From positions 4,096,001-4,160,000 of the forward strand of contig OZ242296.1 of the NCBI GenBank assembly GCA_965207735.1: a stretch of 64,000 nt of DNA. The letters run 5' to 3'. A program made the position numbers and the translations under genes. The stretch comes from Candidatus Versatilivorator sp. GTDB lineage: Bacteria; Acidobacteriota; Terriglobia; Versatilivoradales; Versatilivoraceae. Position 1 is the first letter of the stretch. Every line of letters starts with the position of its first letter. Shown here one piece after another: positions 1 through 64,000 of this stretch. Under the pieces are notes generated by a model, which saw only the letters and a program-made list of their open reading frames with translations, did no database searches and was not told where the DNA came from.

Positions 1-2
1 AC

Positions 3-1097
3 CTGGAGTGCATCGCCTGCCACGACGGAGCCCACCACCTGGAAAAGATCAACCTCTGGCTCAGCCAAAAAAAGCGGGAGGAGTTCTGGCGCCAGGCCTC
101 CTTTTTCGGGGGCATTCGGATGTCCCGCGGCTTCGGGATCGGCCAGGAATTTCCCGTGCAGGAAGCCTCCCACCGCTATGACCTGAAGTACCCCAGCGTC
201 AAGCGCATGACGCGCTATTCGGCGGACACCACTCCCACCTTCCTGCTCGACGGCGAGCAGGCCAGGCCGGGAGAGGACCTTCGCCGGGCCTACGCCCGCA
301 TGCTCACTTCCCATCCCCAGTTTGCCCGGGCTACCGCCAACCTGATCTGGACCGAGCTGATGGGGGTCGGCATCGTCGATCCTCCCTTCGAGTTCGACCT
401 GGCCCGCCAGGACCCCGGCGATCCCCCGCCCTCTCCCTGGACCATCCAGCCCACCCACCCGGAGCTGCTGGACGCCCTGGGGAAAGACTTCGCGGAGAGC
501 GGCTTCAGCTTGCGGGCCATTATCCGGCGGATCGCCAAGTCGAGCACCTATCAGCTCTCCAGCCGGTTTCCCGGCCAGTGGCGCCCCGAATATGCCCGCT
601 ATTTCGCCCGGCGCAATGCCCGGCGCCTCTCGGCAGCCCAACTCCACGACAGCCTCTGTCAGGCCACCGGGGTCTTCCCCGAGATCCCCATCATGGGCAC
701 CGACCTCAAGGTCAAGTACGTGATGCAGACCCGGGGACCCTACGACCTGCAGGGCGAGCTGAAGGTCTTTCTGGCCGCCTTTGGCCGGAGCAACCGCGAC
801 GTGGCCGACAAGAGCCTGGCCGGCTCTACCGTGCAGGCCTCGCTCTTACTGAACAGCGACCTGATCAAGGAGAAGGTTCAGGCGGGCAAGGGCCGACTGA
901 AAGCGCTGCTCAAGCAGGAGCCCCTCAAGAGCAACCAGACCATCGTGGAAGAGCTCTTTCTGGCGACTCTGGGCCGGCTCCCGCGAGACGAGGAGCAGCG
1001 CTTGGGGGTGGCTCAGATTGAAACCTACCGCGAGTCCGGTGCCGAGGACCTGCTCTGGAGCCTCCTCAACACCAAGGAGTTTCTTTTCAACCTTTAG
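3..1097 (+). CDS. DUF1549/DUF1553 (PSD1, planctomycete cytochrome-c-associated) protein, 5'-truncated by the window edge
   Basis: Frame is open from position 3 (LECIACHDG, CxxCH-like motif). Contains FARATANLIW..LMGVGIVDP, PTHPELLDALG.DF, RRLSAAQLHD and C-terminal EDLLWSLLNTKEFLFN, all typical of DUF1553. Followed by a DUF1501 gene. Confidence 0.85.
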   Translation: MECIACHDGAHHLEKINLWLSQKKREEFWRQASFFGGIRMSRGFGIGQEFPVQEASHRYDLKYPSVKRMTRYSADTTPTFLLDGEQARPGEDLRRAYARMLTSHPQFARATANLIWTELMGVGIVDPPFEFDLARQDPGDPPPSPWTIQPTHPELLDALGKDFAESGFSLRAIIRRIAKSSTYQLSSRFPGQWRPEYARYFARRNARRLSAAQLHDSLCQATGVFPEIPIMGTDLKVKYVMQTRGPYDLQGELKVFLAAFGRSNRDVADKSLAGSTVQASLLLNSDLIKEKVQAGKGRLKALLKQEPLKSNQTIVEELFLATLGRLPRDEEQRLGVAQIETYRESGAEDLLWSLLNTKEFLFNL

Positions 1098-1125
1098 GAG
1101 AGGTACCAGCACCATGGAAGAAGCC

Positions 1126-2511
1126 ATGACCCGCATTCCCCAATTGACCCGGCGGGGCTTCATTCGCGCCGGGGCCGCCACGGCCACCGGTTTCTGCCTT
1201 TCGCCCATGATGGACCCGCTCAACCTGCGGGCATCCCGCAAGGTGAACCCCCGGGGCAGCGCCGACTACTGCATCTTTCTCTTTCTGGACGGCGGGCCCA
1301 GCCAGATCGACACCTTCGACTTCAAGGAGGGGCATTACACGCCGGCGGACTTCGACCTGCGGACCGTCAAGGGCGGGATGTTGAAACTGCCCTACGCCTT
1401 GTTCCCCCGGCTGTCGGAGAAGCTGGACGACCTGGCCATCGTGCGTTCGGTGGAGGCTTGGGAAGCCGGCCACTCCCGAGCCCAGTACGTCCTGCAGGTG
1501 GCTCACCCGGTCAGCCCGGCCCGCCGGGCCGAAATGCCTTCCCTGGGAGCCGTCGTCGCCTACGAAATGGAGGCCCGCCGCAAGCCCGGCGATTTTCTCC
1601 CTCCCTTCGTGTCCATGAACTACAACATCACCAGCGGCGCCGGCATCGTGGGGTCCGGTTGTCTTGAGCCACGATACGGTCCCCTGGCCTTCAATACCCA
1701 GGAGAGTCGGCACTTCCTGCTGGAGGACGGCGACAGGGAACGCTTTCTGAGGCGGTGGGATCTGCTGAGTCGGCTGGAGCAGGGACATCCGGTTTCGTCG
1801 ACCGGGAGTTCGCGCCCGATCGAAGAGTTCCGATCCTACTACGGGGAGGCCCACTCCATCATGATGGCTCCCGAGGTCCAGGAAGTCTTCAAGCTGGAGA
1901 CGGAGGAACGCAAGCGCTACGGGTCTTCGGCCCTGGGGGATGCCTGCATCCTGGGGCGCAACCTGATCGCGGCCGAGGCCGGCACCCGCTATGTGTTCAT
2001 CACCCATGACGGCTGGGACCTTCACGCCAAGGCCTACGACAAGACCAGCACTCCCAACCAGTACACTCTGGGCCGGGAGCTGGATGCGGCTTTCGCCAGC
2101 CTGTTGACCGACCTGAGCCGGCGCAAGACCAAGGACGGACAGGCGCTGCTGGACCGCACCCTGATTGTCTGCATGGGCGAATTCGGACGTACCGTGGGGG
2201 ACCTCACGGTCAACAAGGGCCGCGATCACCACCGCTTCGCTTCCACCAGCCTGTTTGCGGGCGGCGGAGTCCGGGGCGGCCGCATCATCGGCGCCACCGA
2301 CCCTACCGGCGGCAAAGTGGTGGATTCCGGATGGAGCCAGAAGCGGTCCATCTATATCGAAGACATCGCCGCCACCATGTACTCCGCCCTGGGCATCGAC
2401 TGGTCCAAGAAGATCACCAACACCCCCTCGGGTCGGGCTTTCGAGTACCTGGAACCGGTCTCGGGAACCACCTTCCTGAACGTGGACGAGATCACACCGC
2501 TGTTTGCTTGA
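1126..2511 (+). CDS. DUF1501 family protein with twin-arginine (Tat) signal
   Basis: N-terminal LTRRGFIRAG, then IFLFLDGGPSQIDTFD, GWDLH, MGEFGRT and GRDHH motifs. Alternative ATG at 1114. Confidence 0.88.
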   Translation: MTRIPQLTRRGFIRAGAATATGFCLSPMMDPLNLRASRKVNPRGSADYCIFLFLDGGPSQIDTFDFKEGHYTPADFDLRTVKGGMLKLPYALFPRLSEKLDDLAIVRSVEAWEAGHSRAQYVLQVAHPVSPARRAEMPSLGAVVAYEMEARRKPGDFLPPFVSMNYNITSGAGIVGSGCLEPRYGPLAFNTQESRHFLLEDGDRERFLRRWDLLSRLEQGHPVSSTGSSRPIEEFRSYYGEAHSIMMAPEVQEVFKLETEERKRYGSSALGDACILGRNLIAAEAGTRYVFITHDGWDLHAKAYDKTSTPNQYTLGRELDAAFASLLTDLSRRKTKDGQALLDRTLIVCMGEFGRTVGDLTVNKGRDHHRFASTSLFAGGGVRGGRIIGATDPTGGKVVDSGWSQKRSIYIEDIAATMYSALGIDWSKKITNTPSGRAFEYLEPVSGTTFLNVDEITPLFA

Positions 2512-2675
2512 GATCCGGCGCGGAATTGCGGCTGACTCGACGATCACCTCAAGACATCCGCCGCATTTCCGCGGCGCAGCCGCCTTCCGGCCGTGGAGTT
2601 ACTACCCCCGATGAGCCGCCTGATGTATGGTGCGGGGACTCGGCTCAACACCTACCAAGCCCGCGGGTACCTGCT

Positions 2676-3199
2676 GAGAAGTTCAGCTTTCAGGGTAACC
2701 TGTTGACTGGATCGCTTCCATCAGAGTTGAACCATCTGCCCGATGTCCATGTGTTAAACCTGACCGCAAGTAGTTCGGGCTCGAACCGCGTTGAGGTTAG
2801 CTGGGACGACCTGGGAGACCCGGCGGCGGAATACGAGTGCCGGCTTCGGGATGAGACCGAAACCTGGACTGAGTGGGTTCCGATTGAAGATCCAGAGACG
2901 ATGTTGAGGGGAGTGAGGGCGTGGCGATTGAGTGGACGCTGACCGGTCTGCCCACCGATGTCGTCGATGACCAGATTGAGATTATGTTGAGTAACGACAC
3001 CGGCACCCATACATCGCGTGCCGAGGTGAAGCAACAGGTGACCGCCGGGGCTTTCGACCCCGGCTCGTCGGAGAACCTCTTCGTTCCCGTCCTTCTGACC
3101 TCGGGCAACAACCCGTTTGTTGCCTACGGGGTGATCAACGACGGCGGCCGACCTGGTCAACGGAGTGGAGATGGGGCCTATCTACCGGCACGGGAGTAG
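2676..3199 (+). pseudogene. Remnant of an LRR/YGVIND-domain protein, paralogous to the gene at 3757-8653
   Basis: EKFSFQGNLLTG..VLNLTA..WDD..EDPETML aligns with EEFSVQGNRL..VLNLTA..WDD..ENPETML of the 6104 ORF. There is a frameshift near 2905-2920. LFVPVLL is joined directly to the C-terminal TSGNNPFVAYGVINDGGRPG. No start codon or N-terminus. Confidence 0.8.
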
Positions 3200-3388
3200 C
3201 GATGTGGCTTTACGGGAAGGCCTCCTCGACGGACAGAACCTCATACGGTAATTCTCTCCACATGGTTGAGGGGAACACGCCGTCGCCCCCGTCATACCCG
3301 CCGGGTGGTCCCAAGGTTGGCATTGGAGGGCCGGGTATTGGACATCCTTGAGCGGCACCTGCCGGGAGAGCAGATAGGTCTTCACTAG

Positions 3389-3631
3389 CCCGCATTTCTC
3401 ACCAGGGGGCATGATCATGGCGCAGGATTTTCCCCTTCAGCGCGTGCTCGCGACCGAAGAGCGTAGCGGTCACTTCGCGCGAGGGAGCATGTGCGCGCTG
3501 AAGGGAAAAAGACAAGCCAGGGCATGCCCAGCGCCGTCTGTTGCCCGCAAGCCCTTACCATGGAGCCAATCAAAGTACTGAAGATGAACTACTTCTCGTC
3601 ATGGCACCAGCGACCTGGCGAGAAATGCGGG
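3389..3631. mobile_element. 243-bp non-autonomous MITE with IS1380-type ends
   Basis: Begins CCCGCATTTCTCACCAGG and ends CCTGGCGAGAAATGCGGG. Flanked by CTAG at 3385-3388 and 3632-3635. The ends match those of the IS at 4436-6133. No transposase. Confidence 0.85.
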
Positions 3632-4435
3632 CTAGGCAACCAACAAGTCCTCACTGGCGAGGTCCACCGTTTTTCGGGGGATAAGGCAGTCCTAAACGCG
3701 GTCTGGCACGGGGACCGATTGGTGACTGCTGTCACGGTAAAGGTGGAGAACACAGAATGAGTCCGACAGCGATTTGGAGACGTTGCAGTCATTCCGCCAA
3801 GGTCAGATGGGTTCGACTCCTCGCGACAGTGATGCTCATTGCGGCGGGGAGTTCACCCCTTCTGGCCTGCGATGATGGAACGGCTGTGCCGGACCCGAAC
3901 CACAATCCCGGCTTGGTCGCAGACTGTAAGGCCCTTTTGGCTTTTCATGACGAGTTGGCCGGCCACACGACTTTGAACTGGAGTAGCGGCTTGGCCATAA
4001 CCGCTTGGGAAGGAATCGGCGTATCGGGGTCGCCGAGCCGTGTATCGGCGTTGAACCTCGAGCAACATCGTCTCACCGGGAAGATTCCAGCAGCGTTAAG
4101 TCAACTGTCCTCGCTACAGACACTGCATCTTGGTGGAAACCGGCTGGCGGGAGAGATCCCGGAAGCGCTGGGTCAACTTTCGTTGCTGCAGACGTTGGAT
4201 CTCAGCAGTAACCGGGTGACGGGGGCGATTCCGGAGGCGTTGGGACGGTTGTCCTCCCTGCAGACACTGGATCTCGGCAGCAACCAGCTGACGGGGGCGA
4301 TCCCGGACGAACTAGGTCAACTGTCCTTGTTGCAGAGGATGGATCTCTACAATAACCGTTTGACGGGGGCGATCCCGGAGACGTTGGGACAATTGTCCAA
4401 TCTGGAGATCCTGTTTCTACACCGCAACCAACTAG

Positions 4436-6133
4436 CCCGCATTTCTCACCAGAGTTCGCACAGGAGCGGTAAAAGGGGCCATGGAGGCATTTGAGGCCGA
4501 GTTTAACAACGTTGGTGGCTGGATCGGTAGGCAAAGGCCAACAGCGGAGGCTTCTGAGGCTCTCCGAGGAACCTCAGGCGGCATTTTCCCTCGAAAACAG
4601 CGACACCTCTGCCATCGGGCCTGGTGGCCGCGTCTTCAAGGGCCAGGAGTGACGGTCGGGTCAGGGCACCTCAGGGCGGCAGGTGAGCCCAAGCGATGCG
4701 GAACTCCCTCTGGTAAGGACATCCGGAAGCCATGGCGACCTTGATGCGACGGACCGAGATGGTGACCTGAGCGCCGATCTTGAGCAGTTTGAGTCTGATG
4801 GAACCGACGGTGGCCCGGGCCAGGCAGGTGGATTGCAGCGCCCGCCGGCGCAAGCCCTCCACCAGCACATAGGCGAAAGAGGTCATCAGGAGCCGGAGCT
4901 GATTCGCCCGGAAGGAGTGGGTGGAGGTGCGATCGGCAAACAGGTCGAGTTGCTGCTCCTTGATGCGGTTTTCCATCTCACCGCGGGCACAGTAGATCTT
5001 CTCATAGAGGAACTGGGCGGGGTAGTCCTGGACCGACAGAGAGGTGACGACGAAGCGGGGGTTGGGGCCGCGGGGCAGGACCTCGGCTTTGGCGACCAGG
5101 CGGCGCTCGTGGGACCAGCTCTTGTGAGTGCGGTAGGAGAGGTCGGTGAAGATCCGGGCGGGCTGCTGTTGCTGGTCTGAGAGGGCCTGGGCCTGAGCCA
5201 ACTCGGGGGCGATGGCGTCTTGGAGGCGGGAGTTGCGGGCCAGGCCGAAGAGATAGTCGACCTGATGCTGCTCACACCACCCCATCAGCTCCTCACGGGC
5301 AAAGCCGGAGTCGGCCCGCAGCAGGATCTTGACCTGAGGCCAGACACGCCGTAGGCGGGAGACGATGCGCTGGACCTGCTCCAGAGCGCCGGCGGAGGCA
5401 TCGATGTTGGCGGGTCTGAGCAGGGCCGAGAGCAGATGGCGGCCCGAGAAGATGTAGAGGGGCAGGTAGCAGTAGCCTCGGTAGTAGCCGTGGAAGAAGC
5501 GGTCCTCTTGTTCCCCGTGGAGGGGATCGTCAGTGGCGTCGAGGTCGAGGATGATCTCATCGGGGGGTTGGGGATGGGCTTGCAGAAACAGTTTCACCAG
5601 GAGGGCTTGCAAGGCCTCGGGGTCGTGGTCAATCTTGTGGTAGCGGGTGGGGCCTTGGGTGGGGGCGTGTTCGAGTCGGTTGAGGGTGCTCTTGCCTGCC
5701 AGGGGAGGCGAGTCGCCACGACGGCCTTTCTCTGAAAACAAGGCCATGAGGGGATCGTGACGGAGTTGGTCGTGGTCGATGAGATCCTCGTAGCCGAGGG
5801 CGATGCCACGGATGCGCTGAGCGATGAGGGTGCGCAGGCTGTATTGGGTCCGCTTGGGGTCGCGGTGATCGGTGAAACAGTCGGCCACCTGGTCGGAGAG
5901 AGATAAGCCCCGATCCACCCGGCGCAACAGCAGGGAGCCGGCATCGGAAGTGATGGGACCGCCGTCGAAATCAGCCACCACGCGGCGGCGGCCGTGGGGT
6001 TCAAACTCCAGGGGTTTGGTGTTACACTGTGTCGGCATCGGTTCTCCTTTAAGAATCTGGTTAACTCCTTAGACAAGAGTATTTTACCAGATTCCGAGAA
6101 CCGATGCTTCCTACCTCTGGTGAGAAATGCGGG
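4436..6133 (-). mobile_element. IS1380-family insertion sequence (1698 bp)
   Basis: Terminal inverted repeats CCCGCATTTCTCACCAGAG / CTCTGGTGAGAAATGCGGG, a CTAG target duplication (4432-4435 and 6134-6137), and a single transposase ORF. Confidence 0.93.
4671..6038 (-). CDS. IS1380-family DDE transposase
   Basis: FDGGPITSDAG, GYEDL.DHD.LR.DP, ILDLDATDD, LLRADSGF and Y..RGEMENRIKEQQ motifs. 455 aa, intact. Confidence 0.93.
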   Translation of the reverse strand: MPTQCNTKPLEFEPHGRRRVVADFDGGPITSDAGSLLLRRVDRGLSLSDQVADCFTDHRDPKRTQYSLRTLIAQRIRGIALGYEDLIDHDQLRHDPLMALFSEKGRRGDSPPLAGKSTLNRLEHAPTQGPTRYHKIDHDPEALQALLVKLFLQAHPQPPDEIILDLDATDDPLHGEQEDRFFHGYYRGYCYLPLYIFSGRHLLSALLRPANIDASAGALEQVQRIVSRLRRVWPQVKILLRADSGFAREELMGWCEQHQVDYLFGLARNSRLQDAIAPELAQAQALSDQQQQPARIFTDLSYRTHKSWSHERRLVAKAEVLPRGPNPRFVVTSLSVQDYPAQFLYEKIYCARGEMENRIKEQQLDLFADRTSTHSFRANQLRLLMTSFAYVLVEGLRRRALQSTCLARATVGSIRLKLLKIGAQVTISVRRIKVAMASGCPYQREFRIAWAHLPP

Positions 6134-7800
6134 CTAGCGGGGAACATCCCGAACGAGTTGGGTCGACTGTCGAGTCTGCAGAAGTTGGCTCTCCTATTCA
6201 ATCAACTGACGGGGGAGATCCCGGCAGCATTGGGCCGATTGTCCAACCTGGAATTTCTATACCTTAACGGCAATGACCTGACAGGAGATATCCCGCCCGA
6301 ACTGAGTCAACTGTCCCAGCTGGAGGGGTTGTTTTTGGGTCACAACCGTTTGACGGGAGAGATCCCGGAGACATTGGGCGATCTGTCCCTACTGAATTTC
6401 CTGTTTCTCAACAACAATCAACTGACGGGGGAGATTCCATCGAGGTTGGGGCACCTGATCCGGCTGTCATTGTTGCACCTCGATCAAAACCGACTGACGG
6501 GACCAATCCCGACGTTCTGGTTCCAGATGCCCTTTCTGCTGGAGTTGTCACTCTCCGCCAACCAGTTGACGGGCGAGATCCCCCCCTCCTTGCGGCAAAT
6601 GCCTCATCTGCAGAAGTTGTCTCTCGACAACAACCAACTGACAGGGTCGATTCCACGCGAGTTGGGCACACTGGAACGGCTGGAGGCTTTGCACCTCCAG
6701 CACAACCAATTGACAGGGCCAATCCCGGCAGAGTTGGGCCAATTGCCCCACCTGGAAGAGTTCAGCGTCCAGGGCAATCGGTTGTCGGAACCCTTCCCTG
6801 GCCGGTTGAATGGTCTGCCCCTGTATTACGTATTGAACCTGACCGCAACTCGGCCGGACACGGATCGGATGAAGGTCACTTGGGACGACCCTCTCGACCC
6901 CAATGTCCATTACTGGTACCGGCTTCAGGGCGAGAACGGGATTTGGACGAGATGGACGTTGGTAGAGAATCCCGAGACGATGCTGCAGCGGGGAGAGGGA
7001 GTAACGATCGAGTTGACGCTGACAGGACTGCCCACCGATACGGTCTATCGACAGATTGAGGTATCGCTGGGTACTCCACAGTATCTCTTCCACCTTTCAT
7101 GGATTTCTTCCGTTAGACACCTGGTACCCCTGGCGGCTTCAGAACCCGTTCCGGAGCGCAGTCTCTTCGTTCCTGTCATATTGAGCTCGACCGGTCGGAG
7201 TAAATCTTTTTTCACATCGGAGTTGACCGTGACGAACCGGGGGAATCGTGAGACAAGGCTCGACTTCGAATACGCGTACACGAGCCGTTACGGTTTAGAG
7301 ATCAGAAGACTATACGAATTCCTGGAACCTGGGCGGCAGTTGATCGTTCCTGACGCTATCGAGTTCCTTCGCAAACGTGGTGTCCCCCTACCCTCTCAAA
7401 GGAACCAGCTCGGGACGCTGAGGGTGGAGTTCGTGGGTTCTTTGGAGGTAAGTGCGATGGCGAGAACCACCACCGAGGTGCACAACGGCCGGGCCGGGTT
7501 GGCCTATCCGGGAATTGCGGAAGGCGAGGGGTTCGAGGAAGCGGTGTATCTGTGCGGCCTCCGCCAGAACCAACAGGACCGTTCCAATGTCGCCATCCAG
7601 AATATGGGGGCCGTGGAAGAAAGAGAGATCGTACTGAGGACCACGGTGTTTTCCGGAGATCCGGCTGCCCCGGTGAGGAGCATGGTCTTGCCGGATCTCA
7701 TCACCTTGCCTCCGGGAGGGTTCCATCAGTACGACGGCATCCTGAAGGAGGCCGGTTTTGAAAACGGCTACGTGAAGGTGGAGCGAGTGGAGGGGAGGGC

Positions 7801-7884
7801 GCCCTTCTATGCCTACGGGGTCATCAACGACAATTTCAATTCGCCCTTCTATGCCTACGGGGTCATCAACGACAATTTCAATTC
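7801..7884 (+). repeat. Perfect 42-bp tandem duplication inside the LRR gene
   Basis: GCCCTTCTATGCCTACGGGGTCATCAACGACAATTTCAATTC occurs twice, encoding PFYAYGVINDNFNS twice. Confidence 0.95.
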
Positions 7885-8973
7885 GGACGGCTCCTTCGTC
7901 TTTCCAGTCACTGAATCCTCCCTGGTGGGGACCAGCGGACAGTCTCTGCCCGTCATCATTGAAAACAGAGGCTTCACCAGCGAGCTGACAGTAACCAACT
8001 TTTCCCCGGTTGCCAAGAGGGTGGATTTCCGCTTTGTGGCCGATGCGGTCGAGACCGATGACGACCTGGCCGGCTTCAGCCTGAGGCTGGAGCCGGGTGA
8101 GCAGCAGATCTTGCCCCAGGTGGTGGACTGGTTGCGTCAACAGGAAGTAGGGGGAATCGGCGCAGTTGGTCCGGAGTTTGTGGGCGCCCTGTTCGCCACA
8201 CCTGCCGAGGGGGACATGAGCGGCATCGTGATCGGGGCGCGGACGGGCTCTCCCGACAAGAGAGGGGGGCAGTACAGCCTCTTCTACAACGCGGTGCCCT
8301 ACGGTTCGGCTTCGGTAGAGAGCGCCTGGATTTACGGGCTGCAGCAGAACGCGAAGAACCGGAGCAACCTGGCCCTGGTCAACACGGGTGAAATCGATGA
8401 CAGCTCCAGCACTTTCGAGATCGTCATTTACGACGGCAGCGGGGAGTCTCGACCGAGAACGAAACAGGTGACGCTGAGGCCCCGCCGCTGGACGCAGGAG
8501 AACGGGATTCTAGGCAACATCAGTCAAGGGTACGTTCAGGTAAGGAAGACCTCGGGCAACAATCCGTTCGTCGCCTACGGGGTGATCAACGACGGCGGCA
8601 GGCCCGGCGAACGGAGCGGTGATGGGGCCTTCCTTGTTAGCGAGGAGCAGTAAATCCTCACCCTTTCCCGCCAGATTACGAGAGCGACCAATCGAACTGC
8701 AGGGGTTGTGAACAAACCTCCTCTCCATGCGGCTATGGTGCTTCCTTTCAAGACAGCATCAACAGAAACGCTGAAAAGGTTCCTGAACGTCTCTATCCAC
8801 TTCCCATCAACAGCTTTCCGGCAATCGTCTCTCGCTCCCCAACATTCCGAAATTGTCCCGCGGCGCAGACTCCTAGCCACTGATCACTAACCACCGACTA
8901 CTAAAACATCCGCCTTTTTGGGTCTTTCAATCCTCTCCGGGATGGGCGATCATGGATTCTGAGGGGGGGCGAA

Positions 8974-11436
8974 TTGCAAAGAATATCTGCAGTGGTGGCG
9001 ATGGGTCTGGCTCTGATCCTGTGCCGGCCGGCCGCGGCGGCCGAACCGCCGGTCTGCGCCGGCAGTCGATCTCTGGGCCAATTTCGTTTCCTGGTGCAAC
9101 CGGCCCCCAAGGTGCGGGCGCGCCCCCTGGCCGCGGTAAATCGACTGGAGATAGGCCATAAGCTCCTGTATATCCCGATTCGGCTGAAGTCCGACCGCCA
9201 GAGACAGGCCACCATCGCCCTGGTGCTGATCCCCACCGAGGGCGGCCCCGACAAGGAATGGGTGGTTCTGGACCCCCGGCCGGCCGCGGCGGCCACCCAG
9301 TGGGAGGTTCCCTTCGACGTCGGCGTGGTGGCAGCCGTCTACGGTCCTCGGGGGCTGAACGTCAAGAAGGTCAAGGACCTGGTCAAGAAGAACGGGGACG
9401 TCATCACCCAGCTTGCCGACTACGCCCAGCAGACGGCCCAGGTCGGTGCCCTGGTGGAAGCGCTGGCGGCCTGGGAACGCTCCCCCGCCAATTCCCAACC
9501 GCTGGACGCCGTGCTGCAGGGATTCTCGGCTCAGCATAATGTCAGCTTGCCCCGCATCGACTCCAAGGCGCCGGCCGATCAACAGGCGGCCCTGCTGCTA
9601 CGCACCCTGTTGCCGTCGCTGGCGACCTACGACCCGCTCAACCCCCAGCCGGCCCATGGAATACGACAATCGGCCGGACTGGCCGCATCCCTGGCGACCC
9701 TGTTCCTGGGAAACTCGGTCCTGCTGGCCACCGGAGGGGTGGCTCTGTTTCAGAACCTGAGGACACTGATCTCGCCCGGGACCGACTTCCGCTCTGCCTT
9801 CGCCCAGAACGTTCCCCCTCACGACATCCAGCTCTGCTCCCAGCGCCGGCCTGCCAAGACCCGGGCCAGGATCGCCTACCTGTGGGCTCTGCGCATCCCC
9901 TCCCAAGGGCCGCCGCAGGTCACTGTCCCTTCCGGCGCCCACCTGCCCATCGGCCGGGAAGCCCTGGTCCCGATTTCCACGGAGGATGCCTCCCATTGGA
10001 GGCAATTACCGCGAGCCCACGACTGGAAGCTGGTTCGGGCTGGTGGCGACCGGCATTTCGCCGTCGGTGTTTCGCTTCAGCCGTCGCTGCGCGCCCTGAA
10101 GCTGGATACCCGCAAAGAAGCGCTTCCTCCGGGGGAATACACCCTTGCCGCTTCCTGGGATTGGGAACCCTTTGAGTTGGCCGGCCGCTTGCACTTTCAC
10201 CAGTTGGGGGACCTGAGCATGGCGCGGTTGACCCCCCAATCCCAAGACAGGCTGGTGACAAAAAACGGGCGTATCCGTGTCGAGTTGATGGGTGCCGACT
10301 TCCAGTTCGTCAAAAAACTGGAGGTGGTGAATCCCAACGATACAGACCGAGCCGCCACGCCGCTTGCCTTCCTGTTGTCTCCAAGAACCCCTGACGGAAG
10401 GCAGGGACAACTGGGCTTCGCACTGGATACCAACGGGCTTGCCCCCGGCCTCTACGAGCTGAAAATCTCCCAGGCCGACGCCGAACCACAAGTTCTTCCT
10501 CTAAGGGTCCACCCCCCGATCCCTCAACTCTCCAATCTCCCTCTCAGAGTCAATCTCGGTGAAGAAAACCAGGGGCTCCTGCTGAAAGGAACCGGCCTGG
10601 AGCGCATCGGCGAGCTGGAGAGCGCCAAGGCCCGATGGGAACTGGCGCCGGTGTCGCCCGAAACGCGGGAGCTTGAACAGCGGGGCGTCACGGCCTATCT
10701 GGAGGAGGTGGCCCAAGAGGGCGATCTGCTCCCTGTCACCTTGAGGGTCATCGGACTGAACGCTCCGGTCGTGCTGAAGGAGGGGCTGCGACTCGTGGGG
10801 CCGCGGCCGGCCATTGCACGCGCCAGTACTTCCTTCCCACCCAAGTCCGCGCTGGGACTGCGTGAGGGCGAGCTCCCGGCCGGCCGGCCGGTCAGCTTCG
10901 CCATCGGCGTGGAGAACCTCCATCCGCTGGCCTCCCTCCAACTGGGATGCCGGAGCGGCGGCCAATTCCAATCCAGGCTGACTCTTGAACCCGGCCAGGC
11001 ACAAGGGTCCACCCGGCTGGACGTCACCGGGAAGGACACCCTGTTTCTCTCGCTGGACCCGGGCAGTCTGAGCGCTACCGACTGCTCCCTGGCGGTGGTG
11101 GTCCGCAACGAGACCACCGGATCGTCGGACCCGCACCCCTTGGGCCGGGTGGTCCGCCTTCCCAGGATCGAGCGATTCGTACTGACCCGCAGGAAGGTGG
11201 GAAAATCGCTCTACGAGGGATTGTTGACCGGAGAGGAACTGCACCATATCGCCAAGGCGGGTTGGGACGAGAGCCAGGGTCACCCCGTAGCGGGTATCCC
11301 CACCCCTTTCCCGGACGACCCGAACAAACAGACCTTGAGGATCGCCCTGCCCTGGCCCTCGCCCGAGCCCCACGCCCCGGTCTTCATCTGGCTGCGGGGC
11401 GAGGACCGAGGACGGCCCACCCAAGTGCGGTACTGA
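8974..11436 (+). CDS. Large exported hypothetical protein (820 aa)
   Basis: Long ORF with host-like codon usage and a signal peptide (MGLALILCRPAAA). No recognisable family motif. Start may be the ATG at 9001. Confidence 0.75.
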   Translation: MQRISAVVAMGLALILCRPAAAAEPPVCAGSRSLGQFRFLVQPAPKVRARPLAAVNRLEIGHKLLYIPIRLKSDRQRQATIALVLIPTEGGPDKEWVVLDPRPAAAATQWEVPFDVGVVAAVYGPRGLNVKKVKDLVKKNGDVITQLADYAQQTAQVGALVEALAAWERSPANSQPLDAVLQGFSAQHNVSLPRIDSKAPADQQAALLLRTLLPSLATYDPLNPQPAHGIRQSAGLAASLATLFLGNSVLLATGGVALFQNLRTLISPGTDFRSAFAQNVPPHDIQLCSQRRPAKTRARIAYLWALRIPSQGPPQVTVPSGAHLPIGREALVPISTEDASHWRQLPRAHDWKLVRAGGDRHFAVGVSLQPSLRALKLDTRKEALPPGEYTLAASWDWEPFELAGRLHFHQLGDLSMARLTPQSQDRLVTKNGRIRVELMGADFQFVKKLEVVNPNDTDRAATPLAFLLSPRTPDGRQGQLGFALDTNGLAPGLYELKISQADAEPQVLPLRVHPPIPQLSNLPLRVNLGEENQGLLLKGTGLERIGELESAKARWELAPVSPETRELEQRGVTAYLEEVAQEGDLLPVTLRVIGLNAPVVLKEGLRLVGPRPAIARASTSFPPKSALGLREGELPAGRPVSFAIGVENLHPLASLQLGCRSGGQFQSRLTLEPGQAQGSTRLDVTGKDTLFLSLDPGSLSATDCSLAVVVRNETTGSSDPHPLGRVVRLPRIERFVLTRRKVGKSLYEGLLTGEELHHIAKAGWDESQGHPVAGIPTPFPDDPNKQTLRIALPWPSPEPHAPVFIWLRGEDRGRPTQVRY

Positions 11437-11479
11437 CCCCCCGGTCTCACCGGCAGGCTGCATCCCAGACAAACCCGGC

Positions 11480-11912
11480 CCCCGCCCTGCCGGGCGGATG
11501 ATGCGAGGGTGAAACAACGAATCTTCATATCCTGTCGGGAATAAGGGCCATGTCGTGCTAAACCGGTTTTCGACTTATTGAACATGGATGCACAGGATAG
11601 ACAGGATAAACAGCCAGCCGTTTTCGTTTTGGAAATGAAGACGAACCACGAATAGCCACGAATAGGGACGAAGCTCCCTCAATGACGAGCGGCGCCCGGG
11701 TGCATCTGCGATACCGTGACCTTGATATCCCGACGTCATGCGAGGGAGCCCACCCGGGAGCGCGGGCGTCCCGCCCGCAACCTTATTCGTGCAAGCAGCC
11801 TGCGATCCAGGGGCACTCCCTCGAACAGTGCACCAAACCGGCCTTTGCAGGGTTCGCTACTATGGTGCCAAGTCCTATGGGGGCGAGACGCCCGCGCTCC
11901 CGGGTGGGCGTT
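11480..11912 (+). repeat. Composite intergenic repeat containing a REP-like inverted pair
   Basis: About 430 bp similar to the reverse complement of about 41280-41705. Contains GGGAGCGCGGGCGTCCCGCCCGC (~11756) and an inverted GGGCGAGACGCCCGCGCTCCC (~11882). Confidence 0.85.
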
Positions 11913-11988
11913 CTCCCATTCACTCTTGCTCCTCAAGAGAGCGTGTCGGGTTGCCGGGCCGCAGCCCTGCCGTGCAGATCATGCGAGA

Positions 11989-12316
11989 GAGCCTCTTGCA
12001 ATATTGGCAGTGGGACAGGTCATTTTGCCGGCAATCGTGACGTTCTGCCTATTTCAATAGTCGGGTGCGACTTGGTGAAAAATGGGAGTTCACCACAAAA
12101 AGCACTAAACGAATTTCGTAATTTCGAGTCTTGACAATCTGAAGTTGATCCCCATGGCGACTGGTTGACCGAATGTAGGCAGAAAGCGCGGAACTTGTGC
12201 GACAGGTTCGGGAGTCATCGCCTTGCAGGCTTTCAGTGTTTTGCTCTTTTTGTGTTCTTGTGCCTTTTGTGGCCATCCCCGGCAAGGGTCACGCTGCCGA
12301 ATTTTGCAAAAGGCTC
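11989..12316. mobile_element. Putative MITE with GAGCC..TTGCAA terminal inverted repeats
   Basis: Left end GAGCCTCTTGCAATATTGGCAG; right end CTGCCGAATTTTGCAAAAGGCTC. The left end and interior recur at about 54272-54400. Confidence 0.65.
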
Positions 12317-12481
12317 AATGGATAATCCTTTCGGAACCTTGGTATCCCGTCGCGGTTAACCTCAATGCCTTCGTGGCCCTTCGTCGTTCTTCGTGGCCCT
12401 TCGTGGATTACGCTTTTTTCTTTTGTTTCAGGCAGGTACTATTCCGAGTCGATGACGGTCTCCGGATTCGAGAAGGAAGCG

Positions 12482-13987
12482 ATGAGACGGCTGTTGCTGG
12501 GATTCATGCTCGCCGGATTCTGGCTCGGCCAGAGTGCCTGTCAGACAGGCGACCGGTCATTGCCGACCCATGGTTGGACGACCGGAGCAGCTCGGCTGCT
12601 GGCGTCCGCCAAGAGCAGCACTCCTTTACCGGATCCCCACCCCGGCGTTCGCTTTCACGCCAAGCCCAAGCCTCTTCCCGCGGGAGCCGTCACCAACGAT
12701 TGGACCTCCTTCCTGGGACCGACCCACAACGGGGTTTCCAGCGAGACCCGCCTGATCAAAAATTGGCCGGAGGGCGGGCCACCCCTGGTCTGGGAGCTGG
12801 CCAAGGGGACCGGCTACACCTCACCCGCCATCCACGACTCCCGGCTGGTTTACCTCAACCGCCAGGACCAGGAGGAGATCGTCGACTGCCTGCATCCCGA
12901 AACCGGACAACGTTACTGGACCTTTCGCTACCCCACAGGCTACAGCGACCGTTACGGTTACAACGACGGGCCCCGCTGCAGCCCGGTGATCGACGGCAAC
13001 CGCGTCTACACATACGGCGCCGAAGGCAAGCTCCATTGCCTCGACTTGGAGTCCGGTGCAATCCTTTGGAAACGCCACCTGTCAAAGGAATTCGGGGTGC
13101 CCCAGGATTTCTTCGGGGTCGCTTCCACACCGCTGGTCGAGGGGAACCTGCTGATCGTCAATGTGGGCGCCCCGGAAGGGCCTTCTGTGATCGCTCTGGA
13201 CAAACACACCGGCAAACTCGTTTGGGAGGCCGGGGACCGGTGGGGTCCCAGCTATTCGTCCCCGGTTCCGGCCACCGTGAGAGGCAAGCGGCGCGTTTTC
13301 GTCTTCGCCGGAGGCGAAAGCCGCCCCCCCACCGGGGGGCTGTTGAGCATCGATCCCGCCAACGGAGAGATCGACTTCCGCTTCCCCTGGAGAAGCCGCA
13401 GCTACGAGTCGGTCAATGCTTCCAACCCGGTGGTGATCGGCAACCAGGTTCTGATCTCGGCCAGCTACAAGACGGGAGCGGCTCTGCTCGACCTTCTCTC
13501 CGACGGGACCCATCGATTGGCCTGGACCGCGCCCCACTTCGGCCTGCACTGGAACACGGCCATTCACCGGGACGGGTATCTGTATGGGTTCGACGGCCGC
13601 AATGAGCCCGATGCGGCCCTGGTGTGCATCGAACTGAAGACGGGAAAGGAGATGTGGCGCGCCGTGCCGGAATGGGAAGAAACCCTCGAGTTCGGCGGCC
13701 GCCAGGTGATCCGAACCTTCACCACCTATCGGGGATCCCTGCTCTGGGCCGATGGGCATTTCCTCTGTCTGGGAGAGTTGGGTCACCTCCTGTGGCTCGA
13801 CCTCTCTCCCAAGGGCTACCGGATCCTCTCTCGCGCCTGGCTTTTCGCCGCCCGCGAGTCGTGGTCTCCTCCGGTCCTGAGCCGGGGCCTTCTCTACATC
13901 TCCCAGAACCGCCGGGACTTCGTCCGGGGAGGATCCCCCCGGCTGCTGTGCTACGACCTGCGCGCTCCCGACTCCGACGCCCCCTGA
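12482..13987 (+). CDS. PQQ-binding-like beta-propeller repeat protein (exported)
   Basis: Signal peptide, then WTSFLGPTHNGVS, WPEGGPPLVW, repeated SP.I/CLD..SG..LW blades, and C-terminal WSPPVLSRGLLYI. Confidence 0.85.
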   Translation: MRRLLLGFMLAGFWLGQSACQTGDRSLPTHGWTTGAARLLASAKSSTPLPDPHPGVRFHAKPKPLPAGAVTNDWTSFLGPTHNGVSSETRLIKNWPEGGPPLVWELAKGTGYTSPAIHDSRLVYLNRQDQEEIVDCLHPETGQRYWTFRYPTGYSDRYGYNDGPRCSPVIDGNRVYTYGAEGKLHCLDLESGAILWKRHLSKEFGVPQDFFGVASTPLVEGNLLIVNVGAPEGPSVIALDKHTGKLVWEAGDRWGPSYSSPVPATVRGKRRVFVFAGGESRPPTGGLLSIDPANGEIDFRFPWRSRSYESVNASNPVVIGNQVLISASYKTGAALLDLLSDGTHRLAWTAPHFGLHWNTAIHRDGYLYGFDGRNEPDAALVCIELKTGKEMWRAVPEWEETLEFGGRQVIRTFTTYRGSLLWADGHFLCLGELGHLLWLDLSPKGYRILSRAWLFAARESWSPPVLSRGLLYISQNRRDFVRGGSPRLLCYDLRAPDSDAP

Positions 13988-14051
13988 CTGCGCGGCGCCA
14001 CAAGCATTCTGCAATTATTGAAGCCTGGACAAGCAAGGTCCAGTTTCAGAA

Positions 14052-14181
14052 GAGCCTATTGCAAAACTCGGAATCCGGCATCTGCATGAGACAACAGAGA
14101 GCGCTCCGGTCCCTCGATGGAGCTGTCCCCTGACCCTTCCCGGCAACGCTCTCGTTGTGAGCCTACTTCTGCAATAGGCTC
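14052..14181. mobile_element. Short putative MITE (130 bp), same end family as 11989-12316
   Basis: GAGCCTATTGCAAAA ... TTCTGCAATAGGCTC inverted ends, lying between convergent genes. Confidence 0.6.
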
Positions 14182-14261
14182 AACCACAAAAAGCACAAAG
14201 GGCACAAAATGGGATTCCAGACGGGTCTATGGGTGTTTTGTCCCTTGGTGGCTAATGCTTG

Positions 14262-15542
14262 TTAACGGCCTGGCTGAAGGTCCACGGCCACCAACTCCTT
14301 TTGATTGCGTGCAAACAGGCGGCCGTCGGCCAGGGCGGGATAGGCTCGCACGGTCGGGGCCAGAATCCTGGCCTTGGCGATGAGGCGAAAGGCCTGTGGG
14401 GAGGCCGCAACCAGAATCAGTTCCCCGTTTTCCTTCAGCACCAGCAGCCGATCCCCCGCCAGGCTCAAGGTGCCGGCTCCGAACCCATCCCGGCTCCAGA
14501 GGACCCGTCCCGTCTGCAGCGACACGCAGCGCAGGGACTGGCCATATTCCTGCCGGCCGTGAAATCCGAAGAGGTGATCGCCTCGGATCACGCTGGTTGA
14601 ATAGTGGTTGGAAAGGGACTCGTCCGAGGTCCAGACCGTTTCCAGGTCGGAGTCCTTGACTCTGAGCTGAACCGCTCCGGTCCGATAGCTGGCCGAGAGG
14701 AAAACGAAGGGACCCGCCGCCAGCGGGGTGGCGGCGTTCACTGAAGCCCGGCTCCGGGCCCTCCAGCGAAAGCGAAACAGAACCTCTCCGCTGGCCGGAT
14801 CCGCCGATACCAGACCCGCGCGGGTGAAAAACAGCACCTGGCGGCGGCCGCCCAGGGTGGCCATGGCGGGAGAGGAATAGCTGGCCTCGTCATCGGTGGC
14901 GGTCCACAAGACTCGCCCCGTTCGAGCATCGAAGGCAACCAGCCCCGCCTGGTCTCGTCCACCGACGTTGAGGAACACCCGGCCGTCCTCGACCAGAGGG
15001 GAGCAAGCGGCGCCGAAGAAGCCCTTGCGTACGCCGAACTTCTCGTGGGTCCTCACGCTCCAGACTTTCCTGCCGTTCGCCAGCTCGAGACAATGCAGCA
15101 ATCCCTGAGCGCCAAGGGTGTAGACCTTACCCTCCCGGACCGAGGGAGTGGCTCGCGGTCCGCCGTCGAAACCAAAATCGTCCCGGTAATTGGTGGGATA
15201 GTCGTACTGCCACTGCGTCCGGCCGGTTTGGACCTCGAGGCACTCCACCCGTTCCCGACCTTCGAGCCTATGGAAAAGAATCAGTCGGCCGGCCCGCACC
15301 ACTGCTCCGCTGAACCCCTCCCCCACCGGCTTTCGCCAGAGGACGGGAGGCCCCGAGGCGGGCCAGGAACCGGCAATCGCCGCTCCCCCATAGACCCCGT
15401 TCCGCTTCGGGCCCAGGAACTGGGGCCAGTCCGACTCTCCGGCCGCCACCGGGTTCACCCCATGTGGGTTTGCGCCCAGCGATAGAAGCAACCCCGAAAG
15501 CAGCAAAATCCGGCGTGAAGGAATCAGGAATCCAGTCATCAT
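14262..15542 (-). CDS. PQQ-binding-like beta-propeller repeat protein (exported)
   Basis: Signal peptide, then DWPQFLGPKRNG, GPRATP, ASYSSP and YPALADGRLFARN. Paralogue of 12482-13987. Confidence 0.87.
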   Translation of the reverse strand: MMTGFLIPSRRILLLSGLLLSLGANPHGVNPVAAGESDWPQFLGPKRNGVYGGAAIAGSWPASGPPVLWRKPVGEGFSGAVVRAGRLILFHRLEGRERVECLEVQTGRTQWQYDYPTNYRDDFGFDGGPRATPSVREGKVYTLGAQGLLHCLELANGRKVWSVRTHEKFGVRKGFFGAACSPLVEDGRVFLNVGGRDQAGLVAFDARTGRVLWTATDDEASYSSPAMATLGGRRQVLFFTRAGLVSADPASGEVLFRFRWRARSRASVNAATPLAAGPFVFLSASYRTGAVQLRVKDSDLETVWTSDESLSNHYSTSVIRGDHLFGFHGRQEYGQSLRCVSLQTGRVLWSRDGFGAGTLSLAGDRLLVLKENGELILVAASPQAFRLIAKARILAPTVRAYPALADGRLFARNQKELVAVDLQPGR

Positions 15543-15893
15543 GGCCTATCACCGCGGTTGGGGATCTGCATCAATGAGTAGGGAGAACGCGAGCTGCAAT
15601 TTGCCCCTCACAGCAGCGCTTCGATCTCCTTGAAGAATTTTCTTCGACCATGGTTCACCTCCATTGTCTGCGAATGCCGGGCGAGCCGTTTCCGGGAGCG
15701 ACTGGATGCCTGCACCCGTCCCTTCCATTGCGCTTCCTGGGAACCAGTATTGCAAGTCGGCAGGGCTTTGTCTTTCTTTTTCCCCCAAGAATCCCGCCAC
15801 CTTCGGGAATCGTTGCCTTGGCTCAAAGGGATGGGTTATGTTTAGGCTCGCTTACAGCCGAATGTCGACACAATCCCCTTGAAAACAGGTCCC

Positions 15894-16880
15894 ATGAAAC
15901 GCATCCATCTTGCCTTCGCATTCATCCCTCTCTGCCTGATGGCCATGACTCCGAGTCAACCGTTGCAGTGGTATAAGGGGAATACTCACACCCACACCAT
16001 CAACTCGGACGGAGACAGCACCCCGGACGAGGTAGTGCGCTGGTACAAGGAACACGGCTTCCACTTCCTGGTGCTGTCGGACCATAACTTTCTGACCGAG
16101 GTCAAGGGTCTCAACAGCATTTTTGCAGCCCGGGAGAAATTCCTGGTCATCAACGGAGAAGAAGTCACCGACAGCTTCGAAGGAAGCCCCATCCATATCA
16201 ATGGACTGAACCTGCGGGAGGTCGTCCCGCCTCAAGGCGGCTCCGATCCGGTGGAAACCCTTCAGCGCAACGTGGATGCCATCCGCGGGGTGGGCGGCGT
16301 GCCCCACATCAACCACCCCAACTTCCACTGGGCTCTGACCGCAGACCAAATGCGCCAGGTCCGCAACAACAAGCTCTTGGAGATCTACAACGGCTCGCCG
16401 TCGGTCAACAACCACGGAGGCGGCGGCTCGCCCGGCCTGGAGGCCATGTGGGACGAGATCCTCAGCAGCGGCAAGCTCATTTACGGCATCGCCGTGGACG
16501 ACGCTCACCACTTCAAGGGTGAATTCAGCCCCGACCGCCTCAACCCGGGGCGCGGCTGGGTGGTGGTCCGGGCTCCCCGGCTCTCGGCAGGGGCCATCAT
16601 GGAGGGCTTGGAGGCCGGCCGCTTCTACTCGTCCACCGGCGTTTCCCTGTCGGACCTGCAGGTCGACGACCAGGGAATCGAGATCGCCATTCAGGAAAAA
16701 CCCACCTTCAAGTACACCACCCATTTCATCGGTGACGGGGGCCGCCTGCTCAGCAAGGCTCACGGCTTGAAGGCCGGCTATCGGTTCCAGGGAGGCGAAC
16801 GATACGTGCGGGCCCGGGTGGTGGACTCCATGGGATACACGGCCTGGACTCAGCCGGTTTTTGTGGATCAGGCCCGCTAA
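15894..16880 (+). CDS. Exported PHP-domain metallohydrolase (CehA/McbA-like)
   Basis: WYKGNTHTHT..SDG, LSDHN, NHP, LEIYN and VDDAH metal-ligand motifs; signal peptide. Confidence 0.85.
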   Translation: MKRIHLAFAFIPLCLMAMTPSQPLQWYKGNTHTHTINSDGDSTPDEVVRWYKEHGFHFLVLSDHNFLTEVKGLNSIFAAREKFLVINGEEVTDSFEGSPIHINGLNLREVVPPQGGSDPVETLQRNVDAIRGVGGVPHINHPNFHWALTADQMRQVRNNKLLEIYNGSPSVNNHGGGGSPGLEAMWDEILSSGKLIYGIAVDDAHHFKGEFSPDRLNPGRGWVVVRAPRLSAGAIMEGLEAGRFYSSTGVSLSDLQVDDQGIEIAIQEKPTFKYTTHFIGDGGRLLSKAHGLKAGYRFQGGERYVRARVVDSMGYTAWTQPVFVDQAR

Positions 16881-16994
16881 ACCAACCGGGCGCATCCTGG
16901 ATGGAGCTACCTGCCGGCTGGGAATGCCGGACCCCTAACGGAGGCCGATCCGGCTCATGCACGGCAACCGGCCGTCCATCCACCGGAGGAACCC

Positions 16995-18179
16995 ATGATG
17001 AGAAGCTTTCGAGAATTTGCGCCGACCCTGATGGCCGTCAGCCTTCTGGCCGGGACTCTGAACTGCGGCCCGCCGGAATCCAGCCGGCTCGGCGACGAGG
17101 AGAAGCCGTCCCGAGTGCAAAAGGCGGAATGGGGCCAGGTAGGGGAATCTCCCGTGCTTCTCTACACCTTGACCAATCGGCAGGGACTGAAGGCCAAGGT
17201 CACCAACTACGGAACGATCCTCACAGAGATGCACGTTCCGGACCGCCAGGGCCGGATGGCCGACATCACCCTGGGTTTCGACAAACTGGCGGACTACCTG
17301 CCGCGGCATCCCTACTTCGGCTGCATCTGCGGGCGGGTGGTGAACCGAATTTCCAACGCCAGGTTCACCCTCGACGGCCGTGAGTACACCTTGACCAAAA
17401 ACTACGGGGAACACCACCTGCACGGAGGCGACCAGGGCTTCGATCGAAAGGTGTGGACAGTGGCCGGAGAGTCCGAATCAGACAACGGAGCCTCGGTGAA
17501 GATGACCTACACCAGCCCCGACGGAGAAGAGGGTTACCCCGGAAATCTGACCACCTCGGTCACCTATACCCTGGCGGACGACAACTCGCTGAGGTTCGAG
17601 ATGGAGGCCGAAACCGACGCTCCCACCCTCGTCAACCTGGCCCATCACGCCTACTGGAACCTGGCGGGACACGACGCCGCCAACGTGCTGGGACATGAGC
17701 TGCAGTTGAACGCGCCCAGCTATACGGTATCGGATGGGCTGGGGGTTCCAACCGGCGAGATCGGACCGGTCGAGGGGACGCGCTTCGACTTCACCAAGCC
17801 CAAGACGCTCGGCGCCGACATCGGAAATATTTCCGCGGACGCCAAGGATCAGCGCGAGGGCTACGACGTCAACTTTGTTCTGGAGGGTTCCCCCGGACAG
17901 TTGAGGCGGGCCGCCCGGGTGCGGGAGCCCGTTTCCGGCAGGACCCTGGAAGTGCACACCACCGCGCCGGGGGTCCAGCTCTATACCGGCAACTACCTGG
18001 ACGGATCGTTCCAAGGCAAGGGCGGCATCGCCTACCAAAAACAGACCGGATTCTGCCTGGAGACCCAGCATTTTCCCGACTCCATCACCAAGGAGGGCCA
18101 ACCGGGGTGGCACTCCATCATCCTGCGGCCGGGTCAGACCTACCGCCATACCGTGGTGTTCACATTCGGAGCGGAATGA
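16995..18179 (+). CDS. galM: Aldose 1-epimerase (galactose mutarotase), probably a lipoprotein
   Basis: GRVVNRI, HLHGG, DGEEGYPG, NLAHHAYWNL, GVQLYTGN and CLETQHFPD motifs. Confidence 0.9.
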   Translation: MMRSFREFAPTLMAVSLLAGTLNCGPPESSRLGDEEKPSRVQKAEWGQVGESPVLLYTLTNRQGLKAKVTNYGTILTEMHVPDRQGRMADITLGFDKLADYLPRHPYFGCICGRVVNRISNARFTLDGREYTLTKNYGEHHLHGGDQGFDRKVWTVAGESESDNGASVKMTYTSPDGEEGYPGNLTTSVTYTLADDNSLRFEMEAETDAPTLVNLAHHAYWNLAGHDAANVLGHELQLNAPSYTVSDGLGVPTGEIGPVEGTRFDFTKPKTLGADIGNISADAKDQREGYDVNFVLEGSPGQLRRAARVREPVSGRTLEVHTTAPGVQLYTGNYLDGSFQGKGGIAYQKQTGFCLETQHFPDSITKEGQPGWHSIILRPGQTYRHTVVFTFGAE

Positions 18180-18207
18180 GCGGCCGGAAGTTCGGGAACT
18201 TGAGGAT

Positions 18208-18906
18208 ATGAGAGTTCACTACCTTAAGCACGTGCCCTTCGAGGGACTGGGCTCCATGCTTCCCTGGTTCCGGGAACGCGGATGTCAGGTCAGCTTGACC
18301 GAGCTCTATCGGAATGAACCGCTTCCACCCGTGGATGAGATCGATTGGCTGGTGGTGATGGGCGGCCCCATGAGCGCCAACGACGAGTCCAGGCACGCCT
18401 GGCTCAAGGCCGAAAAGGACTTCATCGGTCAGGCACTCCAGGCCGATAAAGCCATTCTGGGCGTCTGCCTGGGCAGCCAGCTCATCGCCGATGTTCTCGG
18501 CTCCAGGGTATACAAGAACCGCGAGCCCGAGATCGGCTGGTTTCCCATCCAGCGCTCCCCGGAGGCGGCTGCTCACAACCTGGGGAATCTGTTTCCCCAA
18601 CAAGCCGAGGTCTTTCACTGGCACGGAGAGACCTTCGACCTGCCCCGAGGGGCTCTGCACCTGGCTCGCAGCCAGGCCTGTGTGAACCAGGCCTTCGCCT
18701 ACGGCGACCGGGTCCTGGGGCTTCAATTCCATCTCGAGACCACCCGAAAAGCCCTTGAGGATCTGGCTCACGGCTGTGCCGACGAACTCGTCGACAGACC
18801 GTTCATACAAAGTGCAGAGCAGATGTTGTCCGATCCCCGGCGCTTCACCCGGCTGAATCGACTCCTGGATCCAATTCTCCAGGGAATGGCGACCCGGATG
18901 GAGTGA
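18208..18906 (+). CDS. Type 1 glutamine amidotransferase
   Basis: MGGPMS, LGVCLGSQL (catalytic Cys), HWHGETFDLP and LQFHLE. Confidence 0.9.
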   Translation: MRVHYLKHVPFEGLGSMLPWFRERGCQVSLTELYRNEPLPPVDEIDWLVVMGGPMSANDESRHAWLKAEKDFIGQALQADKAILGVCLGSQLIADVLGSRVYKNREPEIGWFPIQRSPEAAAHNLGNLFPQQAEVFHWHGETFDLPRGALHLARSQACVNQAFAYGDRVLGLQFHLETTRKALEDLAHGCADELVDRPFIQSAEQMLSDPRRFTRLNRLLDPILQGMATRME

Positions 18907-19006
18907 ACTGGAAGGACGGGCGTTCCCATTCGATCGGGCGGTGCCAATCCCCGGCTGACCTGCCCGCGCCCCCGTTGACTGCCGCCCGGGGCGGCACCCA
19001 TTCACC

Positions 19007-20083
19007 ATGCAACCTCAAGCCTACAAGGTGGCCGCCGCTCACGTGGCCCCGGTATTCCTCGATCGGGACGCCACCCTGGACAAGGCCTGCGCCCTGATCC
19101 GGGAAGCCGCCCGCAACGGGGCTCAGCTCATCGTCTTCCCGGAGACCTTCATACCCGCCTTTCCGCTCTGGTGCGCTCTGCAGGCTCCCATCGAGAACCA
19201 TGCGCTCTTCTGCCAACTCGCTGCCGGCAGTCTGCGGGTGGACGGGCCGGAAATTGGCAAGGTCGCCGATGCGGCCCGCCGCAGTGGCATTTTTGTTTCC
19301 CTGGGGTTCAACGAGGTCTCGCCCGTCAGCGACGGTTGCCTCTGGAACGCCAACCTGCTCTTGAACGATCGGGGAGACATCCTCTGCCACCATCGCAAGC
19401 TGGTTCCGACCTTCTATGAGAAACTGGTCTGGGCGCCGGGGGACGGCAGCGGGCTGCAGGTGTGCGAGACCCGGCTGGGTCGGGTGGGAATGCTGATTTG
19501 CGGAGAGAACACCAACCCCCTGGCCCGGTTCGCCCTGCTGGCCCAGGGCGAACAGATCCATCTATCTACCTACCCGCCCCTGTGGCCCACCCGGGATCCT
19601 GCCACCGGCGGCAACTACGATCTCAAGCAGGCGATACTGATCCGGGCCGGCAACCACTCCTTCGAAGGCAAGGTCTTCAACGTGGTGGCCTCCGGTTTTC
19701 TGGATGATGCCGCCCGGGAGCAGCTAGGCCGGCTGACGCCGGAGGCCGGGCGCATCCTGGATGGAAGCCCCAGAGGCATCTCGGTGGTCATGGGTCCGGA
19801 GGGAACCCCCGTCAGCCCGATTCTGCAGGACGAGGAAGGCCTCCTCTACGCCCAGATCGATCTCTCCCAAACAGTAGCCCCCAAGCAGATCCACGACGTG
19901 GTGGGCGGGTACAACCGGTTCGACATCTTCAAGCTCAGTGTGGACCGGTCCCGACGACCTCCCCTGAACTTTGAAATCCTGGGACGCCGTCCCCAATCGA
20001 ACCGAACCCAGCCGAAGGCACCTGGACCAGGTCAAACCGGTCGTGACGATGCCGGAAGCCGAGGCGAGGAGAGTTCAGGTTGA
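19007..20083 (+). CDS. Nitrilase (carbon-nitrogen hydrolase family)
   Basis: Glu-Lys-Cys triad in VFPET, HHRKLVPT..EK.VW..GDGS and MLICGEN; C-terminal DVVGGYNRFDIF. Confidence 0.88.
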   Translation: MQPQAYKVAAAHVAPVFLDRDATLDKACALIREAARNGAQLIVFPETFIPAFPLWCALQAPIENHALFCQLAAGSLRVDGPEIGKVADAARRSGIFVSLGFNEVSPVSDGCLWNANLLLNDRGDILCHHRKLVPTFYEKLVWAPGDGSGLQVCETRLGRVGMLICGENTNPLARFALLAQGEQIHLSTYPPLWPTRDPATGGNYDLKQAILIRAGNHSFEGKVFNVVASGFLDDAAREQLGRLTPEAGRILDGSPRGISVVMGPEGTPVSPILQDEEGLLYAQIDLSQTVAPKQIHDVVGGYNRFDIFKLSVDRSRRPPLNFEILGRRPQSNRTQPKAPGPGQTGRDDAGSRGEESSG

Positions 20084-20238
20084 AACCGCGGGGAGGATTG
20101 CTGGATCCCGCCCCAAAAGGCGCATCATGCGAGAGTGAAACAACGAACCTTCGTGGCCCATCGGGTGCAGCGTGAACCAATACACCTGGCTCAAGACGGA
20201 AGACCGGCGACCGGATGGCGCTGCCCGACATGGGTTAG

Positions 20239-20295
20239 CCCGCGCTGAGAAAAAATTCCTGCGCCATGATCACACCCCCTGGTGAGAAATGCAGG
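20239..20295 (-). mobile_element. 57-bp remnant of the IS1380-type MITE end
   Basis: Reverse complement CCTGCATTTCTCACCAGGGGGTGTGATCATGGCGCAGGAATTTTTTCTCAGCGCGGG matches the MITE left end at about 3389-3445. Confidence 0.75.
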
Positions 20296-21135
20296 CTGGT
20301 GGCGCGCCAACTGCGGCTCAACCGGGAAACCCTCGACAATTGGCGCCTCTACCGTTCTCACCGGGAAGCGGTAGCTGACCTGATCTGCCGGCCACATCAG
20401 CCGGCCTCAGCCAGACTCTGCATCCTGGGCGCCGGCAACTGCAACGACCTGGATCTGGCCCGACTCACCGGCCGCTTCACACGGGTTGACCTGGTGGATC
20501 TCGACCGGCAGGCCATGGCCGCCGGGGTCCAACGGCAGTCTCCACCCGCCCCCGGCAGAATCAGTCTCCACGGGGGAGTCGACCTCACCGGCATCTTGAA
20601 GACCCTGGACACCTGGGAACGTTACCGGCCCGGCAGAGAGAGCATCGACCACTGCATCCGAGAAGCCCGGGCCTTTGCCGGTCTTCCCTTCCCGGGCGGG
20701 TTCGAAGTCGCGGCTTCGATCTGCCTGTTGTCCCAGATCATCGATTCGGTCGTCTCGGTGACCGGACCCGGGGCCGTACCCCTGGAACTGGTGCGAACTC
20801 TGCAACAGCGCCACCTGCGCCTGCTGGCGGAACTGCTCCTGCCGGGCGCAGTCGGCTACCTGGTCACCGACTTCGCCCTGGAGCCAGGCGGCGGCCAGCC
20901 GACCCGAAAGGCTCCGTCGACGTCGGGCGCCCCGACGCCTCGCGGCGAAGCCTTCCTGGGCGTGAGTCCACAGGAGCTTTGCGCACTGGTGAGCCAGGAC
21001 GCCTTCCTCCGCACCCAGGTCCGACAGGTCCGGGTGAGTCCGTCATGGCTCTGGAGGCAAAACCCCCGGCGCACCCTCCGGGTCTGCGCCATTCAATTCC
21101 AGAGGATTGCGGAAACGGGGTTTTCGGGACGATGA
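20266..21135 (+). CDS. Hypothetical protein with a SAM-methyltransferase-like motif
   Basis: LCILGAGNCNDLDL followed by VDLVDLD resembles SAM-binding motifs I and II. The start codon lies inside the MITE remnant. Confidence 0.65.
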   Translation: MITPPGEKCRLVARQLRLNRETLDNWRLYRSHREAVADLICRPHQPASARLCILGAGNCNDLDLARLTGRFTRVDLVDLDRQAMAAGVQRQSPPAPGRISLHGGVDLTGILKTLDTWERYRPGRESIDHCIREARAFAGLPFPGGFEVAASICLLSQIIDSVVSVTGPGAVPLELVRTLQQRHLRLLAELLLPGAVGYLVTDFALEPGGGQPTRKAPSTSGAPTPRGEAFLGVSPQELCALVSQDAFLRTQVRQVRVSPSWLWRQNPRRTLRVCAIQFQRIAETGFSGR

Positions 21136-21406
21136 GGCATTCTGCCCTATCTCCGAAACGGGACTGTTCCTGATCGAAGAGCAGCAGGATGCTCGATGAT
21201 GCCCATGCTCCGAGTAAGTTGGTTTGGGCTATAGTTAGCTATTGAGGTCGGATTGGGTAAGATCCCATCAAGAAACAGCTAGTGGCTAGTGGAAACAAAA
21301 CCCCGCTATACGCTATCCCCTCCTTTTGGCGGCGTTACCTCAAATATATCCAGCAAATGAATGTACAGCAACAGCGATCACCTGACAGTTCCGCCGCCGA
21401 GCATGG

Positions 21407-21544
21407 CCTGTTAAGCGGCAGCGCTGAGGACGTAATTGAATTACTGGAATAGCTTCGATCAGCCGCTCCTGAACCGCTTTGATACAATTCAATTACGTCT
21501 CCCAAGCGCCTTTTACAGGTTATTCCAGTAATTCAACAACGTCC
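21407..21544. repeat. Nested inverted repeats (possible MITE or structured element)
   Basis: GGACGTAATTGAATTACTGGAATAGC (21428-21453) is inverted against GTTATTCCAGTAATTCAACAACGTCC (21519-21544). A third partial copy, AATTCAATTACGTC, sits at about 21486. Confidence 0.65.
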
Positions 21545-21620
21545 CCTATTCGCTTTTGCCCCTTCATGGGTAATCTTAAGGGTTCCTCCTTAGTCTCTAT
21601 GCCCAACCAGACCTGAAACC

Positions 21621-22370
21621 ATGCCTCGACTGACCGACTACCGTGCCCTCACCTTTGATTGCTATGGCACCCTGATCGATTGGGAAACCGGAATCTGGGA
21701 GGCCTTGCAACCGCTGATCCGGTACAACCCCGGGTGCGACCTCACTCGCGAGGCGGCGCTTGGAGCCTTCGCCCGGTGGGAGAGCCGGCAGCAAATGGCC
21801 ACGCCCGAGCTACCCTATCCGGAGCTGCTGGCGCGCGTGCATCGGGGCATGGCGCAAGACTTCGGTCTTGAATCCAATCGGGACCTCGACGTTGCCTTCG
21901 GGGCCTCAGTACCCCACTGGCCGGCATTTCCGGACAGCTCCGGCGGGCTGCGCCTCCTCAGCCGGTACTACAAGCTGGTCATCCTGTCCAACGTAGATCG
22001 CGACGGCATCGCCGCCTCAACGAGGAATCTCGGGGTTGAGTTCGACGCGGTCTACACTGCTCAGGACGTCGGCTCCTTCAAGCCGGCCGACTCCAACTTC
22101 ACCTATCTTCTGGACCACCTGAAATCCGATTTCGGGCTGGAACGATCAGAGATTCTACACGTGGCCCAGAGCCTCTACCACGACCACGCACCGGCCAACC
22201 GTTTCGGCATCGCCAGCGCCTGGATCGACCGGCAGCGACTGTCGCAAGGTGGGAGTTGGGGAGCAACCGAGCCGATGGAGTCCATCCCCTCTACCGATTT
22301 CGTCTATTTCTCCATCGGAGAGATGGCCGAGGCGATCGTAGCGGAGAGGGGAGAGAAAGGCAGTGATTAG
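21621..22370 (+). CDS. HAD-superfamily hydrolase (type II haloacid dehalogenase-like)
   Basis: TFDCYGTLIDWE, LVILSN, GSFKP and LHVAQSLYHDH motifs. Confidence 0.9.
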   Translation: MPRLTDYRALTFDCYGTLIDWETGIWEALQPLIRYNPGCDLTREAALGAFARWESRQQMATPELPYPELLARVHRGMAQDFGLESNRDLDVAFGASVPHWPAFPDSSGGLRLLSRYYKLVILSNVDRDGIAASTRNLGVEFDAVYTAQDVGSFKPADSNFTYLLDHLKSDFGLERSEILHVAQSLYHDHAPANRFGIASAWIDRQRLSQGGSWGATEPMESIPSTDFVYFSIGEMAEAIVAERGEKGSD

Positions 22371-22850
22371 TGGAGAGTGGAGAGTGAAGAGTGAAGAGTG
22401 GAGAGTTATTGGATCGACACGTTAAGCATCTTTTCTGAAACAAATGAAAAAAGAGTTATCCACGAAGTTGCACAAAGGGCCACTAAGGCGTTGAGGTTAA
22501 CCGCGCCGGGGTACCGGGGTGGCGGCGGGATGGTCGATTACTGATTGTCACACTCTGGTTTGATCCGCACGGCACGGCCGGGCTCGCGGACAAACGGAAG
22601 TTTCCCAAAAGGCGCCCGTCGGCTTTCAGAGAAGTTGCCCGCCGGATACGCTCCATCGCACCATCGGGACGACCCACCCGGGAGCGCGGGCGTCCCGCCC
22701 GCATCCTTTCCCTTGTTTGACCCCGAATGATCCGTATCGTCGTCGAAGACGGGGGACCGCCTAACTACTAATCCCTCTCCACTCTTCACTCTCCACTCTC
22801 CACTCTCCACTCTCCACTCTTCACTTCTCTCCACTCTCCACTAAATCACT
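22362..22850. repeat. Intergenic element bounded by inverted heptamer arrays (GTGGAGA)n / (TCTCCAC)n, with REP-like modules inside
   Basis: GTGGAGA/GTGAAGA about 5 times at 22370-22407 and the complementary array at about 22775-22842. The interior matches 61620-61760 and 41185-41315. Confidence 0.85.
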
Positions 22851-22857
22851 CGCCCGC

Positions 22858-23892
22858 TCATGACGATTTCTTCTTGTCTTTTCCCCGAACGAACTGCCAG
22901 CCGAAGCGTCCCTTGATGCAGAGGTGCCCGCGAGTCACCTCCTGGTCGAGCGGCGAGGTGGCCTTGACGATCTGGTTGTCCTGAACGTGCAGGGTGAGGG
23001 TGCAGCCGACCCCGCAGTAGGGGCAGATGGTGTCGGTGCGCTGTTGCTCCGATTCCTTCCAGGTGCCCGCTTCACGCATGTCGTATTCCGACTTGAACAT
23101 CAGGGCGCCGGTGGGACAGACCCCGATGCAGTTCCCGCAGTAGACACAGGCGGAATCCGGGAGCGGAACTGAAAATTCGGTGGAGATGCGGCTATCGAAC
23201 CCGCGGCCGGCCACGGCGATGGCAAAGGTATTCTGAGCCTCCTCGCCACACGCCTGCACGCACTTGTAGCAGAGGATGCACTTGCCGTAGTCGCGGACGT
23301 AGAGGTCGTTGTCGATCTTGACCGGCTGAGCCACGGTAGCCGCCGTCAGCCCGTCCGGCGTGGAGTGGACACCGGCCGAGGCCGCTTCCGGTTCTCCGGC
23401 TGCTGCCGCCGGCGCCGCGGGCCCGTATCGCTCCGGTTGACCGCCATAGCGCTCCAGATAGGACTGCAGTTCGGGTGCGGTGGAAACATCCACCGAAGAA
23501 GCCAGAAACTCCAGGACCATGCGACGGCTCAGGCGGACGCGCTCACTGTCGGTGCGGACCACCATCCCGTTTTCCACCCGGCGGGAACATGCCGGAACCA
23601 GAGTCCGAGCCCCCTCAAGCTCGACGACGCAGACGCGACAGACATTAACGGGATTCAGGTTTTCCAGGTAGCACAGGGTGGGCGTGTCGATCCCCTGAGT
23701 CTTGCAGGCCTCCAGAAGCGTCGACCCTTCGGGAACCCGAGCCGTCTTGCCATCAATGGTCAGGACGACTTCGTTCCTGGGTGTGGCCGGCGGCGGCGGC
23801 GGGATGGGACCCTGCGGCACCGGGACTGTCGGGGATGGAGCCGAGGCGATGAAGGGAAAACTTTCCTGGGTTTCTGGTTTTTTCTTATCCAT
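22858..23892 (-). CDS. Formate dehydrogenase Fe-S subunit (NuoG/FdsA-like N-terminal 2Fe-2S, 2x4Fe-4S, and the molybdopterin-enzyme 4Fe-4S domain)
   Basis: PTLC..CRVCVVE..LVPAC; CILCYKCVQAC; CVYCGNCIGVCP; terminal TICPYCGVGC...LCIKGRFGWQFV. Confidence 0.88.
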   Translation of the reverse strand: MDKKKPETQESFPFIASAPSPTVPVPQGPIPPPPPATPRNEVVLTIDGKTARVPEGSTLLEACKTQGIDTPTLCYLENLNPVNVCRVCVVELEGARTLVPACSRRVENGMVVRTDSERVRLSRRMVLEFLASSVDVSTAPELQSYLERYGGQPERYGPAAPAAAAGEPEAASAGVHSTPDGLTAATVAQPVKIDNDLYVRDYGKCILCYKCVQACGEEAQNTFAIAVAGRGFDSRISTEFSVPLPDSACVYCGNCIGVCPTGALMFKSEYDMREAGTWKESEQQRTDTICPYCGVGCTLTLHVQDNQIVKATSPLDQEVTRGHLCIKGRFGWQFVRGKDKKKSS

Positions 23893-23958
23893 GGAATTGA
23901 TTACAAGGGTCTTGAGTCCGCCGGACCGGCACTGAATACCGGGGAGACCTCAGGCCTG

Positions 23959-25830
23959 CTAGTCCTCCGGATTCGATCTCTGGCGCAGATCCGAAAACTC
24001 GGCCCAACGGACCAGAGCGGACTGGATGGCGCTGGAAGCGGTGTGTCCGAGCCCGCAAATGGAAGCGTCACTCATGACCTGACCGATCTCGGCCAACTGC
24101 AACGGCGCCTGCCCCACTCCTTGGACATGCCCGCCGAACAGGCGGGACAAGGCTTCCTCCTGTCTCACGGTGCCTACCCGACAAGGAACGCACTGGCCGC
24201 AGGACTCGTCGCGGAAGAAAGCCGCGATCCTCAGGAGGATTTTACTCAGGTCCACGCTGTCGTCAAAGGGCATCACCACCGCCGAACCCAGGGCGGCCCC
24301 GATCGCCCGGGTGCCTTCGAAGGTCATCGGGGTATCCAGCTCCCGGGGAGACAGGAAGGTCCCGGCAGCACCCCCGATCAGGACACCCTGCAGCCGGCCG
24401 CTGCCCGCCACTCCGCCTGCCAGCTCCAGCAGGCTGGCCAGGCTGGCGCCGAAGGGAACTTCATAGACTCCCGGACGGGCGACGTGGCCGGAAAGGCAGA
24501 ACAGCTTGGTGCCTGTCGACCCGGGGGTCCCGATGCCGGCAAAGGACCGGCCTCCCCACAGGACGATACCGGGAACGTTGACCAGGGTCTCGACGTTGTT
24601 GACCAGGGTGGGACGACCGAACAGGCCCACCTCGGTGGGGAAAGGTGGCTTGTTTCGGGGCTCTCCCCGGTATCCCTCGATCGAGTTGAACAGCGCCGTC
24701 TCCTCGCCGCAAATGTAGGCGCCGGCTCCCCGGCGGATCTCGATGTCGAAGGACAGGTCCAGATCCAGGATCCGTTTCCCCAGAAAGCCGTGCTTTCTGG
24801 CCTGACGGATGGCCTGGCTCAAGCGGTCGAAGGCCAGAGGGTATTCTCCCCGGATATAGAGGTAACCCCGCTCGCATCCGGTGGCCAGCCCGGCGATGGT
24901 CATGGATTCGATGAGAAGGAACGGATCTTCCTCCATGATCACCCGATCCTTGAAGGTTCCTGGCTCCGACTCGTCCGCGTTGCAGACCAGGTAGCGGGCG
25001 GGTTGAGAGGAACGGGCACGGTAAACCGCTTCCCATTTCCGCCCCGCGGGAAAGGCGGCACCGCCCCTCCCCACCAGCCTGGAATCGATGACTTCGCGAA
25101 TGACCCGCTCGGGACCGAGGACGACTGCCCGGCGCAAGGCCTCATAACCTCCTTCGGCCAGATGATCCTCCAGGCTCTCCGGCTGCAAGCGGCCGACGCG
25201 GCGCAGCAGGCGCAATCCCGGCTGCCCCTGTTGCGGGACGCTGAGTGATGCGGCGACGGGCGGAGGCTCCGGCCTGCGTTCCGGCTGCTCCGCCGCGGCC
25301 AGCAAGGCATCTGCCGAGGTCGGAGCCAGCGCACATTCCCAGGGCTTTAGGCCGGCCGCCGAGACCAGGGCCGCCGGGGCGCGGTCGCAGAGACCGAGAC
25401 AGGGACTCCTGAGCCAGGTGAGCCTGTCCGAGGGCTTGGCCGCACCGGCAGGTCCCAGGCGGCCCGCCAAGTGCTCGCAGATCGCAGGCGCCCCCTGCAT
25501 CAGGCAGGCAATGTCGTCACACACGTGAATGACGACCCGCGGCCTCGGGGTCATTGAGAAGAGCCCGTAAAAATCGGCAACCGCAAAGGCTTCGGCGGGA
25601 GGGAGGTTCAACCGCCTGCAGGCGTAGTTCAGTGCTCCGGGACTGATCCAGCCGATGCGGCTGTTGATGGCGTGAAGAACCGGAAGCAGCAGGTGCCTCT
25701 GTGACCGAGCCGGCCGTTCTTGCTGGAGGTGAAAGCTTTCCGCCTTGCCGAGCTGGAGAGGACCAACGACGCTATTGACCGCGGCGCGCTCGTCCCGCTC
25801 CGGAGGTTGACCCGCAATGTGAAGATCCAA
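23959..25830 (-). CDS. Fused NuoE-NuoF-like NAD(H)/FMN diaphorase subunit of formate dehydrogenase
   Basis: NuoE part: VCDDIAC and CLGLCDRAP. NuoF part: GRGGAAFP, CNADESEPGTFKDR, GAGAYICGEETAL, ESCGQCVPCR and SICGLG. TTG start. Confidence 0.9.
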   Translation of the reverse strand: MDLHIAGQPPERDERAAVNSVVGPLQLGKAESFHLQQERPARSQRHLLLPVLHAINSRIGWISPGALNYACRRLNLPPAEAFAVADFYGLFSMTPRPRVVIHVCDDIACLMQGAPAICEHLAGRLGPAGAAKPSDRLTWLRSPCLGLCDRAPAALVSAAGLKPWECALAPTSADALLAAAEQPERRPEPPPVAASLSVPQQGQPGLRLLRRVGRLQPESLEDHLAEGGYEALRRAVVLGPERVIREVIDSRLVGRGGAAFPAGRKWEAVYRARSSQPARYLVCNADESEPGTFKDRVIMEEDPFLLIESMTIAGLATGCERGYLYIRGEYPLAFDRLSQAIRQARKHGFLGKRILDLDLSFDIEIRRGAGAYICGEETALFNSIEGYRGEPRNKPPFPTEVGLFGRPTLVNNVETLVNVPGIVLWGGRSFAGIGTPGSTGTKLFCLSGHVARPGVYEVPFGASLASLLELAGGVAGSGRLQGVLIGGAAGTFLSPRELDTPMTFEGTRAIGAALGSAVVMPFDDSVDLSKILLRIAAFFRDESCGQCVPCRVGTVRQEEALSRLFGGHVQGVGQAPLQLAEIGQVMSDASICGLGHTASSAIQSALVRWAEFSDLRQRSNPED

Positions 25831-25859
25831 CGGTAGTCTCCTCGGCTATCCCGGCCGGG

Positions 25860-27770
25860 TTAATCTGGCTGGGAAGCCGCCAGCTTGACAATGCGAATGG
25901 CAGCGGCCTTGAACTCCGCGGTGCCCGACTTGGGATCGACGGCGTCGATGGTAAGCTGGTTGGTCTGAACCTCGTCCGGAAAATGCAGGGTCATAAAGGC
26001 CAGACCGGGGCGGAGACCGGTATCGAAACGGACCGGGGCAACGACCGAGCCGCGCCGTGACATCACCTTGACCCGCTCCCCCTCCCGAACCCCATAGCGC
26101 TCACCGTCTTCCGGAGACAGATCCAAGGACTCGCCCCGGCGGAGGGGAGAGGAGTAGGACGAAGTCTGGGCGCCTGTATTGTAGGAATCCAGGCGCCTGC
26201 CGGTGGTGAGTCTGAGTGGAAACTGATCGTCCAATTTGTCCACCGGAGGTTCGAACTCCACCGGGCTGAAGGGCGCCTGCGGTCCCAGCAGGGGCTGTTG
26301 CCACAACCGGCTGTGCAGGTAGAGCTCGCCCGGATGCGACTCGTCATAGCAAGGCCAGCGGATGCCGTCGAGGGCTTCCAGCCGCTCGTAGGTCATTCCC
26401 CGGTGCATTGGACTGAGGCTGCGGAGTTCGTCCCATATCCGCTTCGGATCCGGGGTGCCCCAGTTGCGACCCAGGCGGCGAGCCAACTCGAAGAGGATGT
26501 CCAGGTCATCCCGAACTCCGGGTGGCGGGGACAGCGCCCGGCGGACACGCTGCACCTTGCGCTCGCTGCTTGTGACGGTTCCTTCCGACTCGCACCAGCC
26601 GGCTGCAGCCGGCAGGACAACGTCTGCCATGGCCGCGGTGTCCGTCATCAGCAGGTCCTGCACCACCAGGCATTCCAATCCTTCCAGGAGACGCTGGGCC
26701 CGCCCCTGGTCGGCCTCCGACACCGCCGGGTTCTCTCCCAGAATGTAGAGGGCCGACAGCTTGCCTTCCTCCATGGCGTCGAACATTCCGCTGAGGTGCA
26801 GGCCCCGCTGGGATGGAATCTTTGCCCCCCAGGCCACTTCGAACCGGTCGCGGAGCAGGTCGTTCTCCACGTGCTGAAAACCGGGAAGCCGGTCCGGAAT
26901 GGCGCCCATGTCGCCGCCTCCCTGGACGTTGTTCTGTCCCCGAAGAGGATTGAGCCCACTCCCGTATTTGCCCACGTGACCCGTCAACAGAGCCAGGTTG
27001 ATCAGGGCCAGAACGTTGTCGACGGCGTTATGGTGCTCGGTGATCCCCAGTGTCCAGCAGAGTTCCGCCCGTTGGGCCCGGGCGTATTCATGAGCCAGCA
27101 TACGAATGCTCTCGGCCGGAACCCCGGTTTCCCGCTCGCCCCGCTCCAGGGTGTAGGAGTCCACCGATCGGCAGTATTCATCGAACCCGCTGGTGGCATG
27201 GTCGATGAAGGACCGATCCTCAAGGCCGGCGTCCAGAATCTCCCGGGCCATGGCGTTGGACAAGGCAATGTCGCTGCCCACCTCCAGGCCCAGCCAGCCG
27301 TCAGCCCATTGGGCCGAGCTGGTTCTGCGGGGATCGATGACAAAGAGCCGGGCCCCGCGCTTCACTCCCTTCAGCACATGGTGAAAGAAGATCGGGTGCG
27401 TTTCGCGAGCGTTCGATCCCCAGAGGATGATGAGGTCAGCGTCCTCGATTTCCTGGTAGGAACTGGTCCCGCCACCCATCCCGAAAACCGTCGCCAGACC
27501 GACGACGCTGGGAGCGTGTCAAGTGCGGTTGCAGCTGTCGATGTTGTTGCAGCCAATGACTGTACGAACGAACTTCTGGGCGGCGTAGTTGAGCTCGTTG
27601 GTCGTCTTGGAACAACTGAACATCCCGAAAGCCTGCGGCCCCCTGTCCCTGGCAACCCTCTCGAATCCCCGGGCGACCCGATCCAGGGCCACGTCCCAAC
27701 CTGCCGGATGAAGGCCTGCGCCATCCCTCACCAGAGGCTCGGTCAGCCGGTCGCCTCGTTTCCACTCCAT
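25860..27770 (-). CDS. Selenocysteine-containing Mo/W-bisPGD formate dehydrogenase catalytic subunit (636 aa)
   Basis: The ORFs at 27519-27800 and 25860-27479 are in the same frame, separated only by TGA at 27519-27521 in NNIDSCNRT-U-HAPSV, the FdhF metal-ligand position. Also PLRGQNNVQG and LTTGR, with a SECIS immediately downstream of the TGA. Confidence 0.92.
27489..27507 (-). promoter_or_regulatory. Bacterial SECIS element
   Basis: mRNA reads UGA, 11 nt, then CGUCGUC-GGUCU-GGCGACG, a 7-bp stem. Spacing and the GGUCU apical sequence match the E. coli fdhF SECIS. Confidence 0.85.
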
Positions 27771-27866
27771 GTTAGTCTTCCTTTCCCCCTTGAATTCCAA
27801 CGGCTCAAAAGTCTATCGTCACAACCGGAACCGATGCAAGCTCAAGTCGTTGACAGACAGACCGGA

Positions 27867-27895
27867 TTGACAAGGGCCTGATGACGCCCGATAAT
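27867..27895 (+). promoter_or_regulatory. Sigma70-type promoter for the ATP-grasp cluster
   Basis: TTGACA-17 nt-GATAAT, about 55 bp upstream of the start codon. Confidence 0.6.
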
Positions 27896-27948
27896 GCCGG
27901 AAATCAGCAACAGGTCCTCCGAAATCCTCCAAAAGAGTGAACGGCGCC

Positions 27949-29382
27949 ATGGAATTTGCCGCTTACGATCTTGACGACGGGATCTACGACGAGATGCTGC
28001 AGTCGAACGGGGAGCCTCGGGAGCATTCCCGATTGCTCTACGAGACCCTGTGCCAGCTCTCCAGCGAAGATATTGGCAGCATTCAGGAACGGGTCACCCG
28101 CTCCTTTTCGAACGAGGGTATCTCCTTCACGGTCTATGGGGACGCCGAAGCCAACGAGCGCATTATCCCAGTCGACTGCCTGCCCCGGATCCTGCCGGCT
28201 GCCGAGTGGAGGCATCTTGAAATCGGTCTGACGCAACGCCTCGCAGCCCTGAACCGCTTTCTGGATGATGTCTACGGGAAGGCCCGCATCATTGGTGACG
28301 GTGTGATTCCGGCTGACGTCGTGCGTGGCTGTCCCCAGTACCGCGGCGAAATGTGCGGCGTCTCCGTACCTCACGGAACCTGGGTGGCTGTCTGCGGCAC
28401 CGATCTGGTGCGCACCAACCAGGGATTCCAGGTGCTGGAAGACAACCTGAGGGTCCCCTCGGGCGTTTCCTACATGATCGCAAACCGCAAGGTCGTCAAG
28501 ACCAGTCTGCGCCGGCTGTACCGAAGTTCCCGGGTGCGGGGGGTCGAGCACTATGGGCGGCTGCTGCAAGAGACGCTGCGCGAGCTCTCCCCGAGCGGCC
28601 GTAACGACCCCTGCATCGCGCTACTCACGCCGGGAGTCTACAACTCGGCCTTCTACGAGCACATGTTCCTGGCCCGGGAGATCGGCGCGGAACTGGTGGA
28701 AGGCCGTGACCTTCTGGTCAACGGCGGTTTCGTCTACATGCGCACCACCACCGGACTGCGGCGCGTGGACGTGGTCTACCGGCGGGTCGACGACGACTTT
28801 CTCGATCCCCTGGTCTTCCGCGAGGACTCCCTGCTCGGTGTCCCCGGGCTGATCCACGCCTACAAGCTCGGCAACGTGGCCGTCGTCAACGCCCCCGGAA
28901 CGGGAATCGCAGACGACAAGAGCGTCTACGCTTATGTCCCCGACATGATTCGCTACTACCTGTCAGAGGAGCCTATCCTGGCCAACGTCCAAACGCATCT
29001 CTGCCGGCGGCCGGAGGATCTCGAGTACACCCTCGACAACCTGGAGAACCTGGTGGTGAAGCGTGTGGGCGAGTCGGGGGGCTACGGCATGCTGGTCGGT
29101 CCCCACTCAACCCCCGAGGAGCGCGAGGCCTATGCCGAGCAAATGCGGGCCAACCCGGCCGACTACATCTCCCAGCCGGTGCTGCCGCTGTCACGCGCAG
29201 CCTGCCTGGTCGAGGGCCGTCCCGAGCCCAGGCACGTGGACCTGCGCCCCTTCGTGCTTCACGGGACCACGACGCGTCTCGTGCCCGGAGCATTCTGCCG
29301 GGTAGCCTTGCGCCGCGGCAGCCTGGTGGTGAACTCCAGCCAGGGAGGCGGCGGCAAGGACCTCTGGGTATTGGAAGATTGA
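27949..29382 (+). CDS. Circularly permuted ATP-grasp (type 2) protein
   Basis: YDEM, VLEDNLRVPSGVSY, LTPGVYNSAFYEH, RVDVVYRRVDDDFLDP, GESGGYG, HVDLRPF and VVNSSQGGGGKD. Confidence 0.92.
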   Translation: MEFAAYDLDDGIYDEMLQSNGEPREHSRLLYETLCQLSSEDIGSIQERVTRSFSNEGISFTVYGDAEANERIIPVDCLPRILPAAEWRHLEIGLTQRLAALNRFLDDVYGKARIIGDGVIPADVVRGCPQYRGEMCGVSVPHGTWVAVCGTDLVRTNQGFQVLEDNLRVPSGVSYMIANRKVVKTSLRRLYRSSRVRGVEHYGRLLQETLRELSPSGRNDPCIALLTPGVYNSAFYEHMFLAREIGAELVEGRDLLVNGGFVYMRTTTGLRRVDVVYRRVDDDFLDPLVFREDSLLGVPGLIHAYKLGNVAVVNAPGTGIADDKSVYAYVPDMIRYYLSEEPILANVQTHLCRRPEDLEYTLDNLENLVVKRVGESGGYGMLVGPHSTPEEREAYAEQMRANPADYISQPVLPLSRAACLVEGRPEPRHVDLRPFVLHGTTTRLVPGAFCRVALRRGSLVVNSSQGGGGKDLWVLED

Positions 29383-29549
29383 ATGGGGTTGGCGCGGGAC
29401 GTCCGGCAGCCTGGCGGAAGCTTCTACGCCGCCAATTCAACCAGGGAAATCGATTTCTGCTGAATAATCTCTTGCGGAAGCAGTCGGAAGTAGATGTAGA
29501 GTACGGTTAATCGTCTCGCCGTTACCACTCGAACGGTCAGGAGGTATCT

Positions 29550-30944
29550 ATGCCGAAAAAAGCGATGAATGGGTTCTGGAATCATGGCCGCGCCGGCAAG
29601 CTGGCGGGAAAGACGCTCCTCCTGGTTGGCTGCCTGTTGCTTGGAACCACGGCCGCGCAGGCAGCGGTCGAAAGCGAAGTTATGTTCGTCTTCAACACCT
29701 TTTCCTTTCTGATCTGGGGCGCCCTGGTGATGTGGATGTGCGCTGGATTCACCATGCTGGAATCCGGCTCGGTTCGCACCAAGAACGCCTCCATGATCTG
29801 TCTGAAGAACATCGGCCTCTACTCGATTGCCGGTCTGGCCTACTATTTCATCGGCTACAACCTCATGTACGTCGATGTGGGGAGCGTGATCGGGTCATTC
29901 AAATTCCTTTACGGGCCGTCGGAGGCCGAAGTCGCCCTGCTAGCCGCATCCGAGGCGGCCGCCCCCTCAGCCGAACTGATCAAGAAGGGCTACTCCACCA
30001 TGTCGGACTGGTTCTTCCAGATGGTCTTTGTGGCCACGGCTGCCTCCATCGTATCGGGCACACTGGCGGAACGGGTCAAGATGTGGCCGTTTTTCCTCTT
30101 CACGCTGCTGCTGACCGCCATCATCTATCCCATTGTGGGCGCCTGGACCTGGGGCGGCGGCTGGCTGGATGCAATGGGCTTCAAGGACTTTGCCGGATCC
30201 ACCATCGTGCACGGCACCGGGGGTTGGGCGGCGCTTGCGGGCGCCATGGTAATCGGGCCCAGGTACGGCAAATTCCCCAAGGACGGCACCATCAAGGCCA
30301 CCCCGCCTTCCAACATCCTGGTGGTGACCTTGGGGGTTTTCATCCTGTGGTTCGGATGGTTCGGCTTCAACGGCGGCTCACAACTGGCGCTGGGGAGCGC
30401 AACTGACGCCATCGCCATGAGCCATGTGCTGGTCAACACCAACCTGGCGGCAGCCGCCGGAGTCATGACGGCCCTGGCTTTCTCGCGGACCATCCTGGGG
30501 CGCATGGATCTGTTTGCCGGACTGAACGGGGCCATTGCGGGGCTGGTCTCGATCACCGCCGCACCCGACATTGTGGAGCACCACTGGGCCGTGATCATCG
30601 GCGCCGTCGGAGCCATCATCTGCACCGCCGGACTGAAATTCCTGGAGAAAGTCAAGCTGGATGACGTGGTGGGAGCCGTGCCGGCCCACCTGTTCGCCGG
30701 CATCTGGGGAACTCTGGCGGTCTGTATCGCCGGGGGCGGCAATCTCGGTGTGCAGCTGATCGGCATCCTGGCCATCGGCGCCTTCGTGTTCGCCAGCTCC
30801 TGGGTGCTGTGGCGCCTGCTGGATCTGATCTTGACCGCTCGCGTGACCCGCCAGGTCGAGCAGCTGGGACAGGACGCCGGGGAATTGGGGATCGAAGCCT
30901 ATCCGGAGTTCGTGCTCATGCCGGAAGAGGAAGATCGGGACTGA
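29550..30944 (+). CDS. amtB: Ammonium transporter (Amt family)
   Basis: FFQMVFVATAASIVSG..AER, DFAGSTIVH, WFGWFGFNGGS and DDVVGAVPAH; about 11 TM helices; AGGAGG RBS. Confidence 0.93.
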   Translation: MPKKAMNGFWNHGRAGKLAGKTLLLVGCLLLGTTAAQAAVESEVMFVFNTFSFLIWGALVMWMCAGFTMLESGSVRTKNASMICLKNIGLYSIAGLAYYFIGYNLMYVDVGSVIGSFKFLYGPSEAEVALLAASEAAAPSAELIKKGYSTMSDWFFQMVFVATAASIVSGTLAERVKMWPFFLFTLLLTAIIYPIVGAWTWGGGWLDAMGFKDFAGSTIVHGTGGWAALAGAMVIGPRYGKFPKDGTIKATPPSNILVVTLGVFILWFGWFGFNGGSQLALGSATDAIAMSHVLVNTNLAAAAGVMTALAFSRTILGRMDLFAGLNGAIAGLVSITAAPDIVEHHWAVIIGAVGAIICTAGLKFLEKVKLDDVVGAVPAHLFAGIWGTLAVCIAGGGNLGVQLIGILAIGAFVFASSWVLWRLLDLILTARVTRQVEQLGQDAGELGIEAYPEFVLMPEEEDRD

Positions 30945-31116
30945 GGCGCACGTAGCGGGCGCGGATGGCTCCTTTCCGGAGACGGCTTGAATCCTTGTCG
31001 GAACCGCGGGATTTCCGGCCGCTACCTTCATAACGGACAGCGCCCGGCAAAGCGTGGTTTCCCGACGAGTTGGAGCCGAAGCGGAGACCGGATCCGTTTT
31101 CTATTGGAGAGGGATC

Positions 31117-32085
31117 GTGCTTTCGCGCAGCGCGCAGGGCCTTTACTGGATGGGCCGGTACCTGGAGCGTGCCCAGCACCTCTGCCGCCTGCTGCAACTA
31201 CAGGTGGAGGCCTTGGTGGACAGGCCTGTTTGGGAGATCCATCTCGGCTGGAGCAGAATCTACAACGCCTTGAACCGAGAGCCTCCATTCGGCGGCATCC
31301 AGTACGACAAGAGAGACAACTACACATTGGCCGATTCCTATACATTGGCTGGAGATCTCACCTTCGAGCGCTCCAATCCCGACTCGGTCTGGAACTGTTT
31401 CGCCCTGGGGCGCGAGAATGCACGGCAGATGCGCCACCGCATCAGCGCCGAGATGTGGATCTGTCTGAACCTGGCCTATCTGAGAATCCAGAAGTTGAGC
31501 ATCGAGGACATCTGGAAGACCTCGCCCGAGAATTTCTACTCGGAGACGGTGGAAGAAATTCATACCTTCTCGGGGGTCGCCGCCACGACCATGTACCGCG
31601 ACGAGGGTTGGCACTTCATGCAGTTGGGCCATTACATCGAGCGCGCCCAGCTTTCGGTCGCACTATTCCTGGCTCAGATGGCCACCGCCAAGCTCTACCA
31701 GGATTCCCCGGATGCGGACTGCACGGCCCTGCTACGCCTCTACCATGCCTTCGACGCTTATGACCGCAAGCACAGCGTCGAAATCCAGCCCCACCAGGTG
31801 CTGGACCTGCTGGCCGCCGACCCCCTGCTGCCCAACTCGCTCTGCCGCTCGTTGGACTCCGCCGCTGGAGAACTGGCTGCCATTGCTCATGGGCCGAGCG
31901 CGTCCAGCAGTGCCGCCGCCAGGCGGCTGGCAGGCCGCCTTCAAGCCCTGATCCGACATGAATGGCCCGATCGGCAAGATCGTGAGGCCATGCTTCGGCA
32001 GATCGGCGAGCATTGCCGGAACCTCCACAATCAAGTCATGGCCGCTTACATCGACTACAGTGTCGACGACGCCCCCGTGCACTAA
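31117..32085 (+). CDS. Alpha-E (DUF403) domain protein
   Basis: MLSRSAQGLYWMGRYLERA, RENARQMR..IS.EMW and GWHFMQLGHYIERA (two ER motifs). GTG start after GGAGAGGG. Confidence 0.9.
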   Translation: MLSRSAQGLYWMGRYLERAQHLCRLLQLQVEALVDRPVWEIHLGWSRIYNALNREPPFGGIQYDKRDNYTLADSYTLAGDLTFERSNPDSVWNCFALGRENARQMRHRISAEMWICLNLAYLRIQKLSIEDIWKTSPENFYSETVEEIHTFSGVAATTMYRDEGWHFMQLGHYIERAQLSVALFLAQMATAKLYQDSPDADCTALLRLYHAFDAYDRKHSVEIQPHQVLDLLAADPLLPNSLCRSLDSAAGELAAIAHGPSASSSAAARRLAGRLQALIRHEWPDRQDREAMLRQIGEHCRNLHNQVMAAYIDYSVDDAPVH

Positions 32086-32089
32086 TTCC

Positions 32090-33016
32090 ATGGCTGAAGC
32101 CGTCCACTACGACATTGAGCACCTCTCCCGCTACCGCTACAACCGCAGTCCAAAGCAGTGCGTGATGATGCTCTGTCTGAAACCTCGAGACGACCGGGGG
32201 CAGCGAGTTCTGAACTTTGAAATCGAAACCGACCCGGCCGTTATACTGACCTCCGAGCAGGATTGTTACGGCAATACGCGACACGTCTTCAATCTCAACA
32301 GAGAGCATCAGGTTCTGGAGATCACCGCGCGGTCCACGGTCTCCCCGGCCCCCTTCGGTCCCCTGCCCCACTCCCTTGGCGCAGGCGCCTGGAACGAGAT
32401 CCAGTCGTGGAAGAACTCCTTCGCTCTCTGGGACTTTATCTACCCAAGCGTTCTGACTCGACCGTCATCCTTTCTTGACGAATTCGTCGACCGGCACGAC
32501 ATCCGGCCCGGGAACGATCCTCTGGAGGGGCTGATGCGACTCTCGGACACGCTGCACGGCTGCTTCCGTTATACTCCCGGAAGCACCTCGGTGATGTCCT
32601 CCATCGAGCACATCCTGAAATCCGGCAGCGGCGTCTGTCAGGACTACGCCCACACCATGATTGCCATCGCACGCTCCTGGAGCATTCCTGCCCGCTATGT
32701 CTCGGGCTATCTGCACCTCGCCGGTCTGGATGGCGAGCAGGCGCCGGCAAACGCCACCCACGCCTGGGTCGAGTGCCTGCTTCCGGGACTCGGCTGGGTG
32801 GGATTCGACCCTACCAATCGGTGCCTGGCAGACGAGCGTCATGTGCGCATTGCCGTAGGACGCGACTACAGAGATGTTTCGCCTACCCGCGGAGTCCTGC
32901 GAGGGGGCGAGAACGCCGGTATAGAGGTTGCCGTCAAGGTGAACGCCCGTGCAAATCCCCAAACCACACCGGAAGAGGTCATCGTGGACAGGGGCGGTGT
33001 CCTGTCTCGGAAATAG
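32090..33016 (+). CDS. Transglutaminase-like protein with Bact_transglu_N domain
   Basis: Cys-His-Asp triad in GVCQDYAH, ATHAWVE and WVGFDPTN; GRDYRDVSP. Confidence 0.92.
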   Translation: MAEAVHYDIEHLSRYRYNRSPKQCVMMLCLKPRDDRGQRVLNFEIETDPAVILTSEQDCYGNTRHVFNLNREHQVLEITARSTVSPAPFGPLPHSLGAGAWNEIQSWKNSFALWDFIYPSVLTRPSSFLDEFVDRHDIRPGNDPLEGLMRLSDTLHGCFRYTPGSTSVMSSIEHILKSGSGVCQDYAHTMIAIARSWSIPARYVSGYLHLAGLDGEQAPANATHAWVECLLPGLGWVGFDPTNRCLADERHVRIAVGRDYRDVSPTRGVLRGGENAGIEVAVKVNARANPQTTPEEVIVDRGGVLSRK

Positions 33017-33182
33017 GGTTGCCAAATTTCGGAGAGCAGGGTGCCGGAAACATGGATTTTCCGTTCGAGTACTCTGGTAAGCCCATTTTTGCTACACTAG
33101 AGCGTTCTTTGTGAGCAGCTAACTATAATGCGGGTGTCACGGCCAACCGGAGGTTGAACCTGACATCAAGGAGACGAGGCCG

Positions 33183-33518
33183 ATGGAGATTAGTACGGAG
33201 CGGGAAGGTACGCTCCTGGTTGCAAGGGCGGGAGGTCGCCTCGACAGTATCAATGCACGAGAGTTCGACGATGCCTTGAAATCCGCGATCAGCGAAAGCG
33301 ACCAGGTTTTGATTATGGATCTGGAGCAAGTCTCGTACGTCAGCAGCGCGGGCCTTAGGGTGATTCTGCTGACCGCCAAGACCCTCCAGCAAAGGAGCGC
33401 GAAGCTGCTGATCTGCTCGCTCGCGGAGCCAATTCGGGAGGTCTTCGAAATCAGTGGCTTCGACAAGATCATCCCGATACATGCAGATCTGGCCGCGGCA
33501 AAAGCCTCTATGGGCTAA
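33183..33518 (+). CDS. STAS-domain anti-sigma factor antagonist (RsbV/SpoIIAA-like)
   Basis: GRLD and VSYVSSAGLRV (phosphorylatable Ser); VFEISGF. Confidence 0.9.
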   Translation: MEISTEREGTLLVARAGGRLDSINAREFDDALKSAISESDQVLIMDLEQVSYVSSAGLRVILLTAKTLQQRSAKLLICSLAEPIREVFEISGFDKIIPIHADLAAAKASMG

Positions 33519-33685
33519 TGGCGATCGCCTTTCCGGCGGTCTGGCGGGGACGACTTCCCTTTTGACCGGGGTGATTTCGACCGGACCATGGTGCGCGAGG
33601 CAGTGCTTCCTCCCAAAATTGGTAGTCCGGCATTTGCAAGCAAGTTAGGCGTTTCGGGTAGAGCCATGGGATCCCCGGTAGGGGG

Positions 33686-34864
33686 ATGGACCAACAGATG
33701 AGTTGGAAATACAAGATACTGGTCGTGGACGATGAGCCTGATCTCGAACGGCTCATGCTGCAGCGAATGCGTCGCGATATTCGCGCCGGCCTCTACAAGT
33801 TCGTCTTTGCCCACAATGGCGTGGAAGCCCTCGACCTGCTGAAGGAACAGCCGGACATCGACCTGGTGCTCTCCGACATCAATATGCCCAAGATGGACGG
33901 ACTGACACTGATCGAGCAGATCCCCAAGGTCCAACCCGATATCCGCTCGGTGATCATCTCGGCCTATGGCGACATGAAAAACATCCGCACGGCGATGAAC
34001 CGGGGCGCCTTCGACTTTGTCACCAAGCCGATTGACTTCGACGACCTGAAACTCACCATCTCGCGCACCCTTCAGCACCTTGTCGAATGGCGCGAAGCTC
34101 TTGAATCGCGCGACAAGCTGGTGGCTTTGCAAAACGAGCTCGGCGTCGCCAGCAAGATACAGCAGTCCATCCTGCCCACCCGTTTCCCCGAAAGGCCCGG
34201 CTGCCGCATCTTCGCCAACATGAAGCCTGCCCGCAACGTGGGAGGGGACTTCTTCGACGTCATCCACCTCGCGGACGGCCGAATCGGCATCGCCATCGCC
34301 GACGTATCGGACAAGGGGGTTCCCGCCGCGCTCTTTATGATGTCCTGCCGCACGTTGATCAAGGGTGCGGCCATCGGCAAAACCGATCCCGGAGAAGTGC
34401 TGCACGAGGTGAACCAGTTGCTGCAGGAGGACAACGACGCCTCCATGTTCGTGACTGTTTTCTATGGCGTCTACGACCCCGACAGCCGGCGATTCCACTA
34501 TGCCAACGGAGGGCACAATTCTCCTCTGGTTGTGCATGCGGACGGAACCTCCGCCGAGTTGCCCCTGACCGGAGGCATCGCTCTGGGGTTGTTGCCTGAT
34601 CTCAACTACGATAACAAGACCGTGACCCTCGTTCCCGGGGACTTGATCGTTCTGTACACCGACGGTGTCACCGAGGCCTTCGACGAACAGGGGAACCAGT
34701 TCGGCGCCCAGCGCCTGCAAGAGGTCTTTGCAGGGGCTGAGCCGACAGATGTCAAAGTAGCCAACCGTTCCGTTTTCGAAGCCGTAGAGAAATTCGCCGG
34801 CGACACCCCGCAGTCCGACGACATCACTTGCGTGACACTCCTGCACGGTAGCGACGGCGGCTAA
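33686..34864 (+). CDS. Response regulator receiver fused to a SpoIIE/PP2C phosphatase (RsbU-like)
   Basis: ILVVDDE, SDINMPKMDG and FVTKP, then VGGDFFD, IADVSDKGVPAAL, YTDGVTEA and QSDDIT. Confidence 0.93.
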   Translation: MDQQMSWKYKILVVDDEPDLERLMLQRMRRDIRAGLYKFVFAHNGVEALDLLKEQPDIDLVLSDINMPKMDGLTLIEQIPKVQPDIRSVIISAYGDMKNIRTAMNRGAFDFVTKPIDFDDLKLTISRTLQHLVEWREALESRDKLVALQNELGVASKIQQSILPTRFPERPGCRIFANMKPARNVGGDFFDVIHLADGRIGIAIADVSDKGVPAALFMMSCRTLIKGAAIGKTDPGEVLHEVNQLLQEDNDASMFVTVFYGVYDPDSRRFHYANGGHNSPLVVHADGTSAELPLTGGIALGLLPDLNYDNKTVTLVPGDLIVLYTDGVTEAFDEQGNQFGAQRLQEVFAGAEPTDVKVANRSVFEAVEKFAGDTPQSDDITCVTLLHGSDGG

Positions 34865-34869
34865 TTCCG

Positions 34870-35277
34870 ATGCTTTCTTTGTGTCTCGAATCCCGACTCG
34901 AGGAGTTGCAACGACTCGAAGCGGCCGTTGAGGATCTTGGGGAGCAGGAGCAGTGGCCCCCAAACCTCCTCTACCAGGTCAAACTGGTTCTGGAGGAGGT
35001 GATCGTCAACATCATCAACTACGGCTACGAGGGAGGGGGGCACAAGATCGACGTCCACCTGATCTCCGAACCGGACATCCTCACCATTAAAATTGCCGAC
35101 GACGGCCGCGCCTTCGATCCACTGAGCCAGGCCCCGACACCCGATGTGGACGCCAACCTCGAAGACCGTCCCATCGGCGGGTTGGGCGTTTACCTGGTGC
35201 AAACCCTGATGGATGAAGCCCGTTACCGTCGGGAACAGGACAGAAATCATCTGACATTGGTCAAGCGGAGGGACTGA
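34870..35277 (+). CDS. Anti-sigma factor Ser/Thr kinase (RsbW/SpoIIAB-like)
   Basis: LEEVIVNIINYG, DDGRAFDP and GGLGVYLV. Confidence 0.9.
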   Translation: MLSLCLESRLEELQRLEAAVEDLGEQEQWPPNLLYQVKLVLEEVIVNIINYGYEGGGHKIDVHLISEPDILTIKIADDGRAFDPLSQAPTPDVDANLEDRPIGGLGVYLVQTLMDEARYRREQDRNHLTLVKRRD

Positions 35278-36464
35278 TGAGTCCGGCGCGCCGGATAGCG
35301 GCAGCGCTGCTGCTCGCCTTCGGCTCTCTATTCTGTTGGCAAACCGCGGGCTTGGCGCAAGAGGTTGGCGTCTATGAGAATCGTATCCTCTTTGGACAAT
35401 CGGCTGCCTTCACCGGACCCGCTCGAGAGCTGGGGCGGAACATGCGTCTGGGAATCAAAGCGGCCTTTCACGAGGCCAATGCGCGAGGCGGCGTTCACGA
35501 GCGGCAGCTGGAACTGCAAAGCCTCGACGATGCCTATGAGCCCGAAGCAGCCATTGACAACACCCACCAACTGATCCACACCCACAAGGTCTTCGCCCTC
35601 ATCGGAGCCGTGGGCACGCCGACCTCGCGCGCATCCACCCCCGTGGCCGCCAGCGCCGGAGTTCCATACATCGCGCCCTTCACCGGCGCCGCCTTCCTGA
35701 GGGAAAAAGAGTGGAAAAACGTCATCAACCTGCGGGCCTCCTACCGTCAGGAGATCGATACCATGGTCTCCCACTTGACCGACAAACTTGGCATCGACCG
35801 CATCGGCGTGATGTATCAGGACGATTCGTTCGGCCGTGACACCTACCGCAGTTTGAGACGCTCCCTGGGAAGACGTCAGCTCAAGCCGGTATCGGTGGGG
35901 GTATATCAGCGCAACACCACCGCCGTGAAGACGCCTCTTCTCGACCTGCGCGCCGAAAATCCCGGCGCGGTGATTCTCATCGGGGCCTACAAGCCGGTCG
36001 CCTCCCTGATCGCATGGGCACGCCACACCCGAATGAACGCGGTCTTCATGGCGCTCTCCTTCGTGGGGAGCAACGCCTTGTCCGAAGCGCTCGGTCCCGC
36101 CGGCGTCGGGGTATTCGTGACCCAGGTGGTTCCTCCGCCAACCGATACCACCTACCCCATCACCGCCAACTACAACCGCGCCCTGTGGGCCTTCGACTCG
36201 GACGCCACTCCCGGATTTGTCTCGTTCGAAGGCTACCTGGCCGGCCGCCTGGCCATCGCGGCCCTGGAACGTTGCGGCCGGGAGGTGGACCGAGCCGGCT
36301 TTCTCGACAGCCTGCGTCTCTCCGAACCCATCGATCTGGACGGGTTCGAGCTCCGCTTCGGTGACAGCGACAACCAGGGCTCCGATTCCGTATTCCTGAC
36401 CAGGATCGGCCGCGACGGTTACTATCACCCCATCGAGACGCTACGCATCGGGGTTCGACCGTGA
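35277..36464 (+). CDS. Periplasmic ligand-binding protein (branched-chain amino acid/LivJ fold)
   Basis: Signal peptide; FGQSAAFTGP, LDDAYEP, IGAVGTPT and NLRASY. No ABC permease nearby; overlaps the kinase gene (GTGA). Confidence 0.85.
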   Translation: MSPARRIAAALLLAFGSLFCWQTAGLAQEVGVYENRILFGQSAAFTGPARELGRNMRLGIKAAFHEANARGGVHERQLELQSLDDAYEPEAAIDNTHQLIHTHKVFALIGAVGTPTSRASTPVAASAGVPYIAPFTGAAFLREKEWKNVINLRASYRQEIDTMVSHLTDKLGIDRIGVMYQDDSFGRDTYRSLRRSLGRRQLKPVSVGVYQRNTTAVKTPLLDLRAENPGAVILIGAYKPVASLIAWARHTRMNAVFMALSFVGSNALSEALGPAGVGVFVTQVVPPPTDTTYPITANYNRALWAFDSDATPGFVSFEGYLAGRLAIAALERCGREVDRAGFLDSLRLSEPIDLDGFELRFGDSDNQGSDSVFLTRIGRDGYYHPIETLRIGVRP

Positions 36465-38923
36465 TCGACCGGCTGCGACGCCTGCTGAAGAACCGATTCC
36501 GCTCCGGGGAATCAAAGCGCCCTGCCGGCAAGACCGATACCCGAACAGGTCAGTCAATCGCGGCTGTCGGCGCCGGCCTGCTGCAGCAACTGATCGAGAG
36601 CCGATTCCTGACCGCGATTTTGAGCCCTTTGTCCCGCCTGATCGGGACCGAGAGGCTTCAACGCAATCGCGGGCTGGCGGTGGAGCTGCTGCAGCGGCTG
36701 CGTGAAGGTCGAATCGGGCTGGGAATGCAGCTCTATATAGGGATCGGCGGCGCTGTGGTCATCACCCTGTCGGCGAGCCTGGTGGCCTGGTTCTCCTTCA
36801 ATCAGGTGGGAGATTCCCAGAATCGAGTCAACGAGGACAGTATCCCGGAAATGACGGCCGCCTTCGGTGTGGCGCGCCAGGCCGGCACCCTGGTGGCGGC
36901 GGCCCCGCGCCTGGTGACCGCCGCAACTCCGGTCGATTTCACCAGTGTCGCTGCCGCGGTTGCCAAGGAGCAAACGGACTTCGAGACACGCCTTCAAGCC
37001 CTGACCCCCCGGGAGGGTGAAGAAGAAACGGTCTCACGCATTCTGGCCCATGGGAGTGAAATTATCTCCAACATCGGGGCCATTCGGGATTCGGTATCCC
37101 AGTCTTTCTTGCTGAGCCGGCAAAGCGAAGAGCTGCTCACGAAGCTGGAAACCCTGCAGGATGAACTGACCCGCATCCTGGTGCCCGCCATCGATGACCA
37201 TCTCTTCTATGCGCTGACCGGCTACCGAAACCTCGGCCAACGGCCGACCTCCCCGGGACGGCACTTCTCGAAGTCCGAGTTCAACCGCTACCGCTACATG
37301 ATTGAATTGCAGGCACATGCGACCACTGCGACCCAGCTTCTTGCCGGTGTCACCAATCTGACGGAAATCCCCGTGATCGAACCCGTTCGGGAGCGTTTCG
37401 AGTCCGCCCGCGACGGTATCGGGCGCAGCCTTGTGGCTCTCGGAAGCGCTCCGTTGCGGGACAGGATCACCCCGGTTTTCGACCAACTGCTGGACTTGGG
37501 GCTGGGGGAACAGAATGGATTCGATCTCCGAGCCGAGGAGCTGGGTCTCGCCAACAGGCAGCGGGATCTGCTGGAGCGCAATCGTAAACTCTCCGTCGAC
37601 CTGGTGGCTGAAGTCGAAGGGATGGTAGGTTCGGCCAGTGCGCGAGCCCAGGATGCGGCTCTCTCTTCCACGCAAGCCATCCTCACCGGACGCAGACTGC
37701 TTCTGGTCCTGAACCTGGTCAGTATCAGCGGGGCCGTGCTGATCGGTTGGCTGTTTGTCGGGCGGATTCTGTTGCGCCGCCTCAAGAACCTGTCCGATCG
37801 CATGCGCGGCATGGCCGGAGGCGATCTGGAGGCCCAGGTGGAGATCAGCGGGCGCGATGAGGTCGCCGAGATGGCGGCAGCTCTGGAGGTATTTCGACGT
37901 CACGCCCTGGAGGTTCAGCGTTTGAACCTGGTCGAGAAGCTGGCCGAAGAACTGAAGGGAAAGAACTCTCAGCTCGAAAAAGCCATGGACGATCTGCGCA
38001 AGGCTCAGGATCAGATCGTCATGCGCGACAAACTGGCGGAACTCGGCCAACTTACCGCGGGCGTCGCCCACGAGATCAAGAATCCGCTCAATTTCGTCAA
38101 GAACTTCTCGGAAGTCTCAGAGGAATTGATGGAGGAACTGGGGGAGGTCCTCACCGACAACCAGGAGAAGCTGAGCAAGGACGACCGGGAGTTGATCGAG
38201 GAGATTTCCGGAGATCTGACCGGCAATCTCAAGAGCATCCGCCACCACGGCGACCGCGCCAACCGGGTGATACACGACATGCTGTCGATGGGACGAGGTT
38301 CGGGTGAGCGGCAACCGACCGACATCAACGGCCTGCTCGATCAAAGCACTCGACTGGCCTACCACAGCGCCCGGGCCACCGACAAGTCGTTCAACCTGGA
38401 CATCAAGCAGGATCTGGACCCCCGGATTGAAACCATCGACGTCGTCTCTCAGGACGTGGGACGGGTCTTCCTCAACCTGGTCAGCAACGCCTGCTATGCC
38501 ACCGATGAGAAACGGCGTTCCCTGGGGACGGACGGTGGAGAACAGGCCGATGGGGATGGCGAATACAGTCCGACCCTGTGGCTCAGCACCAAGCGCCTGG
38601 AGGACCGGATCGAAATTCGCGTGCGGGACAACGGGAGCGGCATTCCCGCCGATGTCGTCGAGAAGATCTTCAACCCGTTCTTCACCACCAAGCCCACCAA
38701 CGAGGGAACCGGGCTCGGGTTGGCACTGTCCAACGACATCGTGCGAGAGCATGGAGGGGCCATCAAGGTGGAGACCGAACCCGGCAGCTTCACCGAGATG
38801 TTGGTCGAATTGCCCCTGGAATCCCCCGCGGCAATGGCCGAACAAGAAGACGCGGACGATGAGGACGATGAGCCGGTGCTTTCCGCCGGTGAATCGGACA
38901 AGCTCGATTCCAGGGGCTCGTGA
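36461..38923 (+). CDS. Membrane sensor histidine kinase (large helical periplasmic domain, HAMP, HisKA, HATPase)
   Basis: Two TM segments; HAMP (GRDEVAEMA); GVAHEIKNPLNF; NLVSNA; DNGSG; FFTTKP..GTGLGL. Confidence 0.92.
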   Translation: MIDRLRRLLKNRFRSGESKRPAGKTDTRTGQSIAAVGAGLLQQLIESRFLTAILSPLSRLIGTERLQRNRGLAVELLQRLREGRIGLGMQLYIGIGGAVVITLSASLVAWFSFNQVGDSQNRVNEDSIPEMTAAFGVARQAGTLVAAAPRLVTAATPVDFTSVAAAVAKEQTDFETRLQALTPREGEEETVSRILAHGSEIISNIGAIRDSVSQSFLLSRQSEELLTKLETLQDELTRILVPAIDDHLFYALTGYRNLGQRPTSPGRHFSKSEFNRYRYMIELQAHATTATQLLAGVTNLTEIPVIEPVRERFESARDGIGRSLVALGSAPLRDRITPVFDQLLDLGLGEQNGFDLRAEELGLANRQRDLLERNRKLSVDLVAEVEGMVGSASARAQDAALSSTQAILTGRRLLLVLNLVSISGAVLIGWLFVGRILLRRLKNLSDRMRGMAGGDLEAQVEISGRDEVAEMAAALEVFRRHALEVQRLNLVEKLAEELKGKNSQLEKAMDDLRKAQDQIVMRDKLAELGQLTAGVAHEIKNPLNFVKNFSEVSEELMEELGEVLTDNQEKLSKDDRELIEEISGDLTGNLKSIRHHGDRANRVIHDMLSMGRGSGERQPTDINGLLDQSTRLAYHSARATDKSFNLDIKQDLDPRIETIDVVSQDVGRVFLNLVSNACYATDEKRRSLGTDGGEQADGDGEYSPTLWLSTKRLEDRIEIRVRDNGSGIPADVVEKIFNPFFTTKPTNEGTGLGLALSNDIVREHGGAIKVETEPGSFTEMLVELPLESPAAMAEQEDADDEDDEPVLSAGESDKLDSRGS

Positions 38924-39037
38924 GCCGGCGTTAGCCGTCGCATGCCCAGGACGGCATCGATCCGAGACGAGGCCTTCAGTTAATCGCCAGACCGTCGTTC
39001 GTTTGACCTCCAAGGTGGGGACTCCCCGAGCTCCCAT

Positions 39038-40474
39038 GTGAGAGAAACAGGAATTACCGAGCCGATGGCTCTCTGCCAAGCGTCACATCAGGTCTCGATC
39101 GACCCTCCAAGGCGGCCCCCCCGGGGGAATGGCTCCGCCCCACTAAAGCGGGCGGTCCTTGCCGGACTGATCTGGATCCTGTCGGCCCCCGTCGCTTTCG
39201 GTCAAGGCGGCGCCCCCAAGCGGGACGAAACTCCCGGCACGCTGCAGAGCGGTCTGGGGGACGAACTGCCGGGCTGGCTCTCCTTGTCCGGCGAGTTCCG
39301 CTTCCGCTTCGAAAACCCACAGGGGCTGGGCTATAGCGAGGACAGCGACGACGGCTACGGACTGACGCGGACCCGTCTGGATCTGGGGGTCCGGCCGGTC
39401 GCCTGGCTGAACTTCGGGATTCAGGCACAGGACTCCAGGGCCCCGGGGATCCGGCCGGCCCTTTCCGACTCCGGAGCCGTCCGGGATCCGTTCGACTTGC
39501 GCCAGGCCTACGCCGAGATCGGCGCCAGTCGGTCCCCGGCGTCACTGAAGGTGGGCAGGCAGGCGCTGATCTACGGCGACTCGCGCCTGATCGGAGCTCC
39601 GAACTGGTCCAACACCTCCCGCGTCTTCGACGCCGTAAGGCTGCAGATGCGGGGATCGGGCGCCAAGCTCGACCTTTTCTCGGCCTCGGTGGTGCGCAAC
39701 GACCCCAACCGCCGCTTGAACCGATCGGTCGAGGGAGAATACCTGCACGGCCTCTACGGCTCCCTGGAGAACGTCATCCCGGGATCCACTCTCGAACCCT
39801 ACCTGCTCTGGCAGACGAAGTCCTCGGTAGTCAACGAGCTGAACGCACCCGGAGATCTGGACCGTTATACCCTGGGCTTCAGGGCTTGGGGCAAGGGACT
39901 TGGGCCCTGGGACTACAACGCCGCCCTGGTCCGCCAGTGGGGGCAGGTGGCGGGGTCGGATATCCAGGCCTGGGCCTATTACGGAGAACTGGGCTATTCG
40001 ATCGAGGCCAGACTGAACCCACGCCTCTATATCCACTACAACTTCGGATCGGGCGACAAGGACCCCGAAGACGGCCGATTCGGGGGCTTCGTGAACCTCT
40101 ATCCCACCACCGCCTTTTTGTACGGCCGCGCCAACCGGGTCGGCTGGCGCAACCACAAGGGTCTGCGCCTGGGGAGCGAGTTCAAGCCGCACTCCAAGCT
40201 GACGCTACTATTGGAATTCCACTCCTTCTGGCTGGCCTCCAAGACCGATGCCCTCTACAGCGCGGGCGGGCAAGTGTCGGTGGCCCCGCCCCCCGGAGGC
40301 GCCCGGGACGCAAAGGTCGGCAACGAAGTCGACGCCGTCTTCACCGTGCCGGTAACAGACAACTTCAGCCTGGGAGCCGGCCTCGCACACATGCTTCCCG
40401 GCCCCTTTGTCAAGGCCAATACCCCCGGCCACCCATTCACTTACGCCTACCTGTTCACCAGCTACAAGTTCTGA
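39038..40474 (+). CDS. Alginate-export-family outer-membrane beta-barrel protein
   Basis: GEFRFRFE, DLRQAY, VGRQ.LIYGD.RLIG..NW.N..R.FD, GSGD and a terminal YKF. Start uncertain. Confidence 0.8.
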   Translation: MRETGITEPMALCQASHQVSIDPPRRPPRGNGSAPLKRAVLAGLIWILSAPVAFGQGGAPKRDETPGTLQSGLGDELPGWLSLSGEFRFRFENPQGLGYSEDSDDGYGLTRTRLDLGVRPVAWLNFGIQAQDSRAPGIRPALSDSGAVRDPFDLRQAYAEIGASRSPASLKVGRQALIYGDSRLIGAPNWSNTSRVFDAVRLQMRGSGAKLDLFSASVVRNDPNRRLNRSVEGEYLHGLYGSLENVIPGSTLEPYLLWQTKSSVVNELNAPGDLDRYTLGFRAWGKGLGPWDYNAALVRQWGQVAGSDIQAWAYYGELGYSIEARLNPRLYIHYNFGSGDKDPEDGRFGGFVNLYPTTAFLYGRANRVGWRNHKGLRLGSEFKPHSKLTLLLEFHSFWLASKTDALYSAGGQVSVAPPPGGARDAKVGNEVDAVFTVPVTDNFSLGAGLAHMLPGPFVKANTPGHPFTYAYLFTSYKF

Positions 40475-40487
40475 GCGGGAGGGGGAA

Positions 40488-40940
40488 CTACCAGCCGCCC
40501 CGGTCCGGCTCCCGGAAGGCATCCTTGATGACGAACACCTCCGGATCCTGCCAGCTCCCTTGTATGCCGACGATGTCGAAACGCCAAGCCGCTGCCTGGC
40601 GACGAAGGCCCCGGCGATAGTCGGCGGCTGCACGGCAGATCTGGCGCTGCTTGAAACGGTCCACCGCTTCCTCGGGTCCGCCGTATAGACGATTCCTGCG
40701 ATATTTCACCTCGATGAATGCCAGGATGTCTCCGTCCCAACCGATGAGATCGATCTCCCCGGAGCGGCTGCGGTAGCGGTGGGCCACAATTCGATAGCCT
40801 TGCCGCTTGAGGAAGGCATAGGCGAGCAACTCTCCTTTCATGCCCGTTTCCGAGGTGTTGGGCCGGCCTGGTTTCCGGGCCCGGCCGAAGCGGCCTCCGG
40901 ACAGCCATCGCCATCCCTTTTCAAGCCAGGTGGAACGCAT
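40488..40940 (-). CDS. yraN: YraN family (UPF0102) nuclease-fold protein
   Basis: GE..A..FL...GY.I, GEIDLI, FIEVKYR, EAVD..KQ and RFDIV. Confidence 0.88.
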   Translation of the reverse strand: MRSTWLEKGWRWLSGGRFGRARKPGRPNTSETGMKGELLAYAFLKRQGYRIVAHRYRSRSGEIDLIGWDGDILAFIEVKYRRNRLYGGPEEAVDRFKQRQICRAAADYRRGLRRQAAAWRFDIVGIQGSWQDPEVFVIKDAFREPDRGGW

Positions 40941-41094
40941 TCCTCCCCCTTCCGGGCCCAACGGCCCAACCGGATCGTTTGAGAACCGTCAACAGGTTGT
41001 GGAGGGAGAGATGCCGGTGGGGAAGCACTCCGGCAATGTGGCGAGAGAGCCCTGCTATCTTATCCTAGAAACCGCTCACGCTCACGGATGGCTG

Positions 41095-41705
41095 CTGTCG
41101 CCGGCTACGCGGCTCAACTCTTAAGCCAACCCGATCCATGGGCTGACGCCCACGGCTAAGTGCTACCGCCACCTTGGCGGCTGTGGGGCTGGGCTCGCGG
41201 ACAAACGGGAGTTTTCCAGAAGGCGACCGTCGGCTTTCAGAGAATTCGCCCGCCGGATGCCCTCCATCGCACCATCGGGACGCCCCCCCCGGGAGCGCGG
41301 GCGTCTCGCCCGCACAGGACTTGGCACCATTGTAACGATCCCCACAATGGCCGGTTTGGTGCACTGTGCGAGGAAGTGGCCCTGCATCGCAGGCTGTTTG
41401 CACGAATAAGGTTGCGGGCGGGACGCCCGCGCTCCCGGGGGGGCATTCTCCCATGACGCCGTGACACCTACGTCACAATATTGCAGAAGCACCCGGGCGC
41501 CGCTCGTCATTGACCGAGCTCCATCCCTATTCGTCCCCATTCGTGTTCATTGGTGGTTCGTCTTCATTTCCAAAACCAAAACGGCTGGCTGTTTATCCTG
41601 TCTATCCTGTGCATCCATGTTCAATCAGTAGAAAACCGGTTTTGCACGACATGGCCCCTATTCCCGACAGGACATGAAGATTCGTTGTTTTACTCTCGTA
41701 CGATC
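41095..41705 (-). repeat. Composite intergenic repeat (inverted copy of 11480-11912 plus a module shared with 22578-22705)
   Basis: Long reverse-complement similarity to 11480-11912, with a REP-like pair at about 41290 and 41415. Confidence 0.85.
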
Positions 41706-41755
41706 CGGCCCGTCGTCTGGGGCGGGGGCATTGCCATCCTGCGGCGGGATCGGTC

Positions 41756-43147
41756 CTATCGCTTCTTCCAGCGGACGCCTTCCTTGGTGTCTTCGACCAG
41801 GTAACCCAGGTCGAAAATCCGGTCGCGGAGCTCGTCCGCCAGGGCGAAGTCTCGTGCCTTCCGTGCCTGGCCGCGCTGCTCGATCAGGCCTTGAATTTGG
41901 GGGTCCAGACTGGACTGCTCGGACTCCCACAGCGGCAGGACCCGGTTGAGCGTGTCCATGGTCGCCAGAATCGCGGAGCCGTCTCCGTCATGGACCCGGC
42001 CCGCCGCCAGGGCGGTGTTGACCTCCCGCACCCAGTCGAAGATGGCCGCCATGGCCTGAGCCGTGTTGAGGTCCTGATCCATGGCCTCCTCGAACTTCCC
42101 CACAACCGCCTTGCAGCCTGACTGGAGTTCGGGACTGGCGCCCCTCGGCAATGGGTCGGTCTCGATCCGATGCCTGAAGTCCTGCAGCCGCTGGAGCGAA
42201 GCCCCGGCCTGTCTTACCGCGTCGGCGGTGAAGTTGAGCTGACGTTTATAGGGAACGCTCTGCAGCGCATAGCGGACGGCCCCGGGCTGGATTCCCTTCC
42301 CCAGCAGATCCCGTAGCGTAAAGAAGTTGCCCTTGGACTTGGACATCTTCTCGCCATCCACGATGAGATGCTCCCCGTGGACCCAGTAGCGCACGAAAGG
42401 CTTGTCGGTGGCGGCCTCGCTTTGAGCAATCTCGTTCTCATGGTGGGGAAAGATGAGATCCACCGCGCCGCAATGCAGGTCGAAGGTTTCACCCAGGTAT
42501 TTCATGCTCATGGCGGAACATTCGATGTGCCATCCCGGCCGACCGGGACCCAGGGGGGTCTCCCAGCGAGGTTCCCCGTTCTTGGGAGCCTTCCACAAGA
42601 CGAAGTCCCGCGCATCCTGCTTGTCGTACTCGTCCACATCCACCCGGGCGCCCACCTGGATTCCCTCCCGGTCCAGCTTGGCCAGCTTCCCGTAGTCCCC
42701 GAAGGCTTCAATCCGGAAATAGATCGAGCCGTCTTTCTCGTAGGTGTAGCCTCCGGACTGCAGTTGCCGGATCAGGGAAACCATGTCATCGATGTGATCG
42801 GTCGCATGAACGGCCCGGTCGGGTTTCTCGATGCCCAGCCGGTCGCAGTCCTCGAAAAAGGCCCGGGTAAAACGGTCCGTAAACGTTCTGAGCTGAGCGA
42901 CGGTCCGCGCCTCGGAATTCCGGATGGTCTTGTCGTCGACGTCGGTGATGTTCATGACGTGAAAGACCTGAAACCCCTTGTGCCGCAGATAGCGCTTCAG
43001 AACGTCCTGGAAGACGAAGGTCCTCAAGTTTCCGATGTGGACAAAGTCGTACACCGTCGGGCCGCAGGTGTACATTTTCGCCTGGTGGGGCTCCAGCGGT
43101 CGAAAGGGTTCGACCCTCCCGGAGAGGGTGTTGGAAAGCCGCAGCAT
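41756..43147 (-). CDS. cysS: Cysteine--tRNA ligase
   Basis: MYTCGPTVYD..HIGN, DFVLWK, GRPGWHIECSAM, FPHHENE and KMSKS. Confidence 0.97.
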   Translation of the reverse strand: MLRLSNTLSGRVEPFRPLEPHQAKMYTCGPTVYDFVHIGNLRTFVFQDVLKRYLRHKGFQVFHVMNITDVDDKTIRNSEARTVAQLRTFTDRFTRAFFEDCDRLGIEKPDRAVHATDHIDDMVSLIRQLQSGGYTYEKDGSIYFRIEAFGDYGKLAKLDREGIQVGARVDVDEYDKQDARDFVLWKAPKNGEPRWETPLGPGRPGWHIECSAMSMKYLGETFDLHCGAVDLIFPHHENEIAQSEAATDKPFVRYWVHGEHLIVDGEKMSKSKGNFFTLRDLLGKGIQPGAVRYALQSVPYKRQLNFTADAVRQAGASLQRLQDFRHRIETDPLPRGASPELQSGCKAVVGKFEEAMDQDLNTAQAMAAIFDWVREVNTALAAGRVHDGDGSAILATMDTLNRVLPLWESEQSSLDPQIQGLIEQRGQARKARDFALADELRDRIFDLGYLVEDTKEGVRWKKR

Positions 43148-43408
43148 GGGTGAAATCTCCATCGAGCCGCCGCAGCCCGGCGGCGGCGCAGGCCTGTCCG
43201 GCCAGGACCCCGTCCCGGGTCCATTTCCGCGGCTAGAATAGACCGCTGTTCACCGATAAGTCAATACAGGCGAGTCTTTTCCAGGGTGCTTTGCACTGGT
43301 TGCGGATCCGTGTTACACTCGCCGGGTCAGCATGAGATCCTACCTCTTCTCGACCCTGTCACATCCAATGGCTGCAGTTGCCGGTAAGCCATTGAGGGTG
43401 CCTTCCTA

Positions 43409-46400
43409 TTGCTGAAACTGAAGCAAATCCAGATTCAAGGATTCAAATCCTTCGCCGACAAAACCGAACTGACCTTTGACGGATCCGGCATAGCAGCCAT
43501 TGTGGGACCCAACGGTTGCGGCAAGAGCAACATCTCGGATGCCATCGCCTGGGTATTGGGGGAGCAGAGCGCCCGGACCCTTCGAGGCGGAAGGATGCAG
43601 GACGTCATTTTCAACGGCACCCGCTCCCGGTTGCCCCTGGGTCTGGCCGAGGTCAGCGTGGTTCTGTACGATCCGGAGAAGGCCGAAACCGCGCTTCCCA
43701 CCGCCTCCTCTTCTCCCGAGGCGGCTCCGGCCGGCAATGACCCGGCAGCCGGCCGCGACGGCTCACTTCCCGAGGATGAGGCAAGAATCGAAGGTTCCGG
43801 CCGGCCCACTCCCTTGGAGGCCGGCACGGACTCAGCCTCCGGAAAAAAGAAGGGAAGGCGAACCAAGACGCCGGCCAAACCGGGTGAGCTGGTGGTATCC
43901 CGGCGCCTCTTTCGTTCGGGAGAGAGCGAGTACCTGCTCGACGGACGGAGGGTCCGATTGCGGGACGTTCAGGAGGTGTTTCTGGGAACCGGACTGGGGC
44001 CGGATTCCTATGCGCTGATCGAGCAGGACCGGGTCGGCCTGATTCTCAGCTCCAAACCCTCGGATCGACGGGCCATCATCGAGGAGGCCGCAGGCGTCAC
44101 CAAATTCAAGGTCAAGCGCAAGCTGGCGGCCTCGAAGCTGGAGCAGGCCAGGCAGAACCTGCTCCGTGTCAACGATATCACCGAGGAGGTTTCCCGCCAG
44201 CTGGATGCTCTCAAGCGTCAGGCTGCCAAGGCCCGCCGTTACCGGGAGCTCAGCCTGGAAGCCCGGAATCTCTCCAGGAGCCTGTTCTCCGCCCGGGCCA
44301 GCCGTCTGAAGGCCCAGCTGAGCCAGGTGTCGGAAAAATTCGAGCAATTCCAGGACCAGGTCGATCGGAAACAGCGCTTCATCGAGGAGCGGGAAGCCCA
44401 TTTTCGCCTGGACAACAACACCCTCTTCGAGGCCGAGACCGCATTGAAAGGGCAACGCGAACAGTTGTCCCAGTTGCAGATGGAAAACCAAAGGGACCAA
44501 CAAACGATTCAGCATCGGAAAGACCGGTTCGATCAACTGGGAATCCGGTCTCGCGAAAATGCCTTGGAGCTCCAGCTACTCGCGGAGCAGGAGGAGCAAT
44601 ACCAGGTGCAAGCCCGCGAAAGGCGGCAGGCCCTCCAGGAGGTGACCCGGCAGTTCGACAGGCTGCAGGAGCAGTACGACGCCCGCAATCGGGAACAGGA
44701 ACTACGGCAGAACAAGCTGGGCGACCTGGAAGTCTCGGGAGACCGTCTGCGGTCGGAACAACTGGAATTGCTGAGTCGAGCGACCACCCTTCGCAGCACC
44801 GTCATCCAGTTGGAGGAGCACGAAAAGCAGCTGGGCTTGCAATCCGTTCGCCTGGAAAACGAACGCAAACAGGCATCCCGCGATCGCCGGAACCTGGCGG
44901 ACACCTGCGAGAGTGCCGGCAGCCGGCACACCCGGGAGGAAGCGCGGCTGCGTGAGTTGACCGGCAGGGTCAAGGCACTCTCGGCCGAAGTCAACCGGGA
45001 ACGGGAGCAGCAGGTTCGCGCCCGGCAGCAGGTGGCCGAGAAGCGGGAAGAGCTCAGTGCGCAGGATCAACGGCTCCAGTCAATGAAGGAACTGGCTGCG
45101 CATCATGCCTACAGCGCCGAATCGGTGCGGACACTGTTGTCGGTGGCCGACCGGTCCCGGGGGGCCGAGTTTCGGACCCATGGGATCCTGGCCGATCTGG
45201 TGGAGGTGGATGCCGAGCACGAGCGCACCGTGGAACAGTTTGTGCGTCAGGAGCTCGAATTTCTCCTGGTCGATTCTCCGTCCAATGCGCGGGAAGGCAT
45301 CGATCTGCTGCGCAAGAGCGGCTCCGGCCGATCCACCTTTCTGGTCCCCGGTAACAGCGCCTCCGACTCGGCCGCCGACACTCTTGACGTCCTGATCCAG
45401 GATCTGGTGGCTCGAGACCCGCGGCTCGTTCCGATGAGCCGCGTCATCCGTGTGCCGCCCCGCCATCGCCAGGGGCTTCGCTCCGCCCTCCCCCATCTGT
45501 TTCACAGCCTCATTGCCCCCAGCTATCAGGCAGCCCTGCAGATCGCTCAAGCCCATCCGAAGGTGACGGTGCTGACGCCGCAGGGTGAGGTGTTTCGCGG
45601 GCAGCTCATTTCCGGCGGCAGCGGAGACCAGCGCGGACACCTTTCCCTGAAGCGAGAGATCCGCGAGCTGGACCGCCGGCTCCAATCGGCTCGCCGGGAC
45701 CTACTGTTGCTGGAGGAACGGTTCCAGTCCCTGGACCGGTCGGTGCGAGCCAGTGAGCAGGAGCTGACCCGGGTAAACCGGCAGGTGCAGGAACTGGAAA
45801 AGGAGCTGGTAGGCTCCAACCACCGGCTCGAGACCCTCGCCAATGAGCTCGAACGCCTCAGCCAAAGGGAGCGGGAAGTCTCCACGGAAATCCGGAATTT
45901 GGCTCAAGAGCGGTCGGAAATCGACCAGCGCCGCCTCCAATCCCGATCGGAAATCACGCGGGCCGAAGCGCGCAAGACGGAGGTGGACCAGACCATCGAC
46001 TCGATTCAGGCCGCCTGGCGGCGCTTGAGGGACGAATGGCTGCACCATTCGCAGCAGCTCAGCCAGGTGGGCTCGGAGCTGGCCGCATGCGGCGAGCGCA
46101 AGCTCGCTACCGAGGCCGACCGGGAACGGGTTCAAGCCAACCTGCAAGATTGCCTCCAACGCGGGACCAGGCTGAACGCCCAGCGGGAGGAGTGGGCCGC
46201 CCAAAGCCTCGAGATCCGGAACTCGGTTCGACAACTGGAGGAGACCGTCTTCAATCGAGCAGTTAAACGCGCGTCTCTGGAAGCGGATATCCGGATCAGG
46301 GAAGGTCGGATGGAGACCTCCCGAAAGGGCCAGGCGCAACTGGAAAAAGAGCTGCAGGGGTGGCGCCTGGAACTGGACGAGCTACGGAACCGTAAGACCC

Positions 46401-47173
46401 AAACCGAGGTCGAGCGGGCCCGACTCGCCTCCGACCACTCCCATCTGGAGGAATCCTGCCGCCAGGAGCTGGGGGAACCCCTGGAATCGCTTCAGGTGGA
46501 GGAGGTCGGGGAATTCAACCAGGAGGACTATCGGCAATCGGAGGAGCGATACCTCCGCCTCAGGAAGCGCCTGGATTCCATGGGACCGGTCAACATGATG
46601 GCCCTGGAGGAATTCCAGGAATGCGAGCAGCGGTTCGATTTTCTCAACCGGCAACGCCAGGACCTGCTCGATTCCATAGAGGACACCAGCGCTGCCATCC
46701 GCGAGATCGACGAGGTTTCCTGCGAGCAGTTTCAGCAAGCCTTCGATGCGGTGAACCTGAACTTCAGGGAAAGTTTTCAGGAGCTGTTCGGCGGGGGACG
46801 GGGCGAAATGAAATTGCTGGACCCTCAGGACCCTCTGGAGACGGGGATCGAAATCGTGGCCCAGCCTCCGGGGAAACGATTGCAGAATGTGCTGCTGCTC
46901 TCGGGAGGCGAAAAGGCCTTGACCGCCATCGCCCTCCTGCTGGCCATTTTCAGCTACCAACCCAGCCCCTTTTGCGTCCTGGACGAAGTAGACGCTCCGC
47001 TGGACGACGTCAACCTGGGGCGTTACTCCCAGAAGATCAAGACCATGAGCGGTGAGACCCAATTCGTGCTCATCACCCACAGCAAGCGGACCATGGAGGC
47101 GGCTGACGCCCTCTACGGAGTGACCATGGAAGAGGCCGGCGTGTCCAAACTGGTCTCGGTCCGGATGAACTGA
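43409..47173 (+). CDS. smc: Chromosome segregation protein SMC
   Basis: GFKSF, GPNGCGKSN (Walker A), coiled coils, hinge, LLSGGEK and LDEVDAPLD. TTG start. Confidence 0.96.
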   Translation: MLKLKQIQIQGFKSFADKTELTFDGSGIAAIVGPNGCGKSNISDAIAWVLGEQSARTLRGGRMQDVIFNGTRSRLPLGLAEVSVVLYDPEKAETALPTASSSPEAAPAGNDPAAGRDGSLPEDEARIEGSGRPTPLEAGTDSASGKKKGRRTKTPAKPGELVVSRRLFRSGESEYLLDGRRVRLRDVQEVFLGTGLGPDSYALIEQDRVGLILSSKPSDRRAIIEEAAGVTKFKVKRKLAASKLEQARQNLLRVNDITEEVSRQLDALKRQAAKARRYRELSLEARNLSRSLFSARASRLKAQLSQVSEKFEQFQDQVDRKQRFIEEREAHFRLDNNTLFEAETALKGQREQLSQLQMENQRDQQTIQHRKDRFDQLGIRSRENALELQLLAEQEEQYQVQARERRQALQEVTRQFDRLQEQYDARNREQELRQNKLGDLEVSGDRLRSEQLELLSRATTLRSTVIQLEEHEKQLGLQSVRLENERKQASRDRRNLADTCESAGSRHTREEARLRELTGRVKALSAEVNREREQQVRARQQVAEKREELSAQDQRLQSMKELAAHHAYSAESVRTLLSVADRSRGAEFRTHGILADLVEVDAEHERTVEQFVRQELEFLLVDSPSNAREGIDLLRKSGSGRSTFLVPGNSASDSAADTLDVLIQDLVARDPRLVPMSRVIRVPPRHRQGLRSALPHLFHSLIAPSYQAALQIAQAHPKVTVLTPQGEVFRGQLISGGSGDQRGHLSLKREIRELDRRLQSARRDLLLLEERFQSLDRSVRASEQELTRVNRQVQELEKELVGSNHRLETLANELERLSQREREVSTEIRNLAQERSEIDQRRLQSRSEITRAEARKTEVDQTIDSIQAAWRRLRDEWLHHSQQLSQVGSELAACGERKLATEADRERVQANLQDCLQRGTRLNAQREEWAAQSLEIRNSVRQLEETVFNRAVKRASLEADIRIREGRMETSRKGQAQLEKELQGWRLELDELRNRKTQTEVERARLASDHSHLEESCRQELGEPLESLQVEEVGEFNQEDYRQSEERYLRLRKRLDSMGPVNMMALEEFQECEQRFDFLNRQRQDLLDSIEDTSAAIREIDEVSCEQFQQAFDAVNLNFRESFQELFGGGRGEMKLLDPQDPLETGIEIVAQPPGKRLQNVLLLSGGEKALTAIALLLAIFSYQPSPFCVLDEVDAPLDDVNLGRYSQKIKTMSGETQFVLITHSKRTMEAADALYGVTMEEAGVSKLVSVRMN

Positions 47174-47273
47174 TTCCCCTGCCGCCGGCCGTCTATTCAC
47201 GGGTCCCACCCAGGTTTATAGACGCTACCGACAGGGTTTTCACATGAGTTTCACATGGGTTCACACATGGGTC

Positions 47274-47301
47274 TTGACAAGCAACCTCGTTGTACTAGAA
47301 T
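47274..47301 (+). promoter_or_regulatory. Sigma70-type promoter upstream of purC
   Basis: TTGACA-16 nt-TAGAAT, preceded by three TCACATG-like direct repeats. Confidence 0.55.
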
Positions 47302-47412
47302 GGCCACCTCCTGCTGGAAAAATCCGGGCAAGCCGAAAGCCACGGGCTGGTTCGAGGGTCTTCTCCCCATTCCCGCCTGACACTCCCAAACGAAAGGAGA
47401 GCGTGCAATCCC

Positions 47413-48312
47413 ATGGCCGAAGAGAGCCTGCAAACCAAGGTGAATTTACCCGACCATCATCTGGTCGGCAGAGGCAAGGTCCGTGACATCTACGAAATTG
47501 GCGACCACCTGCTGATCATCGCCACCGACAGAATTTCCGCCTTCGACTACGTGCTGGCCAGCGGCATTCCCAACAAGGGACGCATCCTGACCCAGATGTC
47601 GCTCTTCTGGTTCGAGCGCATCGGCGAAATCGTTCCCCACCACCTGGTGACCGCCAGGGTCGAGGAGTTCCCGGCCGATCTTCAGCCCTATGCCCAGGTG
47701 CTGGCCGGACGATCCATGCTGGTGAAGAAATCCGAGGTCTTTCCGGTGGAATGCGTGGTCAGGGGCTACCTGGCCGGATCGGGCTGGAAGGAGTACCGGC
47801 AGTCCCAGTCGGTCTGCGGCATCGGGTTGCCTGCCCGACTGCCCGAATCGGCCCGTCTGGAGGAACCTCTATTTACTCCCGCCACCAAGGCCACCACTGG
47901 TCACGACGAAAATATCTCCTTTGAACGGATGGTGGACCTGATCGGGCAGGACACGGCCGAGCGCCTTCGTGAAATCAGTTTGGACATCTACTGCAAGGCT
48001 CGCGACTATGCGGCTTCCAAGGGCTTCATCATTGCCGACACCAAGTTCGAGTTCGGCACCTACCAGGGCGACATCATTCTGATCGACGAGGTCCTGACTC
48101 CGGACTCTTCCCGGTTCTGGCTGGCTTCCGACTACCAGCCCGGAAAACCCCAGCAGCCCTTCGACAAGCAGTTCGTACGGAACTACCTGGAAGAGATTCA
48201 GTGGGACAAGAAGCCCCCCGCACCCAATCTGCCCGACTGGGTCGTGGAGGCAACCAGCCGAAAGTACATGGATGCTTTCGAGCGCCTCACCGGCAGAAAA
48301 CTGGATGGCTGA
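47413..48312 (+). CDS. purC: SAICAR synthetase
   Basis: GKVRDIY, TDRISAFD, ECVVRGYL.GS, ADTKFEFG, DEVLTPDSSRFW and DKQFVR. Confidence 0.97.
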   Translation: MAEESLQTKVNLPDHHLVGRGKVRDIYEIGDHLLIIATDRISAFDYVLASGIPNKGRILTQMSLFWFERIGEIVPHHLVTARVEEFPADLQPYAQVLAGRSMLVKKSEVFPVECVVRGYLAGSGWKEYRQSQSVCGIGLPARLPESARLEEPLFTPATKATTGHDENISFERMVDLIGQDTAERLREISLDIYCKARDYAASKGFIIADTKFEFGTYQGDIILIDEVLTPDSSRFWLASDYQPGKPQQPFDKQFVRNYLEEIQWDKKPPAPNLPDWVVEATSRKYMDAFERLTGRKLDG

Positions 48313-48431
48313 ATGCCGGGAGTTTGCCCTGCAGAGGGCCTGCCCTTGAAGTGTGTTCCCATTAATTAACCGCACAATCGATTGAACAAGGGGCCTCTTC
48401 CCTGTTCATGACAGATTTCAGTCTCTATTCA

Positions 48432-48487
48432 CACGCTGAAGGAAAAAATCCGGCGCCATTGTCACGCCCCCCGGTGAGAAATGCGGG
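48432..48487 (-). mobile_element. Remnant of the IS1380-type MITE end, overlapping the start of the PHP gene
   Basis: CACGCTGAAGGAAAAAATCCGGCGCCATTGTCACGCCCCCCGGTGAGAAATGCGGG followed by CTAG is the reverse complement of the MITE left end. Confidence 0.75.
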
Positions 48488-49365
48488 CTAGCTTCTACGA
48501 TCTGCACATTCACTCGAATTACTCCAGCGACGCCGACCATCCCCCCCGGCTTCTCTTTGAAATGGCTTGCGAGGCCGGCCTTGCCGGTCTTGCCATCTCC
48601 GACCACGATACGGTGGCGGCCATGGCCGAAGGGACGCAGTTGGCTCGGGAATTTCCCCTCGAGTTCTACCCGAACGTAGAGATCAGCACCCATTACGGGA
48701 CCCGCAAGTTCCACGTGCTGGCTCCCCTGGTCGATTACCAGTCTGCCGAGTTGCAGTCAAAGCTTCAGGGCTTGGCAGAAGGAAGACGCCAACTGGCGAA
48801 AGCCAGGGTTGACCGGCTTCGGGATCTGGGCTTCGAGATTACCTTTGAGGAGGTCATCCGAGGGTCCGGCAACCCGATACCGACCGGCCCGGCCATCGCT
48901 CAAACCCTTCTGGCAAAACCCGAATCCCAGGAGTCCCCCAGGTTGCACCGCTATCTCCATGGGAATGACTCCGCTCGAGGGGTCATTGCCTTTTATCGAG
49001 ACTTCTTTGCCCGGGGGAAACCCGCCTTTGCCGAGATGAAGAGGCTGGGAACCCTGGAAGCCCTGCAGTTGATCCGCCGGTCCGGGGGTGTTCCCGTGCT
49101 GGCCCACCCGGGGGCTCCCGGCTACGAGGCTGACGAGAATGTTCTGCAGACGTTTGTCGCCCACGGGCTGGCGGGGCTGGAGGTCTATTCCTCCTACCAC
49201 GAGCCCCAGTCCACTCGACGTTTCTCGGACTGGGCGGCGCGCTGGGATCTGGTGAGGACCGCGGGCTCGGATTTTCACGGAAGAGTCAAACCCCACGTCA
49301 GTATTGGCTCCGTCAAAGCCCGCGGCAGAGAGATGATTGAAGAGTTGATGGAAAGGAAGGGCTGA
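48481..49365 (+). CDS. PHP-domain phosphoesterase (TrpH/YciV-like)
   Basis: DLHIHS..SD, AISDHDT, VEIST, VLAHP, GLEVY and GSDFHG. Confidence 0.9.
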   Translation: MRASFYDLHIHSNYSSDADHPPRLLFEMACEAGLAGLAISDHDTVAAMAEGTQLAREFPLEFYPNVEISTHYGTRKFHVLAPLVDYQSAELQSKLQGLAEGRRQLAKARVDRLRDLGFEITFEEVIRGSGNPIPTGPAIAQTLLAKPESQESPRLHRYLHGNDSARGVIAFYRDFFARGKPAFAEMKRLGTLEALQLIRRSGGVPVLAHPGAPGYEADENVLQTFVAHGLAGLEVYSSYHEPQSTRRFSDWAARWDLVRTAGSDFHGRVKPHVSIGSVKARGREMIEELMERKG

Positions 49366-49369
49366 TTGG

Positions 49370-49936
49370 ATGGAGCCTCTCCACGACCTGAACTCCCTCG
49401 ACTGGGTCATCCTGGCGGTGGTGTTTGTCTCCGTGGCGGGTAGTCTCCTGAAGGGCTTCGCCCGAGAGTCCATCTCTCTGGGGTCGGTCGTGGTTGGAAT
49501 CGTGCTGGCTTCCTGGTTTTACCCCACGACCACGAGCTTTTTTCTTCAGTTCGTCAGCGGCCAGGACCTAGCCGCCATCCTGGGCTTTGTGACGATATTT
49601 TGCGGTTGTCTGATTGCAGGCGCCCTCGTCTCCTCCTTTGTCCACAAATTCGTGCGACTGGCTCACCTGCAGTGGTTCGATCGCCTGCTGGGAGCTGCCT
49701 TCGGCCTGATTCGGGGGTGGATGATCGCTGCCGTTATGGTTCTGCTCCTGACGGCCTTCCCGGTGAGGCTGGCCAGCATCCAGGAGGCCAGATTGGCGCC
49801 CTTCCTGCTGGTCAGCGCCCGTGTCCTGATCCTGGTCACCCCCCAGTCTCTGAAGGATCGATTCATGGAAGGCTACGGCCAAGTGGAGAGATTCTGGCGG
49901 GAACAGTCCGAGCCGCCGAGCGAAGAGGAGGCATAG
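49370..49936 (+). CDS. cvpA: CvpA family (colicin V production) membrane protein
   Basis: DWVIL, KGFARE and DRLLGAAFGLIRG; purine-gene context. Confidence 0.85.
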   Translation: MEPLHDLNSLDWVILAVVFVSVAGSLLKGFARESISLGSVVVGIVLASWFYPTTTSFFLQFVSGQDLAAILGFVTIFCGCLIAGALVSSFVHKFVRLAHLQWFDRLLGAAFGLIRGWMIAAVMVLLLTAFPVRLASIQEARLAPFLLVSARVLILVTPQSLKDRFMEGYGQVERFWREQSEPPSEEEA

Positions 49937-50075
49937 GCCGCATTTCGCTGTCTGTGCAGGGTCCTTTTCAACCGGGAGTGAGGCGCCGAACCACTTTCAG
50001 CCCGTGGGTCGGGAGTATAGCCGGGTCTCAAGGCGTTTCGGAGGCGCGGCGCGGCAAACTGATGGGGATTCGATC

Positions 50076-50321
50076 GTGAAAGACCAACTGCACCGACTGA
50101 TCACCGAGTTGCTGGATCGCGGGCTACTCTTGGAAGAAGCCACCAAGGAATTTGAAAAACAGTTTATCATGAAGTGTTTAGAGCGATCCGGGGGCAATCG
50201 GACCCAGGCCGCCAACACGTTGGGAATCCACCGCAACACCCTGCAGAAAAAGCTTTCCGCCTCCAACCACTCCCAGCCCCGAAAAAAAGCCGGGCCACCC
50301 AAAAAACGCTTGACTCGGTAG
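50076..50321 (+). CDS. Small Fis-family helix-turn-helix protein
   Basis: FEKQFI..CLE...GNRTQAANTLGIHRNTL.KKL. GTG start inferred. Confidence 0.8.
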   Translation: MKDQLHRLITELLDRGLLLEEATKEFEKQFIMKCLERSGGNRTQAANTLGIHRNTLQKKLSASNHSQPRKKAGPPKKRLTR

Positions 50322-50338
50322 GGACCCGTTCCTATTAT
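50310..50338 (+). promoter_or_regulatory. Sigma70-type promoter of groES-groEL
   Basis: TTGACT-17 nt-TATTAT abutting the CIRCE. Confidence 0.75.
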
Positions 50339-50364
50339 TAGCACTCTCGGATCTGGAGTGCTAA
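50338..50364. promoter_or_regulatory. CIRCE element (HrcA operator)
   Basis: Exact TTAGCACTC-N9-GAGTGCTAA upstream of groES. Confidence 0.97.
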
Positions 50365-50419
50365 CAACCCCGATCCGAACTGAGACTGGTCACACTTGGA
50401 ATAGAAAGGAGATCCCAGT

Positions 50420-50716
50420 ATGAAGGTCAGACCGCTCCACGACCGGATACTGATCAAGCGCATCGAGGAGACTGAAAACGTCAGGGGTGGGATTATCATT
50501 CCCGACACCGCCAAGGAGAAACCCCAGGAGGGGATCGTGGCGGCGGTTGGAAACGGAAAGATCCTGGACGATGGCACGCGCTTGAGCTTGGAGGTCAAAG
50601 AAGGCGATCGCATCCTATTCGGCAAATATTCGGGCACCGACATCAAGATTGAAGGTGAGGAATACCTCATCCTGAGGGAAGACGAGGTCCTCGGTATCCT
50701 TGCGGACGCCGGCTAG
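50420..50716 (+). CDS. groES: Co-chaperonin GroES
   Basis: [22 protein letters not shown] and KYSGT. Confidence 0.98.
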
Positions 50717-50785
50717 CAGGCCGTGGCGTCCCCCCGGGCCAATCCGGCCTCGATAGATCAACCCACGAAAAACATGGAGGAATGA

Positions 50786-52408
<1,623 letters not shown>

Positions 52409-52432
52409 CGGCCGGTTCGGAACAATAACCGC

Positions 52433-52468
52433 AAAGCCACCGGAGCCCGCTCCGGTGGCTTTTTTTTT
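52433..52468 (+). terminator. Rho-independent terminator after groEL
   Basis: AAAGCCACCGGAGC-CC-GCTCCGGTGGCTTT perfect hairpin followed by a T-run. Confidence 0.92.
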
Positions 52469-52519
52469 GCGCGACGGAAATACGGAAGTGAACCACGAAT
52501 GGACACTAGTGAATACTAG

Positions 52520-52777
52520 TTTCTCTTGAAAAAAGAAGTGTTTCGAGTCGTCGGTTGCGCGGTGGAAGTTCTCAGCAGGCTAGGGAATTGCTTTGTGGAA
52601 AAGCTATAGGAAATTCACTGGTTTAGGAAAGCGTTGTAGGCACCAAGACGAATGAAGGGATTACCAATTTGGAACGGGGCCAGATTTGTTGACTACCTGA
52701 AGATGACGCAACTCAGAATCGGAATGATCCTTAGTTTCAAGCGTCCACAACTTGAATGGGAGAGGCTGGTTCCATGA
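52520..52777 (+). pseudogene. GxxExxY-family (PD-(D/E)xK nuclease-like) pseudogene
   Basis: FLLKKEVFRVVGCAVEVLSRLGNCFVEKL* (Tyr codon changed to stop), a central deletion, then ITNLERGQI / DYLKMTQLRIGMILSFKRPQLEWERLVP*. AT-rich and flanked by CACGAA/TTCGTG inverted motifs. Confidence 0.75.
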
Positions 52778-52825
52778 CCCTATTCGTGTTTTTTCGTGAT
52801 TCTATTCCCTTAACCGCGGACCGGA

Positions 52826-54217
52826 TTAGAGGTTCAGGAAGATCGAAAATTCAGCCCCTCCCCGGTCGATATTCTTCCATTCCAGCCGGCCGCCGTGGGC
52901 TTCCACGATCCGCTGGGCTATGGGCAAGCCCAAACCCGTCCCGCCGCGCTTGCTCGAATAAAAGAGGTCAAACAGCCGGCCGGATTCCTCCTCCGAGACT
53001 CCGGTACCGCTATCGCGAACCCACACCGCCAAACGGCCCGACTCCCGCCTGGCCCCCATTGAGATCCGGCGCGGTCCGTCCCCACTGGCCAGGACCGATT
53101 CCCTGGCATTGACCAGCAGGTTCATCAAGGCCTGCTGCAACAAGTCGCGGTCTCCCCGAACCTCCAGCATCCCCGGTCCATCCTGCCTCACCAGCTCGAT
53201 TCCTGCGCTGTCACATTCCTTGGCCACAAGCTGGACCACCTGATCCAGCACCCGGGGCAGTGCAACCACCTGGCGATCCAGCTTCAAGGGTTTGGCATAG
53301 ACCAGGAAATTGCGCGCCAACCGCTCCAACCGCCGAATCTCGGACTTGGCCCCGGCCAGTAGTTGGGCCATCTCCTCGGAATGCGCCCGAGACTCGGAAA
53401 CTTCCTCTTCGATCATCTGCAGATTCAGGTTGATGGCGCTCAAAGGGTTCCGGATCTCATGGGCCAACCCGCTGGCCAGCATCCCCAGCACTGCCAGCCG
53501 GTCGGCCGTGTGGGCTTCGGCCTCGATCAGCTGGGCTCGCTTGAGCAGCCAGCGCACATAGAACATGGCCACCAGCAGAAGCGCCAGCACCACCGAGGAG
53601 GCCATTAGAACCTGCTGGTTGATCCGGCTCTGATCTACAGCCACCCGGCTGGCAATCAGGGTGTTGTCGAAACCGAAATGGATAAGCAGCCTCAATTGAC
53701 CCTTGGATACCACCGGTTCGACCCAGTCGGTGATGCGCTCCCCCGGATTGCTGACCGAAGCGATTTCCTGCCTTGCCCTGGAGGACAGAATGAGGTCCGT
53801 AAAGTGGCTCTGCTCCAGTTCCCTTCCCATCTGCAAGCGGCGCCAAAGCAGCTCTCCCCGGGGATGCTGGGCAAAAACGTAGACGACCTGGTCGTCGCCG
53901 GCCAATAACTCCTCCAGATACCCTTCCATGTGCTGCCGGCGGCGAAGTTCATCGGCAGGATCGGTGCCCGGCAGCTCCAGATCGAGGAGACGGATCTGAT
54001 TCTCGATCCGATCCTGCAAATCGTCGCGCAATGCCTCCATTACAAGCTCCACCCGCTCGCTTGCCCAGCGGTTGGCCAAATCGATCAGCGAAAAGGCGAT
54101 GGCCCCGATCACCACCAGAAAGAGAGCGGAGCTGATAAAGAGGTGGCGCCTGAAGATCGGCTTGCCCTTGACGCGGGTTCGAAAAGACGTCCGATCTGTG
54201 CTGGAGGGGTCGGCCAC
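52826..54217 (-). CDS. Membrane sensor histidine kinase
   Basis: Two TM segments; GLAHEIRNPL; NLLVNA; DSGTG; FYSSKRGGTGLGL. Confidence 0.9.
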   Translation of the reverse strand: MADPSSTDRTSFRTRVKGKPIFRRHLFISSALFLVVIGAIAFSLIDLANRWASERVELVMEALRDDLQDRIENQIRLLDLELPGTDPADELRRRQHMEGYLEELLAGDDQVVYVFAQHPRGELLWRRLQMGRELEQSHFTDLILSSRARQEIASVSNPGERITDWVEPVVSKGQLRLLIHFGFDNTLIASRVAVDQSRINQQVLMASSVVLALLLVAMFYVRWLLKRAQLIEAEAHTADRLAVLGMLASGLAHEIRNPLSAINLNLQMIEEEVSESRAHSEEMAQLLAGAKSEIRRLERLARNFLVYAKPLKLDRQVVALPRVLDQVVQLVAKECDSAGIELVRQDGPGMLEVRGDRDLLQQALMNLLVNARESVLASGDGPRRISMGARRESGRLAVWVRDSGTGVSEEESGRLFDLFYSSKRGGTGLGLPIAQRIVEAHGGRLEWKNIDRGGAEFSIFLNL

Positions 54218-54271
54218 GGCAGGTCACGGAGCGGGCGGCTCCTTCAGAGGAAAAACAGCCGATTGTCTCTG

Positions 54272-54400
54272 GAGCCTTTTGCAAGATTCGCAACGGGGTA
54301 GGTCATTTTGCCGGCAAACGTGATGTTCTGCCTTTTTCAATATCGGGTGCGACTTGGTGAAAAATGCTGTCTAAGCACAAAAGCCACAAAACGAATTTAT
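54272..54400 (+). repeat. Partial copy of the GAGCC-ended MITE
   Basis: GAGCCTTTTGCAAGATT...GGTCATTTTGCCGGCAA.CGTGA.GTTCTGCCT..TTCAATA..CGGGTGCGACTTGGTGAAAAATG matches about 11989-12085. Confidence 0.75.
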
Positions 54401-54433
54401 CGTATGCCTTCTCGAGTAAGGGGCGGAGGAACC

Positions 54434-55204
54434 TCAGTCGGAATCCTCGCCCCTCAGGCGCCTTTTGCCGAAGATCCAGGCTACCAGGATGCCTACCAGG
54501 TACAGCAAGAGCATGGGCGCGGCGAATACCATCAAGGTTGGGATGTCCGGCGTTGGCGTGATGACGGCTGCTGTAATGAAAATTATGAGGACGGCATAGC
54601 GGAGATTCCTCAACAGGAATCGGGCATTGGTGACGCCCATGATGGAGAGGAAGAAGATGACGATCGGAATTTCGAAAATGATGGCGCATCCCAGAATGAC
54701 GACCAGAGCGAAGTCGAAGTAGAAGGTAGCAGTCACGATCTCCTGAAAGTTCTGGCCGAAATTGGTGAGAAAGTTCAAGGTCATGGGAAGGCCGACCGTG
54801 TAGGCAAAGATCCCCCCCAGTGCAAAGAGAAGGCTGGAGGAAAGCAGGAAGGGTATGGCGTATCGCTTTTCCCGGGAATAGAGGCCGGGGGCAATGAACA
54901 ACCAGACCTGCCACAGAACTACCGGAGAGGCCAGAAAGATCCCGGCGTAGAAAGAAGCCTTCATGTAGATCATGAAGGGCTCGGTGGGGCTCAGATAGGT
55001 GAGCTTGCTGTCCCCCAGGTGCTGGGTAATCGGAACCGACAGGAACTCGAAGATTCTCTCGTGAAAGATCCAGCAGGCAACGAAACTGATGCCTACCGCA
55101 GCGATGGCGACGATGATACGCCGGCGCAACTCGTCCAGATGATCCAGAAAGGACATCTTGCCGGACGTCGCAAGCTCGTTGTCGTCCCTTGGGTCAGTGT
55201 CCAT
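54434..55204 (-). CDS. tatC: Twin-arginine translocase subunit TatC
   Basis: MSFLDHLDELRRR, WLFIAPGLY..EK, FEIP and AAVITPTPD. Confidence 0.96.
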   Translation of the reverse strand: MDTDPRDDNELATSGKMSFLDHLDELRRRIIVAIAAVGISFVACWIFHERIFEFLSVPITQHLGDSKLTYLSPTEPFMIYMKASFYAGIFLASPVVLWQVWLFIAPGLYSREKRYAIPFLLSSSLLFALGGIFAYTVGLPMTLNFLTNFGQNFQEIVTATFYFDFALVVILGCAIIFEIPIVIFFLSIMGVTNARFLLRNLRYAVLIIFITAAVITPTPDIPTLMVFAAPMLLLYLVGILVAWIFGKRRLRGEDSD

Positions 55205-55649
55205 CCGGCTTGGTTTCAGGCTTGGGCTCCGAGCTCGAGCCGGATGAGGAGGCTATCGCAGCCTCCGGCTCCCGGCCGGCGTCGCCTTCAGAAGGATGGG
55301 AGGGTGCTTCAGGCTTCTCTTCGGCGGAGACAGCTTCCGCCGCAACATCACCGCCTTCCGCTTCGGAAGAGGTCGGTGCCGCCGCTTCCTCCCCGGTATC
55401 GACGGCCGGTGCAGGGTCGGCAGTTGCAGCTTCCGCCGGCTTTTCCAGCTTGGGCGGGGGAGGGGGAGGTTCATATTCCGCCGCGCGAACCTCTTCCTCC
55501 AGGGTATTTCTGAGTTCGTTGGAGGCGCGTCGGAACTCGGAGAGTCCCCGGCCGAGAGATTTCCCCAACTCAGGCAGCTTGCGTGGCCCGAATACCAGCA
55601 ACGCCACCACAAAAATGATGATCAACTCGGGTACGCCGATGGGTCCCAT
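55194..55649 (-). CDS. tatA: Twin-arginine translocase TatA/TatB-family subunit
   Basis: IGVPELIIIFVVALLVFGPRKLPELGKSLG.GL.EFR, followed by a long acidic tail. Confidence 0.88.
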   Translation of the reverse strand: MGPIGVPELIIIFVVALLVFGPRKLPELGKSLGRGLSEFRRASNELRNTLEEEVRAAEYEPPPPPPKLEKPAEAATADPAPAVDTGEEAAAPTSSEAEGGDVAAEAVSAEEKPEAPSHPSEGDAGREPEAAIASSSGSSSEPKPETKPDGH

Positions 55650-55773
55650 CCGTTCCTCCAAACGTACCGAATCATAATTGGAGCAGGATTACAAGTCAAG
55701 GCAGGGCTTCCCGTTTGAGGCTTTACTTCGATTGGAGGCCGGTGCTATATTTGGGCCAAGTTAAGGGGTGGGT

Positions 55774-57351
55774 ATGCAAAGACTTCGTTCCTGGACCACG
55801 GTCGTTACCGTGATCGTTATCGCCTCCCTGGTTGGAGGTTTCTGGGGGAGGCCGGTACAAGCGACCGCCCAGTCCAGCGTCCGTGAACACCTGGTCAACG
55901 TCTACGCCCAGGTGCTCGATCTGGCCGAGAAGTACTACGCCGACGAAATCGACGTTGAAAAGAGCGTCCACGCCTCCCTGCGAAGCATGCTGAAGACGCT
56001 GGACCCGCATTCCAACTTCTTTGACGCCAAGCAGTTCGCCCAGTTCCGGGAAGACCAGCGAGGAAATTTCTATGGGCTGGGCATCATCATCTCCATGAGA
56101 AATGCCAAGCCCACCGTCATTACGCCCATTCCCGGGACCCCCGCATACCGGCTGGGCATACGCTCCGGGGACGTCATTGCCAAGATTGAAGGGAGTCTGA
56201 CCGAGGGACTGGACATTCAGGAAGTCGTGGAAAAGCTGCGGGGCCCCAAGGGAACGGTGGTCAACATCTCCATAGACCGAGCCGGAATCCCGAAATTGCT
56301 GGATATGGCCGTCATCCGCGATGAAATCCCCCATCACAGTGTCCCCTTCGCCTTCTTCTTCCGCCCCGGCATCGGTTACATCAAGCTCAGTACTTTCAAC
56401 GAGACCACCAACAGGGAGGTTCAAGAAAGCCTGGAAGAACTGGGAACGGATCTGAAGGGTCTGATCTTCGACCTGAGATCCAATCCCGGAGGGTACCTGC
56501 AGGCTGCCATTCAGGTGGCGGACAAGTTCCTGGAGAAGGGCCAGAAAGTCTTGATTACCGATGGACGCACGGCGAGCGCCAAGCAGTCCTACGAAGCTCC
56601 CAGAGGATCGGGGGGAGTTCGGTTCCCCCTGGTGGTGCTCATCAATACCGGCAGCGCCAGCGCTTCCGAAATCGTGGCCGGGGCCATCCAGGACCACGAT
56701 CGCGGTTTGTTGGTAGGCGAGGTCAGTTTCGGCAAGGGCTTGGTTCAAACGGTCTATCCCCTCGACAACGGCGCAGGAGTCTCCCTCACCACCGCCAAGT
56801 GGCACACTCCCAGTGGCCGGCTCATCCAGAGAGATTACGCCAACCAGTCCTATATCGACTATTACTACGCCAGAAACAAGGATCCCGAGAAAAGACAGGT
56901 CTACTACACCGACAGCGGCCGCGAGGTTTACGGGGGGGGCGGCATTACTCCGGATTTCCAGGTCAAAGCCAATAAGATCAATGAATTCCAGCTGCTGCTC
57001 ACCAGCAAGGGAATGATTTTCAGCTTCATCCGCACCTATAATGCCAACCATCCCACGGTAGACCGGAATTTCCATACGACACCTGAAATTCTGAAAGAGT
57101 TCCAGACTTATCTGACCAGCCAGAAGCTCGTCTTCAAGGAAAGCGACTTTACGGACAACCTGGATTTCATCAAGTTCCAGATGCGCTACGAATACTTTCT
57201 CTCTCGGGTAGGTCAAGCCGAAGCTCACAAGGTTTTCCTGGAGAACGACCCCCAATTCGCCAAGGCCCTCGAGGTGCTTCCTCAGGCCAAGACTCTTATC
57301 AGCCGTGACCCGGGCGATCCTGACTTGCTGGTCAAGAAGCAGGGAGATTGA
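55774..57351 (+). CDS. S41 family C-terminal processing peptidase (CtpA/Prc-like)
   Basis: LDPHS, PDZ domain, DLRSNPGG, SASASEI (catalytic Ser), FGKGLVQ and GGITPD. Confidence 0.93.
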   Translation: MQRLRSWTTVVTVIVIASLVGGFWGRPVQATAQSSVREHLVNVYAQVLDLAEKYYADEIDVEKSVHASLRSMLKTLDPHSNFFDAKQFAQFREDQRGNFYGLGIIISMRNAKPTVITPIPGTPAYRLGIRSGDVIAKIEGSLTEGLDIQEVVEKLRGPKGTVVNISIDRAGIPKLLDMAVIRDEIPHHSVPFAFFFRPGIGYIKLSTFNETTNREVQESLEELGTDLKGLIFDLRSNPGGYLQAAIQVADKFLEKGQKVLITDGRTASAKQSYEAPRGSGGVRFPLVVLINTGSASASEIVAGAIQDHDRGLLVGEVSFGKGLVQTVYPLDNGAGVSLTTAKWHTPSGRLIQRDYANQSYIDYYYARNKDPEKRQVYYTDSGREVYGGGGITPDFQVKANKINEFQLLLTSKGMIFSFIRTYNANHPTVDRNFHTTPEILKEFQTYLTSQKLVFKESDFTDNLDFIKFQMRYEYFLSRVGQAEAHKVFLENDPQFAKALEVLPQAKTLISRDPGDPDLLVKKQGD

Positions 57352-57436
57352 TCTATCCGGTTCCCTGTCGCGCTCCTCATACCCGAGCAGCACTCGACCC
57401 ACAGAATCTCGTCACTAGCCGCATCCACAAGATCCC

Positions 57437-58885
57437 ATGACCTCCATGACCTATGAAGCCGTCATTGGCCTCGAGGTTCACGCCCAACTGCTGACCCGAA
57501 CCAAGATCTTCTGCTCCTGCCCGACCCAATTCGGAGCCCCTCCCAATACCAATACCTGTCCGGTCTGTCTGGGTCTGCCCGGAGCACTTCCGGTGCTCAA
57601 TCGCGAGGCCGTCGTCATGGCCGCCAAAGCGGCAATGGCCCTCAACTGCCGCATCAATTCCCTTTCGATTTTTGCACGCAAGAATTATTTCTATCCCGAT
57701 CTTCCCAAGGGCTATCAGATCTCCCAATTCGACAAACCCCTGGCAGAGTTCGGTCACCTCGATCTCGATGAGAACGGCCATCGCCATCGGGTGGCGATCA
57801 AGCGGGTCCATCTGGAGGAAGATGCCGGCAAATCCATCCACGACGGATTTGCCGATTCCGATCGATACAGCTATATCGACTTGAATCGGAGCGGCACTCC
57901 ACTGATCGAAATCGTCAGCGAACCTGAGATCTATTCGCCGGCCCAGGCCCACGACTACCTCACCCGCATAAAGGTAATTCTCGAATACCTGCAAGTCTGC
58001 GACGGCAACATGGAAGAGGGTAGTCTCCGCTGCGACGCCAACGTGTCGATTCGCCCGGCCGGTTCAGGCACCCTCGGGACCAAGACCGAGCTCAAAAACC
58101 TGAACAGCTTTCGCTTCCTTCAGAAGGCGCTGGAATTTGAGATCGGCCGCCAGACCCGCCTCTTGCAGCAGGGAGGAACCGTCACCCAGGAAACCCGCCT
58201 CTGGAGCACAACCGAGCAGCGCACCTTCCCCATGCGCAGCAAGGAGGAGGCTCACGACTACCGCTATTTCCCCGAACCCGACCTGCCTCCGCTGGTGGTG
58301 GACACCGATTGGCAGGGTCGAATTCGCGCCGACATGCCGGAGTTGCCCGAAGAGAAAAAGCAGCGGTTCGTGGACCAGTACGCGATTCCGGACTACGACG
58401 CCGGCGTGCTCACCACCACGCGCGCCCTGGCCGATTTCTTCGAAAAAACCGCCGCCCGATCCAGCAATCCCAAGGCTGCTTCCAACTGGATCATGGGAGA
58501 TCTGTTGCGGGACCTCAAGGAGTTCAATCTCGACATCGAGTCATCTCCGGTCAGCCCGCTCCAATTGGCTGAATTGATCGGTTGCATCGACAGCAAAGAG
58601 ATCTCGGGCAAAATGGCCAAGGTTATCTTCGAGGTCATGTTTCGGGAGAAGAAGACCGCCGGGAAAGTGATCCGTGAAAAGGGCCTGAAGCAGATCACCG
58701 ATCCCGAAGCGATCACAGCCGTGATTGAAGAAGTCCTTGCGGCCAATCCCAAGATCCATGAACAGTACAAGGGCGGGAAGAAGGCCACATTCGGCTTCTT
58801 TGTGGGCCAGGTCATGAAGGCCACCAGAGGGCAGGCCAATCCGCGGTTGGTCAATGAACTGTTGAGAGCCAGGTTGGACGGTTAA
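57437..58885 (+). CDS. gatB: Asp/Glu-tRNA amidotransferase subunit B
   Basis: [41 protein letters not shown] and [10 protein letters not shown]. Confidence 0.97.
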
Positions 58886-58890
58886 GGATC

Positions 58891-59970
58891 ATGCCGAAGC
58901 GATCTCCTCTTTTTGAAACTCAGCGGGACACGGGAGCGGAATTCATGGAATTTCGGGGCCGCGAGATCCCGAGCCGCTTCAGCTCGCTGGAAGAGGAGTA
59001 CACCGCCTTGGAACGTGAGGCCGGTCTGCTCGACCTGTCGGTTCAGAGCCTGGCCGAGCTGAGGGGCAGGGATCGATCGCGCTTTCTCCACGGAATGGTC
59101 ACCAACGACATCCGGAATCTTTCACCCGGACAGGGCTGCTATGCCCTCATGCTCACTCCCCAGGGACGGATCCTCACCGACATGCGGGTCCTCAGCCTGG
59201 AAGAGGCCCTGATGCTGATGGTCGAAGCCGACCTCATGGAGAAGGACCTGGCTCTTTTGAGGAAGTACATTATTGCGGATCAGGTCGATGTCATCGACCG
59301 GTCGGCCGACCTGACTATTCTCTCGCTGCAAGGACCCAAGGCTTCCGAGGTCCTCGCCAGGCTGTGTCCGGAACAGTCCCTGCCCGAGGCTCCTTTCGAG
59401 CACCGTCTCATGCAAGTCGGGAACCTGCCGGCCCGCTGTGCCCGCATGCGGCGAACCGCCTCGGGAGGCTACGATCTCATTGTGCCCCAAGCCCAATCAG
59501 TCGATCTCTGGGACCTCCTGCTTCAGTCGGGAGAGCCGGTCGGCCTTCAGCCGGTGGGGCTTGAAGCTTGGAACATCCACCGGATCGAGGCGGGAATCGC
59601 CTGGTATGGGATCGATATGGACGAAGGCCGCATACCCCTGGAGGTCGGCATGGAAGAGGCCATCAGCTATAGCAAGGGGTGCTATATCGGCCAGGAAGTC
59701 GTTGCCCGGGCCACCTTCCGCGGGAAGGTCAATCGCAGGCTCATGGGCCTCCTCCTGTCATCCGGTAAGCCCGCCCACGGAGGAGACAAATTATTCCGTA
59801 ACGGGCAGGAGGTGGGCTGGGTAACGGGTAGCGCCTACTCTCCCAGGCTGGGGCGAGCCATCGCCCTGGCTTATGTCCGCAAGGAGGCCTGGGATCCCGG
59901 CACCGCCGTCGGAGTGGAAAACGGCGGCGTGCGGACCGACGCCGAGGTGACTCAGTATCCCTTTGACTGA
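58891..59970 (+). CDS. Folate-binding GcvT-family protein (YgfZ-like)
   Basis: GcvT fold with the YgfZ signature KGCYIGQE. Confidence 0.85.
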   Translation: MPKRSPLFETQRDTGAEFMEFRGREIPSRFSSLEEEYTALEREAGLLDLSVQSLAELRGRDRSRFLHGMVTNDIRNLSPGQGCYALMLTPQGRILTDMRVLSLEEALMLMVEADLMEKDLALLRKYIIADQVDVIDRSADLTILSLQGPKASEVLARLCPEQSLPEAPFEHRLMQVGNLPARCARMRRTASGGYDLIVPQAQSVDLWDLLLQSGEPVGLQPVGLEAWNIHRIEAGIAWYGIDMDEGRIPLEVGMEEAISYSKGCYIGQEVVARATFRGKVNRRLMGLLLSSGKPAHGGDKLFRNGQEVGWVTGSAYSPRLGRAIALAYVRKEAWDPGTAVGVENGGVRTDAEVTQYPFD

Positions 59971-60064
59971 CGGCCAGATGAAAGTGACCTCGCTCGGTGG
60001 TTTGCGGGATTGATTTCTTCACAGGCTTTCACGATCTCTCGGACGACCTGACGAATTCCAGCCC

Positions 60065-60478
60065 ATGCCATCCTTTCGCTTCACCACCGCCCTGGAGATC
60101 CGCTTTCGAGATCTGGACGCGCTAGGCCACGTCAACAACGCCGTCTACCTCACCTATTTCGAGATCGTTCGAACCCGGTACTGGAAGAGCCTGTTCGGAC
60201 TTCCTCCCGCCGATGACTGGGGTTTCGTGATGGTGAGGACGGAGTGCAACTACCGCTCCCCGGCGCTTCTGGGTGAGACCATCGACATCGCGGCACGGGT
60301 CTCGGCCCTGAGGAATTCCAGCTTCACCTTCGAATACCGCCTGACCGAAAGCCAAAGCGGGCGTCTGATTGCCGACGGCCTGTCGGTGCAAGCCTGTTAC
60401 GACAGGAAGAGCGGCCGGACGGTCCGCATTCCCGAGTCGATGCGGCAACGAATCAAGGACTTCGAGGGCCTGGACTGA
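60065..60478 (+). CDS. Acyl-CoA thioesterase (4HBT/YbgC hotdog fold)
   Basis: RFRDLDALGHVNNAVYLTYFE motif. Confidence 0.9.
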   Translation: MPSFRFTTALEIRFRDLDALGHVNNAVYLTYFEIVRTRYWKSLFGLPPADDWGFVMVRTECNYRSPALLGETIDIAARVSALRNSSFTFEYRLTESQSGRLIADGLSVQACYDRKSGRTVRIPESMRQRIKDFEGLD

Positions 60479-60493
60479 GCATTCCCCGGGACG

Positions 60494-61543
60494 TCAGGTA
60501 GATCCGCCCCCGGCCTTCAGAATTTTCAGGTTCTCCAGAAAGGAAGGCCGGGCAACTCCGGCGTCGGTGATGATGGCCGCCACGTAGCGGTGAGGGGTCA
60601 CGTCAAAGGCGGGGTTTCCGGCGGTGGCTCCCTGGGGCGCAATGGCCCTTTCGCCCAGGTGGGTCACTTCTCGCGGGGAGCGCTGCTCGATGGGGATCTC
60701 GTCGCCCGTGGGAACGTCCAGGTCGACCGTCGAGAGGGGCGCCGCCACGTAGAAGGGGATCTCATGCTCCCGGGCCAGCACGGCAACTGAATAGGTGCCG
60801 ATCTTGTTGGCCACGTCCCCGTTGGCTGCGATCCTGTCAGCTCCCACGACGACGCAGTCCACCTGGCCCTGTTTCATGTAATACCCCGCCATGTTGTCGG
60901 TGATCAAGGTGACCGGGATATTGTCCTTTTGCAGTTCCCAAACGGTTAAGCGGGCTCCCTGCAGGAAAGGCCGCGTTTCGTCCGCCAGCACCTCCACTCT
61001 CTTGCCCTGCTCCACCGCGGCCCGAATGACTCCCAGAGCCGTGCCGTAGCCGGCGGTCGCCAGGGCGCCGGCATTGCAATGGGTCAGAACCCGGGATCCG
61101 TCCTGGATAAGACCGGCCCCGTGACTCCCCATGCGCCGGTTGAGTCGAATATCCTCGTCGTGGATGTGCAGGGCCTCCGTCTTGAGGGCGGCAGCCACGG
61201 CCAGCGGTCCCCGGGATTTTTTCCGCCGGTAGACCCCCTTCATCCGTTCGATGGCCCAGAACAAATTCACTGCCGTGGGCCGGGTCGCCGCCAGAGTCCC
61301 GCATATGGCTTGAAACTCCTGGTCAAACCGCTCCGGCTCATGGGACTTGACGGACTCGGCCCCCAGCGCCACTCCCATGGCAGCGGCGACTCCAATCGCC
61401 GGCGCGCCTCGAATGACCATGTCCCTGATTGCTTGCGCCACTTCCTCGTAGGTTCTGAACACCGGGTACTCTTCGACCGCCGGCAACTTCCGCTGGTCGA
61501 TCATGACCACGCCTTCGTCGCTCCATGCGATGGTCTCGAACAT
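60494..61543 (-). CDS. mtnA: S-methyl-5-thioribose-1-phosphate isomerase
   Basis: IDQR.LP, RGAPAIG, RPTAVNL, THCNAG.LAT, ETRP.LQGARLT and NKIGTY. Confidence 0.95.
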
Positions 61544-61589
61544 GACCGTTGACCTCCCGGCTGGTGCCCCCGACATAGGAATACGTGTC

Positions 61590-61770
61590 TGAAACAAACG
61601 AAAAAAGACAAAAGAAAAAGAGGAAAAAGATTTATCCACGAAGAGGCACGAAGGACCACGAAGGGCCACTAAGGCGCTGAGGTTAACCGCGACGGGGTAC
61701 CAAGGTCGCGAAAGGATAATCGATTTCCGATTGTTTCACTCTCGTATGATCCGCCCGGCAGGGCGGGGAC
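61590..61770 (+). repeat. Module of the composite intergenic repeat family
   Basis: TTATCCACGAAG..CACGAAGG.CCACTAAGGCG.TGAGGTTAACCGCG is shared with about 22450-22570 and, inverted, with about 12320-12430. The 3' part is the inverse of 11480-11518. Confidence 0.8.
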
Positions 61771-62040
61771 GGAACTTGTCTCAAACGCCGGGGACTATAC
61801 CACAGACACGGGGCAACCGGGGATCAGAGGCACTAGCCCGCAGTTGTCCATGCCGCCGGTCTATCAAGACAAGCACAGCAGCTGGGCATCCCCGCTCTAC
61901 CGGCAAATTGCGAGCTTTGATTTTTCCGGGAGGTTGGGCTATATTCTGGCTCTCTCGAAAGTACCAGTTGACCGGCGGGCATGGTTCGCCGGATCGCTAT
62001 GGAGATGATGTTCAAACCCATCCTCAAGGAGGATTCCTCT

Positions 62041-62415
62041 ATGGATCGAAGAAAATTCACTCAGGTCATGGGAGCCGCCGTGGCCGGCATGGTGGCGGGT
62101 TCCAAAGCGGTCAGTCAAACGGATTCGCTGTTGTTGGCCGATGAAGACAAGAAGTCCAAGCACGTCTGCAAGGGCCGTAACCAGTGCAAGGGCCAGGGCG
62201 GTTGCGCCAGCGGCGACAACGGCTGCGCCGGCAAGAATTCCTGCAAGGGCAAGGGCGGCTGCGCCACCGTGGCCAAGCACGCCTGCAAGGGTCAGAACGA
62301 GTGCAAGGGCCAGGGCGGCTGCGGCAGCGGCGACAACGGCTGCGCCGGCAAGAATTCCTGCAAGGGCAAGGGCGGCTGCGCCGTTCCCGTTCACGGGACC
62401 GAAAAGAAGAAATAG
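62041..62415 (+). CDS. Cys-rich RiPP precursor for an MNIO enzyme (bufferin BufA2-like), with a twin-arginine leader and two 39-aa core repeats
   Basis: MDRRKF plus a hydrophobic leader; two copies of KHxCKGxNxCKGQGGCxSGDNGCAGKNSCKGKGGC; AGGAGG RBS; lies directly upstream of DUF692. Confidence 0.82.
   Translation: MDRRKFTQVMGAAVAGMVAGSKAVSQTDSLLLADEDKKSKHVCKGRNQCKGQGGCASGDNGCAGKNSCKGKGGCATVAKHACKGQNECKGQGGCGSGDNGCAGKNSCKGKGGCAVPVHGTEKKK
62158..62385 (+). repeat. 117-bp tandem duplication encoding the precursor core
   Basis: Units start at 62158 and 62275 and are near-identical. Confidence 0.9.
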
Positions 62416-62534
62416 CCTGACTCTCCAGGACCGGCCGGTCTCCCGACGTTTCCGACCGCGGGGTGCAGCCCACGACTCCGCGGCCGGGAAGCGGGATGGC
62501 GGCCGAGTCCGTGCGTCGGACCAGGAGGTCCCTT

Positions 62535-63395
62535 ATGGGCAGGAACCGATGGAATTTGCCCGACCTGGGGTTCGGAATCGGTCTCCGCACCGTCCACTAC
62601 AGCTACATTCTCGCCAACCACCCTCCCATCGACTGGTTCGAAATCCTGTCGGAGAACTACATGGATACGGGAGGACGGCCGCTTTACGTGCTGGACCAGG
62701 TGGCGGAACGCTACCCGGTCGTGCTCCACGGCGTTTCCATGTCGGTGGGAAGCACCGACCCCTTGAACCTGGATTATCTGAAGAAACTGAAGGCCTTGGC
62801 CGACCGTACCAGGGCCCACTGGGTCTCCGACCACCTCTGCTGGACCGGCGTGAGCGGCATCAACGTCCATGACCTGCTGCCGATGCCCTACACCGACGAA
62901 TCCCTGCGCTACACCATCGAACGGGTGAAGGCGGTTTCCGAGATCCTGGAGCGCCCCCTGGTGCTGGAGAATCCCTCGACCTACCTGGAGTTCGGGACCT
63001 CGACCTGGAGCGAAGTCGACTTTCTGTCCACCCTGGCCCAGGAGGCCGACTGCGGGATACTTCTGGACGTGAACAACGTCTACGTCAGCTGCTTCAACCA
63101 CGGCCTGGACCCGGACGCCTTCATCGACCGCGTCCCGGCCGACCGTGTGGTTCAGTATCACCTGGCCGGACACACCCACAAGGGAACCCACATTCTGGAC
63201 ACCCACAGCGATTACGTCATCGACGAAGTCTGGTCCCTCTATCGACGCTCCTGCCGGAGAACCGGCGGGGTGGCAACCCTGCTGGAGTGGGACGAGAACA
63301 TTCCCAGCTTCGAGGTGGTTCACGCCGAAGCCTTGAAAGCCCGCCGGCACCGCGGCCTTCCCGAGCCGGACCACAAGAGAGCCTATGGCACCTGA
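62535..63395 (+). CDS. DUF692 family multinuclear non-heme iron-dependent oxidative enzyme (MNIO; BufB/HvfB-like)
   Basis: GIGLR..HY, WFEILSENY, LHGVSMSVG, SDHLCW, HDLLP.P, LEN, LLDVNNVYV, HLAGH, DTH and LLEWD; AGGAGG RBS. Confidence 0.93.
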   Translation: MGRNRWNLPDLGFGIGLRTVHYSYILANHPPIDWFEILSENYMDTGGRPLYVLDQVAERYPVVLHGVSMSVGSTDPLNLDYLKKLKALADRTRAHWVSDHLCWTGVSGINVHDLLPMPYTDESLRYTIERVKAVSEILERPLVLENPSTYLEFGTSTWSEVDFLSTLAQEADCGILLDVNNVYVSCFNHGLDPDAFIDRVPADRVVQYHLAGHTHKGTHILDTHSDYVIDEVWSLYRRSCRRTGGVATLLEWDENIPSFEVVHAEALKARRHRGLPEPDHKRAYGT

Positions 63396-64000
63396 TCTGG
63401 GCGACACCCAGCAATGGATGCAGGCGGTCATTCTGCATCCGGGCTCCGATCGCGAGGCGGTGGCTTCCCCGAAAGCCCGCAAACTAGTGCCGACAAGCCG
63501 GTTTCCACGCCTGATAAGACCATCCCGTACGCTGGATTCCTTCGACCGAATCGGAATCTACCGCGGCATGTACCTGGCCCGCTTGCAGGAAGCCCTGGAG
63601 GCCGACTTTCCCGGGCTGCTGCATTTTCTGGGTCGGAAGCGCTTCTCCGAGCTGGTCGGGGGCTATGTCGACCGCTATCCCTCCCGGAGCTATACCTTGA
63701 ACCGCCTGGGAGATTATCTGCCCGAATACATCCGGAGCATCCCCGGAATAGTGCGGCAGGACTTCCTCTACGAAATGGCTCGCTTCGAGCTGTTGATGAG
63801 CCGACTGTTCGACGCTGAGGAATCACCGGTCCTCACCCCCGATGCCATCGCCGCGGTACCCCCGGAAAGCTGGGAGACAGCCCGTCTCAAACCCATCGCG
63901 GCTCTTTCGGTGGAGGCGCTTCGCTACCCGGTGGGAGCCTATCTGGAGGCGGTGCGCCAGGGCACGACCTGCCCCAGCACGCGGCGCAAAGACCACTGGG
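63385..64000 (+). CDS. DUF2063 family MNIO partner protein (BufC/HvfC-like), 3'-truncated by the window edge
   Basis: Not in the ORF track. Open frame MAPDLGDTQQWMQAVIL...RIGIYRGMYLARLQEALEADFP...YPSRSYTLNRLG.YLPEY...EMARFE; overlaps the DUF692 stop codon. Confidence 0.85.
   Translation, partial: MAPDLGDTQQWMQAVILHPGSDREAVASPKARKLVPTSRFPRLIRPSRTLDSFDRIGIYRGMYLARLQEALEADFPGLLHFLGRKRFSELVGGYVDRYPSRSYTLNRLGDYLPEYIRSIPGIVRQDFLYEMARFELLMSRLFDAEESPVLTPDAIAAVPPESWETARLKPIAALSVEALRYPVGAYLEAVRQGTTCPSTRRKDHW

What the first reader, a model, noticed from the sequence alone, without database searches (positions are those of the whole stretch)
27949..33016. Ammonium transporter embedded inside a CP-ATP-grasp / alpha-E / transglutaminase peptide-ligase cluster
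Seen: a co-directional run of ATP-grasp, amtB, alpha-E and transglutaminase. No glnK is next to amtB and no Anbu-type peptidase is present. Known: the ATP-grasp + alpha-E + transglutaminase trio is a predicted but uncharacterised peptide-synthesis or protein-tagging system in which the first two genes are normally adjacent, and amtB is usually paired with glnK. Inference: the system may couple ammonium uptake to a glutamyl/isopeptide nitrogen store or tag, or modify or regulate Amt in place of GlnK.
Basis: partly seen in the sequence, partly recalled or inferred. Interest (0 to 1): 0.7.

Follow-up and report, generated by a model that had tools for sequence, protein, structure and literature searches.

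The report
Ammonium transporter inside orphan ligase operon
An ammonium-transporter gene with its known transport residues intact sits inside a three-enzyme gene cluster of unknown product in bacteria of two phyla, likely because both serve nitrogen supply and are likely transcribed together, not because the enzymes act on the transporter.

Summary
The order is CP-ATP-grasp, Amt, alpha-E, transglutaminase-like, with no glnK alongside and no Anbu found in the genome.

The insertion is not unique: it is in all 14 genomes of the genus examined, in two other families of the phylum and in six Dehalococcoidia. It occurs in 26 of 60 loci of one ATP-grasp clade and in 0 of 85 loci outside it. It is optional, and no ATP-grasp residue separates amt+ from amt- copies.

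The Amt is an Amt1/marine-type protein, not E. coli-type AmtB. Its pore residues are intact and it fails the published ammonium-receptor signature. This genome has a PII gene elsewhere, so 'replaces GlnK' is weak.

One genome puts an unrelated amt-PII pair ahead of the same cassette.

Best reading: a horizontally shared nitrogen-supply cassette, linked by co-expression. The trio's induction by nitrogen limitation is already published, and the scan found this arrangement before on other genomes. No expression or binding data were obtained.

The parts
27867..27895 (+). sigma-70-type promoter-like site (TTGACA-17-GATAAT) ahead of the ATP-grasp gene
   Evidence: 11 of 12 matches; 1 site found vs 1.5 in shuffles, so not significant alone; both hexamers kept in 12 of 13 aligned genus members
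27949..29382 (+). circularly permuted ATP-grasp protein (COG2308 type), 477 aa
   Evidence: PF14403 E 4.5e-152; PDB 3N6X E 1.7e-157; 85 columns invariant over 123 relatives
29550..30944 (+). Amt1/marine-type ammonium transporter, 464 aa, with W201, S277, F160/F273 and H221/H380 intact and a clade-specific YPEF-VLMPE-acidic tail
   Evidence: PF00909; TIGR03644 509 vs cut-off 514; alignment to Sd-Amt1, Ks-Amt5, Af-Amt1
31117..32085 (+). Alpha-E (DUF403) protein, 322 aa, all-helical, both ER motifs kept; a divergent subfamily (about 28-31% to typical members)
   Evidence: PF04168 E 9e-66; model pLDDT 91.8
32090..33016 (+). transglutaminase-like protein, 308 aa, catalytic triad C183-H224-D240
   Evidence: PF01841 + PF08379; 3ISR E 3e-11; triad in 21 of 21 aligned rows
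33183..33518 (+). STAS-only (anti-anti-sigma-like) protein with conserved S54-S55, first gene of the linked partner-switch module
   Evidence: PF01740; S54, S55 invariant in 38 rows
33686..34864 (+). receiver + SpoIIE/PP2C phosphatase (linked module)
34870..35277 (+). RsbW-like HATPase_c_2 kinase (linked module)
35277..36464 (+). periplasmic binding protein, Peripla_BP_6 (linked module)
36461..38923 (+). membrane histidine kinase with a weak TorS-like sensor match (below cut-off), HAMP, HisKA and HATPase (linked module)

Best explanation
This is likely one transcription unit of a horizontally shared nitrogen-supply cassette, in which the Amt likely imports ammonium while the three enzymes are predicted to make and undo ATP-dependent amide bonds, and the genes are likely joined by shared nitrogen-linked expression, not by the enzymes acting on the transporter. 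Shown: gene order, conservation, intact pore residues and catalytic triad, optional amt, and no nearby PII. Inferred, in order: (1) RNA polymerase starts at the conserved sigma-70-like promoter and reads through all four genes. (2) The Amt trimer conducts NH4+. (3) The ATP-grasp activates a carboxylate, most likely a glutamyl one, as an acyl phosphate and joins it to an amine, with alpha-E as partner or acceptor. (4) The Cys-His-Asp protein reverses or transfers that bond. (5) The neighbouring STAS/phosphatase/kinase module likely gives post-translational control. The amt was captured one to a few times by one ATP-grasp clade and was kept because it is useful under the same conditions.
For: Conservation: the order is kept in 13 of 13 other genus genomes, in G328 and four genomes of genus g100, in six Dehalococcoidia and in metagenome locus L130. 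That is 26 of 60 in-clade loci against 0 of 85 out-of-clade loci. Operon features: promoter hexamers kept in 12 of 13; gaps down to 37 nt and -14 nt in relatives; no terminator-like site in the gaps. Transporter: all pore residues invariant in 59 of 59 rows. Loose coupling: amt absent in 34 of 60 in-clade loci; no column separates 25 amt+ from 23 amt- ATP-grasps at 85%; the transglutaminase has left the locus in all six Dehalococcoidia and lies elsewhere in three of the four searched. Independent nitrogen links: G042 has an unrelated amt (31%) plus PII directly ahead of the module and the trio, all on one strand; soil locus L206 has porin-PII-trio. In print: the trio is induced by nitrogen limitation in P. 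putida (passages of PMC3235984 and PMC5666114, citing Hervas 2008, not read); it is NtrC-dependent in B. cenocepacia (PMC5491218, table passages); and the Y. bercovieri ATP-grasp releases phosphate from ATP (PMC6376114, passages).
Against: No expression data exist for this locus. The promoter is of housekeeping type, and my regex scan found no sigma-54 or NtrC-like site upstream of any of the four genes although rpoN is present. Rfam found no riboswitch (0 hits). So nitrogen regulation here is borrowed from other bacteria. The gaps in this genome are long (167, 172 nt) and the amt/alpha-E gap can fold (z -2.1). All amt+ ATP-grasps fall in one clade (96* support), so the 26 cases may descend from one or two events, which neutral inheritance could also give. 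The chemistry of the trio is unknown.
Confidence: 0.5

Rival explanations
1. The Amt is an input or target of the neighbouring partner switch: a phosphorylation-controlled STAS protein, not GlnK, binds the Amt's conserved acidic tail, and the switch couples ammonium status to the ligase trio.
For: 0 of 13 close Amt relatives have PII within 700 nt, against 35 of 66 more distant ones. A STAS gene lies within 800 nt of 8 of 31 free-standing copies, in several different orders, and between ATP-grasp and amt in L130. The module is in 29 of 49 in-clade loci and 0 of 85 outside. The N1 ammonium-site ligands of Sd-Amt1 and the Glu-Lys pair are kept (PMC11152129 passages). The tail motif LMP is 94-100% conserved and absent from outgroup alignments. 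An Amt-SpoIIE fusion exists in SAR11 (L124; described in PMC11796062 passages). PII was not found in five amt-inserted Dehalococcoidia that carry STAS-phosphatase-kinase next door.
Against: The full receptor signature is met by 0 of 59 rows, because both N2 ligands are replaced (Q to C64, D to L90). The module has its own binding protein and kinase as input. 23 of 31 free copies show no STAS in the flanks fetched (1.5-6 kb). PII exists in 20 of 25 amt-inserted genomes. An independent-pairs test had only 1 usable pair.
Confidence: 0.17
2. Direct metabolic coupling: the ATP-grasp uses imported ammonium itself as the amine, amidating glutamyl carboxylates into a nitrogen store that the transglutaminase-like protein later deamidates.
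For: ATP-grasp chemistry goes through an acyl phosphate, and ammonia release by the transglutaminase is one published hypothesis (PMC6376114 passages). In G328, ATP-grasp and amt are intact while alpha-E and transglutaminase are broken. The clade has 10 diagnostic substitutions, four of them in the C-terminal motifs (447-470). In the phylum sample all 12 genomes with this Amt clade also have this ATP-grasp clade (12 of 13; 251 searched).
Against: The diagnostic residues are shared by amt- copies. Ammonium reaches the cytoplasm wherever amt lies. The genome has two full glutamine synthetase genes. The co-occurrence is confounded by kinship and probably habitat, and is weaker in Dehalococcoidia (9 shared of 11 and 15; 151 searched).
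Confidence: 0.15
3. Hitchhiking: amt landed once between two genes, was tolerated, and spread with the cassette without any shared function.
For: All amt+ ATP-grasps sit in one clade with 5 state changes. The ATP-grasp/alpha-E junction tolerates an unrelated GGDEF gene elsewhere (L185, L186). The 11 further gammaproteobacterial loci have no amt.
Against: The gene is kept intact across ATP-grasps only 72-82% identical and in two phyla, with gaps trimmed to overlap. Inserted Amts are weakly rejected as one clade (AU p 0.039, group adjusted after seeing the tree). A different Amt family and PII were recruited next to the same cassette (G042; L206).
Confidence: 0.13
4. The trio tags or processes the Amt's acidic C-terminal tail and so replaces GlnK.
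For: The tail ends in conserved acidic residues, like the acceptor of RimK-type glutamate ligases (PMC11957051 passages for RimK). amt overlaps alpha-E by 14 nt in five genomes, and PII was not found in those five.
Against: The same tail occurs in free-standing copies, including genomes where the clade's ATP-grasp was not found. The trio is far more widespread than this Amt. PII is present in this genome.
Confidence: 0.05

Closest known systems
COG2308-COG2307-COG1305 trio / 'Anbu operon' (Valas & Bourne 2008, PMC3235984, passages read; Piasecka et al., PMC6376114, passages read; Fuchs et al., PMC5666114, passages read; Iyer et al. 2009 not held, known only through these citations)
   Same: Same three families in the same order; the ATP-grasp matches PDB 3N6X at E 1.7e-157; ER motifs and Cys-His-Asp triad are kept.
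   Different: No Anbu found in the genome; amt inserted after the first gene; divergent alpha-E subfamily; 10 clade-specific ATP-grasp substitutions; recurrent partner-switch module alongside; sigma-70-like promoter where Burkholderia has NtrC/sigma-54 dependence.
glnK-amtB operon (established knowledge; E. coli AmtB PDB 1U77/2NS1)
   Same: Amt fold and all pore residues (Trp, Ser, Phe gate, twin His).
   Different: Amt1/marine subtype (E 5e-23 to E. coli AmtB against 1e-64 to Sd-Amt1); no adjacent PII in 13 of 13 close relatives. A separate amt-PII pair survives elsewhere in 2 of the 14 genus genomes (G001, G011).
Ammonium receptors Ks-Amt5 and Sd-Amt1 (PMC11152129, passages read) and SAR11 Amt-phosphatase fusions (PMC11796062, passages read)
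   Same: These are the nearest solved structures; N1 ligands E71, N87, S166, S169, K86 and the exit-narrowing N326 are kept.
   Different: No fused output domain; both N2 ligands replaced; signature met by 0 of 59.
SpoIIAA/SpoIIAB/SpoIIE- and RsbV/RsbW/RsbU-type partner switches (established knowledge)
   Same: STAS with conserved serine, receiver-PP2C phosphatase, HATPase_c_2 kinase.
   Different: No sigma factor gene in the module; its input is a binding protein plus a TorS-like kinase; it recurs beside the ligase trio and Amt.

Membership tests
CP-ATP-grasp / alpha-E / transglutaminase trio | CP-ATP-grasp family gene first | tested here: met
   PF14403 506.8 bits vs cut-off 32; 3N6X
CP-ATP-grasp / alpha-E / transglutaminase trio | Alpha-E with two ER motifs | tested here: met
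   PF04168 222.9 bits; R18 invariant, E17, E175, R176 at 90% or more of 137 rows
CP-ATP-grasp / alpha-E / transglutaminase trio | transglutaminase-like protein with Cys-His-Asp | tested here: met
   C183, H224, D240; 21 of 21 rows
CP-ATP-grasp / alpha-E / transglutaminase trio | ATP-dependent ligase activity and product | not testable with these tools
   the product is unknown in the papers read
Anbu operon (four genes) | Anbu peptidase gene | tested here: not met
   the only PF00227 hit is hslV beside hslU; the same search rings in 10 of 14 control genomes
Anbu operon (four genes) | induction by nitrogen limitation | not testable with these tools
   needs expression data; no sigma-54/NtrC-like site by regex, no Rfam hit
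Amt/Mep/Rh transporters | PF00909 domain with Trp/Ser vestibule, Phe gate and twin His | tested here: met
   invariant in 59 of 59
Amt/Mep/Rh transporters | ammonium conduction | not testable with these tools
   inferred from residues only
AmtB (E. coli type) / glnK-amtB operon | AmtB equivalog score and adjacent glnK | tested here: not met
   NF007947 108 vs 657; nearest PII about 420 kb away
TIGR03644 marine-subtype Amt | score above curated cut-off | tested here: inconclusive
   509.3 vs 514, full-length match
Ammonium receptor (AmR; Ks-Amt5, Sd-Amt1) | N1/N2 signature QX6EX15NX2D(F/T)X54-60TX2(S/T) | tested here: not met
   0 of 59; Q to C, D to L/I, T to S; N1 ligands kept
Ammonium receptor (AmR; Ks-Amt5, Sd-Amt1) | fused output domain | tested here: not met
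   the protein ends 13 residues after the Pfam match
Partner-switch module | STAS with phospho-acceptor serine + PP2C phosphatase + RsbW-type kinase | tested here: met
   (identity of the acceptor serine is recalled from SpoIIAA)
Partner-switch module | controlled sigma factor or other output | not tested
   no sigma gene among the module's ORFs; output not sought elsewhere

The most novel reading that the evidence does not exclude
A PII-independent nitrogen-control circuit shared between phyla: an Amt transceptor with a half ammonium-sensing site and a conserved acidic tail talks to a phosphorylation-switched STAS protein instead of GlnK, and this switch turns on an ATP-grasp/alpha-E/transglutaminase machine that banks ammonium in reversible amide bonds.
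Probability: 0.17. Interest if true: 0.78.

Novelty: new variant of a known kind. Interest (0 to 1): 0.42.

Why it matters
The COG2308-2307-1305 trio has had no known substrate or product since its description in 2008-2009, in the papers I could read. Its recurrent company of ammonium transporters of two different families, PII and a phosphatase/kinase switch narrows the search to nitrogen handling. It also suggests concrete assays: NH4+, Glu and Gln as amine or acyl partners. The Amt clade that never sits beside PII but often beside STAS offers a testable alternative to GlnK control. The nitrogen link of the trio itself is not new, and no mechanism was shown here, so interest is moderate.

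Tried and rejected
- Expression: no RNA holder listed.
- Complex prediction of two Amt copies with STAS: no answer (scores 0.00, 0.38, 0.00; controls not folded). It is not used as evidence either way. Amt with alpha-E was not modelled, since only one job was allowed.
- Alpha-E fold: no sequence match in the PDB, no Foldseek match at E <= 0.001, and only generic helical bundles by VIA-align (best Z 11.3 over 124 residues). This is uninformative.
- Rfam over 27400-33700: 0 hits at E <= 1.
- Sigma-54/NtrC regex: none before the four genes, and none before either glnA, so the scan is weak.
- Recent arrival of amt: rejected; its GC3 of 0.815 matches the ATP-grasp (0.808), and the gaps hold no repeated element.
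- A substrate change tied to amt: no diagnostic column.
- Independent-pairs test of amt insertion against module adjacency: too few pairs (G010 left out because its contig ends, G011 set to 'module present').
- Order of G045 (Acidimicrobiia): 0 of 201 genomes had this ATP-grasp clade.
- Trees: rows were tblastn-aligned stretches; for three frameshifted ATP-grasps only the longest piece was used; G003 and most distant metagenome loci were left out; 8 of 14 genus Amts were used.
- Literature: seven searches listed no paper whose title or abstract describes amt inside this trio or Amt-STAS linkage. Most subscription papers and all supplements were unseen. Iyer 2009 and Hervas 2008 were not held, and their supplements could show such neighbourhoods.
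- bioRxiv 10.64898/2026.04.15.718621 (outline and passages): two mycobacterial proteins that I recall as members of this family were tested only as negative candidates for another reaction.
- PMC11957051 (passages): a different ATP-grasp/transglutaminase operon.
Full report
1. Observation. The host is likely an acidobacterium: 16 matches to the acidobacterial VWFA model pass the cut-off, against none over the cut-off in 14 control genomes. The genome is one 5.26-Mb contig. It has one ATP-grasp of this family, two amt genes, one PII gene far away and no Anbu, only hslV beside hslU. The Amt is not E. coli-type AmtB: it scores 509 against a cut-off of 514 on the marine subtype model and 108 against 657 on AmtB.

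2. Conservation. All 13 other genomes of the genus have ATP-grasp, amt, alpha-E in this order; in G003 and G010 the contig ends before or in the transglutaminase. Five relatives from other genera of the family or class have a distant ATP-grasp (52-62%) directly followed by alpha-E. Wider searches show one clade of ATP-grasps at 69% identity or more. It was found in 13 of 251 genomes of the phylum, 11 of 151 Dehalococcoidia, 12 of 85 genomes of a gammaproteobacterial family, 0 of 201 genomes of an acidimicrobial order, and 9 of the 80 metagenome loci kept. In this clade amt is inserted in 26 of 60 loci: 14 of the genus, G328, four of genus g100, six Dehalococcoidia, and L130, where a reversed STAS gene also lies in the gap. 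Outside the clade it is in 0 of 85 loci. On the ATP-grasp tree all amt+ rows fall in one branch (SH-aLRT 96) of 30 rows that also holds five amt- rows, 5 changes in all. On the Amt tree the inserted copies are mixed with free ones (7 changes), and their monophyly is weakly rejected (AU p 0.039, group adjusted after seeing the tree). So there were one to a few captures, then transfer between phyla and repeated loss or release. The 26 cases are not 26 independent events. Lineage names among the named relatives (for example Ca. Rariloculaceae) suggest marine, probably sponge-associated bacteria; that is recalled, not tested.

3. One transcript? A TTGACA-17-GATAAT site at 27867-27895 is not significant alone, but both hexamers are kept in 12 of 13 aligned genus members while the spacer varies. 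No terminator-like site lies in either gap. In relatives the first gap shrinks to 37 nt and the second to 4 nt or a 14-nt overlap. Against: here the gaps are 167 and 172 nt, and the second folds somewhat better than shuffles (z -2.1). No riboswitch and no sigma-54/NtrC-like site was found. Co-transcription is therefore likely but inferred.

4. The proteins. The Amt keeps W201, S277, F160/F273 and H221/H380 in 59 of 59 rows, so it is likely a working channel. Against the receptor Sd-Amt1 (PMC11152129, passages) it keeps the N1 ligands (E71, N87, S166 for Thr, S169) and K86, but replaces both N2 ligands; the published signature is met by 0 of 59. The clade has its own tail, YPEF-VLMPE plus acidic residues, the same in inserted and free copies. 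The ATP-grasp matches PDB 3N6X at E 1.7e-157. Ten columns mark the clade, but none separates 25 amt+ from 23 amt- copies. Alpha-E is a divergent subfamily with both ER motifs and an all-helical model without an informative fold match. The transglutaminase-like protein keeps C183-H224-D240. The parts are separable: in the six Dehalococcoidia the transglutaminase is not in the locus (found elsewhere at 47-54% in three of four searched), and in G328 alpha-E and transglutaminase are broken while ATP-grasp and amt are whole.

5. Downstream lies STAS, receiver-PP2C, RsbW-like kinase, periplasmic binding protein and histidine kinase (33183-38923). At least one gene of this module is in the fetched flanks of 29 of 49 in-clade loci, upstream, downstream or convergent, and in 0 of 85 out-of-clade loci. 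None was seen in the 11 further gammaproteobacterial loci. STAS genes also lie within 800 nt of 8 of 31 free copies of this Amt. PII lies within 700 nt of 0 of 13 close relatives against 35 of 66 distant ones. In G042 an unrelated amt (31%) and PII stand directly before the module and the trio, and soil locus L206 has porin, PII, trio. These are independent nitrogen links. PII was found in 40 of 46 genomes searched, including 19 of 24 other amt-inserted ones. It was not found in the five related Dehalococcoidia with the 14-nt overlap, nor in G128. Within the phylum sample the Amt clade and the ATP-grasp clade co-occur almost fully (12 of 13), less so in Dehalococcoidia (9 shared of 11 and 15); kinship and habitat confound this.

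6. Mechanism. Best reading (0.5): a co-transcribed nitrogen-supply cassette. Amt imports ammonium, the trio makes and reverses ATP-dependent amide bonds, and the link is shared expression. Every functional step is inferred. Rivals: Amt as partner of the STAS switch in place of GlnK (0.17); ammonium as direct substrate for a nitrogen store (0.15); hitchhiking (0.13); tagging of Amt by the trio (0.05).

7. Known systems and novelty. The trio is the Anbu-operon set without Anbu. Passages of PMC3235984, PMC5666114 and PMC6376114 report induction by nitrogen limitation in P. putida (citing Hervas 2008, not read), phosphate release from ATP by the Y. bercovieri ATP-grasp, and no confirmed function. 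Table passages of PMC5491218 place the DUF404/DUF403/transglutaminase genes under NtrC in B. cenocepacia. Amt-phosphatase fusions in SAR11 are described in PMC11796062 (passages) and seen here in L124. Seven literature searches listed nothing on amt within the trio; Iyer 2009 was not held. The scan itself noted this arrangement before: 15 findings in at least 13 genomes. These are unchecked AI notes and are not counted as support. Verdict: real, conserved, a new variant of a known kind; interest 0.42.

Noticed in passing
window 25860-27770 (-): The divergent molybdopterin (formate dehydrogenase-like) gene reads through an in-frame TGA at 27519-27521 in the context CNRT-U-HAPSV, a likely selenocysteine; selA is in the genome. 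NuoF-like and 2Fe-2S/4Fe-4S subunit genes follow.
   Followed up: yes
L272, L273, L284, L285 vs L244-L247 (genus g100): Each of four genomes has two near-identical copies of this amt, one in the operon and one behind a STAS gene. In three of the four the copies group by genome, which suggests gene conversion.
   Followed up: partly
L212, L218 (G042): amt (other family)-PII-STAS-RR/PP2C-RsbW-binding protein-kinase-ATP-grasp-alpha-E-transglutaminase, all on one strand.
   Followed up: partly
L243 (G328): Alpha-E has a large internal deletion with a frame break and the transglutaminase is truncated, while ATP-grasp and amt are whole.
   Followed up: partly
L031 (G001) 4688-6120; L254 (G427); L138: ATP-grasp split by a frameshift; real or an assembly error is not known.
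   Followed up: no
L124 300-2450: Amt-SpoIIE phosphatase fusion in a Pelagibacteraceae record, as described in PMC11796062.
   Followed up: yes
L206 1115-4714: BBP2 outer-membrane porin, PII, then the trio, in a metagenome contig.
   Followed up: partly
L185, L186 (7410-9107 in L185): A 565-aa protein that looks by eye like TPR repeats plus a GGDEF domain is inserted between ATP-grasp and alpha-E in distant relatives.
   Followed up: no
window 33124-33129: A perfect TATAAT precedes the STAS gene, so the signalling module may have its own promoter; it was not flagged by the scan.
   Followed up: no
window 39038-40474: An alginate-export-family outer-membrane barrel directly follows the histidine kinase on the same strand; its linkage in relatives was not checked.
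   Followed up: no
G000:C1:1830343-1832454: The second amt (26% to the first) is followed by an aminotransferase-like gene and a convergent MazEF-like pair, named by eye.
   Followed up: no
window 11682-12134, 22538-22834, 41065-41540: Related GC-rich repeated elements occur in several intergenic regions, seen as similar spurious ORFs.
   Followed up: no

Follow-up and report, generated by a model that had tools for sequence, protein, structure and literature searches.

How can a peptide that carries an export signal remain in the cytoplasm long enough to be modified there, and by which route and in what state does it then leave? How signal-bearing MNIO precursors escape export before modification is given as an open question in the accessible part of PMC12452194. 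The question is raised again by a three-gene locus at the end of the window analysed herein, a stretch of 64,000 nucleotides of a Candidatus Versatilivorator sp. genome (contig OZ242296.1, positions 4,096,001 to 4,160,000), in which a cysteine-rich precursor begins with twin arginines. In the present study, the cluster was found to be of the known bufferin-2 type, with a published number of 12 cysteines, and its undescribed parts are a leader of Tat-like type and a core subtype built of half-repeats.

The gene order of precursor, DUF692 enzyme and DUF2063 partner, as put forward in the original prediction, was borne out by open reading frames and profile matches, with all three genes on the forward strand. 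The bufA gene (62041..62415; ATG at 62041, stop at 62415) encodes a precursor of 124 aa with 12 Cys and is preceded by the ribosome site AAGGAGG (62026-62032). Alignment of homologues places a Tat-like signal peptide of 33 aa at 62041..62139, with RRKF at codons 3-6. The sequence also confirmed the predicted DRRKF start and two 39-aa units of six Cys each, namely unit 1 (His41-Lys79; 62161..62277), made of two half-repeats of C-x5-C-x5-C, and unit 2 (His80-His118; 62278..62394), which is identical to unit 1 at 31 of 39 positions. The spacer between bufA and bufB (62416..62534) contains a long predicted hairpin (-68.2 kcal/mol, z -3.2, with 1 of 200 shuffles folding equally well), present as a single copy in the genome and without an Rfam match; it may act as a transcript stabiliser or attenuator. 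The bufB gene (62535..63395) encodes an MNIO (DUF692) bufferin maturase of 286 aa (NF050167, PF05114) and overlaps bufC by 11 nt. The bufC gene (63385..64000, continuing 224 nt past the window to contig position 4160224) encodes the DUF2063 partner (PF09836, 67.7 bits against a cut-off of 27.2); it is a complete 279-aa frame in the genome contig, and its absence from the earlier reading-frame track is due solely to the end of the window, which cuts it.

A sigma-70-like promoter match ahead of bufA (61917..61945, forward strand, 9/12 positions) is weak and not above chance, with one match found against 0.4 expected from shuffles. Contigs of related strains covering bufA, bufB and bufC were present in four of four metatranscriptome runs, three of which also held a single contig joining bufA to bufB, although these runs lack a silent control and the coverage therefore does not show transcription. 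The precursor is not a chance reading frame, since 6957 of the 7997 scored candidates are homologues and most of 80 related loci show the same order of precursor, MNIO and DUF2063. Among relatives that carry a name, Acidobacteriota MAGs (Candidatus Versatilivorator or Terriglobia) are nearest, with 90-99% identity. The DoxX or ECF genes that had been sought past position 64000 were not there; a short open reading frame, a repeat and an opposite-strand ferrochelatase gene were found instead. NrsF and sigma/anti-sigma genes were likewise not found near bufABC, and among the clustered loci no flanking gene, copper-related ones included, was shared across lineages.

The operon belongs to the bufferin-2 family, named BUF_6/12Cys in bioRxiv 2024.03.18.585515. 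When searched against the bufferin and Hvf models, as the original prediction had advised, the precursor passed the BufA2 cut-off (NF050166, 63.4 bits against 60, summed over three stretches, the best single one reaching 35.6 bits and covering profile positions 6-62 of 79 only), and the HvfB-side models were not passed. BufB matched PF05114 (E 1e-107), NF050167 (356.5 bits against 310) and the structure PDB 3BWW (E 2e-53), with its His/Glu/Asp motifs kept, and it is the only MNIO detected in the genome with this query. In the NCBIfam scan of the operon proteins, the HvfB, MbnB, ChrH and ApyH models all remained below cut-off (HvfB NF003818, 253.4 bits against 360; NF050145, 40.4 against 142; MbnB TIGR04159 against BufB, 55.4 against 325). 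A BufA2-like MNIO peptide with a duplicated core is supported by both bufferin models and by the similarity of the two units. Searches with the precursor itself gave no real match among solved structures, unnamed clusters only in the ESM Atlas, and a Pfam DUF7640 match below cut-off.

The nearest characterised system is Bufferin 2 of Caulobacter vibrioides (bufA2B2C2, CCNA_03001-02999; PMC11626156, PMC12452194, each as far as accessible), which has the same gene order, lacks DoxX and sigma/NrsF genes, contains 6 or 12 Cys, uses a signal peptide rather than a dedicated exporter, and corresponds to the two models passed here. The accessible part of PMC12452194 describes Buf2 clusters as devoid of sigma and NrsF genes, with 6 Cys in 90% of the peptides and 12 in the rest, and with lipoprotein signals in 16%. 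Twelve cysteines are therefore no novelty, contrary to what had been supposed, being published for about 10% of Buf2. Moreover, MCI0516215.1 from a Woeseiaceae MAG (P0025, locus L019) has an RRxF leader, the same 12-Cys spacing, 67% identity and the same operon, and Table S3 of PMC12452194 lists it under Buf2 and its MNIO in the Buf2-associated column. That table, as available a list of representatives, contained two of the six accessions tried, and the protein is known by accession only, uncharacterised and without comment on its leader type in the accessible text. The architecture is therefore already inside the published family, uncommented. A further grouping beside Bufferin 2 among the nearest systems is the Cys-Lys group of "captophorins" (PMC13097082, in its accessible part).

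Two designs of the core can be distinguished within this family. In the window precursor the Cys spacing is 5-5-6-5-5-7-5-5-6-5-5, and Tandem Repeats Finder detected in bufA a period of 117 nt (1.9 copies, 93% matches) with a 57-nt sub-period (3.4 copies). The context of Cys VI is K-G-G-C, as at Cys III, so that the core consists of four near-equal C-x5-C-x5-C half-repeats. This design ends in C-K-G-K-G-G-C, and 125 of 172 sequences show the exact double spacing. The canonical Buf2 design shares the first five Cys (5-5-6-5) but ends in C-K-G-x-G-aromatic, with Cys VI 12 residues after Cys V instead of 5 (102 of 120 hits), and such sequences score 62-90 bits over nearly the whole of NF050166. 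It too can be doubled to 12 Cys, with 16 exact and 2 near cases of the spacing 5-5-6-5-12-23-5-5-6-5-12 among the 120 hits (a modelled 12-Cys example, compared by description, is WP_077285100; PMC12452194, accessible part). However, the canonical double Buf2 duplicates the whole domain behind a non-RR leader, whereas the window precursor duplicates the shorter C-x5-C unit. C. vibrioides BufA2 was likewise compared by description, and the Cys24/Cys50 numbering of the paper fits neither spacing type.

The two designs also differ in their predicted structure. AlphaFold gave no confident model of the window precursor from 121 sequences (pLDDT <50 for residues 26-124), whereas the canonical control gave strands at 36-40, 68-71 and 82-86 and a helix at 73-77, these elements having a pLDDT of about 60-85 and the whole a mean of 63. 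The segment absent from the window design corresponds to the last three control elements, the terminal strand, helix and strand of an NF050166-type domain, which carry the canonical Cys VI. A small fold of sheet and helix, closed by a disulfide between Cys I and Cys VI, is expected of Buf2. AlphaFold models neither thiooxazoles nor bound metal, and the lack of a confident model does not prove disorder. The predicted mature part of about 91 aa (8925.05 Da if unmodified) is free of F, W, Y, L, I and M. Together, these observations suggest that the window core may be an unfolded, repeat-type chelator, nearer in its logic to the all-modified EGKCG peptides. This half-repeat subtype (5-5-6-5-5) is not described in the main texts of the bufferin papers.

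The leader is the second distinguishing feature, since Bufferin 2 has a plain Sec signal and the window precursor has twin arginines. The protein begins M-D-R-R-K-F, followed by a Gly/Ala-rich stretch, a Lys, a linker and the 12 Cys. The consensus of a Tat signal is Z-R-R-x-phi-phi (PMC13673990, accessible part), and D-R-R-K-F supplies a polar residue, then RR at the n/h junction and a hydrophobic residue at +3. R3, R4 and F6 are at least 90% conserved in the precursor alignment, the h-region is Gly/Ala-rich, Lys22 lies in the c-region, and cleavage is predicted after Ala33 (or Ser25). Because a whole-protein ranking favours the precursor's own leader, homologues were also ranked by the core alone, and the best 120 of each ranking were compared. 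An RRx[FLVIM] leader was present in 113 of the 120 whole-protein-ranked and 79 of the 120 core-ranked homologues, the other 41 of the latter carrying non-RR leaders on the same core; with the canonical Buf2 core as control query, RRxF occurred in 0 of 120. Among the 79 RR leaders, F stands at +3 in 74 and K at +5 in 56, and 17 are Tat-lipoprotein (lipobox) versions. The RRxF leader occurs across Acidobacteriota, Planctomycetota and Gammaproteobacteria. When 24,793 RR-containing candidate N-termini of the genome were scored with a profile from 122 RR leaders, the precursor ranked first, and the next-ranked sequences were typical RRxF[L/M] signals, judged by eye to be Tat-type. Between RR and non-RR leaders, the anchored h-region hydrophobicity was 1.54 versus 1.82 and a basic c-region was found in 45/62 versus 7/20, comparisons among related sequences whose p values are overstated; unanchored hydrophobicity did not differ (2.05 versus 1.97, p 0.08).

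One mark of the consensus is missing, namely the second hydrophobic residue. The window precursor has Thr at +4, and I, L, V, M or F occupies this position in none of the 113 and one of the 79 RR leaders of the family, as compared with 39 of the 41 signals of the same genome that ranked highest. The leader is for this reason described as Tat-like and not as that of a Tat substrate. The precursor itself matched neither TIGR01409 nor PF10518, and among its homologues 3 of 121 matched TIGR01409 and 13 of 121 matched TIGR02811 at E <=0.1. Thus, the Tat-type leader of the original prediction stands in most of its marks (RR, F at +3, basic c-region), which are conserved, but not at +4. Judged from these leader sequences, the precursor is probably exported via Tat. 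A widely conserved twin-arginine leader of Buf2-type precursors is not described in the main texts of the bufferin papers; neither PMC12452194 nor PMC11626156 mentions Tat in its main text, as far as accessible, and none of the matches listed in a literature search, which left most subscription papers outside, linked MNIO products to Tat.

The position of the tat genes does not bear on this conclusion. A tatA-family gene (55194-55661) and tatC (54434-55204), both on the reverse strand and in the region 6.4-7.6 kb upstream of bufA, are real family matches, as had been stated. They are separated from bufA by a C-terminal peptidase gene, a YgfZ/GcvT-like gene, a thioesterase gene, mtnA and a gene that, from its sequence, we take to be gatB. 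The nearness of tatAC had been offered as evidence, and it is kept at 7-17 kb from bufB in six of seven close kin, the remaining one having a distance of 956 kb, but in only one of the five other genomes in which it is measurable. Of the 28 other genomes, one has a distance of 11 kb (G305), four have 144 kb to 1.85 Mb, 22 have the genes on different contigs, where distance is not measurable, and one has no bufB match at cut-off. No tatA or tatC lies within 5 kb in the 80 related loci. The linkage was therefore rejected as support for Tat export and is regarded as genus-level synteny. The genome has tatC and three TatA/B-family genes, and tatC is present in 35 of 35 genomes, whatever the leader type.

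The expected chemistry can be derived from related enzymes. Conversion of Cys to 5-thiooxazole is established for Buf1 and the EGKCG peptides (bioRxiv 2024.03.18.585515; PMC13097082 and 10.64898/2026.06.05.730506, accessible parts), and according to the latter two sources the closely related MNIOs tested so far all install this group on copper-binding peptides. The same two sources reassign the oxazolin modification to 5-thiooxazole, which corrects the earlier background on oxazolin. C. vibrioides Buf2 protects against copper and shows a shift of -18 Da, probably with a disulfide between Cys I and Cys VI (bioRxiv 2024.03.18.585515); according to the accessible part of PMC12452194, the Buf2 modification was not identified chemically. 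The catalytic Asp249 and Phe250 of FonB correspond to Asp253-Glu254 in BufB, and the Cys-Lys MNIOs have an acidic residue at the Phe250 position (PMC13097082, accessible part). This position is not fixed in the subtype, since Glu (34), Ala (33) and Asp (16) are all frequent among 88 MNIOs (other or unread in 5). Oxazolin (HvfABC) and fontiphorin (EGKCG / Lys-Cys group) resemble the present system in a related MNIO with a DUF2063 partner and in numerous Cys arranged as short repeats and, by prediction, in modification of the repeat Cys, which is complete in those peptides, and in copper binding; they differ in the EGKCG repeats, which are absent here, and in FonB Phe250, which is Glu in BufB. 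Methanobactin (MbnABC) shares an MNIO that oxidises Cys to a copper ligand, but has oxazolone-thioamide chemistry, a short precursor without a signal peptide and a role in copper uptake. By analogy with the characterised bufferins, thiooxazole chemistry, cleavage by signal peptidase to a product of about 91 aa and a copper role very probably apply together here.

Herein, we propose that the leader of the bufABC operon may act as a timing device. First, the iron enzyme BufB and its partner BufC would convert most or all of the 12 Cys to copper-binding 5-thiooxazoles in the cytoplasm, and the leader would be released once Cys modification is done. Second, the modified peptide, likely unfolded, would be exported, probably by Tat, and cleaved after Ala33, a site suggested by homologues. 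Third, the product would bind copper in the periplasm and buffer its excess. Tat export is strictly post-translational. The leader could thus delay departure of the precursor from the cytoplasm until its processing is complete, serving as a timer and not as a carrier of folded cargo. The gene order, family membership, RRxF conservation, four half-repeats and genomic Tat system are read from the sequence. The reading as a whole, a bufferin-2 operon with thiooxazole formation, Tat export of an unfolded peptide and copper buffering, is on balance the one that we favour. More tentatively, the operon might represent an undescribed, widespread Buf2 subtype with all four half-repeats converted (up to 12 thiooxazoles and no structural disulfide) and export by Tat, the signal acting as a timer or, at the extreme, the peptide taking cytoplasmic metal out of the cell.

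The same bufferin might instead be exported by Sec, with RRxF kept for leader binding by BufC or with a Tat-like signal used by Sec, a reading that has a modest chance of being correct. The polar +4 position throughout the family leaders agrees with it, as does an h-region motif, A-[VAM]-[AST]-G-[LMIV], common to RR (29/79) and non-RR (22/39) leaders under a strict pattern. A Sec-compatible passenger can be exported through Sec by most Tat signals, and a Sec signal is not redirected by the presence of RR (PMC13673990, accessible part); the partner protein has been proposed to mask the signal peptide (PMC12452194, accessible part). The same core also occurs behind non-RR leaders in the 41 core-ranked homologues, and on the MNIO tree the non-RR loci L060 and L063 fall within groups of RR loci. 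However, F in register is preceded by RR in 65 of 68 cases and never by KK, KR or RK; the F at +3, the K at +5, the basic c-region and the lipobox versions follow Tat usage; and BufC is kept by the non-RR relatives, so that its binding needs no RRxF. Export by Tat is thus preferred.

If Tat is the route, the cargo might be loaded, and it had been suggested that the peptide leaves the cell folded or metal-loaded. Cytoplasmic folding or metal binding of the modified peptide, followed by its Tat export as a metal-efflux shuttle, is, however, unlikely. Folded proteins are the normal Tat cargo, although small unfolded hydrophilic substrates are tolerated (PMC13673990, accessible part), and with the core also standing behind non-RR leaders, folded or loaded cargo is not implied. 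A metal-induced fold would be compatible with the AlphaFold failure, but the canonical control did give strands and a helix, and the mature part lacks hydrophobic core residues. For Buf1, the authors argue that export comes first and copper binding follows in the periplasm (bioRxiv 2024.03.18.585515). RR leaders are confined to the MNIO clade with the doubled C-x5-C core, where they are mixed with non-RR groups, yet neither feature requires the other: among 111 precursors in the fetched loci (11 labels set by eye), 66 combine RR with a double core, 26 non-RR with a double core, 8 non-RR with a single core and 1 RR with a single core (L036), and 10 are canonical non-RR. On the MNIO tree of 94 rows, which leaves out 3 duplicates and the 14 precursors for which no MNIO was recovered, leader type needs five changes, and repeated switching is not claimed since a single RR clade is not rejected (p-AU 0.44).

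It is very unlikely that the metal bound is a soft metal other than copper (Ag, Hg, Cd, Zn) or that the product, with its Cys largely or wholly unmodified, serves in thiol redox buffering, although copper genes and a sigma/anti-sigma pair are absent nearby, the Cys VI context is unlike canonical Buf2, and roles beyond copper have been suggested for some bufferins (PMC12452194, accessible part), because BufB passes the bufferin-maturase cut-off with its catalytic motifs kept and its tested close relatives all make thiooxazoles on copper-binding peptides.

Even if Tat export is true, the basic chemistry and the copper role would not be new. It would, however, correct the description of the bufferin family as Sec-exported, the published Buf2 list, MCI0516215.1 included, being described in the accessible part of PMC12452194 as selected for a Sec signal predicted by SignalP 6, a point that weighs against Tat routing, and a timing role of Tat would fit the premature-export question posed in that paper. 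Near-identical cores behind twin-arginine, plain Sec-type and lipoprotein leaders constitute a natural test of recognition, timing and route in this family.

In the tree of MNIOs adjoining precursors, the locus L036 of a close relative sits within double-unit relatives, and yet its precursor (L036 5001-5255) carries the twin-arginine leader with one six-Cys unit. One six-Cys unit has likely been lost from this precursor; an assembly collapse may instead account for the single unit, though there are several 85-aa cluster members. Two precursors per locus were observed in four related loci. In L054 and L070, an additional precursor of the subtype with Cys spacing 5-5-6-5-5 is located downstream of bufC, and in L063 and L081 the subtype operon is adjoined by a canonical bufABC-like set.

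The TatA-family gene adjoining tatC (window 55194-55661) encodes a protein of 155 aa with a long, acidic tail rich in Pro and Ala, and two further TatA/B-family genes, both shorter, are located elsewhere in the genome. Typical twin-arginine N-termini were observed on dozens of proteins of this genome, and many of the twin-arginine proteins are 380-590 aa long and form paralogous sets. Among five measurable genomes, the only case of tatC near bufB outside the close kin was that of a planctomycete with the twin-arginine leader (L078, G305:C1:2660700-2673300), at a distance of 11 kb.

Upstream of bufA, genome BLAST revealed an interspersed repeat of ~200 bp (window 61586-61790), with up to ~285 overlapping matches in the genome, the best of which showed 86-91% identity. 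The cover by metatranscriptome contigs of related strains, a sum over the repeat copies, is deep here. The repeat had no match in Rfam and appears to be an element of the MITE or REP type. A second repeat family, with inverted repeats inside and up to ~197 overlapping genome matches, lies between bufC and ferrochelatase (G000:C1 ~4160590-4160860; L001, the source locus, 8590-8860).

Finally, a 69-aa ORF bearing a His/Glu patch and having no match in Pfam was observed on the + strand, 81 nt downstream of bufC (L001 8306-8515; G000:C1:4160306-4160515). Its 3' end differs between close-kin loci, and in one locus (L010) the start codon is absent at the position where the ORF begins. The ORF is present in 11/11 close-kin loci and in none of the other loci, and might represent a genus-specific fourth gene.
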